Source of the DNA: Thermoanaerobaculia bacterium
GTDB lineage: Bacteria; Acidobacteriota; Thermoanaerobaculia; Gp7-AA8
Assembly (NCBI GenBank): GCA_035276365.1
Contig: DATELS010000330.1
Location: forward strand, 1-53,310
DNA length: 53,310 bases
Reading direction: 5' to 3'
Positions 1 to 53,310 of the stretch are shown here, in pieces (the stretch's first letter is position 1; the number at the start of each line of letters is the position of its first letter). A program made the position numbers and the translations under genes. The notes beneath the pieces were generated by a model. It did not search any database. It was not told the DNA's origin and saw only the letters and a program-made list of their open reading frames with translations.

Positions 1-726
1 CACGCGGACCCGAGGATGCGTCGTGACGACGCGATTCAGAATCGCCTCGATGTTCTGCGTCGCCGACGTCGTCAGATCGGCAAACTCGAACCGATCAGGG
101 AGCTGCCCTCCGACGAGCAGTCGGATGATCCGTTCGGCTGCACCGCGTTGCAGCTCGAGTTGCTCCACGCGTTCCTCCGCCCGCAGGCGTTCCACCTGGA
201 TGCGCAGCCGATCAACTTCGCGCGTTTCACCGAGCTCCGCGCGGCGGTTCACGAGTTGCTCGAGCTGTCGCGCCACTTCGAGATCTTCCCGGGCCGCAGG
301 GAGGGAACGGTCCAGGGCGAGCAGCTCCACGTACGCGGATCGTAGCGTCGCGCGAAAGCCGAGCAGCACCAGGTCACGCGCGCTCTCCTCCGCCGCCACC
401 TGCGCCTCGAACGCCTCGCGGCGAGCACCGCGGCGGCCAAAGAGGTCGATCGGCTGCGTTACACGAAAAGCGGACTGCGTGCCGCTCTCGCCATCGCTTC
501 TGGCGGATGCCGCTTCGACCTCCACTTCGGTGTTGGGAAAGGCGCGGCTCTGCAGAAGCTCGCCGCGTGCCTGCGCGATCGCCGATTGCGCGGCGCGCAG
601 CCCCGGGTCGGCCGTCTGCGCCATCGTGACGAGCTGCTCGAACGTGAGGCGCTGAGCGGGCGCCGGTTCCTGTGCCGGCGCCGTGAGTGTCGCCGCAAGG
701 GCGACGCACAAAATGATGATTCTCAA
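1..726 (-). CDS. TolC/CzcC-family outer-membrane efflux protein, N-terminal 242 codons; the rest lies beyond the window start
   Basis: Frame is open from TTG at 726 (GGAGG 5 nt upstream) to base 1. It is absent from the ORF track because it has no stop. Translation begins (M)RIIILCVALAATLTAPAQE (signal peptide), then LTFEQLVTMAQTADPGLRAAQSAIAQARGELLQSRAFPNTEVEV. This parallels the N-terminus of the CzcC-like ORF at 21977. Confidence 0.7.
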   Translation of the reverse strand, partial: MRIIILCVALAATLTAPAQEPAPAQRLTFEQLVTMAQTADPGLRAAQSAIAQARGELLQSRAFPNTEVEVEAASARSDGESGTQSAFRVTQPIDLFGRRGARREAFEAQVAAEESARDLVLLGFRATLRSAYVELLALDRSLPAAREDLEVARQLEQLVNRRAELGETREVDRLRIQVERLRAEERVEQLELQRGAAERIIRLLVGGQLPDRFEFADLTTSATQNIEAILNRVVTTHPRVRV

Positions 727-769
727 ATGGACCTCCGAAAACGCGGTGAGCGGAGCGGCGAACGCAGCG

Positions 770-1084
770 TCAGCCGCGTTCGTCGGGCGGGATATCGACG
801 GCAGTGACCGCACTGAGCGGATTTCCGGCGGACGCCGTGGGCAGGACGGTAGCCTGCATAAGAGGCGTGTGGGGCGCTGTCGATTCGATCAACGCAGTGC
901 CCGAACAGATACAGGCGTGGCAGTCGAGCGAACCTGCATCATCGGAGCAGACATCGTTCGCCGTCATCGTCGATCCGGTTGCGCGAACTGCGACAACGAT
1001 GTCATCACAGCACCAGCTGGCGTCGATCGCGAGTAGCGCGATCAACACGAGCACTGCGCTCCGAAACATCGCTTTCGACCTCAT
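770..1084 (-). CDS. Small membrane-anchored Cys-rich protein (104 aa), distant relative of the CFCCCSH proteins at 18695 and 21541
   Basis: The internal ATG at 1084 overlaps the lspA stop (ATGA). Sequence is MRSKAMFRSAVLVLIALLAIDASWCCDD...LDCHACICSG...DIPPDERG, i.e. one TM helix followed by Cys clusters. It sits directly upstream of an outer-membrane factor gene, like its relatives. Confidence 0.5.
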   Translation of the reverse strand: MRSKAMFRSAVLVLIALLAIDASWCCDDIVVAVRATGSTMTANDVCSDDAGSLDCHACICSGTALIESTAPHTPLMQATVLPTASAGNPLSAVTAVDIPPDERG

Positions 1085-1575
1085 GTCCGCGCCTCGCTGG
1101 TCGCAGTGCGTCTGCTCGCGAGAAGGAGCGTGCCGATTCCGATACAGATCGCGACGTCGGCGAGATTGAACGCCGGCCAGTGATGCGCACCATTGGCCGT
1201 CCGCACGTAGAAGTCGAGAAAGTCCACCACCGGTCCGAGCGTCACCCGGTTCACGATGTTGCCGAGCGCTCCGCCGAGGACGAGATGCAATCCGACCTGC
1301 ATCCATCGGTCCGTAAGAGGAGTTCGCAGTGCGGTCAAGAACACGACGGCTGCAATGATCGCTGATGCGCCCGTGAGAAGCCATGGAAGGGCTCGCCCGA
1401 GATCAGCGCCGAGCCCGAATACGGCACCGGGGTTCCGCACATGCACGAGGTTGAACCAGCCGTCCACGACGGTGCGAACACTGCCGACGGGCAGCCATTC
1501 TCGGATGACCGCCTTCGTCGCCAGGCCGGCCGCCGCGACACCGAGCGCAATGAGAAGCAGCGTCAGGCGCGTCAT
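1081..1575 (-). CDS. lspA: Lipoprotein signal peptidase (signal peptidase II)
   Basis: MTRLTLLLIALGVAAAG...FNLVHVRNPGAVFGLG...LGGALGNIVNRV..VVDFLDF....WPAFNLADVAICIG contains the conserved LspA motifs. The start at 1575 overlaps the lgt stop by 4 nt. Confidence 0.9.
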   Translation of the reverse strand: MTRLTLLLIALGVAAAGLATKAVIREWLPVGSVRTVVDGWFNLVHVRNPGAVFGLGADLGRALPWLLTGASAIIAAVVFLTALRTPLTDRWMQVGLHLVLGGALGNIVNRVTLGPVVDFLDFYVRTANGAHHWPAFNLADVAICIGIGTLLLASRRTATSEART

Positions 1576-2375
1576 GTCGCTTCTCCTTGGATAGGAGGCG
1601 AGACTCGTCGCACCTGCAACCACGTGCCGATAGCGATCAAGATGACACTGATCAGTTGTGCGATGGTGAACGGCCCGAGGAAGCGATCATCCTTGACGCG
1701 TACGAACTCGACGAGAAATCGCTCCACACCGAGCAGGATCAGGAACATACCGAACTGAGATCCGCGCGCGGGCGCACGTCGCTGACGCCACATCAGGATG
1801 GCGAAGATCGCGAGACCCGCAGCGACTTCGTAAAGCTGCGTTGGATGAACGCGAAGCAGCGTTTCCGGTGCCAATGAAGGATCGACATGCGCCCCCGCCG
1901 CCCGCAGTGCTTCGGCGGTCGTCGGTGGACTTCCTTTCGGGAAGGCGACGCCGACGATGCTCGACGTCGGGCGGCCGTAGTCATCGCCCACGAAGAAGCA
2001 CGCCAGCCTTCCGACGCCATAGCCGATGGCCAGCGCAGGTGCGGCCGCATCCGCCACGGTAAGGTAGGGCAGCCTCCGCCGCCTCACCACGATCGTGCAG
2101 GCGATCCAGCCGCCGATCAGACCTCCGTACCAGACCAGCCCCGCGCGCGAGAACAGCGCTGAGAGATCGCGAAACAGGATCGCGTAGTAGATCTTCGCTC
2201 CGACGATCCCGCCGATCGCGGCCCATACCGTCAGCGTCGAGCCGAGCTCCGGATCGATTTCGGATCGGCGGAGACTCTTCGACAGCACCACCGACGCGAC
2301 CAGGAACGCGAGGAACATGAACAGACCGAAGGTCGTGATCTCGAAGTCGCCGATGCGGATGAGCGTGGGATACAT
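1572..2375 (-). CDS. lgt: Prolipoprotein diacylglyceryl transferase
   Basis: 267 aa, multi-TM. Contains MYPTLIRIGDFEITTFGLFMFLAF, LVWYGGLIGG, GRLACFFVGDDYGRPT and HPTQLYE, which are typical Lgt blocks. Confidence 0.9.
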   Translation of the reverse strand: MYPTLIRIGDFEITTFGLFMFLAFLVASVVLSKSLRRSEIDPELGSTLTVWAAIGGIVGAKIYYAILFRDLSALFSRAGLVWYGGLIGGWIACTIVVRRRRLPYLTVADAAAPALAIGYGVGRLACFFVGDDYGRPTSSIVGVAFPKGSPPTTAEALRAAGAHVDPSLAPETLLRVHPTQLYEVAAGLAIFAILMWRQRRAPARGSQFGMFLILLGVERFLVEFVRVKDDRFLGPFTIAQLISVILIAIGTWLQVRRVSPPIQGEAT

Positions 2376-2376
2376 G

Positions 2377-3651
2377 TCAGTGCCTTACCGATCGGCGACG
2401 CGTGGCTAAGCGCCGTAGTAATGCGGCCCTGTCGTGGGCGTCGATGGTTCCGTCTGCGTTCACGTCAGCGCCCCAGCTCGCGGCAACGTTGCCTCGTTGC
2501 GCATCGATCGTCCGCTGCACGGCGCCGTCGGTCAGCTCTCGATCGAGCGCCTCGAGGTCTGCCCGATCAACGGTGCCGTCGCCGTTCGCATCTCCTGCTT
2601 GCGGAAGGGTGACCTTGTAGATCGTGGTGGGCGTCGCGACGTAGATGCTTCCGTCGCGAGACTGCACGACATCGATCAGCGGGTCTTCGACCGGGTTCGC
2701 CGTGTGCTGCGGGACGGTCCGGCGTGCGCCGAACGATGAAACGCCTTCCGTATCGATCAGCGGAATCGGGTCCGGCATCGGCACCGCGTATGGATCGGGA
2801 ATGTAATAGAGCGTCTTCGTCACATACGCAGCGAGGAGCATTCCTCCGCGCGCGTAGCCGCCGAGGCTCGAGACTGAGATTGTGCCGGTCGGAGCCACAG
2901 TCGGTGCGAAGACGTAAGCGGGTGCGAGCATTCCATCGCGTGACGGCTTCGTCCCCTCGCCATACGGCCAGCCGCCGTTGTCGCCGAAGGAGACGATGTT
3001 GATCTCGTCCTGCCCACTCGAGCCGTTGTCGGGCACGATCAGTTTTCCAGTTGTCGCATCGACGACCAGGTCAAATGGATTACGGAAGCCGAGCGCGTAC
3101 ATGGTCGAAGTCCCGTCGCGCTGAACGCGGTGAATTTTCCCCGCGGGCCAGTCGGGCCGTTGCGCGTAGACGAAGGGAAGATCCCAGTCGCCGATCGGGA
3201 CATAGACGGAGTCGTCGGGCCCGACTACAGGATTCCCGCCGTGATGCTCCGGCAGGCAGCTCGACCAGTGCATGCAGTTGAACCGCGCCAACTCGCGCGT
3301 CGCGGCGCTGTTCGAGTCGATCTCCGCGAGCACATCCGCGCTGATCGTCGGCGTCACGTAATGCGCGACGATGCTGTCGTCACTTCGGAAAGCGATGCCG
3401 AGCAACGCTGCGTTCCCTTCGTTGGCCGTCTCGACTCGAGTCAGAAGGACGCTGTCCGTGCCTTCGATGCGGTAGATCCCGCCGTCCGTCGTCGAGTACC
3501 AGAGCCGGTTGCGCGAATCGATGGCGAGTGACGTCACGAACCCTGCTGTCGCCGCGACTCGCGTGAGCCTCATCCCTGGAACCGTGTCCGCACGCAACGC
3601 CGTGACGGCGAACAGCGTGAGGAGCACTGCGAAGGACGGCGCTCGGTTCAT
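2377..3651 (-). CDS. Secreted PQQ-dependent sugar (sorbosone/glucose) dehydrogenase-like beta-propeller with two C-terminal dockerin/EF-hand-like repeats
   Basis: Start taken at MNRAPSFAVLLTLFAVTALRA (signal peptide); its ATG overlaps the upstream stop. Contains HHGGNPVVGPDDSVYVPIGD and GFRNPFDLVVD...DEINIVSFGDNGGWP. C-terminal repeats are GDANGDGTVDRADLEAL and DVNADGTIDAHDRAALL. Confidence 0.7.
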   Translation of the reverse strand: MNRAPSFAVLLTLFAVTALRADTVPGMRLTRVAATAGFVTSLAIDSRNRLWYSTTDGGIYRIEGTDSVLLTRVETANEGNAALLGIAFRSDDSIVAHYVTPTISADVLAEIDSNSAATRELARFNCMHWSSCLPEHHGGNPVVGPDDSVYVPIGDWDLPFVYAQRPDWPAGKIHRVQRDGTSTMYALGFRNPFDLVVDATTGKLIVPDNGSSGQDEINIVSFGDNGGWPYGEGTKPSRDGMLAPAYVFAPTVAPTGTISVSSLGGYARGGMLLAAYVTKTLYYIPDPYAVPMPDPIPLIDTEGVSSFGARRTVPQHTANPVEDPLIDVVQSRDGSIYVATPTTIYKVTLPQAGDANGDGTVDRADLEALDRELTDGAVQRTIDAQRGNVAASWGADVNADGTIDAHDRAALLRRLATRRRSVRH

Positions 3652-4298
3652 GTCGGTTTGCGAGCCTTCATCAGTCCGAGCGTTCCGCCGATCGTCTGGA
3701 ACGTCAGCGTCTCGATTACCTCCACAAAACCCGCTGCGGCCACCATGCCCGGAATCCGTCCCTCGGCGTTGTCGCGCGTCGTCGGACCATCGAGCCATCG
3801 CACCGCACCGAACACGGTGCGCGCAAAGATCCCGGCCGGCTTCGCCCAATCGGCGACGTGCAGCTCCCCACCTGGCCGGAGCACGCGCAACATCTCGGCG
3901 AGGGTGCGCTCCTTGTCCGCGGTCGTGAGGTGATGCAGCACAAGACTCGTCAGGATCCGGTCGAAGGACGCGTCCGGATACGGCAGCGCGGTCGCGAACC
4001 CCTCATCGAACTGCACGCTCACGTGACCGGCTTTCGCACGGGCGATCGCAAGGATCTTCGGATCTCCGTCAATCCCGATCACCTCCGCGGTCGGCACGGC
4101 CTGCTTCGTCATCAGCGTGAGCGTCCCCGTTCCGCAGCCGACGTCGAGAACGCGATGTCGGGTCTGGATCTGCGCCTGCTTGATGAGCGCGCTCTTGAAC
4201 GTCGTCTCGCGTAGGAACCAGCGGATGAGCGGGTCGTAGAAGCGCGTGAGCGCGTCGTAGCCGAGGGCGGGGATGTAGCCGTGCTTCACCGTCATCAC
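3648..4298 (-). CDS. Class I SAM-dependent methyltransferase
   Basis: Motif I VLDVGCGTGTLT, then VIGIDGDP and LRPGGELHV. GTG at 4298 or ATG at 4295 overlaps the upstream stop. Confidence 0.85.
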   Translation of the reverse strand: MMTVKHGYIPALGYDALTRFYDPLIRWFLRETTFKSALIKQAQIQTRHRVLDVGCGTGTLTLMTKQAVPTAEVIGIDGDPKILAIARAKAGHVSVQFDEGFATALPYPDASFDRILTSLVLHHLTTADKERTLAEMLRVLRPGGELHVADWAKPAGIFARTVFGAVRWLDGPTTRDNAEGRIPGMVAAAGFVEVIETLTFQTIGGTLGLMKARKPT

Positions 4299-5677
4299 CG
4301 TTGCTCCGTTACCTTCAGCGGAATGACCTGGCGGAACTTTCCGCCCGTCGATTGTTCCGGCGGCTCGGATGCGCGTTCGATGCGCACGTGGGAAAGATCG
4401 TGCTCCGCGAGAAGCCGCGTCAGCGCGTCGGAGAGCGATCGCCAGATGCGGTCGGAGTCGCCGTCCGAAGTGAGCCGCAACCGCACGCGCAAAGCGGCCC
4501 GGCCGGTCTGCACGATCTGCGAAAGCTCTATGTCATCGACACGCTCCGTGACCGCGGCGAAAGCCAGCGGAGGAATGCTGACCTGCTGTCCATTCGCGCG
4601 CTCGAACGTCAGCACGTCGGCGGCGCGGCCCTGCACGCGAATCGCAGGCAGCGGATTGCCGCACGGACAGGGATCGGGGCGCTGCAGAACGCTGTCGCCC
4701 AGGTCGTAGCGAAGGATCGGCTGGACGCGGTTGGCGAGGTTGCTGATCAGCACCGTGTACGACTGCTCACCGGCCGGCACTGGCTGATATTCGGCATTGA
4801 CCGGCTCGACGACGACCCAGTCCGCATTGATGTGCAGCCATCGCTCCTCGCATCCGTAGCTGAGAAAGGTGCATTCCGTCGAGGCGTAGCTGTTGCCGAC
4901 CCTCGCGTCGAACGCCTTGGCGATCCGCGCGTATTCGTCAATCGGCAATCCCTCGGCTGACAGCGCGAGAAGAACCGGATGAATCGCCAGTCGCCCTGCT
5001 TCCTGCTCGCTGGCCAGCAACGCGGCCATGCTCGCGTAGGGCGCCATCACAGCCGGTTGGAAGCGATTGAGCTGCTCGACGAGCACTGGGAGCGGTGTCT
5101 GCGCCGGGAAGACGCCCACCCGTTTTCTGCCGCGCGGGCTCTTGCGCATGCGCGCCGCCGCGACCGCGGAGGCGAAGTGCCCGCCGCCCGCCATGATCAT
5201 CGCCATCCGTCCGCCGTGCGCGAAAATCCGCAGCACGTCACCGACGCCGAGCCACGACGTAATCATGCGAAAGGCGATCGCATTCGTCACGGCCATCGTT
5301 CGGTCGTCCAGGACGAACATGCCGCGCGCGCCGGTCGTGCCGGACGTCGTGGCCACGGTGTATTTGCCGAGGAAGCGCTCCGCGATTCGATCCGGATTTT
5401 CCGCCAGCGCGCGCACCTTCTCGAGCGTCACTTCCGGATCGGTGACCCAGTCGTCGAACCGCGCCATCAATCGCTTTTTGTCCGTTACCGGAAGCAGCGC
5501 GGCGTCATCGATTTCCCTCGGCAGATCGCGATAGAGCTCGCGGTAGTAGGGCGAATGGGCGCGCGCGAACGCCGCCATCTCCTCGAAGCGCGATCTCCGC
5601 CGCTGCGCGATCGCTGCCGGACCTTGCTTCATCGCACGCCGGCCGTCGCGAATCAGAGAAAGGAGGCTCTCGCTCAT
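4295..5677 (-). CDS. Adenylate-forming enzyme, phenylacetate-CoA ligase (PaaK)/F390-synthetase-like
   Basis: Start at MSESLLSL (ATG 5677 overlaps the upstream stop). AMP-binding loop is TTSGTTGARGMF. Size is 461 aa, with SYASTEC and RVQGRAADV blocks. The upstream 184 codons of ORF 4295..6229 are Arg/Gly-rich off-frame sequence. Confidence 0.7.
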   Translation of the reverse strand: MSESLLSLIRDGRRAMKQGPAAIAQRRRSRFEEMAAFARAHSPYYRELYRDLPREIDDAALLPVTDKKRLMARFDDWVTDPEVTLEKVRALAENPDRIAERFLGKYTVATTSGTTGARGMFVLDDRTMAVTNAIAFRMITSWLGVGDVLRIFAHGGRMAMIMAGGGHFASAVAAARMRKSPRGRKRVGVFPAQTPLPVLVEQLNRFQPAVMAPYASMAALLASEQEAGRLAIHPVLLALSAEGLPIDEYARIAKAFDARVGNSYASTECTFLSYGCEERWLHINADWVVVEPVNAEYQPVPAGEQSYTVLISNLANRVQPILRYDLGDSVLQRPDPCPCGNPLPAIRVQGRAADVLTFERANGQQVSIPPLAFAAVTERVDDIELSQIVQTGRAALRVRLRLTSDGDSDRIWRSLSDALTRLLAEHDLSHVRIERASEPPEQSTGGKFRQVIPLKVTEQR

Positions 5678-6279
5678 CCGCGTGCCTCGGTCCACGTGTG
5701 CCAGCCTGTCCAGAGCGAGAATGCCGCGATGACGGCTGCCGCGGCCGGATCGGCCCACCACCAGCCGAGGGCTGCGTTCAACGCCAGCCCGGAGAGGACA
5801 TTCAACGAAAGATAGTTCGACAGCCGCGTTTCCGCGGAGTCGGCGATCAGAACCTTGCTGCCGAGGCGCTCGCCGGTCGTCCGCTTCATCCGCGCAACGG
5901 GGATCATTACCGCCAGCGCGATCACGTTCATCGCGATGCCGACGATTGATGGCTCCGGACGTTCCTGCTGCAGCAGCCTGCTGATCGACTCGAACCCTAC
6001 ATAGAGGCCGAGGAGGCAGAACGTGCAGGCGATGAGACGCAGCGCCAGCCGGTGGCGCCTTAGCGAAGCCTGCCGCCGAAGCTGCCAGGCCACGATCATC
6101 GACGCGAACACTTCGATCGCCGAGTCCAGACCGAACCCGATCAGGACGATCGACTGCGCGATGACACCCGCTGTCACCGCCACCACCCCCTCCACGATGT
6201 CCCACGCAATCGTGAAGTACGCCAGCCACAGGCCGCGCCGCAGCAGAGCGTCGTGCGGCATCGCGGCGGCGGCGGTCAT
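5674..6279 (-). CDS. Cation-efflux (CDF-like) membrane protein, transmembrane domain only
   Basis: Start at MTAAAAMPHD (ATG 6279 overlaps the ATPase stop). About 6 TM helices. Contains FGLDSAIEVFAS and LIADSAETRLS, Asp/Glu pairs as in CDF TM2/TM5. There is no cytoplasmic C-terminal domain. Confidence 0.6.
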   Translation of the reverse strand: MTAAAAMPHDALLRRGLWLAYFTIAWDIVEGVVAVTAGVIAQSIVLIGFGLDSAIEVFASMIVAWQLRRQASLRRHRLALRLIACTFCLLGLYVGFESISRLLQQERPEPSIVGIAMNVIALAVMIPVARMKRTTGERLGSKVLIADSAETRLSNYLSLNVLSGLALNAALGWWWADPAAAAVIAAFSLWTGWHTWTEARG

Positions 6280-8387
6280 GACCTCAGCATCCGCAGTCCG
6301 CTGGCGATGACGATGAACTCGCTGAACTCGTGGCCGAGGACAGCCATCGGCAGCGTGAACTTGCCGAGCACGGCACCGGTGACGAAGACGAGAATGACGG
6401 CGATCGACAGCGCGAGGTTCTGCCGCACCACCGATTGATTTCGCTTGGCCAGCTTGATGGCGTAGACGAGCTTCTCGAGATCGTCGGCCATCAGCGCAAC
6501 GTCCGCAGTCTCCAGCGCCACGTCCGTCCCTGCGGCTCCCATGGCGATGCCGACAGTCGCTTCGGCGAGCGCGGGCGCGTCGTTCACGCCGTCGCCCACC
6601 ATGGCCACGTGTCCGTGCTCTTTCGAGAGCTCGCGCACCTTCACCGCTTTGTCTTCCGGCTTGAGGTTCGCGAAGATCCGGTCGATCCCGACCTCGGAGG
6701 CGATCGCTCGTGCCGTCGTTTCGTTGTCGCCGGTGAGCATGGCCACCTGCGTCACGCCGACTGCGTGCAGAGCGGCGATGGCCGCGCGTGCGTTCGGCCG
6801 GATGTTGTCGCGGATGGCGATCGCCGCCCATGCTTCGGTGGGGCTGCCGACGATCACCACGGTGTTCCCGCCGGCGCGCAGTCGCTCGATCTCGCCGCGC
6901 AATGCGTCGAGGCCGACGCGCAACTCGCCTTCGAAGAGCTCCGGACTTCCGATGTACACGTCGTCGTTGCCAATCCGGCCCACTGCGCCCGCTCCGATGA
7001 GCGAGCGGAACTCGTCGAGCGGCTTCGGCTCAACACCCTTCGCCGTCGCATGCGCCACGATCGCGCGCGCCAGCGGATGCTGGCTGCGACTCTCCACTGC
7101 AGCCGCTCGCGCCAGAATCTCTTCAACGGAAATCGCCGTGGTGGCAGTGACGACCTGCGTCACCTCGGGTTCGCCCCGCGTGATGGTGCCGGTCTTGTCC
7201 AGCGCGACGACGCGCACCTTCGCCAGCTCCTCCAGATACACGCCGCCTTTCAGCAGCACGCCTTTGCGCGCTGCCGTGCCGAGGGATGCCACGAGAGTGA
7301 TCGGGATGGCGATCACCAGCGCACATGGCGACGCCGCGACGATGAATACCGTCGCGCGCGTGATCCATGTCCGCCAGTCCGCATCGAACAGCAGCGGCGG
7401 CACGATCGCGACGAGCACGCCGATCGCCAGCACCGCGGGGCTGTAGCGGCGACCGAAGCGCTCGATGAAACGCTCGCTCGTCCCTTTCCGCTCCTGCGCC
7501 TCCTCGACCATCTCGATGATCCGCGCGATGGTGTTGTTGGCGAACGTCTTCGTGGCCCGCACCTCGAGCGAGCCTTCTTCGTTGATGCTGCCCGCGAAGA
7601 CCGGATCTCCTGTCGTCTTCTCGACGGGAACGCTTTCGCCCGTGACCGGTGCCTGATTGACGCTCGAGCGCCCGCCGATCACCTCGCCGTCCGTCGCCAG
7701 CGCCTCGCCCGGACGGACGATGAAGATGTCGCCGACCTGCAGCTCCTCCACCGGGATCTCGACTTCGCGTCCGTCGCGTCGCACCGTGGCGCGCTTCGGC
7801 GTGAGGTCCATCAGCTTCCGGATCGCCGAGCGCGTCTTCTCTTCCGTATACCCCTCGGCCGCTTCCGAGATGGAGTAGAGGAAGGCCAGCATCGCCCCCT
7901 CCATTGCCTCGCCCATGATGATGGCCACCGTCGCGCCGACCGTCATCAGCATCTCGATGCTGATGCGCCGCTCGAAGAGCAGGTCTTCGACTGCCTCGCG
8001 CGCGAAGTAGTACGCGCCAATGACGGCGGAGACGATGTAGATCGCCAGCGTGACCGTTTCGCTCGCGCCGGCGCGGCCGATCAGCCATCCGGCGAGCAGG
8101 AGAACTCCCGATGCGACCGAGGTGATGACCTTCGGGTTCTTCCACGGCTTCGGCGTCTCAGCCATGCCGGGTCCCTCATGCACGGGGAAGCCGAGGTCGC
8201 GCAGCGACGTCTTGATCGCATCCGCGGAGACGCGCTTTTCGTCGAACCGCAGTGCGACCTTCGCCGCCTTCGGGTAGACCTGCAGGTCGGAGATGCCTTC
8301 GACGCGCTCGAGACCGCGCCGGATTGCGGCGGCGTCGCTGTCGCAGTCGAGATGGGCTACGCGGAGCTGAAGTTCCTGATTCGGCAT
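6276..8387 (-). CDS. Heavy-metal P1B-type ATPase with SPC transmembrane motif
   Basis: Start at MPNQELQL. HMA-like N-domain (LRVAHLDCDSDAAAIRRGLERVEGI). Also TGESVPV, SPCALVIAIP, DKTGTIT, GDGVNDAPAL, and HEFSEFIVIASGLRML in the last TM. Confidence 0.9.
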   Translation of the reverse strand: MPNQELQLRVAHLDCDSDAAAIRRGLERVEGISDLQVYPKAAKVALRFDEKRVSADAIKTSLRDLGFPVHEGPGMAETPKPWKNPKVITSVASGVLLLAGWLIGRAGASETVTLAIYIVSAVIGAYYFAREAVEDLLFERRISIEMLMTVGATVAIIMGEAMEGAMLAFLYSISEAAEGYTEEKTRSAIRKLMDLTPKRATVRRDGREVEIPVEELQVGDIFIVRPGEALATDGEVIGGRSSVNQAPVTGESVPVEKTTGDPVFAGSINEEGSLEVRATKTFANNTIARIIEMVEEAQERKGTSERFIERFGRRYSPAVLAIGVLVAIVPPLLFDADWRTWITRATVFIVAASPCALVIAIPITLVASLGTAARKGVLLKGGVYLEELAKVRVVALDKTGTITRGEPEVTQVVTATTAISVEEILARAAAVESRSQHPLARAIVAHATAKGVEPKPLDEFRSLIGAGAVGRIGNDDVYIGSPELFEGELRVGLDALRGEIERLRAGGNTVVIVGSPTEAWAAIAIRDNIRPNARAAIAALHAVGVTQVAMLTGDNETTARAIASEVGIDRIFANLKPEDKAVKVRELSKEHGHVAMVGDGVNDAPALAEATVGIAMGAAGTDVALETADVALMADDLEKLVYAIKLAKRNQSVVRQNLALSIAVILVFVTGAVLGKFTLPMAVLGHEFSEFIVIASGLRMLRS

Positions 8388-8413
8388 CGGAGTGAATCCT
8401 CGGGTGTAATGCT

Positions 8414-8812
8414 TCAGACGAGCTCGCGCACGTGGTCGAATCCTTCGTCGATCAGGCGTCCGATATGCTCGTCGTCGAGCGAGTAGTAAGCGATTTTTCC
8501 CTGCTTGCGGTACCGCACGAGATCCATCTGCCGCAGCGCGCGGAGCGAGTGCGAGACCGCCGACTGCGACGCACCGACGATGGTGGCCAGATCGCAGACG
8601 CACAGCTCTTCCTTCGAGAGAGCGAAAACGATCTTCACGCGCGTGGCGTCGCCGAGGACGCGGAACGTCTCGGCGAGGAGCTGCACGGCGTCGGCGGAGT
8701 GCATCTTGCGGCGGACGCTCGTGACCTTCCGGGCATCGACGACGTTCACTTCACAGGCGTCGTCGTTCGTGTCGACCTTGCGATTCTTCTTCAGTTCGGT
8801 TCGTGCGCTCAT
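8414..8812 (-). CDS. ArsR/SmtB-family metal-sensing repressor (CadC-like Cys pattern)
   Basis: LGDATRVKIVFALSKEELCVCDLATIVGASQSAVSHSLRALRQMDLV is a winged HTH with the ELCVCDL alpha3 site. An N-terminal Cys is present (DDACEV). Confidence 0.9.
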   Translation of the reverse strand: MSARTELKKNRKVDTNDDACEVNVVDARKVTSVRRKMHSADAVQLLAETFRVLGDATRVKIVFALSKEELCVCDLATIVGASQSAVSHSLRALRQMDLVRYRKQGKIAYYSLDDEHIGRLIDEGFDHVRELV

Positions 8813-8832
8813 ATGAACAGTCGTTCATATGA
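8809..8832. promoter_or_regulatory. Perfect 10-4-10 inverted repeat TCATATGAAC-AGTC-GTTCATATGA; candidate ArsR/SmtB operator
   Basis: Read directly from the sequence. The left arm covers the repressor start codon (8810-8812). The TGAAC..GTTCA core resembles known SmtB/CzrA/CadC-type operators. Confidence 0.55.
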
Positions 8833-8901
8833 TATGCCCGGTCCGAGGTACGTCAAGTGTCTTGAACGATCGCGCTCCGAGCTCTCTCAGAACGCCGTGG
8901 A

Positions 8902-9684
8902 TTATCGCCCGCGTCCACGGCGTTCACGCCGATCTCGATCGGCACGGTCATCTTCGTCGTGCCGTTCCTCGTCGTCCCCTTCTTCGTCTGAGTCTTCCTC
9001 CTCACCTGCCTCGGCGAGGATGGAGGACAAATAGCGCGCTGCTGCGATGCGCTCCTCGTCCGAGATCGGGTCCTTTCCGGGGATCGTGCGAGAGAACCGC
9101 TGCATCTTCCGGGTGATGCGACTCCATTCCCGCGCGTCCTCTCGCTCTGAGGCGATGGTGGATGCCCCGTGGCATTGGTTGCATTTGCTGGAAAGCGCTT
9201 CCCGGCCGCGCGTCTGTTCCGGAGTGAGCTTTGCGAGCGGTTGCACGACGCGCCATGCTGGAACGACGCCGAGCGCCGCGGTGATGATCGTCGTGACCGC
9301 GAGCGTGCCGCCGATCCACGGGAGTCGGTGGCCGAACGAGTGGAAGCGTCGGATCACGGCGATCTTGACCGTCAGCAGCAGGCCGATGAACACGCCAAGA
9401 ATCCCGTGCACGATGCTCGTCGGAGTCGCAACGCGGAACTCCCAGGTCCGAGGCAGCATCTCGAACAGCAGCGCAGCGTAGAGGAGGATGAAGACATAGC
9501 CTAGCCCGCGGTGGAGAAGCACGCCTGCTCGCGGTGCCGTCGAGATCCCATGCGGACTCCGCCCCGATGGATCGGGCGCCATCGGGAACCGCCAGAGCCA
9601 TGCCATCAGGGTGGCGTTGATTACCGCGATGGTCGCCATCGCCAGACCGAACCAGATCGTCGTCTGCATGGTCATCGTGACCAT
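8902..9684 (-). CDS. Membrane protein (about 4 TM) with a C-terminal c-type haem motif and a charged tail
   Basis: TM segments are followed by SSKCNQCHG (CxxCH). The tail is EEEDSDEEGDDEERHDEDDRADRDRRERRGRGR. Confidence 0.55.
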   Translation of the reverse strand: MVTMTMQTTIWFGLAMATIAVINATLMAWLWRFPMAPDPSGRSPHGISTAPRAGVLLHRGLGYVFILLYAALLFEMLPRTWEFRVATPTSIVHGILGVFIGLLLTVKIAVIRRFHSFGHRLPWIGGTLAVTTIITAALGVVPAWRVVQPLAKLTPEQTRGREALSSKCNQCHGASTIASEREDAREWSRITRKMQRFSRTIPGKDPISDEERIAAARYLSSILAEAGEEEDSDEEGDDEERHDEDDRADRDRRERRGRGR

Positions 9685-9754
9685 GCGCTGCGGATTTCAA
9701 GCCCGGGAGTACGGCGGCCGTTTCGCGCTGCGCATGGCGGCTCAAGGTTGACTT

Positions 9755-9809
9755 TCAATTGAGACTGGACAAACATCGGTCTCCTCAGTTGAGATAGAGT
9801 CTCAATTAA
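9755..9809. promoter_or_regulatory. Three copies of a TCA(A/G)TTGAGA(C/T) half-site (two direct, one inverted) upstream of the TonB-dependent receptor
   Basis: TCAATTGAGAC at 9755-9765, TCAGTTGAGAT at 9785-9795, and the inverted GTCTCAATTAA at 9799-9809. All lie in the 149-bp divergent intergenic region. Confidence 0.3.
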
Positions 9810-9833
9810 ATCTCGCGATTTTCGGAGCTTTTC

Positions 9834-12155
9834 ATGCGCCATCTCTTCGCCTTTTTCTTCTACGCCGCGCTCGTGGTCGGCGCGTCGCCTGCGACTGCTG
9901 CGGATGGATCTTCGATCCGCGGCATGGTCGTCGATCCATCGGGACGCGCCATCATCGGCGCGCGCGTCGTTCTCCATTCGCCTGCGGCATCCGATCGCGT
10001 CACGATGACGGATCGCTCGGGCAGGTTCACCTTCGATGAGGTTCCGGCAGAGGCCTCGCTTCGTGTTGCCGCAGAGCGATTCAGAGACACGGCGGTTGCT
10101 CTCACAGAGGAGAGATCCGACCTTCGCATCGTCCTCGAGGCCGCAGCCGTGGCCGAGGAGATCACCGTCATCGCCCCGCCGCCACTTCCCGTGCGCAGCT
10201 CGACCGCCACGAAGACCGACACGCCCCTCCGCGACGTGCCGCAGTCCGTCACCGTCATCACACGCGACGTTATCGCCCAGCAGAGCATGCAAGGCGTCGC
10301 AGACGTCGTCCGCTACGTTCCCGGCATCGGCATCGCTCAGGGAGAAGGGAATCGCGACACGCCGATCTTCCGCGGCAACAGCTCCACCTCGGACTTCTTC
10401 GTCGACGGCGTTCGCGATGACGTGCAGTACTTCCGCGACCTCTATAACGTCGAGCGCGTGGAGGCGCTGAAAGGCCCGAACGCCATGATCTTCGGCCGCG
10501 GCGGGGTCGGCGGGGTGCTGAACCGCGTCACGCGGCAGGCGGAATGGACTCCCACGCGCGAGCTCGCTCTGCAGGGCGGCTCGTTCGGCGACCGTCGCGT
10601 CAGCGGCGATTTCGGTCAGCTCCTCACCGAAAGCGTTTCCGCGCGCGTCACCGGCGTCTATCAGCAGTCCGAGTCGTACCGCGATGGCGCGCGCCTGGAT
10701 CGCTATGGGATCAATCCAACCGTGGCAGTCGCGATCGGACCGAAGACGATGCTTCGCGCCGGCTTCGAATACTTCCACGACGACCGCACCGCCGATCGCG
10801 GCATCCCTTCGTTCGCAGGCCGGCCGGTGAGTACCGACGCATCGACGTTCTTCGGCAACGCGGACCTGAGCAACTCCCGCGCGAACGTCAAGGTCTGGTC
10901 GTCCACCGTCGATCACCGCTTCAGCGAGACGGTTTCGCTGCGCAGCCGCCTCTCGTACGGCGACTACGACAAGTTCTATCAGAACGTCTTCCCCGGTGCG
11001 GCCGACGCGTCTGGAACGAACGTCAGCATCTCCGCGTACAACCAGGCGACGCAGCGTCAGAACCTCTTCAGTCAGACCGATCTCGTGGTCACGCGACGCA
11101 CCGGCCGTTTCGGTCACACCATCCTGGCGGGCATGGAGCTGGGCCGGCAGATGACGGACAACTTCCGCGAGACCGGCTACTTCACCACGCTCGGCGCGGG
11201 CGTCACGACCGTCTCGGTTCCGATCTCGAGCCCGAAGACATCGCTGCCGCTGGAGTTCCGCCAGAGCGCATCGGATGCGGACAACCACGGCATCGCCCAG
11301 ATCGCCGCGCTGTACGTGCAGGACCAGATCACCCTCACGCCGCGGCTCCAGGCCCTCGCCGGAATCCGCTACGACCGCTTCCGCGTCGATTTCCGCAACA
11401 ACCGCAGCGGCGCGGCGTTCGAGAGCAGCGACGGCCTCGTTTCGCCGCGCCTCGGCCTCGTCTACAAGCCCATCGAGCCCGTTTCGCTGTACGCGAGCTA
11501 CAGCCTCTCCTATCTCCCGCGCGCCGGCGAACAACTGTCGTCGCTCACGCTCTCGAATCAGTCCCTCGATCCCGAGGAGTTCCGGAACTACGAGCTCGGC
11601 GCGAAGTGGGACGTGGCGAAGCGACTGGAGCTCGCGGCGTCGGTATACCGGCTCGACCGCGGCAACGTCGCCGTCCCCGACCCGATCAATCCCGCCGTCT
11701 CCACGCTCGTCGATGGACAGCGCAGCGAAGGCTTCGAGCTGAGCGCCGCCGGAAATCTCACCGGCGCCTGGAGCATCGTCGGCGCGTACGCGTTTCAGGA
11801 TGGCGAGATCCTGCAGTCGTTGTCCTCCACCGCCCGTGCCGGCGCGAAGCTCGCGCAGTTGCCGCGGCATTCCGCGTCGCTCTGGAACAAGCTCGATCTC
11901 TCATCCGCCTGGGGTGTCGGCCTCGGCGTCATCTACCGCGACGCCCTCTTCACCTCGACCGACAACAGCGTGACGCTCCCCGCATTCACTCGCGTCGATG
12001 CTGCGCTCTACTACACCTTCAGCCAGCGTCTGCGCGCGCAGGTGAACGTGGAGAACCTCTTCGACACCGAGTACTACGCCTACGCCCACAGCAACACGAA
12101 CATCACGCCCGGCTCGCCACGCGCGGTACGCGTCAGCTGGACGACGCGCTTCTGA
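9834..12155 (+). CDS. TonB-dependent outer-membrane receptor with N-terminal carboxypeptidase-regulatory-like domain
   Basis: Signal peptide, then SIRGMVVDPSGRAIIGARVVL. Plug motifs are DTPLRDVPQSVTVITRD, IFRGN and VERVEALKGPNAMIFGRGGVGGVLN. C-terminal beta-strand ends in ...VRVSWTTRF. Confidence 0.9.
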   Translation: MRHLFAFFFYAALVVGASPATAADGSSIRGMVVDPSGRAIIGARVVLHSPAASDRVTMTDRSGRFTFDEVPAEASLRVAAERFRDTAVALTEERSDLRIVLEAAAVAEEITVIAPPPLPVRSSTATKTDTPLRDVPQSVTVITRDVIAQQSMQGVADVVRYVPGIGIAQGEGNRDTPIFRGNSSTSDFFVDGVRDDVQYFRDLYNVERVEALKGPNAMIFGRGGVGGVLNRVTRQAEWTPTRELALQGGSFGDRRVSGDFGQLLTESVSARVTGVYQQSESYRDGARLDRYGINPTVAVAIGPKTMLRAGFEYFHDDRTADRGIPSFAGRPVSTDASTFFGNADLSNSRANVKVWSSTVDHRFSETVSLRSRLSYGDYDKFYQNVFPGAADASGTNVSISAYNQATQRQNLFSQTDLVVTRRTGRFGHTILAGMELGRQMTDNFRETGYFTTLGAGVTTVSVPISSPKTSLPLEFRQSASDADNHGIAQIAALYVQDQITLTPRLQALAGIRYDRFRVDFRNNRSGAAFESSDGLVSPRLGLVYKPIEPVSLYASYSLSYLPRAGEQLSSLTLSNQSLDPEEFRNYELGAKWDVAKRLELAASVYRLDRGNVAVPDPINPAVSTLVDGQRSEGFELSAAGNLTGAWSIVGAYAFQDGEILQSLSSTARAGAKLAQLPRHSASLWNKLDLSSAWGVGLGVIYRDALFTSTDNSVTLPAFTRVDAALYYTFSQRLRAQVNVENLFDTEYYAYAHSNTNITPGSPRAVRVSWTTRF

Positions 12156-12235
12156 CCAACTGCTTGCCGGAACGCATCCCGCTTACGAAAACGTGTAGGC
12201 GGGATGCAGTCGGCATCGTGCGGAGAGGAGGCTGG

Positions 12236-12478
12236 ATGACCAGCGATCGAGTAAGAATCCGAGTCTCGGTTGAAGAAGGGCACGTCGTCTTCGAACGCCT
12301 GAACGGTGCGGCACCACGCAACGACGGCGAGAGAAGGCTGAGAACGGAGATCAAGTCGCTCGACGCGTTCGAAGCGAACGTGGGAACGCCGTACTACCTG
12401 GTCCAGGAAGCGTGGGGCATCGAGCCGCAGCTCGTTACGTTCGTCGATGCGAACGGCAACGAGCTCCACCCCGACTGA
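12236..12478 (+). CDS. Hypothetical small protein (80 aa)
   Basis: The ATG is preceded by GGAGAGGAGG. The composition of MTSDRVRIRVSVEEGHVVFERLNG... is balanced, unlike the off-frame ORF 10544..12478 in which it is embedded. Confidence 0.4.
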   Translation: MTSDRVRIRVSVEEGHVVFERLNGAAPRNDGERRLRTEIKSLDAFEANVGTPYYLVQEAWGIEPQLVTFVDANGNELHPD

Positions 12479-12498
12479 GCCCCCACCTCGGCCGTCGC

Positions 12499-12870
12499 TT
12501 ACGACTGCTTCCTCGCGCCGTACTTCTTCAGATTCGCGTCGTTCTCGAAGTAGTAGACCTTCCCCTCGGCGTCCGCACCGATGACGGCCTTGGCCTTGTC
12601 TACCGTCTTACCCGACACCGGATCGACGGCGACGCGCTTGGACGCGTCGTTCGCCAGCCGCTCCTTACACATCTCGCAGCAGCCGTAGTACGTCTTCCCG
12701 TCCACGACCACCGGGATCTGGTCCTTGTCCATGAACCGCTCGTTGATCATGCAGACCTTTTTCGGTTCGACTTTCGTCAGCGGGGTCGGCTCGGTCGAGC
12801 TCGCGGCAAAGGCCGCGGCCGCCACGGCCAGGGCGAGGAAAGCAACGATCAGAAGCTGAAAGTTACGCAT
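12499..12870 (-). CDS. Secreted YHS/TRASH-like Cys-motif protein
   Basis: Start at MRNFQLLIVAFLALAVAAAAFA (GGAGG upstream). Contains VCMINERFMDKDQIPVVVDGKTYYGCCEMCKERL, which resembles the YHS/TRASH metal-binding pattern. Confidence 0.55.
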   Translation of the reverse strand: MRNFQLLIVAFLALAVAAAAFAASSTEPTPLTKVEPKKVCMINERFMDKDQIPVVVDGKTYYGCCEMCKERLANDASKRVAVDPVSGKTVDKAKAVIGADAEGKVYYFENDANLKKYGARKQS

Positions 12871-12995
12871 GGAGGCCTCCTTGATGGAGGACAGAACGCT
12901 GCTCGGCCGGTAACCATTTCTGTCCCTCGCCCGTCTGGACCAGCGCCGCAGCAGTTCGCGTACACAGCCTTGGGCGCCAGGTCGGCGGCCGGACT

Positions 12996-13496
12996 TCAGG
13001 AAGCGAGAGTGGCGGGAATCAGCGCCTCCGCGTCCGTGGCGCGGATCGGGGCCGGCCAATGGAACGCTTCGCGGAAGCCATCCAGGGTCTGTTGGAGTTC
13101 CGGCGCTTCGGCGGTCGTAAGCTCGACCAACTCCCGCGCCAGGATGTCGCTCACGGTCGTCTGTTCGCGGCTCGCAGCCGCTTCGAGCGCCGCAATCTGA
13201 TAGGCGGGCAAGCGAACGGTAAGCGTCTTCAGTCGGACCAGCGGCGGAAGAAGGGAGGCGTCAGTGCCCAACGCCCGCTCGATGGCTTCATAGGACCAGT
13301 CGGCAAACGCGAGCACCGCGATGGCGAACGAAGGAATTGGCCGAACCAGCCACTCATCACGGTCCGTGACGAACTGCGAGCTGAGCTCCGCCGCGAGTTC
13401 CTCCGTTGTCCAGCCGAGTAGGCTCGCCGCATCGTCGAGGGAGTAGGTCGCGTTCGTATCGAGGAAAAGCTGTTTGATCGCGTTCGGCTGGTTCAT
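12996..13496 (-). CDS. Hypothetical DNA-binding protein with a probable ribbon-helix-helix segment
   Basis: Start at MNQPNAIK (GGGAGG upstream). LKTLTVRLPAYQIAALEAAASREQTTVSDILAREL looks like a CopG/RHH motif. Divergent from the XRE gene. Confidence 0.45.
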   Translation of the reverse strand: MNQPNAIKQLFLDTNATYSLDDAASLLGWTTEELAAELSSQFVTDRDEWLVRPIPSFAIAVLAFADWSYEAIERALGTDASLLPPLVRLKTLTVRLPAYQIAALEAAASREQTTVSDILARELVELTTAEAPELQQTLDGFREAFHWPAPIRATDAEALIPATLAS

Positions 13497-13505
13497 GTCG
13501 CCTCC

Positions 13506-13540
13506 CACTATTGTTTGATGCAGGCTATCAAACAATAGTG
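13506..13540. promoter_or_regulatory. Perfect 14-bp inverted repeat CACTATTGTTTGAT-N7-ATCAAACAATAGTG in a divergent promoter region
   Basis: Read directly. It lies between the start codons at 13496 (minus) and 13557 (plus). Confidence 0.55.
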
Positions 13541-13556
13541 TGATAGTGCAACTACG

Positions 13557-13820
13557 ATGCGTCGACCGGAAGCGAAGATCTTCGGGGAGAGGCTGCGAGA
13601 GTATCGGATGCTCCGCGAAATGTCGCAGGCCGATCTCGCCGCGGCCGTAGCGGACCGTGGCGGGCGTCTGACTTCGAACTATGTGAGCGATCTCGAACGC
13701 GGCTTGAAGGCACCGACGCTGACCATGATCCTCAAGCTGAGCCGTGTGCTCAATGTTAGCGTTGCCGATCTCCTGCGCGACTTCACGCCCGAGGTCGTTC
13801 GCAAGCTCCGCCTCGAGTAA
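13557..13820 (+). CDS. XRE-family helix-turn-helix transcriptional regulator
   Basis: FGERLREYRMLREMSQADLAAAV...VSDLERGLKAPTLTMILKLSRVLNVSVADLL is a canonical Cro/C1 HTH. Confidence 0.85.
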   Translation: MRRPEAKIFGERLREYRMLREMSQADLAAAVADRGGRLTSNYVSDLERGLKAPTLTMILKLSRVLNVSVADLLRDFTPEVVRKLRLE

Positions 13821-14008
13821 CTCTATGGAGTGCCCGCGCTAGATCGATGAACGGGAACAAGCCCGTAACGAACGTCGAATTTCAACAATAGAGCCGGCGT
13901 CGAGAAGCCCATTCTGGTCTATCACCTCGCGTACATGATCAACTCGCCCGCTGCATCGAGGAGCGAGCGGCACGTTGCTACGGTGATCCCGCTCCGTTGG
14001 AGTCGTCG

Positions 14009-16432
14009 TCAGCTTCCGTGACACTTCTTGTACTTCTGGCCGCTGCCACAAGGGCACGGCGCATTCCTCCCGATCTTTCCCTCGGCTGCGACGCGCAGTC
14101 GGTAAGTAGCTTTGGCTAGCTCATCGATCCGGCCGCGGTCTGCGGGATCGATCGAGTCGGGTCGTACCCACTCGAAGGCAACCTCGACGAGCGAACCATG
14201 GGCGTCGAACATCAGCTCGAAGAGGAGCCGGCTCTCTTCGCTGGCGAGGGACGCCAGACCAAGCGTCATGTCATGCGCATAGTCGGAATTGCGCGCCACG
14301 ACGCCGTCTCGCCAGCAGAAGATCGTGACCGCAGTGTTTCCATAGACTGATGCCGGCGCCGGTGGTCCGCCGACGCGTTGTCGCTCGATGGCGTGGTCGA
14401 GCAGCATCGACAGCTGCTGTCTCGATGACGAATCGAGGTCGAGCAGCGCCGCCGCCGCGCTGGCCCGGCCGCGGGTTTGCTGCGTCGCGAGCCGATCGAG
14501 AACCTGCTGAAGAACGGGTGGCAATTTCTGACCGGGACGGGTGGCCGTACCGTCGAGCAGCATCGAGTGGTAGTACTGATCGATCGGCTCCTTGTATCCG
14601 CGCCACATCGTCGGTTCGCTGGAGCTGATCTTCAGCGCGGCCTGCAGGTAATCGTTGTGCGTGAAGTACAGCCCGAGATGATCCAACTCGTCGTCGATCC
14701 TGATCGCTGAAGTCTGTGCGACGGCGCGTCGGCGTTGCCGCAGATAGTGAACGAAGATCAGCGGGTTCGAAAACAAGTCGCGCATGACGCGCAGGTCATC
14801 GATGGAGACGGACCATCCCGGCATAGTGCCGACATCGACGCCCATCGGCTTCAGATGCTCCGCCTGCGCCGCAAGGTCGGTGAGCGCGTCCAGCGTCACG
14901 CCGCAAATTGTGACCACCTCAAATCGATCCCGGCGAAGGCGGGTGAGCTCGTGGTGTTCGCGGTCGAACATCGGCACCTCCTCCGCGCTGTTTAGATACT
15001 CGAGAAACCGTCGTCCTTGGCTGAGCGGCTTGTGGATGAGGCTCTTCGCAGAGGCAATGTGCGCGGGAAAGTCATTCGTCGGTGCCGTGTACGTGAAGGC
15101 ACCTGCTTTGACTTCGATGATGAAGAGATGTTCCTCCAGGTCGGCGACGACGACGCCGTCGCACTCGCACCAGTTCTTGGTGGATCTCTTCGTCGGCGGC
15201 CACTGGTAGTACGCAGGGGCGTATGCTTTTGCTCCGTTGACCAGACCGGAGATCAGCGATATCGCCACCGCTTCGGAGGCTTCTCGCTGCCGGTCTTCCC
15301 ACTGCTGTTTCAGATCGGGACGAAGCCTGAAAACTGCGCGCGAGATGATGCGGTACAGGTGATCGCGAACCGCGTAGACGTCGAAGCAGTAGAAACGGTC
15401 TCCGACATGAAGAAAAGGTCTGCGATGGATCGGCCACTCGCGCAGAGGCCATCCCTTCATCTCGTCACCGCTGAAGAACGAAGTCTCTTCGCCCGGTGCC
15501 CAGGCAAGTTCGCGTAGGAAAGCAGAGGGCAACTTCGTGATCTTCTGGAGGTCGAACAGGCCGAAGTGGTACAGCCGGTCGAAGACGTCATCGCGACGTT
15601 CAGTCCACCCGCGCTTCTCGACCGAATACTTTCCCAGTTCTTTCACGTCGGAGAACTCCACGCCCGCCGCGACGTCCTCCTCCATGGCTGCGAGGCAGTC
15701 TTTGTGGAACGCGACCAAATCGTCTTTCGCTTTGTTGATGCCGAGGGTGAGGCTGAATTCGATGTTCTCGACCGCGGAGATGATCTCTTCTGCCGAGACG
15801 CCGAATACCTCGCGCAGGATGCCGTCCTGCGGCGTCACGAAGTCGCGCAGTTGTTCGATGAGATGAACCGGATATCGATCGCCTCGGACGGTTGTCCAGT
15901 ACACCTGGGACTTGAAGTACAGCTCCTCGTGCTGTTCGTCGTAGGCAGGGTCGTTCAGCTTTCGCTCCGCCGTGCGTGCAGCCATGTATGGACCGTTCAC
16001 GAGCGTGAACAGCTCGTCTACATTCCTCTTCAGCCCTTCCCATACATCGTCGGCTAGCTTCGTTTGATCCGCCGCTGGAGGAACTGCCGCGATGACGCTC
16101 TGGACGTAATCGATCATCCGCATCGCCAGAACGTGGTCAGCACCGATCTCGCTCTCCGCCGTCACGGTGAGATGCTGGACGGCGAACATCCACCACGCTC
16201 GGAGAAGCAGTTCGTCTGGTTTGGTTGAACGGACGATCTCCGCGATCCGTGTCACGCGCGCGTCGATCTCGGCGGCTACGTTCGGGACCTGTTGGGCGAG
16301 GTGTTCGAGATGCTCGCGAAACTCCTCGGGCGTCATGAGGTTCCGGGCATAAGTCGTGCGGCCGAACCGCGCCAGCTCGAATGGACCCCACCGAAGTACG
16401 TCGTCGGGCAGCTTCTTTTTCTTGTGCTTCAT
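14009..16432 (-). CDS. Large (808 aa) SEC-C-motif protein with an internal PD-(D/E)xK/NERD-like nuclease core
   Basis: Start at MKHKKKKLPDD. Core is NWCECDGVVVADLEEHLFIIEVKAG (D...E-x-K). C-terminus is GRNAPCPCGSGQKYKKCHGS (SecA-type SEC-C zinc motif). The upstream 192 codons of the listed ORF are off-frame-like. Confidence 0.7.
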   Translation of the reverse strand: MKHKKKKLPDDVLRWGPFELARFGRTTYARNLMTPEEFREHLEHLAQQVPNVAAEIDARVTRIAEIVRSTKPDELLLRAWWMFAVQHLTVTAESEIGADHVLAMRMIDYVQSVIAAVPPAADQTKLADDVWEGLKRNVDELFTLVNGPYMAARTAERKLNDPAYDEQHEELYFKSQVYWTTVRGDRYPVHLIEQLRDFVTPQDGILREVFGVSAEEIISAVENIEFSLTLGINKAKDDLVAFHKDCLAAMEEDVAAGVEFSDVKELGKYSVEKRGWTERRDDVFDRLYHFGLFDLQKITKLPSAFLRELAWAPGEETSFFSGDEMKGWPLREWPIHRRPFLHVGDRFYCFDVYAVRDHLYRIISRAVFRLRPDLKQQWEDRQREASEAVAISLISGLVNGAKAYAPAYYQWPPTKRSTKNWCECDGVVVADLEEHLFIIEVKAGAFTYTAPTNDFPAHIASAKSLIHKPLSQGRRFLEYLNSAEEVPMFDREHHELTRLRRDRFEVVTICGVTLDALTDLAAQAEHLKPMGVDVGTMPGWSVSIDDLRVMRDLFSNPLIFVHYLRQRRRAVAQTSAIRIDDELDHLGLYFTHNDYLQAALKISSSEPTMWRGYKEPIDQYYHSMLLDGTATRPGQKLPPVLQQVLDRLATQQTRGRASAAAALLDLDSSSRQQLSMLLDHAIERQRVGGPPAPASVYGNTAVTIFCWRDGVVARNSDYAHDMTLGLASLASEESRLLFELMFDAHGSLVEVAFEWVRPDSIDPADRGRIDELAKATYRLRVAAEGKIGRNAPCPCGSGQKYKKCHGS

Positions 16433-16516
16433 CGCGCCGTGATGAACAGGTACGAGTGCTGATTTGGTTCCCTGTCTCCCGAGCCGTACGATCTGGCGTG
16501 ACCGTACCCCTGTGCG

Positions 16517-17005
16517 ATGATGCCGCACGTCGTGACGACCTCCGACATCCTCCTTCGCCTCACTGTCGCCACGCTCATCGGAGCGATCCTCGGTGTAGAC
16601 CGCGAGCTCCGCGCGAAGCCGGCCGGGCTGCGTACGCATGCCCTCGTGGCGCTCGGTGCGGCGCTGGTCACGCTGACCACGCTCGGCCTCGCAAACGGCG
16701 GCAGCGCGGATCCAGTGAGCCGCGCCATCCAAGGCATCATTGCGGGCGTCGGCTTTCTCGGTGCAGGCGCGATTCTGAAGGCGCGCGATCGCGACGAAGT
16801 GAGCGGTCTCACCACTGCCGCCTCCATCTGGCTCGTCGCCTCGCTCGGCATCGCCTGCGGCGCCGGTTACTGGCTCGCCGCGCTTGCCGCTCTCGTCCTC
16901 GCGTTGATCGTGCTCGTCCTCGGCGGTCCGGTGGAAGGATTGTTGCGCCGTCTCTTCGGTAGGGGCGAGCGGAACGAGCCGCCGCACGCACCGAACGAGC
17001 GGTGA
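16517..17005 (+). CDS. mgtC: MgtC/SapB-family membrane protein
   Basis: LLRLTVATLIGAILGVDRELRAKPAGLRTHALVALGAAL...GIIAGVGFLGAGAIL...GLTTAASIWLVASLGIACGAG are typical MgtC blocks. Confidence 0.85.
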   Translation: MMPHVVTTSDILLRLTVATLIGAILGVDRELRAKPAGLRTHALVALGAALVTLTTLGLANGGSADPVSRAIQGIIAGVGFLGAGAILKARDRDEVSGLTTAASIWLVASLGIACGAGYWLAALAALVLALIVLVLGGPVEGLLRRLFGRGERNEPPHAPNER

Positions 17006-17085
17006 CAATCGCGGCCGCAGTTACCCCATTCGACGACGTGAGGAGTATGATTTGTTCGTGCTGTCGTTACGAAAGGAGCGGCACG

Positions 17086-17547
17086 ATGAAACGAATCATC
17101 CTCCCTCTTCTCTCTTTCGTTCTTCTCTCCCTGATCGCACTTCCCACCTATGCGCTGCGCGACGTCGCCTCATCCGATGATGTGATTCGGCTGTGGAAGG
17201 CCGGGTGGCGCGAAGCGGACCTCGTCGATTTCATTCGCGAAAACGAGATCTGGATCGATCTCTCCGCATCCGAAGTCGCGGACATGGCCGAGGCAGGGAT
17301 TCCCCGCGAGACGATCGACAAGATCGTGGACGAGATTGACGCGAACGAACCGCGTCGTGCTCCGGTGCGGAGAACGTATCGGCCTCGCCGCGTCGATCCG
17401 ACGTACGGCTACTACGATCCGTACTATTACCCGCGTTATCCGCGCTGGTCAGCCCACATCGACTTCGGCCACTTCGGCTTCGGTCATCACGGCGGCCATT
17501 TCGGCGGCGGTCATCACGGCGGCGGCCATCACGGCGGCCATCACTGA
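17086..17547 (+). CDS. Secreted protein with a Tyr/Pro segment and a His/Gly-rich C-terminal tail; paralogue of 28404..28880
   Basis: AAAGGAG RBS. Signal peptide is MKRIILPLLSFVLLSLIALPTYA. The tail is YYDPYYYPRYPRWSAHIDFGHFGFGHHGGHFGGGHHGGGHHGGHH. Confidence 0.65.
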   Translation: MKRIILPLLSFVLLSLIALPTYALRDVASSDDVIRLWKAGWREADLVDFIRENEIWIDLSASEVADMAEAGIPRETIDKIVDEIDANEPRRAPVRRTYRPRRVDPTYGYYDPYYYPRYPRWSAHIDFGHFGFGHHGGHFGGGHHGGGHHGGHH

Positions 17548-17551
17548 ACCG

Positions 17552-18454
17552 TCAGTCGCGGTGCGGCAGCGGTTTGGGCGGGCCGACGTCGAGCACGAAA
17601 TCGGCTCGGATGGGATCTCCTCCGGCCAGGAACTCAACCCATAGCTTGTACTTGCCGGTGTGCGGAAACTGCGCGTGGAAGATCACCTCGGGGCCGGTGT
17701 CTCCGATGTGCCGCCGGTGATCCTTGTCGAGCTCGTTCGGAAGGGCCGGTAGATGCGCACGTCCGCGCATTCCACTGAGTGCTTCGCCATCCGTGGAGTG
17801 CGGATAAGAGACGAAGTCCTCTCCGCCTTCGCGGATGATCACCATGTGGCCGGGCCTTCCCGTGGGCGTGAGGTTCGTAACGGGCGCGCCGTCGCGTGAG
17901 ATCTCGAAGATCAGCGAGCTCCAGATCGTGGCTTCGGGCGGTTCCGGCTTTGTGCGCAGGCGGACGGTGTACCTCCCACTGGCTTTCTCGCGCGGGGACG
18001 CGGAGAGCGATTCGGCAGAAGGCGATTGGGTCTCCCCGCCAGCAATCACGATTTGTTTTTCAACGCGCTGTGGACCATTCGGCGGCCGGATGATCGCGTA
18101 GAGAATGTATCGGCCTGCGACGGAAAACGTGATGCCGCTCGTCCAGATGTTGCCTTTCCTTTGCGGGTGAAGATGCTGGTACCATCGCAGATCGCTGCTG
18201 ACGGCGACCAGATGCACCGGGTGCCCGGCGATCGGCTCGAGACGCGGCGGATCGCTTCCGTGTCCGACTTGCACCCGAATGTTCGACCGTGTGCCGACGA
18301 CCGGGCGCTCCGGATCGACCGCGATCGTCATTGCGAAAGCATCGGGAGCGGGAGTGGCGGCGTCGGGCTTGATGTCGGGTAGCTCCGGCTCTGGGCGCTC
18401 GCAGGCGATCACGAAGATGGCGAACAAGAGGAGCGGAGCCGCTGCTCTCGTCAT
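17552..18454 (-). CDS. Lipoprotein with two tandem beta-sandwich-like His-rich repeats (putative periplasmic metal-binding protein)
   Basis: Lipobox FVIAC. Two similar halves each carry H-x-V...H-x-HP...F..FP/F-x-x-GxY patterns (HPVHLVAVSSDLRWYQHLHP...GRYILY and PGHMVIIREGGEDFVSYPHS...FPHTGKYKLWVEF). Confidence 0.55.
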   Translation of the reverse strand: MTRAAAPLLLFAIFVIACERPEPELPDIKPDAATPAPDAFAMTIAVDPERPVVGTRSNIRVQVGHGSDPPRLEPIAGHPVHLVAVSSDLRWYQHLHPQRKGNIWTSGITFSVAGRYILYAIIRPPNGPQRVEKQIVIAGGETQSPSAESLSASPREKASGRYTVRLRTKPEPPEATIWSSLIFEISRDGAPVTNLTPTGRPGHMVIIREGGEDFVSYPHSTDGEALSGMRGRAHLPALPNELDKDHRRHIGDTGPEVIFHAQFPHTGKYKLWVEFLAGGDPIRADFVLDVGPPKPLPHRD

Positions 18455-18509
18455 CGGACTGCTCCATCCCGTCATCTCCGTCAGATGCTGCGCTCGGTGA
18501 TGACCGAGG

Positions 18510-18665
18510 TCAAGGTGTCAGCTTCGCCACGAGAATCTTGTCGATGCGGCGGCCGTCCATGTTCACGATCTGGAAACGAAAACCCGCGACTTCGATTCTG
18601 TCCGCGACCTTCGGCATCCTTTCGCCGAGGTGACTGATGCTGCGTCCACGTTGCAGTCCGTCGAG
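18510..18665 (-). pseudogene. Remnant of the C-terminal CorC_HlyC (transporter-associated) domain of a CBS-domain CorC/TlyC-type protein
   Basis: In-frame translation is LDGLQRGRSISHLGERMPKVADRIEVAGFRFQIVNMDGRRIDKILVAKLTP*. This matches the ...lGr.P.vGd.ve..g..f.V..mdgrRI.kv.v signature. No CBS or DUF21 part lies upstream, and the frame runs antisense into the gene at 18695. Confidence 0.45.
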
Positions 18666-18694
18666 GGAGCCGGGAGTACAATTGCCATCCGCCC

Positions 18695-19063
18695 ATGGGT
18701 CATTCGTTCCGCAGCCGACGTGACACGGCGAGACGCCGCTGGCGCTCCATCGTGCGTGTCGTGGCGCTCGTCTTCCTGGTGATCACGGCGGTGGACTTGA
18801 CGAGTCCGCAGTTCTGCGGTGAAGAGACCGCGCCGCTATTCCGGGCGCTGCATGCCGGCGCGACTATCGATGTCGATGCGCATCCGCAGCCGCCGGTGAG
18901 CTCGCGCGAAGACTGTTTCTGCTGCTGCTCGCACGTGGTGCACGTCGGGCTGACCGCGCGCGTCTCGTCTCCTGCGATGTCGGGAGCCATCGTGCGCGCC
19001 GCTGCGTCACAGGTCCCGTTCACCACGCCACGCGCGCTCTTCCACCCTCCGCGCCTGGTCTGA
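18695..19063 (+). CDS. Small membrane-anchored Cys-rich protein with a REDCFCCCSH motif; paralogue of 21541..21903
   Basis: WRSIVRVVALVFLVITAVDLTSPQFCGEE...REDCFCCCSHVVHV...LFHPPRLV. The same motif order appears in the czc-linked copy. Confidence 0.6.
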   Translation: MGHSFRSRRDTARRRWRSIVRVVALVFLVITAVDLTSPQFCGEETAPLFRALHAGATIDVDAHPQPPVSSREDCFCCCSHVVHVGLTARVSSPAMSGAIVRAAASQVPFTTPRALFHPPRLV

Positions 19064-19123
19064 CTCATCGCTCGAAATCGATTCACGGTGACGCGCCCGC
19101 GATGTTCGGGAGCGCGAGGAGTT

Positions 19124-19492
19124 ATGCCTGCCAAGATTCTCGTCGTAGACGACGACGGTTCGATTCGCCGTTTGATTGGACACTTGCTCCAACGACATGG
19201 TCTGCAGTTCGAGTTCGCCGAGAACGGAGCGGAGGCTCTGGAGCTCGTCCGTCGAACGGTGTTCGAAGCCGTTCTGCTGGACCTGATGATGCCCACGATG
19301 AATGGGTTTGATTTTCTCGATGTCGTGCGTTTGGAAAAACCGGAGCTCCTCGCCAGGACCATCGTCGTGACTGCGTTCAGCCGTCAAGGTCATCCGCCCG
19401 CGGTGGATGGCGTGTTCGCCGTCATTCGAAAGCCGTTCGATATCGACAATCTGCTGGACGTCGTAGACCTATGCCTCGAGAGCAAACAATGA
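19124..19492 (+). CDS. Single-domain response-regulator receiver (CheY-like)
   Basis: MPAKILVVDDDGSIRRLI...AVLLDLMMPTMNGFDFL...VVTAF...VIRKPFD has the acidic pocket, the phospho-Asp and the conserved Lys. No output domain is present. Confidence 0.85.
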   Translation: MPAKILVVDDDGSIRRLIGHLLQRHGLQFEFAENGAEALELVRRTVFEAVLLDLMMPTMNGFDFLDVVRLEKPELLARTIVVTAFSRQGHPPAVDGVFAVIRKPFDIDNLLDVVDLCLESKQ

Positions 19493-19701
19493 ACGACTGG
19501 AAGACGCGCGCGGCAGTCATCGCCGGACGGATCGCCCTCGGCATGAGCATCGTTTCCTTACTGGGAGCCTGGATCATTCAGTGGACGCAGCGTCCGATCT
19601 TCTCCCTCGACCAGCAGCACCTCTTTCTCGATTCGCTGGCGTTGGCGGCGATCGGAACGGGACTGCTCGTGAATGCGTTGTTGGTCGCGATACGCAAGTG
19701 A
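19489..19701 (+). CDS. Small two-TM membrane protein
   Basis: The ATG overlaps the receiver stop (ATGA). Sequence is MNDWKTRAAVIAGRIALGMSIVSLLGAWII...LALAAIGTGLLVNALLVAI. Confidence 0.45.
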   Translation: MNDWKTRAAVIAGRIALGMSIVSLLGAWIIQWTQRPIFSLDQQHLFLDSLALAAIGTGLLVNALLVAIRK

Positions 19702-19994
19702 GCCGCTCCATGTTGAACCGCTCGTTCTCGACCCCATCTCCCTCGCCTCGACGGCCTCGGTGTGCTTGGCTTTCTGAGCCATCAGGCCGAGCTGCTACGG
19801 CGCACCACGGTCATCAGCGGTTTGCCCTTGTTCGTCACCGCGCTCTGCCCGGTGTGCGGAACGATCCCTAAGCCGGTGAGCGCTCCAGGGCTGATCGAGC
19901 TCGTCAAAAAAGCGTCGGAATGGATGCCGCCGGGTGAGCACGCCCTTCGCATTGGCGGAGCCCGGCACTCATTCTTGCGAGGGAGGCAGCAACC

Positions 19995-21461
19995 ATGACC
20001 GGCGGCCGGTGGGTGGCGGTTTTGCTGTTGATGTGTGCGGCAGTGGAAGGTGCGGCGGGGTCGCTCGTCCGGCGTGAGAACGCAAAGGCCGGGACGAGTG
20101 CATGGAGACTCGCCGACATCGCCCGGGAAGGGGAGATCGAGGGATACGGATCGAAAGTTTCGGTCGAGCGCGGTGAGTCCATCGCGTTCTACGTTTCGAC
20201 AACGGACAGCAGCTACAGGCTCGAGGTGTTCCGCATGGGATGGTACGGCGGGAGCGGCGCACGGCGCGTGCATGGACCTGTCGAGCGCGCCGGCATCCGC
20301 CAGCCCGTTCCGCAGCCCGAGCCTGTGACCGGCTTGATCGAATGTGATTGGGTCGATCCGTACGTACTCTCCACCGTCGCCGCGGCGGATCCGACGGAGT
20401 GGATGAGCGGCGTCTATATCGTGAAGCTGACTGCCTCGAACACGAGGAAGGAATCACTCATCCATTTCGTCGTTCGTGAAGACCGGCGGTCCTCGGATGT
20501 GCTGTTTCAATGCGCCGTCACGCGCTACCAGGCCTACAACAACTGGGGCGGGAAGTCGTTGTACGACTTCAACAGCAGCGGCAGCCAAGCGGCGCGCAAG
20601 GTGTCTTTCGATCGGCCCTATACATTCCGGTCCGGGCCCTTCGAATTCATCCTGTCGTGGGAGTACAACATGGTGCGGTTCCTCGAGCGCGAGGGATACG
20701 ACGTGACCTACGCGACCAGCGTCGAAACGCATGCGTCTCCAGACATGCTGCTCACCCGCCGCGCGTTTCTGTCGGTCGGCCACGACGAGTATTGGACGTG
20801 GCAGATGCGGCGCAACGTCGAAGCGGCCCGCGACGCGGGCGTGGATCTCGGTTTTTTCTCGGCCAATACCTGCTACTGGCAGATGCGCTTCGAGGCCAGC
20901 CCTCGTACCGGCGAACCGCACCGGGTGATCGTCTCGTACAAGGAACGAGCGCTGAGCGAAGACCCTCTGGCCCGCGATGGGAATCCGTCCAACGATCATC
21001 TCGTGACCGCGAAGTTTCGGGACGTTCCGGTGAATGCTCCGGAGGAGACGCTGATCGGCGTGATGTACACGGCCAGCCCGGTGGACGGCGACATCGTCGT
21101 GGAGAAAGCGGATCACTGGGTCTTTGCCGGCACCGGGCTGCGGGAGGGAGATCGCCTTCCCGGGCTTCTCGGGTACGAGGTCGATCGCATGCATGGCCAC
21201 GCTCCGCCCGGCACGGTGCGTCTTGCCCATTCCCCGTTCGTCGCCACCGATGACGGCGAGACGGGGTTTTCGGACATGACCATCTACAAAGCAGCGAGCG
21301 GTGCCTACGTTTTCGCCACCGGCAGCATTCAATGGAGCTGGGGCCTGGACGAGTTCCGCGGCGGTACGCGGGCGAGCAACGCGGCGCACCAGATCACCCG
21401 AAACGTGCTGAACCGCTTCATCTACGGCGACCCTCGACCGAAACGGCGAGCTGTACGCTGA
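19995..21461 (+). CDS. Secreted N,N-dimethylformamidase-large-subunit-like (DUF6605-type) protein
   Basis: Signal peptide present. Contains VTRYQAYNNWGGKSLYDF, SVGHDEYWTWQMRRNVEAARDAGVDLGFFSANTCYWQMRFE and GYEVD. The family call is from memory of these blocks. Confidence 0.6.
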   Translation: MTGGRWVAVLLLMCAAVEGAAGSLVRRENAKAGTSAWRLADIAREGEIEGYGSKVSVERGESIAFYVSTTDSSYRLEVFRMGWYGGSGARRVHGPVERAGIRQPVPQPEPVTGLIECDWVDPYVLSTVAAADPTEWMSGVYIVKLTASNTRKESLIHFVVREDRRSSDVLFQCAVTRYQAYNNWGGKSLYDFNSSGSQAARKVSFDRPYTFRSGPFEFILSWEYNMVRFLEREGYDVTYATSVETHASPDMLLTRRAFLSVGHDEYWTWQMRRNVEAARDAGVDLGFFSANTCYWQMRFEASPRTGEPHRVIVSYKERALSEDPLARDGNPSNDHLVTAKFRDVPVNAPEETLIGVMYTASPVDGDIVVEKADHWVFAGTGLREGDRLPGLLGYEVDRMHGHAPPGTVRLAHSPFVATDDGETGFSDMTIYKAASGAYVFATGSIQWSWGLDEFRGGTRASNAAHQITRNVLNRFIYGDPRPKRRAVR

Positions 21462-21540
21462 AACACTCCCCTGGAATAGCGCTGCGCCTTCGCCCGCTTA
21501 CGATGCGTGTCTCTGGAGTAGAATCCCGCCCGCAAACGCT

Positions 21541-21903
21541 ATGACGCGAGCAGTTGCAAGTCGAGGTCCCACACACTGGCGCACGATCGCCCGCGCGGCG
21601 GCTGTGCTTCTCCTGATGCTCGCTGCCGCGGACTTGGCGTTTCCGCAGATCTGCCGGGAGAATGCATCTCGACTCCCGGCCGCCCCAGTGGCCGCGTCGC
21701 TTCAGGCGCAGCAGGCCGAAGGCAGCGGGAGCGATGAGACGCAGCGCGAGGATTGCTTCTGCTGCTGCTCGCACATCGTATCCGCGGAGCCGCAGACGCT
21801 TCAGACCAGTCTCCCGGGTACGCAGGGAGCTCTTGCCGCTCGCAATCTCCGCGAGCCGGCAGTGCCCGTGCTCTCGTTGTTCCGCCCTCCTCGGCTCGCG
21901 TAG
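21541..21903 (+). CDS. Small membrane-anchored Cys-rich protein with a REDCFCCCSH motif; first gene of the czc-like operon
   Basis: WRTIARAAAVLLLMLAAADLAFPQICREN...REDCFCCCSHIVSA...LFRPPRLA. It lies 73 nt upstream of czcC. Confidence 0.6.
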   Translation: MTRAVASRGPTHWRTIARAAAVLLLMLAAADLAFPQICRENASRLPAAPVAASLQAQQAEGSGSDETQREDCFCCCSHIVSAEPQTLQTSLPGTQGALAARNLREPAVPVLSLFRPPRLA

Positions 21904-21976
21904 TTCCTTCCTGAGCCGCTTCGTCCCTCGTTCGGTTTTCTGCTGAACGATCCGACTCCAATTCCTGAGGTTTTCG

Positions 21977-23314
21977 ATGATTGATCGATTTTCCATCGCG
22001 CGAGCGTGCTTGCTCTCGTTCGCGATGAGTGCCGTGGCCGCTGTGCCGGTCGCGGCTCAAGAAACCACGTCTACTACGACACAAGCGACGGCCCCCGCAA
22101 CGGCTGGCGGCGTCGAGGATCTCGTGCGCCGCGCGCTCACCGCGAACCGTGAGCTTGCCGCCGCGAGAATCGAGATCGCCCGCGCCCGCGCCCGTCGTCA
22201 GCAGGCCACCCTGCTTCCGAATCCGGTGCTCGAGTTCGAGCAAACCGGCGGTGCGCTCGGCATCTCCAAAGGAGAACGCGAACGCCGCGCCGAGATCTCC
22301 GTCCCGATCGAGTACGGCGGCAAGCGCGGCCGGCGCATCGACGTGGCTGAAGCCGAGTTGCGCGCCACCGAGGCATTCGTCGCCGATCGTGAACGGCGTC
22401 TCGCCGCAGAAGTACGGCGGCTCTATGCCGAAGCGGTCGCCGCGAACCGCGAGCTGTCGTTCACGAACGAGCTCACGCAGATCGACGCCGAGATCGGCAA
22501 CGTCCTGCAGGTGCGCGTGCGCGAAGGGGATGCGCCGCCGCTGGAGGAGAGCCTCCTGCGTGTCGAGATCGACCGCCTTCGTTCCCGCCGGGCCATGCTC
22601 GAGGGACGCCGCCGAGCGGCCGAACTGCAACTGGCGACGGTGATCGGGCTTCCCGCGAACGAGCGCATCGCCCTGGCCGACGGCTACAGCGAGGGCGTCA
22701 CCGTGCAGACGGTCGAGGAAGCCACGCGCCTGGCCTTACAGAACCGTCCCGATCTTCGTGCGGCCGAGCTGAACATCGCCGCCGCGGAAGCGGGCTTACG
22801 GCTCGCGAACGCCCAGGCACTGCCGGACATCAGCGTCTTCGCGGGCTACGCGAATGGCCGCAGCGGCTTCGATGACACGCCCGTCGGGCCGTTGGTCGAT
22901 CAGGACAAGCTGATCAACGCCGGTGTCGGCATCTCGATCCCGATCTTCAACCGCAATCAGGGAGCGAAGGCCGAAGCTGCCGCCGCGATCGAGCAGGCCA
23001 GACGCCTGCGCGAGCTGACGGAGCTGCAGATCCGCGCCGAGGTCGAGAGCGCGGTGGCCCGCTATCGCGCCGCCGACGCCGCCGTCGAGGTGTTCCGTCA
23101 GGGTGTCCTGGAGCGTTCGGAACAGAACGTCCGCACGATGCGCGCCGCCTACGAGGCCGGTGCGTTCACGATCAGCGAGTTTCTCGCCGAACGCCGCCGC
23201 CTCGTCGATGCTCAGCGCGAGCTGACCGAGGCGCTCACCGAGCGTGCGGTTGCTCTCATCGACCTGCAGGCTGCCGTCGCCGAGCCTATCGAAATCAATG
23301 AGGAGCCGAAGTAA
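21977..23314 (+). CDS. czcC: Outer-membrane efflux factor, TolC/CzcC family
   Basis: Signal peptide and two OEP repeats. Contains LVRRALTANRELAAARIEIARARARRQQATLLPNP and NRNQGAKAEAAAAIEQA. Confidence 0.85.
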   Translation: MIDRFSIARACLLSFAMSAVAAVPVAAQETTSTTTQATAPATAGGVEDLVRRALTANRELAAARIEIARARARRQQATLLPNPVLEFEQTGGALGISKGERERRAEISVPIEYGGKRGRRIDVAEAELRATEAFVADRERRLAAEVRRLYAEAVAANRELSFTNELTQIDAEIGNVLQVRVREGDAPPLEESLLRVEIDRLRSRRAMLEGRRRAAELQLATVIGLPANERIALADGYSEGVTVQTVEEATRLALQNRPDLRAAELNIAAAEAGLRLANAQALPDISVFAGYANGRSGFDDTPVGPLVDQDKLINAGVGISIPIFNRNQGAKAEAAAAIEQARRLRELTELQIRAEVESAVARYRAADAAVEVFRQGVLERSEQNVRTMRAAYEAGAFTISEFLAERRRLVDAQRELTEALTERAVALIDLQAAVAEPIEINEEPK

Positions 23315-24566
23315 TGAAACGGATCAACAACGAAGAAACTCAGGATACGACCGGCTCGCTGCGCAAGCGGATCGTGGCGATGGTCGTGGTGCTGCTCGTC
23401 GCTCTGGCCGCGCTTGCGTGCGGCGGCGGGGAAGACAAAGCAGCCGAGAAACCCGCCGCGGGAGCTGAAGCCGCCGAGGGCGAGAAACACGAGGAAGGCG
23501 AGGCCGAGGGGCTGGTCGAGCTCACGCCGGAGGCGGCGGCCGCGGCCGGCATTCAGTACGCGCAGGTGACGCAGCGCACCGCGATCGCGCCGCTCAAGGC
23601 CACCGGGACGATCGAGGCGAATCAGCAGCGGATGCAGCAGGTCACGCCGCTGGTCTCCGGACGTGTGGAGCGCGTGACCGCCGTGGCAGGGGATCGTGTC
23701 GGCGCCGGAGCCGTCCTGGCCATCCTCTCCAGCCCGGAGATTGCCGAGTTGCACGGCAAGGAGCTCGAAGCGCAGGCGCGCGTCAGTCTGGCGCAGTCGA
23801 ATCTTCGCCGCCTGCGCAAACTGAGCGAGCTCGGTGCCGCCGCGGGGAAGGACCTCGCCGCGGCTGAGAGCGAGGCCGCAACAGCCCAAGCCGAAGTGGC
23901 GCACATCCGCGCCAGCCTCGCGTCCCTCGGCTCCGACGAGCGGGTGAAAGGACACAGCATCTCCAGCGTCGCGCTGCGCGCCCCGATCTCCGGCACGATC
24001 ACCGAGCGGATGGTCAATGCGGGAGCTGGCGTCCAGGCGGGCACACCGCTCTTCTCCATCGCCGATCTCTCCACGGTCTGGGTCATCGCCAATGTTCCGG
24101 AAGCGCAGATCAGCAACATGCGCATCGGAACGGCGGCTGAGGTCCGTTCGCCGGCACTGGGGCAATCGATTGCCCGCGGGCGCGTCACTTACATCGATCC
24201 GGTGCTGAACGAACAAACGCGCACCGCGCGCGTCCGCCTCGAAGTGATGAATCCGAATCAGCAGCTGCGCATCGGCACCTTCGTCGAGGTCAACTTCGAG
24301 GCCGGCGCCGTCGCGCAGAGCGAAACCGCGACGGAGCTGGTCGTTCCGGACGAGGCGATCCAGACCGTCGAAAACAAGACGATCGTCTTTGTTCCCGACG
24401 CCAAGCCAAATCATTTCCAGATGCGTGAGATCCAGGTTGGTGGTCAGGCCGACGGCGTGCGCAAGGTCGTCGCCGGTCTCACGGCCGGTGAGCGCGTCGT
24501 GACCAAGGGCAGCTTCGTCCTCAAGACCCAGATGCTCAAGGGCGAGATGGGGGAGCACGGTCACTA

Positions 24567-24567
<1 letters not shown>
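23314..24567 (+). CDS. czcB: RND efflux periplasmic adaptor (membrane-fusion protein), lipoprotein-type
   Basis: Lipobox LAALAC, His/Glu-rich linker, then HlyD-like blocks (VSGRVERVTAVAGDRVGAGAVLAILSSPE and LRAPISGTITERMVNAGAGV). The start overlaps the czcC stop. Confidence 0.85.
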
Positions 24568-27659
<3,092 letters not shown>

Positions 27660-27669
27660 GGAGATAGTC

Positions 27670-28020
27670 ATGAAGATGATTGCAGCGGTGATCCAACCAT
27701 TCATGCTCACAAGGCTCACTCGGGCGCTTGAAGAGATTGAGGATTTTCCCGGCATGACCGTGATCGATGTACAGGGGTTCGGCCGCGAGAAGGCCCATCA
27801 CGATCCGGGTTCGCGCCATTCGCGCATCGAGGACGTCGTCGATTTCGTGAAGAAGGTGCGCGTCGAGATCGTCGCGCACAACTTCATGGTCGATCAGATC
27901 GTGAAGACGATCGCGGAGACCGCGCACACCGGGAATCGAGGCGATGGAAAGATCTTCGTGCTCTCCGTGGAGCATGCGGTGAGGATCAAGACAGGGGAAG
28001 CAGGAGACGCGGCAATCTGA
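27670..28020 (+). CDS. P-II (GlnB/GlnK)-like signal-transduction-fold protein
   Basis: MKMIAAVIQPFMLTRLTRALEEIEDFPGMTVIDVQGFGREK...KVRVEIVAHNFMVDQIVKTIAETAHTGNRGDGKIFVLSVEHAVRIKTGE shows the P-II fold pattern. It lies 10 nt after czcA. Confidence 0.8.
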   Translation: MKMIAAVIQPFMLTRLTRALEEIEDFPGMTVIDVQGFGREKAHHDPGSRHSRIEDVVDFVKKVRVEIVAHNFMVDQIVKTIAETAHTGNRGDGKIFVLSVEHAVRIKTGEAGDAAI

Positions 28021-28036
28021 ACAAAGGAGGTACCCC

Positions 28037-28366
28037 ATGGCTCTTCGAAGAATCGCAATGCTGACGTTCGTCGTGATCGCGGCCGGCTGCATCCATCACC
28101 AGGAGGCGGACAAGCTTCATCAGGCCTCGATGCGCAACCGTGAGCGGATCTCGGAGGTGACTCTCGGGCAGTCGTTCGCGGATGTTCAGGCCATCCTCGG
28201 CACACCTCAGAGTCGCGAAGCGGTGCGCACGTCGCGCGGCGACGAGGAGACGTGGGGGTATCTGATCGATTACGACCGCTCGATCATGTCGGCCGTGATC
28301 TTCGTCGATGGCAAGGTGGTCGAGATCCGGGAAGTGCCGTGGATTCGCGGTCATCACGGCCACTGA
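28037..28366 (+). CDS. Small lipoprotein, BamE/SmpA-OmlA (DUF3192)-like; paralogue of 28947..29255
   Basis: Lipobox VIAAGC. Contains VTLGQSFADVQAILGTPQSREAVRTSRGDEETWGYLIDY...FVDGKVVEIRE. Confidence 0.6.
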   Translation: MALRRIAMLTFVVIAAGCIHHQEADKLHQASMRNRERISEVTLGQSFADVQAILGTPQSREAVRTSRGDEETWGYLIDYDRSIMSAVIFVDGKVVEIREVPWIRGHHGH

Positions 28367-28403
28367 TGCAGTTCAACCGTTTCACCAACCGAGGGAGCTG
28401 TCC

Positions 28404-28880
28404 ATGAGAAGACGTTTGTTGGCTGTTTCGGTAATGGCAATCATGCTGTCGCTGCTCGCGCCGGCCGCGTTTGCGGTGCAAACCAGAGCGACGGCGGATG
28501 ACGTCATCAAGATGTACCAGGCGAACATGTCGGGCGCCGACATCGTGGCATTCATCGAGCGCGAAGGGGTCTACGCCGCGCTCTCGCAGGAAGACATCGC
28601 CCGGCTGGAGGAGGCAGGACTTCCGGCGCGCCTGATCGTGGCCGTCGATCGCACGTTCACGGAAATGGCCGCCGATGATCGTCAGCGCGCCGACTCCCGA
28701 ACGCGTGTCAGGCAGCCGCGCGCACGACGCCCTGTCGTCTACGGGTCGCCGTATTACGACCCGTTCTATCGTCCGTATTACTCCCCCTGGCACGCCGACA
28801 TCGGTTTCAGTTTCGGTCATGGCGGATTCGGTCACGGCGGCCGGCATGGAGGTTTCGGCGGCCATCGCGGCCATCACTAG
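28404..28880 (+). CDS. Secreted protein with a Tyr/Pro segment and a His/Gly-rich tail; paralogue of 17086..17547
   Basis: GAGGGAG RBS. Signal peptide is MRRRLLAVSVMAIMLSLLAPAAFA. The tail is YYDPFYRPYYSPWHADIGFSFGHGGFGHGGRHGGFGGHRGHH. Confidence 0.65.
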   Translation: MRRRLLAVSVMAIMLSLLAPAAFAVQTRATADDVIKMYQANMSGADIVAFIEREGVYAALSQEDIARLEEAGLPARLIVAVDRTFTEMAADDRQRADSRTRVRQPRARRPVVYGSPYYDPFYRPYYSPWHADIGFSFGHGGFGHGGRHGGFGGHRGHH

Positions 28881-28946
28881 GTACCCGGTTTCCGATTGGC
28901 CGCGCCTGCGCTGTGGGGCGCGGCCAATCGCGTCGAGGAGGCTGAC

Positions 28947-29255
28947 GTGAGATTGCGTGTTGCTCTCGCCCTCGTCTTGATCGCGGCGCTCGGCTGCATT
29001 CACAAGGAGCCGGAAGGCCTTCGTGAGGCAGCAACCCGCAATCGAGCCAACATTCAGAAGGTCACGCTGGGTCAGACGCCGAAAGACGTGGAGGCCTTTC
29101 TCGGTCCGCCGCAACGCCGGGAGGCGGTGCGTACGTCGCGCGGCGATGAGGACACGTGGAGTTACATCACCGACTACAACCGCCGGTTGATGACCGACGT
29201 GGTCTTCGTGAACGGCAAAGTGGCCGAAGTCCGAGAAGGCGACAAGTCCATCTGA
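28947..29255 (+). CDS. Small lipoprotein, BamE/SmpA-OmlA (DUF3192)-like; paralogue of 28037..28366
   Basis: GTG start with GAGGAGG upstream. Lipobox IAALGC. Contains VTLGQTPKDVEAFLGPPQRREAVRTSRGDEDTWSYITDY...FVNGKVAEVRE. Confidence 0.6.
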   Translation: MRLRVALALVLIAALGCIHKEPEGLREAATRNRANIQKVTLGQTPKDVEAFLGPPQRREAVRTSRGDEDTWSYITDYNRRLMTDVVFVNGKVAEVREGDKSI

Positions 29256-29285
29256 CCGCGGCGCACGGCAAGGAGAACTGGATTC

Positions 29286-30176
29286 ATGGGATCGGATCAC
29301 GCGCATAGCGCCGCCGGAGCGAACAAGCGGGCGCTTTCGCTCGTCTTCTGGTTTACCTCCGTCTATCTCGTGGCCGAGGTGGTTGGTGGCCTGCTTACAG
29401 GCAGCCTTGCCCTGCTCGCGGACGCCGGACACATGCTGACCGACGTCGCCGGAATCGGACTGGCGCTGCTGGCGATCCGCTTCGGAGAACGTCCCGCCAC
29501 AGCGTCACGAACGTACGGCTTCTATCGCGTGGAGATCCTCGCCGCCCTGGCGAATGCGATCGTTCTCATCGGCATCTCCATCTACATCCTCTACGAAGCG
29601 TACGAGCGCTTCAAAAACCCTCCGAAGATTTCGACCGGCCCGATGTTGATCGTCGCGGCGATCGGCCTCGGGGTGAACATCGCCGGAATGGTCCTTCTCA
29701 GGAAGGGCTCGAAGGAAAGCCTGAACATGAAGGGCGCCTACTTCGAGGTGCTCTCGGACATGCTCACGTCGGTCGGCGTCATCGTCGCCGCGGTGATCAT
29801 GTGGCTCACCGGCTGGTATTACGCCGACCCGCTGATCTCTGCCGGAATCGGCTTGTTCATCCTGCCGCGCACCTGGGTTCTTTTGCGAGAGGCGGTTGGT
29901 GTGCTGTTGGAAGGAACTCCGGCCGACATCAATCTCGCGGCCATCCGCGAGATGGTCGACCGTCTGCCCGGCGTGCGCGAGATGCACGATCTCCACGTCT
30001 GGACGCTCACCTCCGGCGTCAACGCGATGAGCGCGCATGTCGTGATCATGGACGACTCGCTTCATAACGAGGTGCTCTCGGCCTTGCACGACACCATCAC
30101 CAGTAACTTCAAGATCGCGCACGTGACGGTGCAGCTCGAAAGAGAAGGATGGAAAGAGTGCGAGGCGCATCTGTGA
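29286..30176 (+). CDS. czcD: Cation diffusion facilitator (CzcD/ZitB-type)
   Basis: LVAEVVGGLLTGSLALLADAGHMLTDV, FEVLSDMLTS, and a C-terminal domain with VREMHDLHVWTLTSG. Confidence 0.9.
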   Translation: MGSDHAHSAAGANKRALSLVFWFTSVYLVAEVVGGLLTGSLALLADAGHMLTDVAGIGLALLAIRFGERPATASRTYGFYRVEILAALANAIVLIGISIYILYEAYERFKNPPKISTGPMLIVAAIGLGVNIAGMVLLRKGSKESLNMKGAYFEVLSDMLTSVGVIVAAVIMWLTGWYYADPLISAGIGLFILPRTWVLLREAVGVLLEGTPADINLAAIREMVDRLPGVREMHDLHVWTLTSGVNAMSAHVVIMDDSLHNEVLSALHDTITSNFKIAHVTVQLEREGWKECEAHL

Positions 30177-30574
30177 AACACCGCCCTACCTTGTCGTTCG
30201 CTTGCCTGGCCGTGTTCCTCGCCGCCGTGACGCTGACGCGCTGCGCCGAGAAACTGCCGCCGGAAGGGCCGTCGGAGGAGGAGATCCTCAAGGCCATGCA
30301 CGACGATCTTTCCGTCTCCCACAAGGTCACCGATTTCATGATCAAGGACGACGATGGGATCGATCTGCTGGCCGAGCGCCTCAGCAAGGATCCTCGAGCC
30401 GCGGCGCAGCTTTTCGAGGCGATTGCCCGCAAAGGAGGCGGGCAGAAAGCCATCGCCGTGGCCTGTCTTCGCGTAGCGGAGTGGGAGCGGCAGCAGACTG
30501 CTCCACCTGTCCCGCCGGCCACTTCCTCTGGTGCGGAGGAATTGCAGAGACAGCCACCGGGAGGAAAGGAATGA
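30173..30574 (+). CDS. Hypothetical exported or membrane-anchored protein
   Basis: GTG overlaps the czcD stop (GTGA). Hydrophobic N-terminus TLSFACLAVFLAAVTLT is followed by a helical region. No recognised motifs. Confidence 0.4.
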   Translation: MKHRPTLSFACLAVFLAAVTLTRCAEKLPPEGPSEEEILKAMHDDLSVSHKVTDFMIKDDDGIDLLAERLSKDPRAAAQLFEAIARKGGGQKAIAVACLRVAEWERQQTAPPVPPATSSGAEELQRQPPGGKE

Positions 30575-30638
30575 AGAGAGCGATGCTGATCGCACTTCTG
30601 GCTCAAGACGGGCGAGCTCGGAGGCCGTCATCTGATGG

Positions 30639-33134
30639 GTGGCTGCCACGCGTTCCCCGAAGAGGCGCGACTTGAACAAGCACAAGCTGGATCTCGACCT
30701 CGGACTGCCGGCCGACGGCGCGGCATGCGATGCCTGCGTGACGAGACTGCTCGATACGGTTCGCCCGATGCGCGGCATCATCGAGGCCCACGTCGATACC
30801 GCGGATGCGAAGCACCCGAAACTGTGCCTTCACTACGATCCCGACTCGGTGCGACTGGAGGACATCCAGGCGCGCGTCGAGCGCGCAGGCGTGGAGCTGA
30901 AAGCGCGCTTCGATCACCTGTCCGTGCCGCTCGCCGGCTTGCGGCACGAGCGTCAGGCCAAGCTCGCCGAGGGCGTGTTTGCCGAGCAGCCGGGCGTTCT
31001 GCATGCGGCGGTGTCGTTCGGCGCGCGCCGCCTCTACGTGGAGTTCGATCCCGCGCAGACGACGCGCGAGGCGCTGCTGGCCGTCGCGGCGCAAGCAGGG
31101 GTCGCGACCTATGAGGAACCGGCGTCTCCCACGGCGGCGGCGGAGAAGCACGAGGAGCAGGAGCACGAGCACGGCGGTCCGTTCGGGGAGCGTTCGGAGC
31201 TCGTCTTCAGCCTCGCCTGCGGCGCTCTCACCGGCGCAGGCTGGGCGATCGGCAAGCTCGGCGCCGCGCCGGTCGTCTCGACGGTGTTGTTCATCCTCGC
31301 CTATGTCCTCGGCTCGTGGTTCACGCTCAAGGAGGTCGTGGTCGCGCTGCGCGCACGCCGTTTCGAGATCGACTTCCTGATGCTCGTCGCCGCGGCCGGC
31401 GCGGCGATCCTCGGCGAATGGTTCGAAGGAGCCTTGCTGCTGTTCCTGTTCACGTTCGGCCACGCGCTGGAGGGCTTTGCCATGGGTCGCGCGCGCAAGG
31501 CCATCGAGGCGCTGGCCAAGCTCGCACCGGAGACGGCACTGCGGCTCGATGCATCGGGCGCGACTTCCGAAGTTGCGGTCGGCGAGCTCGCCATCGGCGA
31601 TCGCCTGCTCGTGAAGCCGAACACGCGCATCCCCGCGGACGGCTTCGTCCTCTCCGGCACGAGCAGCGTCGATCAGGCACCGATCACTGGCGAGAGCGTT
31701 CCCGTCGAAAAGCGGCCGGTGCCGGATGGCGAGACGGCGGCGGTGAAGCCGGAGAGTCTCGCGGCGGAGCATCGACTATTTGCGGGCACCATCAACGGCC
31801 CGGCAGCTCTGACGATGAGCGTGACCAAACGCTCCGGCGACAGCACCCTCGCGCGGGTGGTGAAGATGGTCGCCGAGGCGGAGACCCAGAAGTCGCCGAC
31901 CCAGCAGTTCACGGATCGCTTCGAGCGCATCTTCGTGCCGGTCATCCTGGCCGCCGTCGGGTTGCTGCTGTTCGCATGGGTGGTCGTTGACGAGCCGTTC
32001 TCCCGCAGCTTCTATCGGGCCATGGCCGTTCTCGTCGCGGCCAGTCCATGTGCGCTGGCCATCGCTACGCCGAGTGCGGTACTGGCGGGCGTCGCGCGCG
32101 CCGCACGCGGCGGTGTGCTGGTCAAGGGAGGCGCGCACCTCGAATCCCTGGGCATGGTGAAGGCGATCGCCTTCGACAAGACCGGCACGGTGACGGAGGG
32201 AAAGCCGAAGCTGACCGACGTCGCCGCCATGCAGGGCGTTGCAGAACGCGAGCTGCTCGACGTCGCACTCGCGGTCGAAAAACACTCCGACCATCCGCTG
32301 GCCGGCGCGATCGTGTCCGGCGTGCTGGAGCGGTCGTCGGGCGCGTCCTCCGCGCCTGACGCCGAGGCGGTCGAGGCCATCATCGGCTTCGGCGTGAAGG
32401 GCCGCGTCAACGGGGAGACCATCCTCATGGGCAAGGTGGGCCTCTTCACGCGCGAGGCGCCTCTTCCCGCCGACGTGGCCGCCGCGGCAGATCGACTCCA
32501 GCAGAGCGGCAGGACGATCATGATCGTGAAAGCCGGGCAACGTTTCCTCGGCGTGCTCGGCGTGATGGACACGCCGCGCGAGGCCGCGCGCGAAGTCGTC
32601 GCCGGGCTGCACCGGCTCGGCGTGCAGAAGACGATCATGCTCACCGGCGACAACCAGCGCGTCGCCGACGAGGTTGCCCGGCAGATCGGCATCACCGAGG
32701 CGCGGGGCGACCTGTTGCCGGAGGACAAAGTCGCCGCCATCGCGGAGCTGGCGCGTTCGGCCACGCGCGTGGCCATGGTCGGAGACGGCGTGAACGACGC
32801 CCCCGCCATGGCCAACGCCACGGTCGGTGTGACGATGGGGGCGGGCGGCTCGGACGTGGCCCTCGAAACGGCGGATGTCGCGCTCATGGCGGACGATCTT
32901 CGCGCGCTCCCCTTTGCCGTGGGCCTCAGTCGCGCCACGCGCCGCATCATCCGCCAGAACCTCTGGGCCAGTCTGGGAATGGTGGCCTTTCTGATCCCGG
33001 CGACGATCTTCGGTTTCGCAGGGATCGGGATCGCCGTGGCACTGCATGAGGGATCGACGTTGATCGTGGTGGCGAATGCGCTGCGACTGCTGGCGTACGA
33101 CGACAAAACGCGTGCGAGCGAGGCACATCTGTGA
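30639..33134 (+). CDS. Heavy-metal P1B-type ATPase, P1B-4-like (SPC plus HEGST motifs) with an extended N-terminal metal-binding region
   Basis: HMA-like domain with GAACDACVTRL, a second Cys-less HMA-like domain, and a His/Glu linker EKHEEQEHEHG. Also TGESVPV, SPCALAIATP, DKTGTVT, GDGVNDAPAM and HEGSTLIVVANALRLL. The start codon is uncertain (GTG 30639). Confidence 0.9.
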   Translation: MAATRSPKRRDLNKHKLDLDLGLPADGAACDACVTRLLDTVRPMRGIIEAHVDTADAKHPKLCLHYDPDSVRLEDIQARVERAGVELKARFDHLSVPLAGLRHERQAKLAEGVFAEQPGVLHAAVSFGARRLYVEFDPAQTTREALLAVAAQAGVATYEEPASPTAAAEKHEEQEHEHGGPFGERSELVFSLACGALTGAGWAIGKLGAAPVVSTVLFILAYVLGSWFTLKEVVVALRARRFEIDFLMLVAAAGAAILGEWFEGALLLFLFTFGHALEGFAMGRARKAIEALAKLAPETALRLDASGATSEVAVGELAIGDRLLVKPNTRIPADGFVLSGTSSVDQAPITGESVPVEKRPVPDGETAAVKPESLAAEHRLFAGTINGPAALTMSVTKRSGDSTLARVVKMVAEAETQKSPTQQFTDRFERIFVPVILAAVGLLLFAWVVVDEPFSRSFYRAMAVLVAASPCALAIATPSAVLAGVARAARGGVLVKGGAHLESLGMVKAIAFDKTGTVTEGKPKLTDVAAMQGVAERELLDVALAVEKHSDHPLAGAIVSGVLERSSGASSAPDAEAVEAIIGFGVKGRVNGETILMGKVGLFTREAPLPADVAAAADRLQQSGRTIMIVKAGQRFLGVLGVMDTPREAAREVVAGLHRLGVQKTIMLTGDNQRVADEVARQIGITEARGDLLPEDKVAAIAELARSATRVAMVGDGVNDAPAMANATVGVTMGAGGSDVALETADVALMADDLRALPFAVGLSRATRRIIRQNLWASLGMVAFLIPATIFGFAGIGIAVALHEGSTLIVVANALRLLAYDDKTRASEAHL

Positions 33135-33181
33135 GCCGCGAAAGCAGAAGAATTGCAGAGCCCAGCAGTGGGAGGAATGTG

Positions 33182-34432
33182 ATGAAACGAGTTCTGACGG
33201 CGGCCGCTCTGGTGGCTGCGATGGCTTGCAGCAGGCAGGAAGTGGCCGAGAAGAAAGATGCGGCGGCAGAGAGCGCGAAAGCGGCCGTCGAGAAGGTCCA
33301 GGACGCGTTCGACGCCTCGACGCCGACCGGCACCGGACCGACGCCCGAGGAGATCGAGCGCGAACGGCGGAGCCAGGAATGGCGAAAGCTGCAGTCGTTC
33401 CGGGCGGCGCAGGCGCGTCAGGCCGCGGCGCAGCCTCCGGCAGCATCAGGCCCGGCGCTCACGTTCGTGAACGATCCGAAGTTCGGCGAGAAGCTGAGCG
33501 GCGCCGACGCGTCTACGTTCGAGACGCTTCCGATCCGCGTGCCGATCAAAGGCGATGTGAATGGGGCGTCCGTGCTGAGGGCGCAGATCCTGCTCGACCG
33601 GGCGAACTACTCGGTCGGTCCGATCGACGGCCACTGGGGAAAGAACTCCGAGATCGCCGTCTACTGGTTCCAGCAGCAGAACGGCATCGAGCCGACCGGC
33701 GACGTCGATGAAGCGACGTACCGCACGCTCGTCCGTGCGGCCGGCGGCGCGACGGCGCTCGTGCAGCACCAGCTCACCGCGGAGGATGTGCAGGGGCCGT
33801 TCGTCCGCATCCCCGAGGACGTGTACGAGCAGGCGAAGCTCGACTGTCTCTGCTACGAGTCGGTGGCCGAGAAGCTCGCGGAACGATTCCACACCACCGT
33901 CGAAACGCTGGAGCTGCTCAACCCGCAGGTGCGCCTCACCGAGCTGCAGGCGGGACAAGCCATCCTCGCTCCGAACGTGCGCGCAGGCGCGCCGGAGAAT
34001 GCGCCGAAGAACATCGCCCGCATCGCCATCTCGATCAAGGGCAACTACTTTCACGGCCACGACGCCAACGACAACATCGTCTTTCATGCGCCGACCACGC
34101 TCGGCTCGAAATACGACCCTTCCCCCACCGAGACGTTGAAGCTGGTCAAGACGGCGTTCGATCCGCACTTCAAGTACCAACCGAAGCTCTTCGCCGAGGT
34201 GCCGGACGACGAGCCGGAGGCCGACCTGCAGCCGGGGCCGAACTCGCCGGTCGGCGTGGTCTGGATGGCGCTCAGCAAACCGCACTACGGCATCCATGGC
34301 ACGAGCACGCCCGACACCATCGGCTACGCGTCGTCGCACGGCTGCGTGCGGCTGACGAATTGGGACGCGCTGGACGTGGCTCGGCGCACGCCGGAAGGGA
34401 CGCGCGTCGACTTCGTCGATACGCGCCACTGA
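33182..34432 (+). CDS. L,D-transpeptidase (YkuD family) lipoprotein with a peptidoglycan-binding domain
   Basis: Lipobox AAMAC. PG_binding-like VLRAQILLDRANYSVGPIDGHWGKNSEIAVYWFQQQNGI. Catalytic block is HYGIHGTSTPDTIGYASSHGCVRLTNWD. Confidence 0.85.
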   Translation: MKRVLTAAALVAAMACSRQEVAEKKDAAAESAKAAVEKVQDAFDASTPTGTGPTPEEIERERRSQEWRKLQSFRAAQARQAAAQPPAASGPALTFVNDPKFGEKLSGADASTFETLPIRVPIKGDVNGASVLRAQILLDRANYSVGPIDGHWGKNSEIAVYWFQQQNGIEPTGDVDEATYRTLVRAAGGATALVQHQLTAEDVQGPFVRIPEDVYEQAKLDCLCYESVAEKLAERFHTTVETLELLNPQVRLTELQAGQAILAPNVRAGAPENAPKNIARIAISIKGNYFHGHDANDNIVFHAPTTLGSKYDPSPTETLKLVKTAFDPHFKYQPKLFAEVPDDEPEADLQPGPNSPVGVVWMALSKPHYGIHGTSTPDTIGYASSHGCVRLTNWDALDVARRTPEGTRVDFVDTRH

Positions 34433-34448
34433 GGAGCAGGAGAACCAA

Positions 34449-34961
34449 TTGAGATCAACGTTCGCACTGTTCGCGGTCACACTGGTCCTCGGCTGCGGAA
34501 CCATGTCCGCTCCGACCACTCCAACGGCCGCTCCCGCAGCCGATGATCTCCGCTGGATCGATACGCTGCGAGCGCTCGATGAACGAGCGGATCGCGTGGT
34601 TGGCGCCGCGAATTTTCAGAGCTCGCGCAAGGAGTTGAGCGCCTTCGGCGACGAGGCTGCCCATGGGCACAGGAAGCGCAGCGAGGAGATCAAGAGCTGG
34701 CGCGACTCAGCGTTCCCGAAGGCGATCGAGCGCGTCGAGCTCCCGCCATGCGCGCAGCAGGAGTTCGATGTCGGCTCCAAACCTTCGGATCTGCAGATCC
34801 TCGACACATTCATCGCGCACCGGGAATGCGTATCGAGTTACGCAAGCCAGGCGCTCGCGAATGTCCGTTCCACCACCGCGCGACACGTGCTCGAGGAGGC
34901 GGCGCGCACCTTCGAGGCTGAGCTGAAACAGCTCCGGACGTGGAGGGAGACATGGCGTTGA
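34449..34961 (+). CDS. Helical lipoprotein, DUF305/ferritin-like; paralogue of 37141..37644
   Basis: TTG start. Lipobox LVLGC. FIAHRECVSSYASQAL...ARHVLEEAARTFEAELKQLRTW parallels LIETHECALDLL...ITRQYQRELVALR in the other copy. Confidence 0.45.
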   Translation: MRSTFALFAVTLVLGCGTMSAPTTPTAAPAADDLRWIDTLRALDERADRVVGAANFQSSRKELSAFGDEAAHGHRKRSEEIKSWRDSAFPKAIERVELPPCAQQEFDVGSKPSDLQILDTFIAHRECVSSYASQALANVRSTTARHVLEEAARTFEAELKQLRTWRETWR

Positions 34962-35566
34962 CGGCCGCTGTTCGCAGAGCCGCATCGGTCGGCGTTCTGC
35001 TGTTCATCGTCGCCGCGTGCGAGAGCCCGGATGTCACGGCACCGGCTCCCGACGACCACGTCCGCGGACCGTCGGACGCGAAGGTGACGCTCATCGAGTA
35101 CGGCGACTATCAATGTCCGCCATGCAGTAACTCTGCGCTGGCAGTCGAGCGTCTCCTGGCCGAACATCCGCGCGATCTCCGATTCGTTTACCGGCATTTC
35201 CCCACGCGACGCCATCGCAACGCAGTGCCCGCGGCCAAGGCTGCCGAGGCGGCGGAACAGCAGGGAAAATTCTGGGAGATGCACGCCATGCTGCTTGCGA
35301 AGCAGCAGGAGTGGTACGGCGCAGGCGCACCGAAGGAGACGTTCCTCCGCTACGCCCGCGAGCTCGGACTCGATGAGACGCGATTCCGCGCAGCGGCGGA
35401 CTCCGACCAGCTCGAGCGGCGCATCCGCGACAGTCACGAGCATGGCCGCACGATGGGCGTTCGCGGTGCACCGGCGTTCTTCCTGAACGGAAAGCGTCTG
35501 ATGCCGACACCGCTCAGTCACGAGGACCTGAAACGCCACGTCACCGCGGCACTTGCGGCGCAGTAA
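34952..35566 (+). CDS. DsbA-family thiol:disulfide oxidoreductase lipoprotein
   Basis: Lipobox IVAAC. Contains LIEYGDYQCPPCSNS (CPPC), FVYRHFP, GKFWEMH and GVRGAPAFFLNG. Confidence 0.85.
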   Translation: MALTAAVRRAASVGVLLFIVAACESPDVTAPAPDDHVRGPSDAKVTLIEYGDYQCPPCSNSALAVERLLAEHPRDLRFVYRHFPTRRHRNAVPAAKAAEAAEQQGKFWEMHAMLLAKQQEWYGAGAPKETFLRYARELGLDETRFRAAADSDQLERRIRDSHEHGRTMGVRGAPAFFLNGKRLMPTPLSHEDLKRHVTAALAAQ

Positions 35567-35576
35567 GGAGACGCCG

Positions 35577-35912
35577 ATGTCGAGAAACCTGTTTCCGATC
35601 GTTCTTCTGGTCGCCCTGGTCCTAGGCTGTCAACAGAAACAGGCCGCGCCGCCCACCGACACGCACGGCCTGGCGGAAGAGGTTCACCACAAGCCGGAGC
35701 TCGCGCGAAAGATCATCGCCGACGTCGTCGCCGAGCCGCACGGCGTGACCATGATCGCCGAGGAGTTGGCGAAGAACGAGATGGCGGCGGCCAGCGTCGT
35801 CGATGAGCTGATGAAGCAACCCGCGATCGCCGACGCGATCGCCGATCGATGTGCTGCCGCCGCGATCGCACGCCAGGTCGAGGGTGGCAAGTCGTCTTCG
35901 AAGAAGAGGTGA
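35577..35912 (+). CDS. Small helical lipoprotein, hypothetical
   Basis: TAAGGAG RBS. Lipobox LVLGC. The mature part is Ala/Glu-rich and helical, with His residues (THGLAEEVHHKPE). Confidence 0.5.
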   Translation: MSRNLFPIVLLVALVLGCQQKQAAPPTDTHGLAEEVHHKPELARKIIADVVAEPHGVTMIAEELAKNEMAAASVVDELMKQPAIADAIADRCAAAAIARQVEGGKSSSKKR

Positions 35913-35916
35913 TGTG

Positions 35917-36915
35917 ATGCGATCCGCACATCTGTTCCTGGTGCTCAGTTCGGTCTTAACCACGGTCGGCGCGAGCGCGCAACCGCAGGACGTGGCAACG
36001 CCTCGGGTCCTCGAAGCGGTCGGCACTCGTCCCGATGGCTCAGCGGGATTAGGCGACCGGCTGACTGTCCGCGTCCGCAATCTTGATGTTCTCCTCGAGA
36101 CCACACGCGGATGTCAGGGTGTCGTGCTCTTCCTCTCCGACATGTCCGTGCCCAATCTTCCGCCGGAAATGTGCGACACGCGGACAGGGGAGGTTCGATT
36201 CCTCCTCGACCGGAAGCCCGAAGACGACGCGAACAATCGAGCATGGCATCAGCTCCTCGGCCGGCCGCAGGCATCGCTGCGCCGAGTGAGCGTGACCCTC
36301 GGCACCACAAACCTCGCGGTCATTCCGACGAGCGTGCGCCGCTTCCCGCTCTTCATGATTCCTCGCGACGAGCTCGCGATCTTTGCGCTCCTACTGGTTG
36401 CGTTCGTCGGTGTTGCCGTGATGCTCAGTCGCCGCACCAGCCTCATTCGAAAAGGCGGATCCGTCCGCGGTGCTCTCGGTCCATACAGTTTCTCGAAGGC
36501 ACAGCAGATGTTTTGGTTCATCCTCTTCGCCGCCGCGTTCGTCTTTCTCTGGATGATGACCGGCGAGGTCGATACGCTCACCGAATCCGTCCTGGCGCTC
36601 CTCGGCGTCAGCGCCGGAACAGGCGTCGCCGCGTGGATGATCGATAGCTCCCGCGATGCCGGCACCGCAGAGTCCCGCGGTTTCCTGCTCGATATCCTCT
36701 CGGACGGCGGCGGCCTGGCCATTCATCGAGTGCAAGCCGCTGCATGGACGCTCGTCCTCGGCGTCGTCTTCTGCGTGACCGTCTACCGCACGCTGTTCAT
36801 GCCGCAGTTCAGCTTCACGCTGATCGCGCTCATGGGGATCAGCGCCGGAACGTATGTCGCCTTCAAGTTGCCTGAGGGCCGCGTGTCGCGGACCAATCCG
36901 GCGACAGCCGTTTGA
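35917..36915 (+). CDS. Membrane protein with a periplasmic N-domain and about 4 TM helices, hypothetical
   Basis: Start at MRSAHLFLVLSSVLTTVGASA. Later TM segments include IFALLLVAFVGVAVML, MFWFILFAAAFVFLWMM and AAAWTLVLGVVFCV. Confidence 0.5.
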   Translation: MRSAHLFLVLSSVLTTVGASAQPQDVATPRVLEAVGTRPDGSAGLGDRLTVRVRNLDVLLETTRGCQGVVLFLSDMSVPNLPPEMCDTRTGEVRFLLDRKPEDDANNRAWHQLLGRPQASLRRVSVTLGTTNLAVIPTSVRRFPLFMIPRDELAIFALLLVAFVGVAVMLSRRTSLIRKGGSVRGALGPYSFSKAQQMFWFILFAAAFVFLWMMTGEVDTLTESVLALLGVSAGTGVAAWMIDSSRDAGTAESRGFLLDILSDGGGLAIHRVQAAAWTLVLGVVFCVTVYRTLFMPQFSFTLIALMGISAGTYVAFKLPEGRVSRTNPATAV

Positions 36916-37129
36916 TCCAGACGCTGCCGACTACCTGCACGGCGATCAGGATCAGGTGAACGGATGCGAATAGCAGCGCCGGCAGGGGAACTGCCGCGGG
37001 CGGGAAGCAGAGCACGACCGCGCTCACAACCTCGGCGAAGCTGATGTGCCGCTTCGCGATGCGGTGATGCAGCAGATGCGCGGCCTGGACGACGAGGAGC
37101 GCGAAGTAGGTGGACTGCGGATCAATCAT
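36863..37129 (-). CDS. Small membrane protein (88 aa), hypothetical
   Basis: MIDPQSTYFALLVVQAAHLLHHRIAK...VVLCFPPAAVPLPALLFASVHLILIAVQVVG. It follows the gene at 37141 by 12 nt. Its 3' end overlaps the convergent gene by 53 nt. Confidence 0.4.
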   Translation of the reverse strand: MIDPQSTYFALLVVQAAHLLHHRIAKRHISFAEVVSAVVLCFPPAAVPLPALLFASVHLILIAVQVVGSVWIKRLSPDWSATRGPQAT

Positions 37130-37140
37130 CAGGTTGGAGC

Positions 37141-37644
37141 CTACCTCAGTGGAATGCTTCTCAGCGCGACGAGCTCCCGTTGGTACTGCCGGGTGATGTC
37201 CGCCACCAATCGGTGCTCGACGCTTTCGCGTTTCTCGCATCGGTCATCGCGAAGTAGATCGAGCGCGCATTCGTGCGTTTCGATCAGTGCCGCCACGATT
37301 GCAGCATCCCGCTGTCCACCGCGAGTGTTGATCGGCACGCCCATCGATGAGCAGCCGGATGCACGTGCGATTTCATGATCCGGCTCCGCGTGCTCTCGCC
37401 ACTGCTCGAGCATCGTGCGGCGGCGGCTGCGATCCGTCGCAAGCGTATCGGCGACGCGCCGCACGTCCATGTCGCCTGCGTTCCGCGCCTGCGAGATCAG
37501 GCGATCGGAACGGTTATCGAGCTCGGCGACCGCGTGAAGGATGCAGTGGTCATCGAGGTGCTGCCCGGTTGTCGGCTCGCCGATGAATCCCGCTGCGCAC
37601 GAAGCGACGACGAACGCCACCGCAATCGCACCGATGAATCGCAT
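37141..37644 (-). CDS. Helical lipoprotein, DUF305/ferritin-like; paralogue of 34449..34961
   Basis: Lipobox VVASC. Shares the H-x-E-C helix and the C-terminal Q..EL..LR helix with the other copy. Confidence 0.45.
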   Translation of the reverse strand: MRFIGAIAVAFVVASCAAGFIGEPTTGQHLDDHCILHAVAELDNRSDRLISQARNAGDMDVRRVADTLATDRSRRRTMLEQWREHAEPDHEIARASGCSSMGVPINTRGGQRDAAIVAALIETHECALDLLRDDRCEKRESVEHRLVADITRQYQRELVALRSIPLR

Positions 37645-37683
37645 GCGGCGGTTTTAGGACGCGATCATGGTCGATGTCAATCG

Positions 37684-37897
37684 GCGCCACTCAGATTCGC
37701 TGTCGTCCAGATGAGATTGATCCGACCGTGGATCACTTTTAAGTGACCGCGGGTCGGATTCACCGTCCTCAGGACGAGATTCATCCCATCGCGGATCACT
37801 TTTAAGTGACCGCGGATCGAGTTCAACTGTCCTCCAGGCGAGACTCATCCGACCGCGGCTCGAATAAAAGCGACCGCCGATCACATAAAAGTGATCC
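37684..37897. repeat. Three and a partial fourth tandem copies of a 63-64 bp unit, each ending in a GATCAC-N6-GTGA(T/C)C-type palindrome
   Basis: Units at 37684-37748, 37749-37811 and 37812-37875, plus a partial unit at 37876-37897. Palindromes are GATCACTTTTAAGTGACC (37731-37748 and 37794-37811), the degenerate GCTCGAATAAAAGCGACC (37858-37875), and GATCACATAAAAGTGATC (37879-37896). Confidence 0.8.
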
Positions 37898-37914
37898 TGC
37901 GTCGCATGAAAGTG

Positions 37915-38730
37915 TCAGCGCATCGCTTCGATGGCGTCCCACATCGCGGTGACCTCGGGCGGAAGCAGATCGCGGTCATTGCGTGCCGCCGCCCGCTGGT
38001 CGTGCTTCGACACCTCCACGCCCGGCGTTCCATCCGCCGACACCGTGACGGAGAGCCGGAAGCCGAAGCCGCCACCCACGGCCGCGCCACCCATGTCCGA
38101 GCACCAGCGACACGCGCCATCCGCTTCCGGTTCACTCGTGCCTCCGCCGAGGGACGTCGTGGGGCGGCCGCACTGCGGACAAATCATCATCCGCGTGGCT
38201 CGAATCGCTGCGTGGAGTGCACCACGCGCGGCGCTCAGCGTCTCGAGCGTCGCCGCATCAGCCCACGGCGGCAACGAGGAAATCACTGTCCAGAGAACGA
38301 GACCCACTTCGTACAGCAGATTTCCCGTCTGCACGCGACACGCCTCGCTCCAGATCGTGAAGTAGTTGTCGGCCCTGCGCGTACCAGGCGGCGTGTAGCA
38401 GAACACGCATGTTGCGTCATACCGGAGCGTCGAAGAGTCGCGACGGTCCAGATGAGAGACGAACTGCATGCGTGCGCGCCCGGTGAACGACTCGCTGGCG
38501 CTCCAGAACCGTTCGAGCTCGCGCTTCACCTTCTTCGTCGGCCAGCCGCCGGTGCGGTCGAAGACCTCGAGGAGCGCCGCGCTCGTGGTTTCGAGAAGGT
38601 CCGCCACCAGCGCCCGGTCCGCGACTCGCCATCCCTCGAGATACGAGCGGAGCGGCACAGCGCCGGGCGCGCTGCCGCACAACGGACAGCGGAAGTGAAA
38701 CATCCAGAGCTGCGCGCGTTCGCTGCTCAT
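37915..38730 (-). CDS. Hypothetical protein with three Cys pairs (zinc-ribbon-like)
   Basis: Contains FRCPLCGS, CVFC, and ICPQCG...ACRWCS. No family recognised. Confidence 0.5.
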   Translation of the reverse strand: MSSERAQLWMFHFRCPLCGSAPGAVPLRSYLEGWRVADRALVADLLETTSAALLEVFDRTGGWPTKKVKRELERFWSASESFTGRARMQFVSHLDRRDSSTLRYDATCVFCYTPPGTRRADNYFTIWSEACRVQTGNLLYEVGLVLWTVISSLPPWADAATLETLSAARGALHAAIRATRMMICPQCGRPTTSLGGGTSEPEADGACRWCSDMGGAAVGGGFGFRLSVTVSADGTPGVEVSKHDQRAAARNDRDLLPPEVTAMWDAIEAMR

Positions 38731-38791
38731 TGGTCTCAGTCTATCGAACTACTCGATGCGCCACGCGAACGGGCCGGGGTAATGTGTGGGG

Positions 38792-39461
38792 ATGCCACCC
38801 TTCGATGACGCCGCCCGACTCGCGCGCATGACGGAGTGGGCGAAGACGATTGCCTCCGAGGTTGCGGACGACCTGCAGCAACACCACATCTTCTGGCAGG
38901 TGCAGGACATCATCCGCGCCAACCCTCAGCTCACGAACGCACGCAGCCACTTCTTCCAATGGATGGGCGACGTCTTCGTCGCCTCGGCCGCCGTTGCCGT
39001 TCGCCGACAAACCGACAACTCAGACGACAGCGTTTGCCTGCGTCGTTTGTTGCGCGAAACCAAGGAGTATGTCCACATCGTCACGCGCGCGCACTACCTG
39101 TCGTTGTGCGGCGCTCCTGATGACGAGGTCGACTTCGACAACAGCTCGTTCGATCAGTGGGCAGGCGAAGGCGGTGATCATCTCGACCCGAACCTGGTGG
39201 ACGCCGATCTCCAGTCGCTGCTCGACGTCTCCGAGCGCATCCGCCACTACGCGAACAAGCGCGTCGCCCACTACGACCGTCGCGGCGTCACGCCCGGCAT
39301 GATGCCCACGTTCGACGCTTCTCGACGAAGCGTACAAAGTGATCGAGGCGCTCACGCAGAAGTACCACCTCATTTTCACGGGAGTGTGGATCGGGCAGCT
39401 GCGGCCGACGATCATCTATCCATGGACGGACGTGTTTCGGGTGCCGTGGATTCAGCAATGA
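38792..39461 (+). pseudogene. Hypothetical (possibly Abi/HEPN-like) gene interrupted by a single frameshift near 39313-39322
   Basis: The frame from ATG 38792 reads well up to ...HYANKRVAHYDRRGVTPGMMPTFDA, then becomes Arg/Ser/Ala-rich and runs antisense through the next gene. The +1 frame continues LLDEAYKVIEALTQKYHLIFTGVWIGQLRPTIIYPWTDVFRVPWIQQ*, ending at 39461. Confidence 0.5.
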
Positions 39462-39509
39462 AGTCGCGATTGCCGGAGCGAAGGCGCGCCCGAAGTCTTC
39501 GGCAGCAGA

Positions 39510-40355
39510 CTACTCCGCCGAACCGCGGGACCGTCGCTGCTTCAACTTCGAGATCGGAACAGAGACGAATGCCGAGTGGTGAACCATCGGCAGATGGAAC
39601 AACCCCCATCGCGGGAGGCCGTACTTCTTTTTCAGATACGTCAGCACGCCATGCTCATCGCGCCGGTCGATGTCGCAATCTGCAACGAACGCGATGCCAG
39701 CACTCTCGAGCGCGTAAGGGTCAACCACGCCGCCTTCGTCCGAATCGAACCAGCGAAACAGGGCTGTCTCGCGGAACTCGGCAAGCCGATCTGCGAACGG
39801 GTTGAGGAGCAGCGTAAACGTGCGGCCGGTGTCGAGAACCACAGCGCTCAGCTGCGGATACTTGAAGAAAACACTGCGGTGGAAGAAGTAGCACTGAACC
39901 GGAGCAGTCTCGCCGAGCCGTGGCATCCGGATCAGATTCGCGCTCCCGAACGCGGTATCGTGCACCTGCTTCATGAGCGTCGTGGCGTCGTTGAATTGCG
40001 GATCGATGTAGAACCAGATCAGCTTGAACGGATCGCCGGTCGCATCGATGGCGTCGAGTTGCTTGACCGCGTGCGCCATCGTCTTCTCCGTCGGTGCTGA
40101 GAAGCCCATCGGATGATGGAGCAGCTCGGTCTTGCCCTCCTTGCGAAGCGTCCGAGCGATGGACTCATCGCTGCGACGCCGCTTCACCTCGATCAGGTAC
40201 CGGTTGGCGTCGTCGGCAGCGAGCAGGTCACACGTCTTCCGTTCAGCCGTGCGCGCGAGCTTCTCCGCCCGAAACCCCATCTCGTCCAACCGACCGATGA
40301 CGTACTCCTCCTCGGCCGTGATCGCCGTGTCGATGACAGGGTCCTGGGAGGACAT
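39510..40355 (-). CDS. PD-(D/E)xK (restriction-endonuclease-fold)-like protein
   Basis: Start at MSSQDP. N-terminal EEEYVIGRLDEMGFRAEKL...TCDLLAADDANRYLIEVKRRR shows the E...D...E-V-K pattern. The C-terminal 180 aa are unassigned. Confidence 0.55.
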   Translation of the reverse strand: MSSQDPVIDTAITAEEEYVIGRLDEMGFRAEKLARTAERKTCDLLAADDANRYLIEVKRRRSDESIARTLRKEGKTELLHHPMGFSAPTEKTMAHAVKQLDAIDATGDPFKLIWFYIDPQFNDATTLMKQVHDTAFGSANLIRMPRLGETAPVQCYFFHRSVFFKYPQLSAVVLDTGRTFTLLLNPFADRLAEFRETALFRWFDSDEGGVVDPYALESAGIAFVADCDIDRRDEHGVLTYLKKKYGLPRWGLFHLPMVHHSAFVSVPISKLKQRRSRGSAE

Positions 40356-40434
40356 GACGTCGGATCCGAACAGCGTCTCACCGCTCGTTCTTTCTAGCGC
40401 GAGCCCACGCACGTACGTGACCTAGAATTCCTTC

Positions 40435-43400
40435 GTGAAGCGTCCCCGCTCCGGCGGCCCGGGCATGCACTACGGGCTGCTCTACCAGGTCTTCAGCAGT
40501 CTCGGCCGAGCGCTGACGGTATCGGTGCAGGAGGATCGTCGGACCGCCCAGTCGATCGTTCTGGTCGTCGAGCCTTCCGGTGGAGACCTCGTCGAGACTG
40601 GCCTAAAGCAGCGCGATGTCTATCAATACAAAGCGCGAAGCAGTCGGCGGCCTTGGTCTCTCAAGGACCTGATTGACAAAGTGTTGCCTGACCTCTACCG
40701 AGCCGTTCCTCCTGTGCCGGACCTCCCGACGCGGTACTGGCTCGTAACGGAAGGCGGCGCCGGTGAGTGGCAGGAAGCTCGTGCCCTGTTTGCGAAGCTC
40801 GCCACGATCCCGGCGGAACAGCTGCCTCGCGCGCTCGACGACGAGGCCAAACGAACGTATCTGCCGGGTCGCCGACATACAGAGCGCGAATTTTTTCTCG
40901 ACGTTGGGCGGCGCGTGACGAAGCGTAGTGGCGAGCTCGACGGCGAGACGTTGTCGCGAGTGCAGACGCTTCTCATCGACTTCGAGATCACAACGGTCGA
41001 CTTCCCCGCGGTTCAGGAGCAGGTCACGAACCTGCTCCTCGGCTTCGTTGAACATTACGAGAGCCTGCCGCACACCGTGGATGCCTTGGTCGGTCTACTG
41101 GTGCGTTGGGGTGCCGAGGGCAATCGGAGCTTCACCGTCGACGAGCTTCTTCGGTCCGCCGGCCTCGCACCGACCTCACTCTCTCTCCTGCCGCTGGCTC
41201 ACGACCGCCTCCGCGAACGCCTCGACTCACAGCTGGCCAAAACGACCTACGACCGCACGAAGCACGTTCACCGGCCGATCGCGTGGCCGGAAGGGAGAAG
41301 CGTCCTCTGCATCACCGGCGAAAGCGGCACGGGAAAGACCAGCCTCCTCGGGCAAGTAGCGGATGCGGGGGTCGAACACGGCCCGGTGGTGTTCTGGCGT
41401 CCACGTCGCAACGAGAAGGATGCTCTTCGCGGCGCAGCCGACGAGGTATGGCGTCAGATCCTCGGACACGACGCGAGCTTGCCGCTCGACGCGATCGCTC
41501 GCCGGGCCGACACACTCAAGCTCGGCGGGAGTGACTCTTGGCTGACCGTTTGTCTCGATGTGACTGCCGATCCCGCATACGCCGCAGAGCTCATCGGCGA
41601 AGACTGGAACAAGTGGCGGATTCGGATGGCGTTCACCGCCAACGCTTCGTCGGCCACGGTCTTGGCGGAGTCGAAGCATGGCAATGCCGTCGTTGTGACC
41701 GTGAATGAATTCACGCCACGGCAGATTCGCGAATTCTTCACGCGGCGTCAGATGGATTGGCGTCGCATTCCGCCGTTCGTGATCGAACCACTGCGTCGAC
41801 ATCCCATCCTCGCCTACGTGTACGCCGAGCTCGGGGATGGGGAGACGTGGCGCGATACGAACGAGTACGCACTCTTCCGACACTTCTGGCGGCGTCTCAC
41901 CGCTGCGCCCGGACAACATGAGTATCCGAACGATGCCGCTGCGTTGATCAGACTCGCCGACACGCTTCTGGAGGTGCCGGACAACACGCACTGGACAGCG
42001 ACGCAGATGGACGATCTTCGGATCGACGGCGCGACGAGAGTGCGATTGCAACGGCTCGGCTGGATTCGCAACGACGCGGACGGGCGTGCGGAATTCGTGC
42101 ATCAGCGATTGATGAACTGGGCGGTCGCCGAAGCAGCGATCGAGCGCTGTCGCGCAACGCGATGGAGCAGTCACGGGTTGGGCACGTACCTCGAGAAAAT
42201 TCTGTCTGGGAGCGATGACAATCACCGACGCTTCGGATTCGCGCCGATGGACGCGCTCTCCATTGCACTCTCGTCCGGGATGCAGGCAGGCGAAGTCGCG
42301 ACCGTTCTCGAGACGATGGAGAATCCGAGGTTTTACGAGAACCTCGTTCCTTCATTGGGTGCTGCGGTCGTCCCGGCGCTTCTCGAGCGCCTCAGGCGAG
42401 TCGGAAGCCGGCGTCGCTCGCCGAACAGTTACGTACGTGCCGCGATCCTCGCCATCGCCGCGCAGGAGTCGCTGCATTCGAGTGTCGTCGTTGAGATGCT
42501 CAATGATTCGCATACGAGTGTGCAACGCGCCGGTGCGGAGCTCTTGAAAGAACATCCTGCCGGAGAAGCACTCGATGCGCTCTGGCGCCTCCGTAACCAG
42601 CTGCGAACGACGGAGTCCGACGATCCGCTCATCAATCATCTCGATCTCGATGCTGTTGGAGACGCGCTCGAGGCGTGCGTTCGTGTGGATCCGCATTGGC
42701 TTGCCCGAACGGTTCGAGAGACGACGGAGCTCGAGAAGCTCGCTCGACTCGTGCGATTGCTCGCCACACTCGCGAACGAATCCGGCATGCAGATGTGGCA
42801 CGGATCGAAGGACGCGATTCTCGGGCTTGCGGATGATGATGCGATTGCCACCGCGGCCGCGCGCTGCATCGGGCGGTACCGGGACTCCCATGAGGTGCCG
42901 AGACTCGTCGCCTGGATCGCGGAACGATCTCGGGAGGTGGTGGAGGAGAGTTTCTCCGCTCTCGCGTTGGTCGAGCCCTCGAAGGCGCTCGAGCTGCTGC
43001 GGGACTCGCTACGCATTGCCGATGTGGCACATGTCTGGAGCGTGTGGTGGTCGCGCCTGTTTGTCTACGACCGATCTGCAATGAACGAGATCGTCATGCA
43101 GGCGTTGCGAGGGGGCGGTCTGCTGCGCAGGATCCGCATCGATGACATGGCGTGCAGCCGACTTGCGCCCGCCATCGTTGAGCGGCTGGATTATCTGGTC
43201 GAGACCGAGGGGGCAGACGAGGCCGAGGCGTTGCACAAAGAGATCGACCATTTGATGGGATTGCTCGCTCGAGCGCACACACCGGACGCGCTGCGTTTTC
43301 TCCGGGGTCTCGCCGCGACCGACGTCGGTCGACAGCTTGCCGCCTATGCTGCGAGACGTAGCGCCACGTCCAACATCCGGCCGGACAGCTTCCTCGAGCA

Positions 43401-44937
43401 TGCCGAGACAGTGCTGCTGAGGATCGGCGGTGAGCCGCTCCATACATTCCTTACGGCACAGATTGCGCGGCGGGATCATGGATGGTTCCCTGACAAGATC
43501 CGCGTGTTCCAGGCCGCGCCGTCAGCCGATGCACGTCGCATCATCGAGAACCTCCTCGAGGAGGTGTGGGACGCGAAGCGCGGCGAGGACGATGACTGGC
43601 CGGTCCGCTCGGCGTGCATCGAGACGCTCGCAGCGATGGGCGACCGCAGCGTCGTCATGCGCGCCGAGGAAAGTGGCCGCCTCTCTTACTCGGGTGACTT
43701 TCCGCGAGCCATACGGGATCTTCCGCCTGCAGACGATCGCGAGACGATGCGCCTTCTGCAGAAGGCAGCATCCGATGATGATGCGATACCCGCAATCCGC
43801 GCACTAGCATGGTCGCGGCGAACGGACGTCGTTGGACACCTTGTCGAGCAGGTAGTGTCTTCGCGTCCGGAAGAGGTCCGGAACGCAGCGCGCACTGCAT
43901 TGAAGTATCTGCCGACCGGCCCAATGGCGGCGAATCACCGTGAGCTACTCCGTGCGGCAGAAGAGCATTCAACGTACCTCGATGCACTCTTTCGGGATGG
44001 CGCACCGGAAGCGGTCGGCGACGCGGCGAACTATCTCGGTGCGATCGGAACGAAGAGTTGGACGTTCGACGACGCCCACTCCGCCGCATGGTTGGTCGTT
44101 TACCGCGAGCGTTTGGAGCTGGCTTCGCAGGTGTGGCAGTGGGCGAAGGGTCACACGCGTTTTTACTGGGAGAGCGACGACACGATCTGGCGAGCCCTCG
44201 GGTATGTGGAGAACGAAGATGCAGAAGAGTTCCTGCTCGCCGAGGCGTATAGCGGAAAACGTGGCGAGATCAATCCAGCAGCAATTGAAGCCCTCGCGCA
44301 TCGACAGCGCGATGAAGCATTCGCCGCGGCCATGCACTTGTTCGATGAGGGAAAGGGTGCGCGCGCATCCGCGCCCGACCTGCTCATGGAGATCGACAGC
44401 GCCCGAGCCGTAAAGGTGATCGCGGAACGTCTGCCCCGCGAGCGCAACGTTCTCATTCGCGCCAGTTCGTGTATCGCCTTGCGCGGAGTCGGCGATGACA
44501 TTCGGCGGATGGCGCATGACTGGATGAATCACGCTGATCCGTTCACGCGCGCGTCCGGATGCGAGTTGCTCGGATGGCTGCAGCCCGAGGATACGAGCCG
44601 ACTGCGCGACATAGCCCTCGCGGACATCGATCCGATGGTGCAGGTGTTCGCCTTGGATGCGTTCGCGCTCCACGAGTCGCAGCGCGTCACGGGCGAGCTC
44701 CTTGCGGAGCTGCGGAGCGCGGAAAGCACGACAGCTTGGGCAGTCACCGACGCTCTCATCACATCCGCGCACTGCTTTCTCCTCGATCGATTTGACGATC
44801 CGCTGGCGCTTTATCCGGCGCTGAAGGGAAAGCAAGGAGCTCTTCGTGTCAGCGCTGCAGAGCGGCTCAAGAAACGAGTCGAGGAAGTGCAGAAGAAGTA
44901 CGACGAGCCGATGCGTCGCGACTTCTATCGGCACTGA
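40435..44937 (+). CDS. Antiviral-STAND (Avs/NLR)-like protein: Cap4/DUF4297-like nuclease N-domain, P-loop NTPase, and a long HEAT-repeat C-terminus
   Basis: 1500 aa (alternative ATG at 40465). N-domain is GLLYQVF...VVEPSGGDLVE...DVYQYKARS. Walker A is ITGESGTGKTSLL. Multiple HEAT/PBS-lyase-like repeats are present (DSHTSVQRAGAELL, DPFTRASGCELLGWL, DPMVQVFALDAFA). Confidence 0.75.
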   Translation: MKRPRSGGPGMHYGLLYQVFSSLGRALTVSVQEDRRTAQSIVLVVEPSGGDLVETGLKQRDVYQYKARSSRRPWSLKDLIDKVLPDLYRAVPPVPDLPTRYWLVTEGGAGEWQEARALFAKLATIPAEQLPRALDDEAKRTYLPGRRHTEREFFLDVGRRVTKRSGELDGETLSRVQTLLIDFEITTVDFPAVQEQVTNLLLGFVEHYESLPHTVDALVGLLVRWGAEGNRSFTVDELLRSAGLAPTSLSLLPLAHDRLRERLDSQLAKTTYDRTKHVHRPIAWPEGRSVLCITGESGTGKTSLLGQVADAGVEHGPVVFWRPRRNEKDALRGAADEVWRQILGHDASLPLDAIARRADTLKLGGSDSWLTVCLDVTADPAYAAELIGEDWNKWRIRMAFTANASSATVLAESKHGNAVVVTVNEFTPRQIREFFTRRQMDWRRIPPFVIEPLRRHPILAYVYAELGDGETWRDTNEYALFRHFWRRLTAAPGQHEYPNDAAALIRLADTLLEVPDNTHWTATQMDDLRIDGATRVRLQRLGWIRNDADGRAEFVHQRLMNWAVAEAAIERCRATRWSSHGLGTYLEKILSGSDDNHRRFGFAPMDALSIALSSGMQAGEVATVLETMENPRFYENLVPSLGAAVVPALLERLRRVGSRRRSPNSYVRAAILAIAAQESLHSSVVVEMLNDSHTSVQRAGAELLKEHPAGEALDALWRLRNQLRTTESDDPLINHLDLDAVGDALEACVRVDPHWLARTVRETTELEKLARLVRLLATLANESGMQMWHGSKDAILGLADDDAIATAAARCIGRYRDSHEVPRLVAWIAERSREVVEESFSALALVEPSKALELLRDSLRIADVAHVWSVWWSRLFVYDRSAMNEIVMQALRGGGLLRRIRIDDMACSRLAPAIVERLDYLVETEGADEAEALHKEIDHLMGLLARAHTPDALRFLRGLAATDVGRQLAAYAARRSATSNIRPDSFLEHAETVLLRIGGEPLHTFLTAQIARRDHGWFPDKIRVFQAAPSADARRIIENLLEEVWDAKRGEDDDWPVRSACIETLAAMGDRSVVMRAEESGRLSYSGDFPRAIRDLPPADDRETMRLLQKAASDDDAIPAIRALAWSRRTDVVGHLVEQVVSSRPEEVRNAARTALKYLPTGPMAANHRELLRAAEEHSTYLDALFRDGAPEAVGDAANYLGAIGTKSWTFDDAHSAAWLVVYRERLELASQVWQWAKGHTRFYWESDDTIWRALGYVENEDAEEFLLAEAYSGKRGEINPAAIEALAHRQRDEAFAAAMHLFDEGKGARASAPDLLMEIDSARAVKVIAERLPRERNVLIRASSCIALRGVGDDIRRMAHDWMNHADPFTRASGCELLGWLQPEDTSRLRDIALADIDPMVQVFALDAFALHESQRVTGELLAELRSAESTTAWAVTDALITSAHCFLLDRFDDPLALYPALKGKQGALRVSAAERLKKRVEEVQKKYDEPMRRDFYRH

Positions 44938-44952
44938 GATACTGGAGAGCTG

Positions 44953-45540
44953 GTGAAGAAGCGCGCGGCCAGAGCGGACCCCGACCCACCCATAGGCGAG
45001 ACCGCAGTAGAGATTCTCGAACAGATCAGCCGCGCCTTCGGTGCACCACGGCTGACCGTGGAGCTTCTTCCCGCGACGACGTGGGGCTCGAACCTTCGGT
45101 CCGCCTTGCGCGTAAGCCACTGGGACAAGCTCCGCCGCGCCGCATATGCGGCTGCGAACTATCGCTGCGAAATCTGTGGCGGTGTTGGTCATCAGTATCG
45201 AGTCGCATGCCACGAGCGATGGGAGTTCGACGACGCGCAGAGCTACCAGCGGCTCGTCGGTCTCATCGCGGTCTGTCCCGAATGCCACGACGTGAAGCAC
45301 TTCGGCCGCGCAAACGAGAACGGCCGCGGGCCATACGCGAAGTTGCACCTCTGCGAAATCAACGACTGGTCGATCGCCGACGCTGATCGCTACCTGAAGC
45401 TCGCCTTCGCACTGTGGAAGCTACGCACGCGCAAAGAATGGCAGCTCGACCTGACGTGGCTCGAGCAGTTCGGGATTGTGCCGAAGGCGCAATCGATCAC
45501 CACTCCTCTTCGTCTTCGAAGTCCTCGTCTTCCGGCGTGA
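44953..45540 (+). CDS. Small HNH/treble-clef-like zinc-finger protein
   Basis: GTG start 5 nt after GGAGAG and 16 nt after the STAND stop. Contains YRCEICGG...VACHERWEFDD...IAVCPECHDVKHFG. Confidence 0.55.
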   Translation: MKKRAARADPDPPIGETAVEILEQISRAFGAPRLTVELLPATTWGSNLRSALRVSHWDKLRRAAYAAANYRCEICGGVGHQYRVACHERWEFDDAQSYQRLVGLIAVCPECHDVKHFGRANENGRGPYAKLHLCEINDWSIADADRYLKLAFALWKLRTRKEWQLDLTWLEQFGIVPKAQSITTPLRLRSPRLPA

Positions 45541-48500
45541 CATCGACCGTTCGCTTGATGCGTTGGATCTCAGCCGCGACGCTCTCATAAAAGTCTCGAG
45601 CCGGAGCCGAGATCGGTAACGCATCGCGCGCTGCGATTGCGCTCGTGAGGATCTGTCGCCGCAGGTCATCGGTCGTGGTCCGCGGCACGGCACATCTCAG
45701 CAGCGCATCGTGCATCGCATCGCGCAGCTCCGAATCAACTGCTGCCGCATCGGCGAGGAGCTGCGTGACGAACGCCGAGTCCTCCAGAATCAGGCGCCGG
45801 CACGCTTCGCCACGAACGCAGTTAGCGACGAACGTGACGGCCGAATCCGTTCGCTCCGCGCTCTTCCGCTTGAGGAATGCGACCGCTGCCGCATTCATCT
45901 TCCCTGATGCGAGTGTGAATAGCCGCGGCGCGTCGTACGCCATCCCGTTCGCGTACGCATCGGCGATCTTCGTGAGCAGCAATTCGTACTCCTCGGAGGT
46001 CGAAAGCGCTTCATCAATCACCACCTCCGGCGGATCCATCGGCAGAGCCGTGAAGCGCAGCATGCTCACGCGGTCCTCCCGCTGGATACGACGGAGCAGC
46101 AAGTCGATGATCGCAAGCGGGTCGCGGCGGCCGCACTCCTCGACGAAGTCGCCGAGATGAACGCCGTCGAGCTGCGGCACCGTTTCGAGCTTCGCAATGC
46201 AGCTTCGGAGCTCGTTGGCGGTCAACGCCGAAAACAGAGTCTGCTCCGGCTCGTCGAACATCTCCGCCATGCGTTCGACGTCCTTGTGATCGCCGCGCAA
46301 GTCGGTGCCCAGAAGAAGCGCAGCTGCAGTCCGTGGGTGGCGTTTCGCAAGGCGAGGTAGGCTACTCAGGCCGGCGACCGCTACTTCGCCGGCCATCGCG
46401 AAGAGGGCGGTGATGTTCTCGAGATCCCTCTCGTTCAGATCGTCTTCGCCGATCCACCATGCGTACGACGCAACCACCGTCGCCGCCATCTCACGCGCAT
46501 CGTTCCGCACGATCGTTGAGATCAGGACGTGGAACCGAAGCTCATCCGACGCGCGCAACGGCATCACGATCGAATTCGCGTAGCGTGCAAGCTCCGGCGC
46601 GTTCGCGGCCGTGAGCAGCTCCGCCATTTCAGCGGCGACCACGGGATTCGCGTTCGCAACGGCGGTGAGAAACGGCGCCGGATGTGGATGCAGATCGAGG
46701 ATTCGCAGCCCGCCGATGGTGTCGTCGAGGTGCCGAATGGCATCGCTGGCCTGAGTTGTCGCCGCAAACTCTTCAGCGGTTGCTCTGAGAAGACGCGCCG
46801 TCTCGTCTTGGTCGACCTCAACCGTGCGATGCGAGCCCAACGGGCTATTGATGAACCGCGCGACTCTGTCGATCAACGTCTCCGATAGCGAGGCGAGTAC
46901 CTGCTGCGCAGCCTCTCGCATGTCTTCGTCGCCGGTGTCCCGCTCCGCGTACCACTCAACAGTCTCGCGAATCTGAATGCCGATGACGGGATCGGCATTG
47001 CGCTCCGCAAGACGACGCAAGATGCTCATCGCTTCGAGGCGGTGCGGTTGCCATGCTGCGGCCTGTTCGTCCGTGACCAACAGGCCGCCGAGGCTGTGTG
47101 GCCGCTGCAACGCTTCGCCGAGCGCCTTCACCGCCGTCCCAACCACTTGTCGGTCGGAGTGATCCAGCGCTTTCACGACAATGGCTCTCGCTCTACTTCG
47201 CGTCCCTTTGAGGTATTCGGCGGGCACTAAGAACGATCGCGTGGTGATCGTCAGATCGTCAACAGTGTGGTCCATGCCGGTCTTCATGAACAGCGACTGC
47301 ACGACGCGAACGATGCTGATCCATTCCCCTGGTGTTTGTGTGATCTTCAACCACGTCTCGACACGGTTCATGAGCCGCCGATGAACCCACACAGGCTTCC
47401 GCAGACCGGGCGCCATGATCTCGCGCAGAACGCTGACGGGATCTTTGTCGTCACTGTTCTTCCGAGGCTTCGGAAGGCGCTCGTCGTTCGCCAGACGCCA
47501 GAGGAAGTCGCACGCCGCATCGAACGTCGACGGGTCGTACGCCGCGTATCGAACGACCTCGGGGAGGGCCGCGACGACGTCGCCGTGCGACGTCGTTACG
47601 AGCGCTGCATAGGGGCCGGTCTCTTCGGCCGCGGTCGGGAACTCGAGGGCGAGCTTCGCCAGCTCGAGCATCTTCCTCGGAAGGAAGTACCCCACTTCCT
47701 TCAAAGTGCCCAGCATCTGTCGTCGTTCGGAGTTCGGCGCGGCTTTGAACGTCGCGACGACTGAATCCCATACCGTTCCGAGTACGCGGAGCTCCTCGCC
47801 GGTCTTCCGGCCAACTCTCCAGTCGACCGCGGCCAGATTGCGAAGGAGAGCGTGATCGAGCGTGCCGACCGCGGCGACGATCTTCTCGACGAACGTGCTG
47901 CCGTTCACGCCCGGCCGCGTGCACGCTACGCCGAGGATGTAGTCGGAGAGCAAGTCGGGGACGATTCGGAGACCATCATGGCGCCGGGCGAGCACGCCGT
48001 GGCGATGGAGACGTTCGCACCACGATGCGGCGGCTTCTGCATCCATAGACGTCAGCGCCTGAACGGCTGCAATGAAGCGTTGAGACAACGGTTGGATCGG
48101 CGCGAGTGCCGCGATGATCTCCAGAAGTCCTCGCACCTCGGCCTCGTCAGACCCGGGCTTCGCGTTCTCCACGATCTCATCGAAGAATCGCGCGAGCGCG
48201 GTCTCGCGGAACAGCTCGTCGTTGGCCAGCAGCGACGGAGCGACACGATGCTCGCGCAGCAGGCGGCCTCCCACGATCGTGATGAGCGGACAGTCTCTCG
48301 TCGCTGCGGCAAGCTCGCGAGCGAGATGCCGGAACTCCGGCCCAAGCACTTCCGCTGCGAGCGCTTCCACTTCCGACAGCGTCATTTGCTCGAGCGGCTC
48401 GACGCTCGCCATCTCGCGCACGTCGATGTGGTGTCGTGAGGCGAGCGACGGCAGCTCATCGCGCAGCTGCGGGCGCGTCGCGAGAACGAGTTTTGTCCGT

Positions 48501-49345
48501 GTGCGCACAGCATGCTGGAAGAGCAGTCCGAGATCCTTGCGACGGTGCGCGTCATCGATGATGAGAATCGTGTTCGAGACGGGGAGCTCGCCGAGAGCGG
48601 GAGCCGTGATGTCGAAATCGAGCTGCGCGAAGTACACGTGGTGTGTCCGTTCCGCTCGTTGCGCGAATGCCTGCAGGAGTTTGCTCTTCCCGATGCCGCC
48701 GCGGCCGGGGAGGACGAAGATCAGCTGTTCCGGATTTGCGACGAACGTTTCGAGCTTCTGCAGATCTTCGCTGCGGCCGACCAGCGCGTAGGAATGATTG
48801 AAGATGCGGCTCGAATCGAGAAACGGCGCAAAGAAATCGTCCGGCTCGAGGAACGCGCCGAACGGCTCGATGCCGAGGAAGTCACGGCACAACTGGCCAC
48901 TAAAGTTCGTCCGGACGATGCGCCGGGCGACCTCGGTCGGCAGAGCGCGCACCTTCGCCGAGATGTCGTCCACGTCCCATACCGTCCAGAGCTGGTGCTT
49001 CTTTTCTTCGTCCCGCACACCTGCCGTCGCTGCGCAAGCGATCAGCGCGTAATAGCGGCTCGCCTGGTACGTCACGGTTTCCGCGAGGTTTCGAAGATCC
49101 GCAGGGCCGAACTTCTGCACGCGCCGGCATTGATGGCAGACGGTCTCGCCGCTCACGTCCGTCGAGACGAGGTCGATGCCTCCCTGCGGATCGCCGGGGA
49201 CGCCGTGCTGATGGCATTCGACGATCTCTGGAAGAGCACTCACAAGGTCGCGGCAGAACGACTGGAAGCGCTCGGGCGTGAGTGCCAGTAGAGGGAGTAG
49301 TTGCACCGTCGGGCGCACGGCGGCGGGTAGAAACGCATCAGGCAT
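45497..49345 (-). CDS. Antiviral-STAND (Avs/NLR)-like protein: Mrr-like restriction-endonuclease N-domain, NB-ARC-like P-loop NTPase, and a helical-repeat C-terminus
   Basis: 1282 aa. N-domain is LTPERFQSFCRDLVSALP...GDPQGGIDLVS...VCHQCRRVQKF (D-GID...QCK). Walker A is LPGRGGIGKSKLL and Walker B is ILIIDDAH. The remaining roughly 900 aa are helical ARM/HEAT-like sequence. Confidence 0.75.
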   Translation of the reverse strand: MPDAFLPAAVRPTVQLLPLLALTPERFQSFCRDLVSALPEIVECHQHGVPGDPQGGIDLVSTDVSGETVCHQCRRVQKFGPADLRNLAETVTYQASRYYALIACAATAGVRDEEKKHQLWTVWDVDDISAKVRALPTEVARRIVRTNFSGQLCRDFLGIEPFGAFLEPDDFFAPFLDSSRIFNHSYALVGRSEDLQKLETFVANPEQLIFVLPGRGGIGKSKLLQAFAQRAERTHHVYFAQLDFDITAPALGELPVSNTILIIDDAHRRKDLGLLFQHAVRTRTKLVLATRPQLRDELPSLASRHHIDVREMASVEPLEQMTLSEVEALAAEVLGPEFRHLARELAAATRDCPLITIVGGRLLREHRVAPSLLANDELFRETALARFFDEIVENAKPGSDEAEVRGLLEIIAALAPIQPLSQRFIAAVQALTSMDAEAAASWCERLHRHGVLARRHDGLRIVPDLLSDYILGVACTRPGVNGSTFVEKIVAAVGTLDHALLRNLAAVDWRVGRKTGEELRVLGTVWDSVVATFKAAPNSERRQMLGTLKEVGYFLPRKMLELAKLALEFPTAAEETGPYAALVTTSHGDVVAALPEVVRYAAYDPSTFDAACDFLWRLANDERLPKPRKNSDDKDPVSVLREIMAPGLRKPVWVHRRLMNRVETWLKITQTPGEWISIVRVVQSLFMKTGMDHTVDDLTITTRSFLVPAEYLKGTRSRARAIVVKALDHSDRQVVGTAVKALGEALQRPHSLGGLLVTDEQAAAWQPHRLEAMSILRRLAERNADPVIGIQIRETVEWYAERDTGDEDMREAAQQVLASLSETLIDRVARFINSPLGSHRTVEVDQDETARLLRATAEEFAATTQASDAIRHLDDTIGGLRILDLHPHPAPFLTAVANANPVVAAEMAELLTAANAPELARYANSIVMPLRASDELRFHVLISTIVRNDAREMAATVVASYAWWIGEDDLNERDLENITALFAMAGEVAVAGLSSLPRLAKRHPRTAAALLLGTDLRGDHKDVERMAEMFDEPEQTLFSALTANELRSCIAKLETVPQLDGVHLGDFVEECGRRDPLAIIDLLLRRIQREDRVSMLRFTALPMDPPEVVIDEALSTSEEYELLLTKIADAYANGMAYDAPRLFTLASGKMNAAAVAFLKRKSAERTDSAVTFVANCVRGEACRRLILEDSAFVTQLLADAAAVDSELRDAMHDALLRCAVPRTTTDDLRRQILTSAIAARDALPISAPARDFYESVAAEIQRIKRTVDVTPEDEDFEDEEEW

Positions 49346-49540
49346 GAGTCATCTCGCTCCGGTGTGGAAACATCCGGACTGCCGGGCTCTACTCCTGCCG
49401 AGTGGCTAGCTGCTGCGGCCACGAGCTGGCGAGCTACAGCCTCCACCGGTTTTCCGCGGCAAGCAGCCTCCCGGCAAAAGCTGCGGTTCGTCGTCTCGTG
49501 GCAGGTTCCCTGGCACACGTCACGAGCGGTAAGAAGCCCC

Positions 49541-50500
49541 TCAGGAAGTTTGTTGAGGAGCCAATCGGGGGCACGCATGGGGCAACACGAACATCTCGGC
49601 GTTGTAGAAGTTGAGGAAGCCGACCCCGAGACGGTTGTACTTCTGAGAGGCGGAGAGGCACTTCGTGCAGAACACTTCGGCCCGGTCGTTTAGATCGTCG
49701 AACAGAATGATGCCGTCGAAGACGGATCGCTCGAACGGATGGCGCACGAACACGAGCGCATCCTGCAGACCCGCCCGCGAGCCGGCTTGAAAATGAGGTA
49801 AGCGCCCGCTCTGCTGACCTCCGAGAACGAGGTAGTACTCGATGATAGACGCAGCCTGGATTCGCCGCTGCTGTTCGGACGTAAGGGTCGTCTTGCGGAG
49901 GATCGCCATCTCGAGCGATGCGGTGCTGGTGTTGAGCGCTCCCGCTTCCACGGCCGGCAAGTGAACATCCACCGCGACATTCAGTCGAGTGAATTCCGGG
50001 CGCCACACGACCTCAGCGCGACGTGTGTATCGATGGAGCACGCCGAACTCGGGAGTCTCAGGGAGCTCGACGTGTGTGGTGGCGTTCGAGTGACGATTGA
50101 AGGGCTCCGGCCGTCCGCTCATGATGGCGCGCAGGAGCTGACGAGCGAACGTCTGGTAGTCGCCGGGTTTCGGTAGGTTCCGGAGGTCGAACTCATCGCT
50201 CGACTGGCGATCCAGCCGCAGGTAGATGTCGCACTGATCGAGATTGGGGTGCTGCTGAAAGCGTCTCGAGGATCACGCGCTTCAGCGCGAGCCATTGCAC
50301 CTCGAACTGCAAGAAGGCGCTGCCGCGGTCATTCACTTGGCCGACTGAGAAGATATCGGTCAGCTCGAATCCCAGCCGAGCGCCTGCGACGGTGATGACG
50401 GCGTCAGGAGGATCGTTTGTGGGGGCGTCGACGGCTGCTCCCGCGAGCTGCGGTGCAATCGGGTGAGGCGCTCCAGTACCTGACGCTCGGAATCTCGCAT
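49541..50500 (-). pseudogene. Degraded gene readable only across three reading frames (at least two frameshifts), directly upstream of the STAND gene
   Basis: Frame 1 from ATG 50500 reads MRDSERQVLERLTRLHR... Frame 2 reads ...DAVITVAGARLGFELTDIFSVGQVNDRGSAFLQFEVQWLALKRVILETL. Frame 3 is ORF 49541..50122 extended upstream, reading FQQHPNLDQCDIYLRLDRQSSDEF...IILFDDLNDRAEVFCTKCL... The shifts lie near 50395-50405 and 50258-50268. Confidence 0.45.
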
Positions 50501-50530
50501 TGCACTCACATCAAAGTGTCGCGAACCGGC

Positions 50531-51226
50531 TCAGAATGGAGTGACGTCGGTCTTCCGCGTCTTCTGCGCTTCCTCACGCGCCGTGCGCCACGCGGCCGTC
50601 TCGATCGAACCGTTGGTCAAACGCCATGATTGATCCGATGCCAGGTAGATGTGCATCGTCTCGTTTTCCCACGCGACGACATAAGTTTTGTAATCGAAGG
50701 GGACAAACTCGGGTCGCGAGCCAGCGTAGCGGCCGCCGACGTAGCTCCGTAGAGTTTTCTTTTCAACGCCTGTATGGCGGAACGTTCGTTTGAATGTAGG
50801 TGTGCCGTATTTCTGCTCGAATGCTGTCGCGAGCTCGTGGTACGTGGGTGGAGCGTATTGCGCCATGCCGGCCATGAGCCCCTGAGTGAAGTCCACGGCG
50901 ACGAACATCCCCTGATGGAAGACGTAGTAGGTGTTGATCACCTCACCGGCGACCTTGAACGCCTTACTGCGGTCCTTCGTGTGACAGCGAGTCGCGTTCT
51001 TCGGGTAACCCTCCCATGTCGCTTCCTCGCATTTCATCGGCCCGAGGGTGGCTTGAGCTTCGTCGAGTGTCGCGCCGAACTTCACCCCGCGGAAGTCGGC
51101 CGGTGCCTGGGTCCACGGCTCGGGCGACTTCACCTCTTCTTCTTTGGTGACATTGTGAGACTGTGCGTGCGCAACGACCGCCGCGATGATCACAACCGCC
51201 AAACAGCGTCCAATTCGCATAGTCAT
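50531..51226 (-). CDS. Secreted hypothetical protein
   Basis: Start at MTMRIGRCLAVVIIAAVVAHAQS (signal peptide). Balanced composition and no recognised motif. Confidence 0.5.
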   Translation of the reverse strand: MTMRIGRCLAVVIIAAVVAHAQSHNVTKEEEVKSPEPWTQAPADFRGVKFGATLDEAQATLGPMKCEEATWEGYPKNATRCHTKDRSKAFKVAGEVINTYYVFHQGMFVAVDFTQGLMAGMAQYAPPTYHELATAFEQKYGTPTFKRTFRHTGVEKKTLRSYVGGRYAGSRPEFVPFDYKTYVVAWENETMHIYLASDQSWRLTNGSIETAAWRTAREEAQKTRKTDVTPF

Positions 51227-51255
51227 CTTCAAAGCTCCTGGTCGTTCTGATCGCG

Positions 51256-51999
51256 TCACCGCGTCTCCACCGAGATCTCTGCGCCTTCGTACACGAACGT
51301 GAAGAGATACTCCCTCCGTTCGTCGCCCATGCGAATCGGAATCAGATAGCGATACTTGTTGCCCTTCGCTGCGGCGACTTTCTCCTCGACCCGCGCGCGA
51401 ACATCAGCCGCCGACTCACCCGCGATCGGGCTCGCGGAGTCGCTGGTGGGGAAGAGGAACTTCTTCGATTCGCCGACCAGGTCCGCGGCGTGAACCCATT
51501 CGTCCAACTGCGTTCCGGCGACGATAATGGACGTCGGCGACGACGGCGGGAGCTCCTCCTCTTTGAGCAGCGACGATTCACCGCGGGCCAGCCGCCGCTT
51601 CATCTCCTCGAAGATGCGTTTTCCGCGTTCCTCCGAAGCCGCGCGAGACTCGTGACGAAGAGGATGGGAGGCATTCTGCTCATCGATGAACGCGCCGTCC
51701 TCCCAGAGCACCTTCGCACTCTCTCCGCCTTTGTTCTCCACGACGAGCAGGAGTCCGTGCGAATTCAGGTTCGCGGTGAACGCGAGCCGATCATCCGAAA
51801 ACGTCGTCACGCTCCCGAGGTACTTCGGATCGGCGGTGCCGAGCATGTCCGGCGTTGCCGTCGAAGTCTTCCCACCCGCGGTCACCTTCACCTCTACGAG
51901 ACGAACCTGCGGCGCAGGTCGAACGAACGTCAACGCACTGGCGCTCCAGGCGAGCAACACGACACTCACGACTGCGACGGATGCAGCTCTTGAATTCAC
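51256..51999 (-). CDS. Secreted or anchored hypothetical protein
   Basis: GTG start 5 nt after GGAGAA. N-terminus is VNSRAASVAVVSVVLLAWSASA. No recognised motif. Confidence 0.45.
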   Translation of the reverse strand: MNSRAASVAVVSVVLLAWSASALTFVRPAPQVRLVEVKVTAGGKTSTATPDMLGTADPKYLGSVTTFSDDRLAFTANLNSHGLLLVVENKGGESAKVLWEDGAFIDEQNASHPLRHESRAASEERGKRIFEEMKRRLARGESSLLKEEELPPSSPTSIIVAGTQLDEWVHAADLVGESKKFLFPTSDSASPIAGESAADVRARVEEKVAAAKGNKYRYLIPIRMGDERREYLFTFVYEGAEISVETR

Positions 52000-52085
52000 G
52001 CGGATTCTCCTCTGGACGATGGACTCACCGGGAAGCACGCGCGCTACCGTAAACGCGACCGGTTGTCGGCCTGAGATTTTGCGGG

Positions 52086-52991
52086 ATGTACTGCCTGGCG
52101 GCAAGGTCGTGCGCGCTTCCTCGAGTTACAATAACTCTCGTGACGATTCTGCGTCCCCCGGATCCAGCCAGCATCGCCTTGGCGAATGCCGTCCAGCGTC
52201 GGCTCCCGCGGCTCCTCGACGAAGCTCGTCGAGGCGAGCCGCTCCTGTCGCGCGCTCGCACCGTCAAGGCGGCGCGCGGTCCGGTTCGTGTCTCGGTCGA
52301 TCTGGGCGCAGGAGCCCTTTCGCAGGCGACGTACGACCTCGCCTTTCTCTGTTCGGGTGTTTCGACTCCAGCCGAGTTCGCGGCCTCGCTCGAGAACGAC
52401 GCGTACTTTGACGTGGTGGCAAACCGGATTGCGAGAGTCATCGCGGACGATCAAAGTGGTCGAACGGAGGACGCCTGGTATGCAGAGGACCGATCTCCAG
52501 GTTTCCTCGGTCTTCCCGCGTACGCTCCGACGGATCCAACGGACGAGTGGATCGGCGGCCTCGCGCCAGACACGGAGGGGTGGAGCCCCCGGGTTGCGCA
52601 CGTCGTAACAAACGACCCGCGATCAATCGCACAGGCATTGATCGACCTCTCGCTCGACTGCATGGACGATCTGACAGAGCCGACCTTGATTGCGGCCGGA
52701 CGACGCCTCGCCGCCCAGGTACGACGCGGCTTCCAGGTACAGCAACGGTTCTACTCGATTCGCGGCGGCGTTCACTACATGCACGTCGGCGCCGCGGAGA
52801 TGTTCTGCGCGCCTGCGGCCGACCCGAATGCCGCGTTTGTGCTTCATCCTGACGATTTCGCGCTGCACCATACGCCGCCGCTGGTCACGGCATCGGGTGG
52901 CTCCCTGCTGGCACGCGTCGATCAGCAACTCGTGTGTACGCGCCGATACCTTCTCGGCCGCCTCCAGCGGTATGACCGTCTTCAGCACTGA
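52086..52991 (+). CDS. Hypothetical cytoplasmic protein
   Basis: A 301-aa ORF with coding-like composition in its second half. The start is uncertain. Divergent from the gene at 51999. Confidence 0.4.
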   Translation: MYCLAARSCALPRVTITLVTILRPPDPASIALANAVQRRLPRLLDEARRGEPLLSRARTVKAARGPVRVSVDLGAGALSQATYDLAFLCSGVSTPAEFAASLENDAYFDVVANRIARVIADDQSGRTEDAWYAEDRSPGFLGLPAYAPTDPTDEWIGGLAPDTEGWSPRVAHVVTNDPRSIAQALIDLSLDCMDDLTEPTLIAAGRRLAAQVRRGFQVQQRFYSIRGGVHYMHVGAAEMFCAPAADPNAAFVLHPDDFALHHTPPLVTASGGSLLARVDQQLVCTRRYLLGRLQRYDRLQH

Positions 52992-53310
52992 CTACGTAAG
53001 TCGGATCGACACGACCTACAGTCGGATGCCGGTGCGCCTGCGGCCGCTCCTGTACAGAGTCGTCTGTGCACCGGAGAACGCGGCGCTGCGTGCGGAGATC
53101 GAAGAGTACGTTGCCGAGCTCCATCCGGACGATGCGCCGCGATACATCGATCGCCTGCAGAAGTCGCACGATCAGGGGCCCGCATTTCAGAACACCTACC
53201 ACGAACTGGTGGCCGGGCATCTTCTGCGCACTCTGGGTTTCTCCCCCCGGTACGACCCGACGATCATCATCGGCGGAAAACCTCGAACGCCCGACTGGGA
53301 CGTCCCTGCG
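52972..53310 (+). CDS. Hypothetical protein, N-terminal 113 codons (continues beyond the window end)
   Basis: Open frame from ATG 52972 to the window end. Reads MTVFSTDYVSRIDTTYSRMPVRLRPLLYRVV...YHELVAGHLLRTLGFSPRYDPTIIIGGKPRTPDWDV, which could be the start of a PD-(D/E)xK-like core. Not in the ORF track because it has no stop. Confidence 0.35.
   Translation, partial: MTVFSTDYVSRIDTTYSRMPVRLRPLLYRVVCAPENAALRAEIEEYVAELHPDDAPRYIDRLQKSHDQGPAFQNTYHELVAGHLLRTLGFSPRYDPTIIIGGKPRTPDWDVPA

Follow-up and report, generated by a model that had tools for sequence, protein, structure and literature searches.

The repertoire of Avs and other defence-associated STAND proteins comprises Avs1-24 and at least 90 sensor families (Lee et al., Nature 2026, PMC13581612). 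In Avs3, Avs4 and Avs7, target binding leads to tetramerisation, and the Cap4 or Mrr heads become active dimers (Nature 2026, PMC13581612; bioRxiv 10.64898/2026.08.25.746987). The family described here shares with this repertoire a tripartite logic, swappable effector heads, a location in defence islands and helical-repeat sensors. Its predicted mechanism, a ligand-induced oligomerisation that would turn on a nuclease head, is also similar by analogy. There are two differences: the gene is carried by a Thermoanaerobaculia MAG, whereas the tested representatives named in the legend of Fig. 5 of PMC13581612 all come from Proteobacteria or Myxococcus, and its sensor repeats are HEAT-type, while most Avs sensors are TPR-like according to the same paper.

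The window (the whole stretch of 53,310 nucleotides that was analysed) contains a gene for a 1282-aa protein which combines a nuclease-type head, an ATPase switch and a HEAT-repeat sensor. The gene probably encodes a stand-alone, Avs-like (antiviral STAND, or bacterial NLR-like) abortive-infection sensor. The protein is a candidate single-gene NLR-like immune sensor, of a kind already known and of a family that has no name. Its features are the following.

45497-49345, minus strand: complete gene of the 1282-aa effector-STAND-sensor protein, uninterrupted from its ATG start to the stop codon (45497-45499)
48974-49288, minus strand: head, aa 20-124, a PD-(D/E)xK domain of the Mrr_cat type (Pfam, AF2 model, heads of relatives)
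49262-49264, minus strand: Q28, at the site of the catalytic Glu of helix 1 (E in 49 of 52 heads outside the clade)
49172-49174, minus strand: D58 (GGIDL), catalytic Asp where strand 2 begins, invariant in 62/62 aligned family members and 66/66 aligned heads
49124-49132, minus strand: Q72-C73-R74, strand 3, in place of the Q-x-K motif of the family (head alignment)
48821-48973, minus strand: conserved helical linker, aa 125-175, region of the ISxKVR...FLG motif (alignment, AF2 model)
47906-48820, minus strand: STAND NTPase module (NBD, helical domain, winged helix), aa 176-480 (Pfam, Foldseek, invariant residues)
48683-48706, minus strand: Walker A, GRGGIGKS, aa 214-221 (alignment)
48545-48568, minus strand: Walker B, ILIIDDAH, aa 260-267 (alignment)
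45542-47905, minus strand: sensor, aa 481-1268, a HEAT-type alpha-solenoid with one beta-hairpin at about aa 689-706 (AF2, Foldseek)
45497-45541, minus strand: disordered acidic C-terminal tail (VTPEDEDFEDEEEW) and stop codon (pLDDT <50)

The extent and strand of this ORF agree with what an earlier note had described from the sequence, and all the motifs that it quoted are found: FQSF (aa 27-30), GGIDLVS (with D58) and CHQCRRVQKF (with Q72 and R74) in the head, and the two Walker motifs in the NTPase. The three-part layout that it proposed also stands, but the helical repeats extend over about 800 aa (481-1282) and not about 900, the region from aa ~176 to 480 being the NBD-helical-winged-helix module. 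There are 113 homologues, 13 of which are full length; the latter (50-93% identity) align from Met1 and support both the start codon and the full length of the ORF. Compared with two close relatives (L001 and L009), the dN/dS of the whole gene is 0.16-0.17, so the ORF is a real gene under selection. Purifying selection acts on the head (0.13-0.15), the NTPase (0.08-0.11) and the sensor (0.19). The GenBank entry on this contig (HKR64294.1) covers only the C-terminal 624 aa, and the head and the NTPase are therefore missing from the public record.

The central module is of the STAND type, as expected from the NB-ARC-like P-loop noticed earlier. Both Walker motifs are intact (K220 in A, D264/D265 in B), and their residues and the sensor-1 Arg do not vary across 62 sequences (invariant positions: G214, G216, G217, G219, K220, D265, R291 and P463). 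The AF2 model of aa 1-500 (pLDDT 89.7) shows the head, followed by the NBD, helical and winged-helix domains. In a Foldseek search of the PDB with this model, the top match is EcAvs4 bound to the portal protein (8dgf, E 1.3e-8, 534 columns); plant NLR resistosomes, SAMD9, Apaf-1, CED-4 and EfAvs5 come below it. The TM-scores are low (0.32, rmsd 16 Å), since several domains which differ in relative orientation are included in the match. In Pfam, the NTPase gives sub-threshold matches to AAA_16, nSTAND_NTPase5, NACHT and NB-ARC, the first two being the closest. Together, Pfam and Foldseek place it among STAND NTPases, and a housekeeping AAA+ identity was rejected. The closest named NTPase family is nSTAND_NTPase5 (PF25199), which the precomputed Pfam annotation gives for most homologues. 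One relative (P0101) scores 35.3 bits, above the gathering cutoff of 34, whereas the 1282-aa protein itself scores only 20.3 bits; PF25199 describes a single domain, the NTPase, and not a system.

EcAvs4 (PDB 8DGF) resembles the 1282-aa protein in that a single polypeptide carries an Mrr-type head, a STAND NTPase and a large helical-repeat sensor. The likeness to Avs4 drawn in the earlier note holds for the Mrr-type head, and the fold agrees, EcAvs4 being the best PDB match of aa 1-500, but the likeness does not extend to membership. A sequence-level relationship with EcAvs4 is undetectable: no PADLOC Avs model matches the protein at E<=1, nor does any other PADLOC model, and no Avs chain is present among the best 60 of the 97 PDB matches of the family profile (E<=1). 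In addition, the sensor is a HEAT solenoid unlike the solved Avs sensors. Membership of the Avs4 family was rejected on these grounds. The head also differs from that of EcAvs4, with a Q-D-Q-R site instead of the canonical D-QxK site with a Glu in helix 1.

The model of the sensor (pLDDT 93.1, pTM 0.87) matches the HEAT solenoids of SF3B1, karyopherin-beta and CAND1 in Foldseek; none of the solved Avs sensors, and no Avs4 chain, is in its best 50 matches. Similarly, the family profile matches the HEAT repeats of alphaRep and AP-2 beta in the PDB. Clustered at 50%, the sensor family comprises 763 representatives, and the acidic tail is common to the whole family.

The head is a homologue of the Mrr_cat PD-(D/E)xK nucleases, in line with the Mrr-type N-domain that had been proposed. 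When it is scanned alone, its sole Pfam match is PF04471 (Mrr_cat; E 1.3e-3, 19.3 bits for a cutoff of 21), and this match covers nearly the full profile (positions 2-107 of 115). The heads of two relatives score 31.3 and 37.5 bits in the same scan, above the cutoff, and comparison of the head with those of relatives gives E from 1e-45 to 1e-20 (best 3.8e-45). In the AF2 model (pLDDT 83-98), helix 24-37, strands 41-46, 59-63 and 68-74, helix 81-90 and strand 97-102 follow the alpha-beta-beta-beta-alpha-beta order of the canonical nuclease core. A search of the PDB with the head-only profile matched no nuclease chain and no Avs chain. The head is followed by the linker, which is made of three helices in the model (125-134, 137-147 and 150-157) and in which R133, F148, F156, L157 and G158 are invariant or nearly so in the alignment of 62 sequences.

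E. coli Mrr and PF04471 have the same fold order as this head, with a D...QxK-type motif on strands 2 and 3. Mrr bears an N-terminal winged-helix domain which binds modified DNA. The 1282-aa protein has no such domain ahead of its Mrr_cat-type head, which is instead an effector fused to a STAND switch. The active site also differs: the clade to which the protein belongs has the signature Q28-D58-Q72-R74 in place of the E-D-Q-K of the family, the Glu of helix 1 being replaced by Gln and the catalytic Lys by Arg. Position 74 is R in 14/14 members of the clade, while outside it K is found in 43/52 heads and R in 9/52; among 136 heads, 81 are EDQK, 27 EDQR and 16 QDQR. The nuclease fold is thus present in the model, and two of the four canonical catalytic residues, whose absence had been named as an argument against a nuclease, are substituted (E28Q and K74R) while D58 and Q72 are kept, which leaves a single carboxylate (D58) at the predicted active site. 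Whether the Q-D-Q-R head is an active nuclease is therefore uncertain: it may cut DNA poorly, in an altered way or not at all.

We propose that the HEAT solenoid (aa 481-1268) would hold the protein in an autoinhibited state until a protein of phage origin binds to the solenoid. By analogy with Avs3, Avs4 and Avs7, binding of the ligand would then cause the ATP-dependent oligomerisation of the central STAND NTPase, and the oligomer would bring the Mrr-type PD-(D/E)xK heads together and activate them by proximity, so that they would attack DNA and the infected cell would be killed or arrested. DNA cleavage is the weakest step of this scheme, since Q28 and R74 replace the catalytic Glu and Lys.

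The relatives carry various N-terminal heads on the same body: HTH and Mrr (an XRE-type HTH precedes the Mrr head in roughly 40 of the 113 homologues), DUF4062, PNP_UDP_1 (E 8e-18 with the PN effector of CBASS) and an LmuA-like head (E 3e-9). The family is distributed patchily over more than 10 phyla, archaea included. The neighbourhoods of the relatives contain Type I restriction-modification genes and HepT/MNT, Mrr-NA-iREase and Fic genes, some of which are of the toxin-antitoxin type; one setting is an island with an integrase and a transposase, and another has a WYL gene and a second nSTAND5 protein. The exchange of effector heads and these restriction-modification, toxin-antitoxin and mobile-island settings fit an Avs-like abortive-infection sensor. 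The loci of the orthologues share no conserved neighbour gene, which suggests that the system consists of this gene alone.

It is possible, but rather unlikely, that the sensor and switch logic is unchanged while the Q-D-Q-R head is a pseudo-nuclease, which would retain the Mrr fold to bind DNA or to support oligomerisation but would leave DNA uncut; toxicity would then have another source, for example DNA clamping or the recruitment of another factor. Indeed, E28Q and K74R are classic near-isosteric inactivating changes which are fixed in 13-14/14 members of the clade, whereas E-D-Q-K is retained by 81/136 heads of the family, and the head alignment shows no conserved Lys or Glu close by that would compensate. 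However, Arg is present at the Lys site in 44/136 heads from many phyla, as in a tolerated variant and not as in decay; D58 and Q72 are kept, and no conserved adjacent gene could provide another effector. Moreover, for those Avs proteins that have been tested, cell death was abolished when the effector was mutated or deleted (PMC13581612). In favour of a pseudo-nuclease, the purifying selection on the head despite its Q-D-Q-R site implies that it has some function. A different reading, that of a STAND regulator without an immune role, which would control transcription as a MalT/LAL-type signal-transduction ATPase with a DNA-binding head, is quite improbable. The HTH of many homologues is in its favour, the degenerate active site could signal DNA binding only, and defence clades are intermixed with regulator clades in the published STAND tree (PMC13581612). 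The 1282-aa protein itself has no HTH, though, and PNP, LmuA-like and DUF4062 heads on the same body would make no sense for a regulator; the patchy spread over phyla, and the restriction-modification, toxin-antitoxin and mobile-island settings with no conserved target operon, also argue against it. The Avs-like sensor is therefore the reading that we prefer.

Two genes converge on that of this sensor, as the earlier note had described.

44953-45540, plus strand: HNH endonuclease gene, 195 aa, whose last 14 codons overlap the 3' end of the 1282-aa gene
40435-44937, plus strand: convergent gene of a giant protein of 1500 aa with a P-loop and HEAT repeats (Pfam HEAT_2, weak nSTAND5)

The HNH-like identity of the first is supported by a match of aa 33-172 to phrog_5200 (HNH endonuclease, E 4.9e-48), and the overlap of 44 nt is confirmed (45497-45540). 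The 1500-aa protein matches HEAT_2 (E 9.7e-13) and, weakly, nSTAND5; the Avs3-like Cap4 head attributed to it finds no support in Pfam or PADLOC. The two giants are unrelated in sequence (best BLASTP E 0.033), as had been noted by eye. It is very hard to believe that the three genes function as a unit in which the overlap would couple them, via antisense interference or shared termination. The overlap is real, its length of 44 nt is the same in the three closest relatives, and there is no room for a terminator between the genes. But these near-identical relatives (L001, L002 and L009) are 88-93% identical, so that recent common ancestry explains why the overlap is kept; they are also the only 3 of 87 family loci where the HNH and 1500-aa genes are found, both being absent within 10 kb at the other 84. 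The overlap is confined to the disordered acidic tail of the 1282-aa protein and to HNH residues past the conserved domain, which ends at about aa 172, and terminator-like sites are not enriched (5, compared to 3.5 ± 2.0 in shuffled sequence). The suggested antisense coupling or shared termination is therefore not retained: the 1500-aa and HNH genes are unrelated neighbours at a variable island slot, and not partners of the 1282-aa gene. Indeed, orthologues of the 1500-aa gene (66-67% identity) occur without the HNH gene and without the 1282-aa gene, and have a DUF4062-TPR gene in that convergent position, with conserved flanks on both sides.

The 1282-aa open reading frame on the minus strand (45497..49345) starts with ATG and runs without interruption, as had been proposed. 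It is composed of a head of the Mrr_cat type (aa 20-124), a STAND NTPase (aa ~176-480) and a HEAT sensor (aa 481-1268). The motifs that the earlier note had quoted from the head and the NTPase are all present:

FQSF, head, contains Q28
GGIDL, head, contains D58
HQCRR, head, contains Q72-C73-R74
GRGGIGKS, aa 214-221, Walker A
ILIIDDAH, aa 260-267, Walker B

The host is a metagenome-assembled genome of Thermoanaerobaculia (Acidobacteriota), in which the gene lies on a contig of 53,310 bp. The protein has 113 homologues; 13 of them are full-length, with 50-93% identity, and align from Met1. The dN/dS values (Nei-Gojobori, against two close relatives) are lowest in the NTPase (0.08-0.11), followed by the head (0.13-0.15) and the sensor (0.19). 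These low values and the alignment of the homologues from Met1 indicate that the reading frame is a real gene. The public protein, HKR64294.1 (locus tag VJZ00_11235), holds aa 659-1282 only (624 aa) of the uninterrupted 1282-aa frame. The head and the NTPase are absent from it, and are therefore invisible to defence finders that depend on annotation; the full reading frame corrects the public record.

The earlier note described the head as an Mrr-like nuclease. When the head alone (aa 1-175) is scanned against Pfam, its sole match is Mrr_cat (PF04471), with an E-value of 1.3e-3 and 19.3 bits for a cutoff of 21; aa 20-124 are aligned to profile positions 2-107 of 115. The heads of two relatives, P0015 and P0037, score above this cutoff in the same scan (31.3 and 37.5 bits), and the head studied here matches them with E-values of 1e-45 to 1e-31. 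More broadly, it is homologous to the heads of about 65 relatives (E 1e-45 to 1e-20), and the precomputed Pfam column assigns PF04471 to many family members. The head has no match in PHROGs, and a head-only profile gave two chance matches and nothing else among the PDB sequences.

The AlphaFold2 model of aa 1-500 has a mean pLDDT of 89.7 (83-98 over the head), and its secondary structure assigned with DSSP (H24-37, E41-46, E59-63, E68-74, H81-90, E97-102) follows the canonical alpha-beta-beta-beta-alpha-beta order of PD-(D/E)xK nucleases. In this model helix 1 carries Q28, strand 3 carries Q72 and R74, and D58 sits where strand 2 begins. The canonical set (helix-1 Glu, strand-2 Asp, strand-3 (E/Q)xK) is thus incomplete, since the protein has Q28, D58, Q72 and R74. 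The proposal of a nuclease head therefore holds for the order of the fold and for the homology to Mrr_cat, albeit below the cutoff, but not for the catalytic set, two of whose four residues are replaced. The same four positions were compared in Mrr-type heads on the same body.

Signatures at positions 28/58/72/74 in 136 Mrr-type heads
E-D-Q-K: 81/136
E-D-Q-R: 27/136
Q-D-Q-R: 16/136
Q-D-Q-K: 2/136
other or gapped: 10/136

Within the clade of the protein, 13 of 14 members have Q at position 28 and all 14 have R at position 74. Most of the clade thus has near-isosteric, usually inactivating counterparts in place of two of the four canonical catalytic residues. Despite Q28 and R74, the dN/dS values show that the head is as constrained as the remainder of the protein.

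The P-loop, described beforehand as NB-ARC-like, is that of an ATPase with intact Walker A and B motifs and with EcAvs4 and NLRs among its fold matches. Eight positions are invariant in 62 family members (G214, G216, G217, G219, K220, D265, R291 and P463). In a Foldseek comparison of the aa 1-500 model with the PDB, the two chains 8dgf_A and 8dgf_B (EcAvs4 with portal) are the top two matches, over 519-534 columns, the best having an E-value of 1.3e-8 over 534 columns. They are followed by a wheat NLR resistosome, SAMD9, NRC3, CED-4, Apaf-1, EfAvs5 and RPP1, mixed with generic AAA+ proteins. The domains are oriented differently relative to one another, which keeps the TM-scores low (about 0.3). 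The nearest Pfam NTPase families, AAA_16 and nSTAND_NTPase5, are both below threshold: for the latter (PF25199, cutoff 34 bits) the protein scores 20.3 bits and a relative, P0101, 35.3 bits. The precomputed Pfam column gives PF25199 for most homologues. A search of NCBIfam gave nothing but a far-sub-threshold match to the P-loop of Hda, and nothing specific on nSTAND5 was found in Kaur et al. 2021.

The model of aa 481-1282 (pLDDT 93.1, pTM 0.87) shows an all-alpha solenoid that contains a single beta-hairpin and ends in an acidic, disordered tail. Its fold neighbours among the top 50 Foldseek matches are eukaryotic HEAT solenoids such as SF3B1, karyopherin-beta and CAND1, and no solved Avs sensor, including any chain of 8dgf, is found among these 50. 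The family profile matches the designed HEAT-type alphaRep and the repeats of AP-2 beta among the PDB sequences; the 60 matches listed are all HEAT repeats or generic P-loops, and none is an Avs or Mrr chain. A phmmer search of the PDB sequences with the full protein returned nothing relevant. The tail (window 45500-45541, minus strand) is a family-wide feature, seen at the C-termini of the homologues (P0001-P0113): a net acidic charge of at least 3 is found in the last 15 residues of 62% of 106 members, versus 13% of random 15-aa windows of the same proteins. It could be an autoinhibitory or DNA-mimicking element.

A parallel with Avs4 had been drawn beforehand, and it is borne out for the architecture: as in EcAvs4, which is also the top fold match, an Mrr-type head is directly fused to a STAND NTPase. 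Membership of Avs4 itself is not, since the protein has no sequence link to Avs4 and a sensor of unrelated fold. In PADLOC-DB v2 no Avs/AVAST match was found at E<=1, the best match being PDC-S27 (E 0.0054), over the P-loop only; the PADLOC analysis of seven relatives gave no model for the body. The features of the broad class of antiviral (Avs-like) STANDs are present, namely the effector-NTPase-repeat-sensor layout, intact Walker motifs, exchange of heads and a defence or mobile context, and the protein fits in this class. A 2026 census of antiviral STANDs (Lee et al., PMC13581612) divides the class into 589 clades, with 684 sensor clusters and no fewer than 90 families of sensors. We rate the protein as a new, uncharacterised member of the class, whose family may already bear a number in that census.

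The sensor family comprises 763 of 1.84 billion representatives at 50% clustering (E<=1e-3), and in most of the full-length matches listed the sensor starts ~480-600 residues into proteins of 1250-1400 aa. Its distribution is patchy and takes in bacteria (Acidobacteriota, Gemmatimonadota, Cyanobacteria, Chloroflexota, Planctomycetota, Verrucomicrobiota, Actinomycetota, Patescibacteria and Proteobacteria) as well as archaea (ANME-1 and Halobacteria). A phage or prophage origin of the family was rejected, as there are only 2 loci in 2.9 million viral contigs. The NTPase-sensor body carries Mrr-type or XRE-HTH plus Mrr-type heads, and also the following:

DUF4062 head, E 1.4e-17
PNP_UDP_1 head, E 3e-19, which also matches the CBASS PN effector, E 8e-18
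LmuA-like head, E 3e-9

The genomic context was assessed qualitatively, from seven neighbourhoods, in which defence or mobile genes adjoin the relatives:

a type I restriction-modification system
HepT/MNT, Mrr-NA-iREase and Fic genes
an island with integrase and transposase
a WYL gene and another nSTAND5 protein with an EMARD_N partner
a PIN-RHH toxin-antitoxin pair

Conserved partner genes were rejected: in tblastn searches of 87 family loci, the neighbours from the window matched the three near-identical relatives only. An all-against-all comparison of the reading frames of the orthologue loci found no common neighbour, and recovered only shadow frames antisense to or overlapping the gene itself, which are an artefact of the high G+C content. 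These family traits are hallmarks of a single-gene defence STAND.

The 90% cluster of P0060, a Nocardia HTH-Mrr-STAND relative, also contains entries named "recombinase family protein" (P0126, P0129, P0130 and P0132, Nocardia) of 574-622 aa, with one of 1955 aa. In some Nocardia genomes the protein may thus be fused to a serine recombinase, or its annotation may run on into one.

Two genes converge on the one described here:

40435..44937 (+), 1500-aa protein
44953..45540 (+), 195-aa HNH endonuclease

The smaller, previously called HNH-like, is a genuine HNH endonuclease (phrog_5200, E 4.9e-48, aa 33-172). The stated overlap of 44 nt is exact, as its frame ends at 45540 and the stop codon of the STAND gene is at 45497-45499; the overlap involves the disordered acidic tail of the one protein and, in the other, only residues past the conserved HNH domain. 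The 1500-aa protein is another giant with a P-loop and HEAT repeats. The earlier note gave it a Cap4 head, for which there is no Pfam match even at E<=10 and no support from PADLOC. The two giants had been judged unrelated, and indeed have no detectable similarity, so paralogy was rejected. The 1500-aa family is much rarer, with 12 homologues at E<=1e-10; the homologues have 1490-1491 aa, a length that points to Met11 (40465), and not to the GTG at 40435, as the true start.

The 1500-aa and HNH genes are near the STAND gene in only three of 87 family loci (L001, L002 and L009), those of relatives 88-93% identical to the window. In two loci with orthologues of the 1500-aa gene (L093 and L094; 66-67% identity), both the HNH gene and the STAND gene are missing and a convergent DUF4062-TPR gene occupies that position, with one or two unannotated genes of ~230-500 aa. 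The far flank, beyond the end of the window, is made of an HTH gene and a 535-aa gene conserved at 84-87% identity across lineages. The comparison (L001/L002 1-20000, L093/L094 8000-18300, window 40435-53310) thus defines a variable slot between the 1500-aa gene and this pair, in which the STAND and HNH genes are cargo. Neither a tRNA gene nor a flanking repeat was found at the island ends. The suggestion of antisense coupling or shared termination was not upheld: the neighbours occur together in 3/87 loci only, and the scan for promoters and terminators gave sites at the level of shuffled sequence. The overlap is most probably a chance result of close gene packing and does not serve to couple the genes.

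In L001 the gene directly upstream, on the same strand (49544-50500, minus), codes for 318 aa. Its copy in the window appears to be frameshifted, since tblastn places residues 15-82 in another frame and only a 193-aa reading frame remains; either the gene has become a pseudogene or the assembly is wrong here. Together with the two preceding genes, of 237 and 247 aa and without Pfam matches, it is found in close relatives only.

For the STAND protein, whose anatomy, homologies, effector modularity, context and selection were observed, the best-supported model is that of an Avs-like receptor. By analogy with ligand binding, oligomerisation and cleavage in Avs3, Avs4 and Avs7, as described in two reports (PMC13581612; 10.64898/2026.08.25.746987), the HEAT sensor would bind a phage protein and the STAND NTPase would then oligomerise. 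The Mrr-type heads brought together in this way would damage DNA, and the infection would be aborted.

The exchanges at positions 28 and 74 could mean that the head is a pseudo-nuclease in this clade. This seems unlikely, as Arg often takes the place of the Lys in this family: 44 of the 136 heads have it, in many phyla, a wide spread which argues, at the level of sequence, for a tolerated variant. The change from Glu to Gln at position 28 is nearly clade-specific. In a more specific proposal, which we regard as distinctly unlikely, a conserved pseudo-nuclease head would signal or kill without cutting, for instance by ligand-triggered multivalent DNA binding, with the tail perhaps acting as a DNA-mimicking autoinhibitor. 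If the pseudo-nuclease reading is true, the protein would be a receptor of the Avs type whose effector, though derived from a nuclease, is not an enzyme. That it is instead a regulator outside immunity is very improbable given the swapping of enzymatic heads on the same body, and a functional coupling of the two convergent giants has hardly any chance in view of the synteny.

With the Avs-like receptor model, the repertoire of bacterial NLR-like (Avs) receptors gains a HEAT-sensor family of ~760 clusters at 50% identity in more than 10 phyla, including archaea, and the family is present where no such receptor has been tested (e.g., Acidobacteriota, Gemmatimonadota, Chloroflexota and Actinomycetota). 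The E-D-Q-K, E-D-Q-R and Q-D-Q-R heads on one body are a natural experiment, and comparing them could reveal what minimum of the PD-(D/E)xK active site suffices for a nuclease head in immunity. Current ideas are not overturned by this protein; the only features that could be new in mechanism are the Q-D-Q-R head and the acidic tail.

Elsewhere in the window, three tandem copies of a ~63-nt repeat (67-100% identity) and one inverted copy are found at 37691-37910, each with an AT-rich palindrome-like core, GATCACTTTTAAGTGA(C/T)C. They sit just upstream of a reading frame at 37891..38808 (+) and could be operator or iteron-like sites. This frame and the one at 35851..36915 were both tested, and neither is matched in any of the three closest relatives. 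A 339-aa frame at 38786-39805 (+), largely absent from L001, L002 and L009, has a weak, sub-cutoff match to HEPN_AbiU2 (E 7.7e-5) and may be another variable defence gene adjoining the 1500-aa STAND.

The remaining contig is chromosomal and looks devoted to metal handling and efflux, with genes of this kind at four places:

6276-8603 (-), metal/efflux
9834-12155 (+), metal/efflux
21977-27659 (+), metal/efflux
30639-33134 (+), metal/efflux

They include two P-type ATPases, one with an HMA domain, and a TonB-dependent receptor; an outer-membrane efflux protein (OEP), a 417-aa reading frame and an AcrB-family transporter follow one another in a row. An XRE-type HTH homologue is found at ~13560-13814, and a 999-aa frame at 14009-17008 (-) has a C-terminal SEC-C motif (E 2e-9) as its sole Pfam domain.
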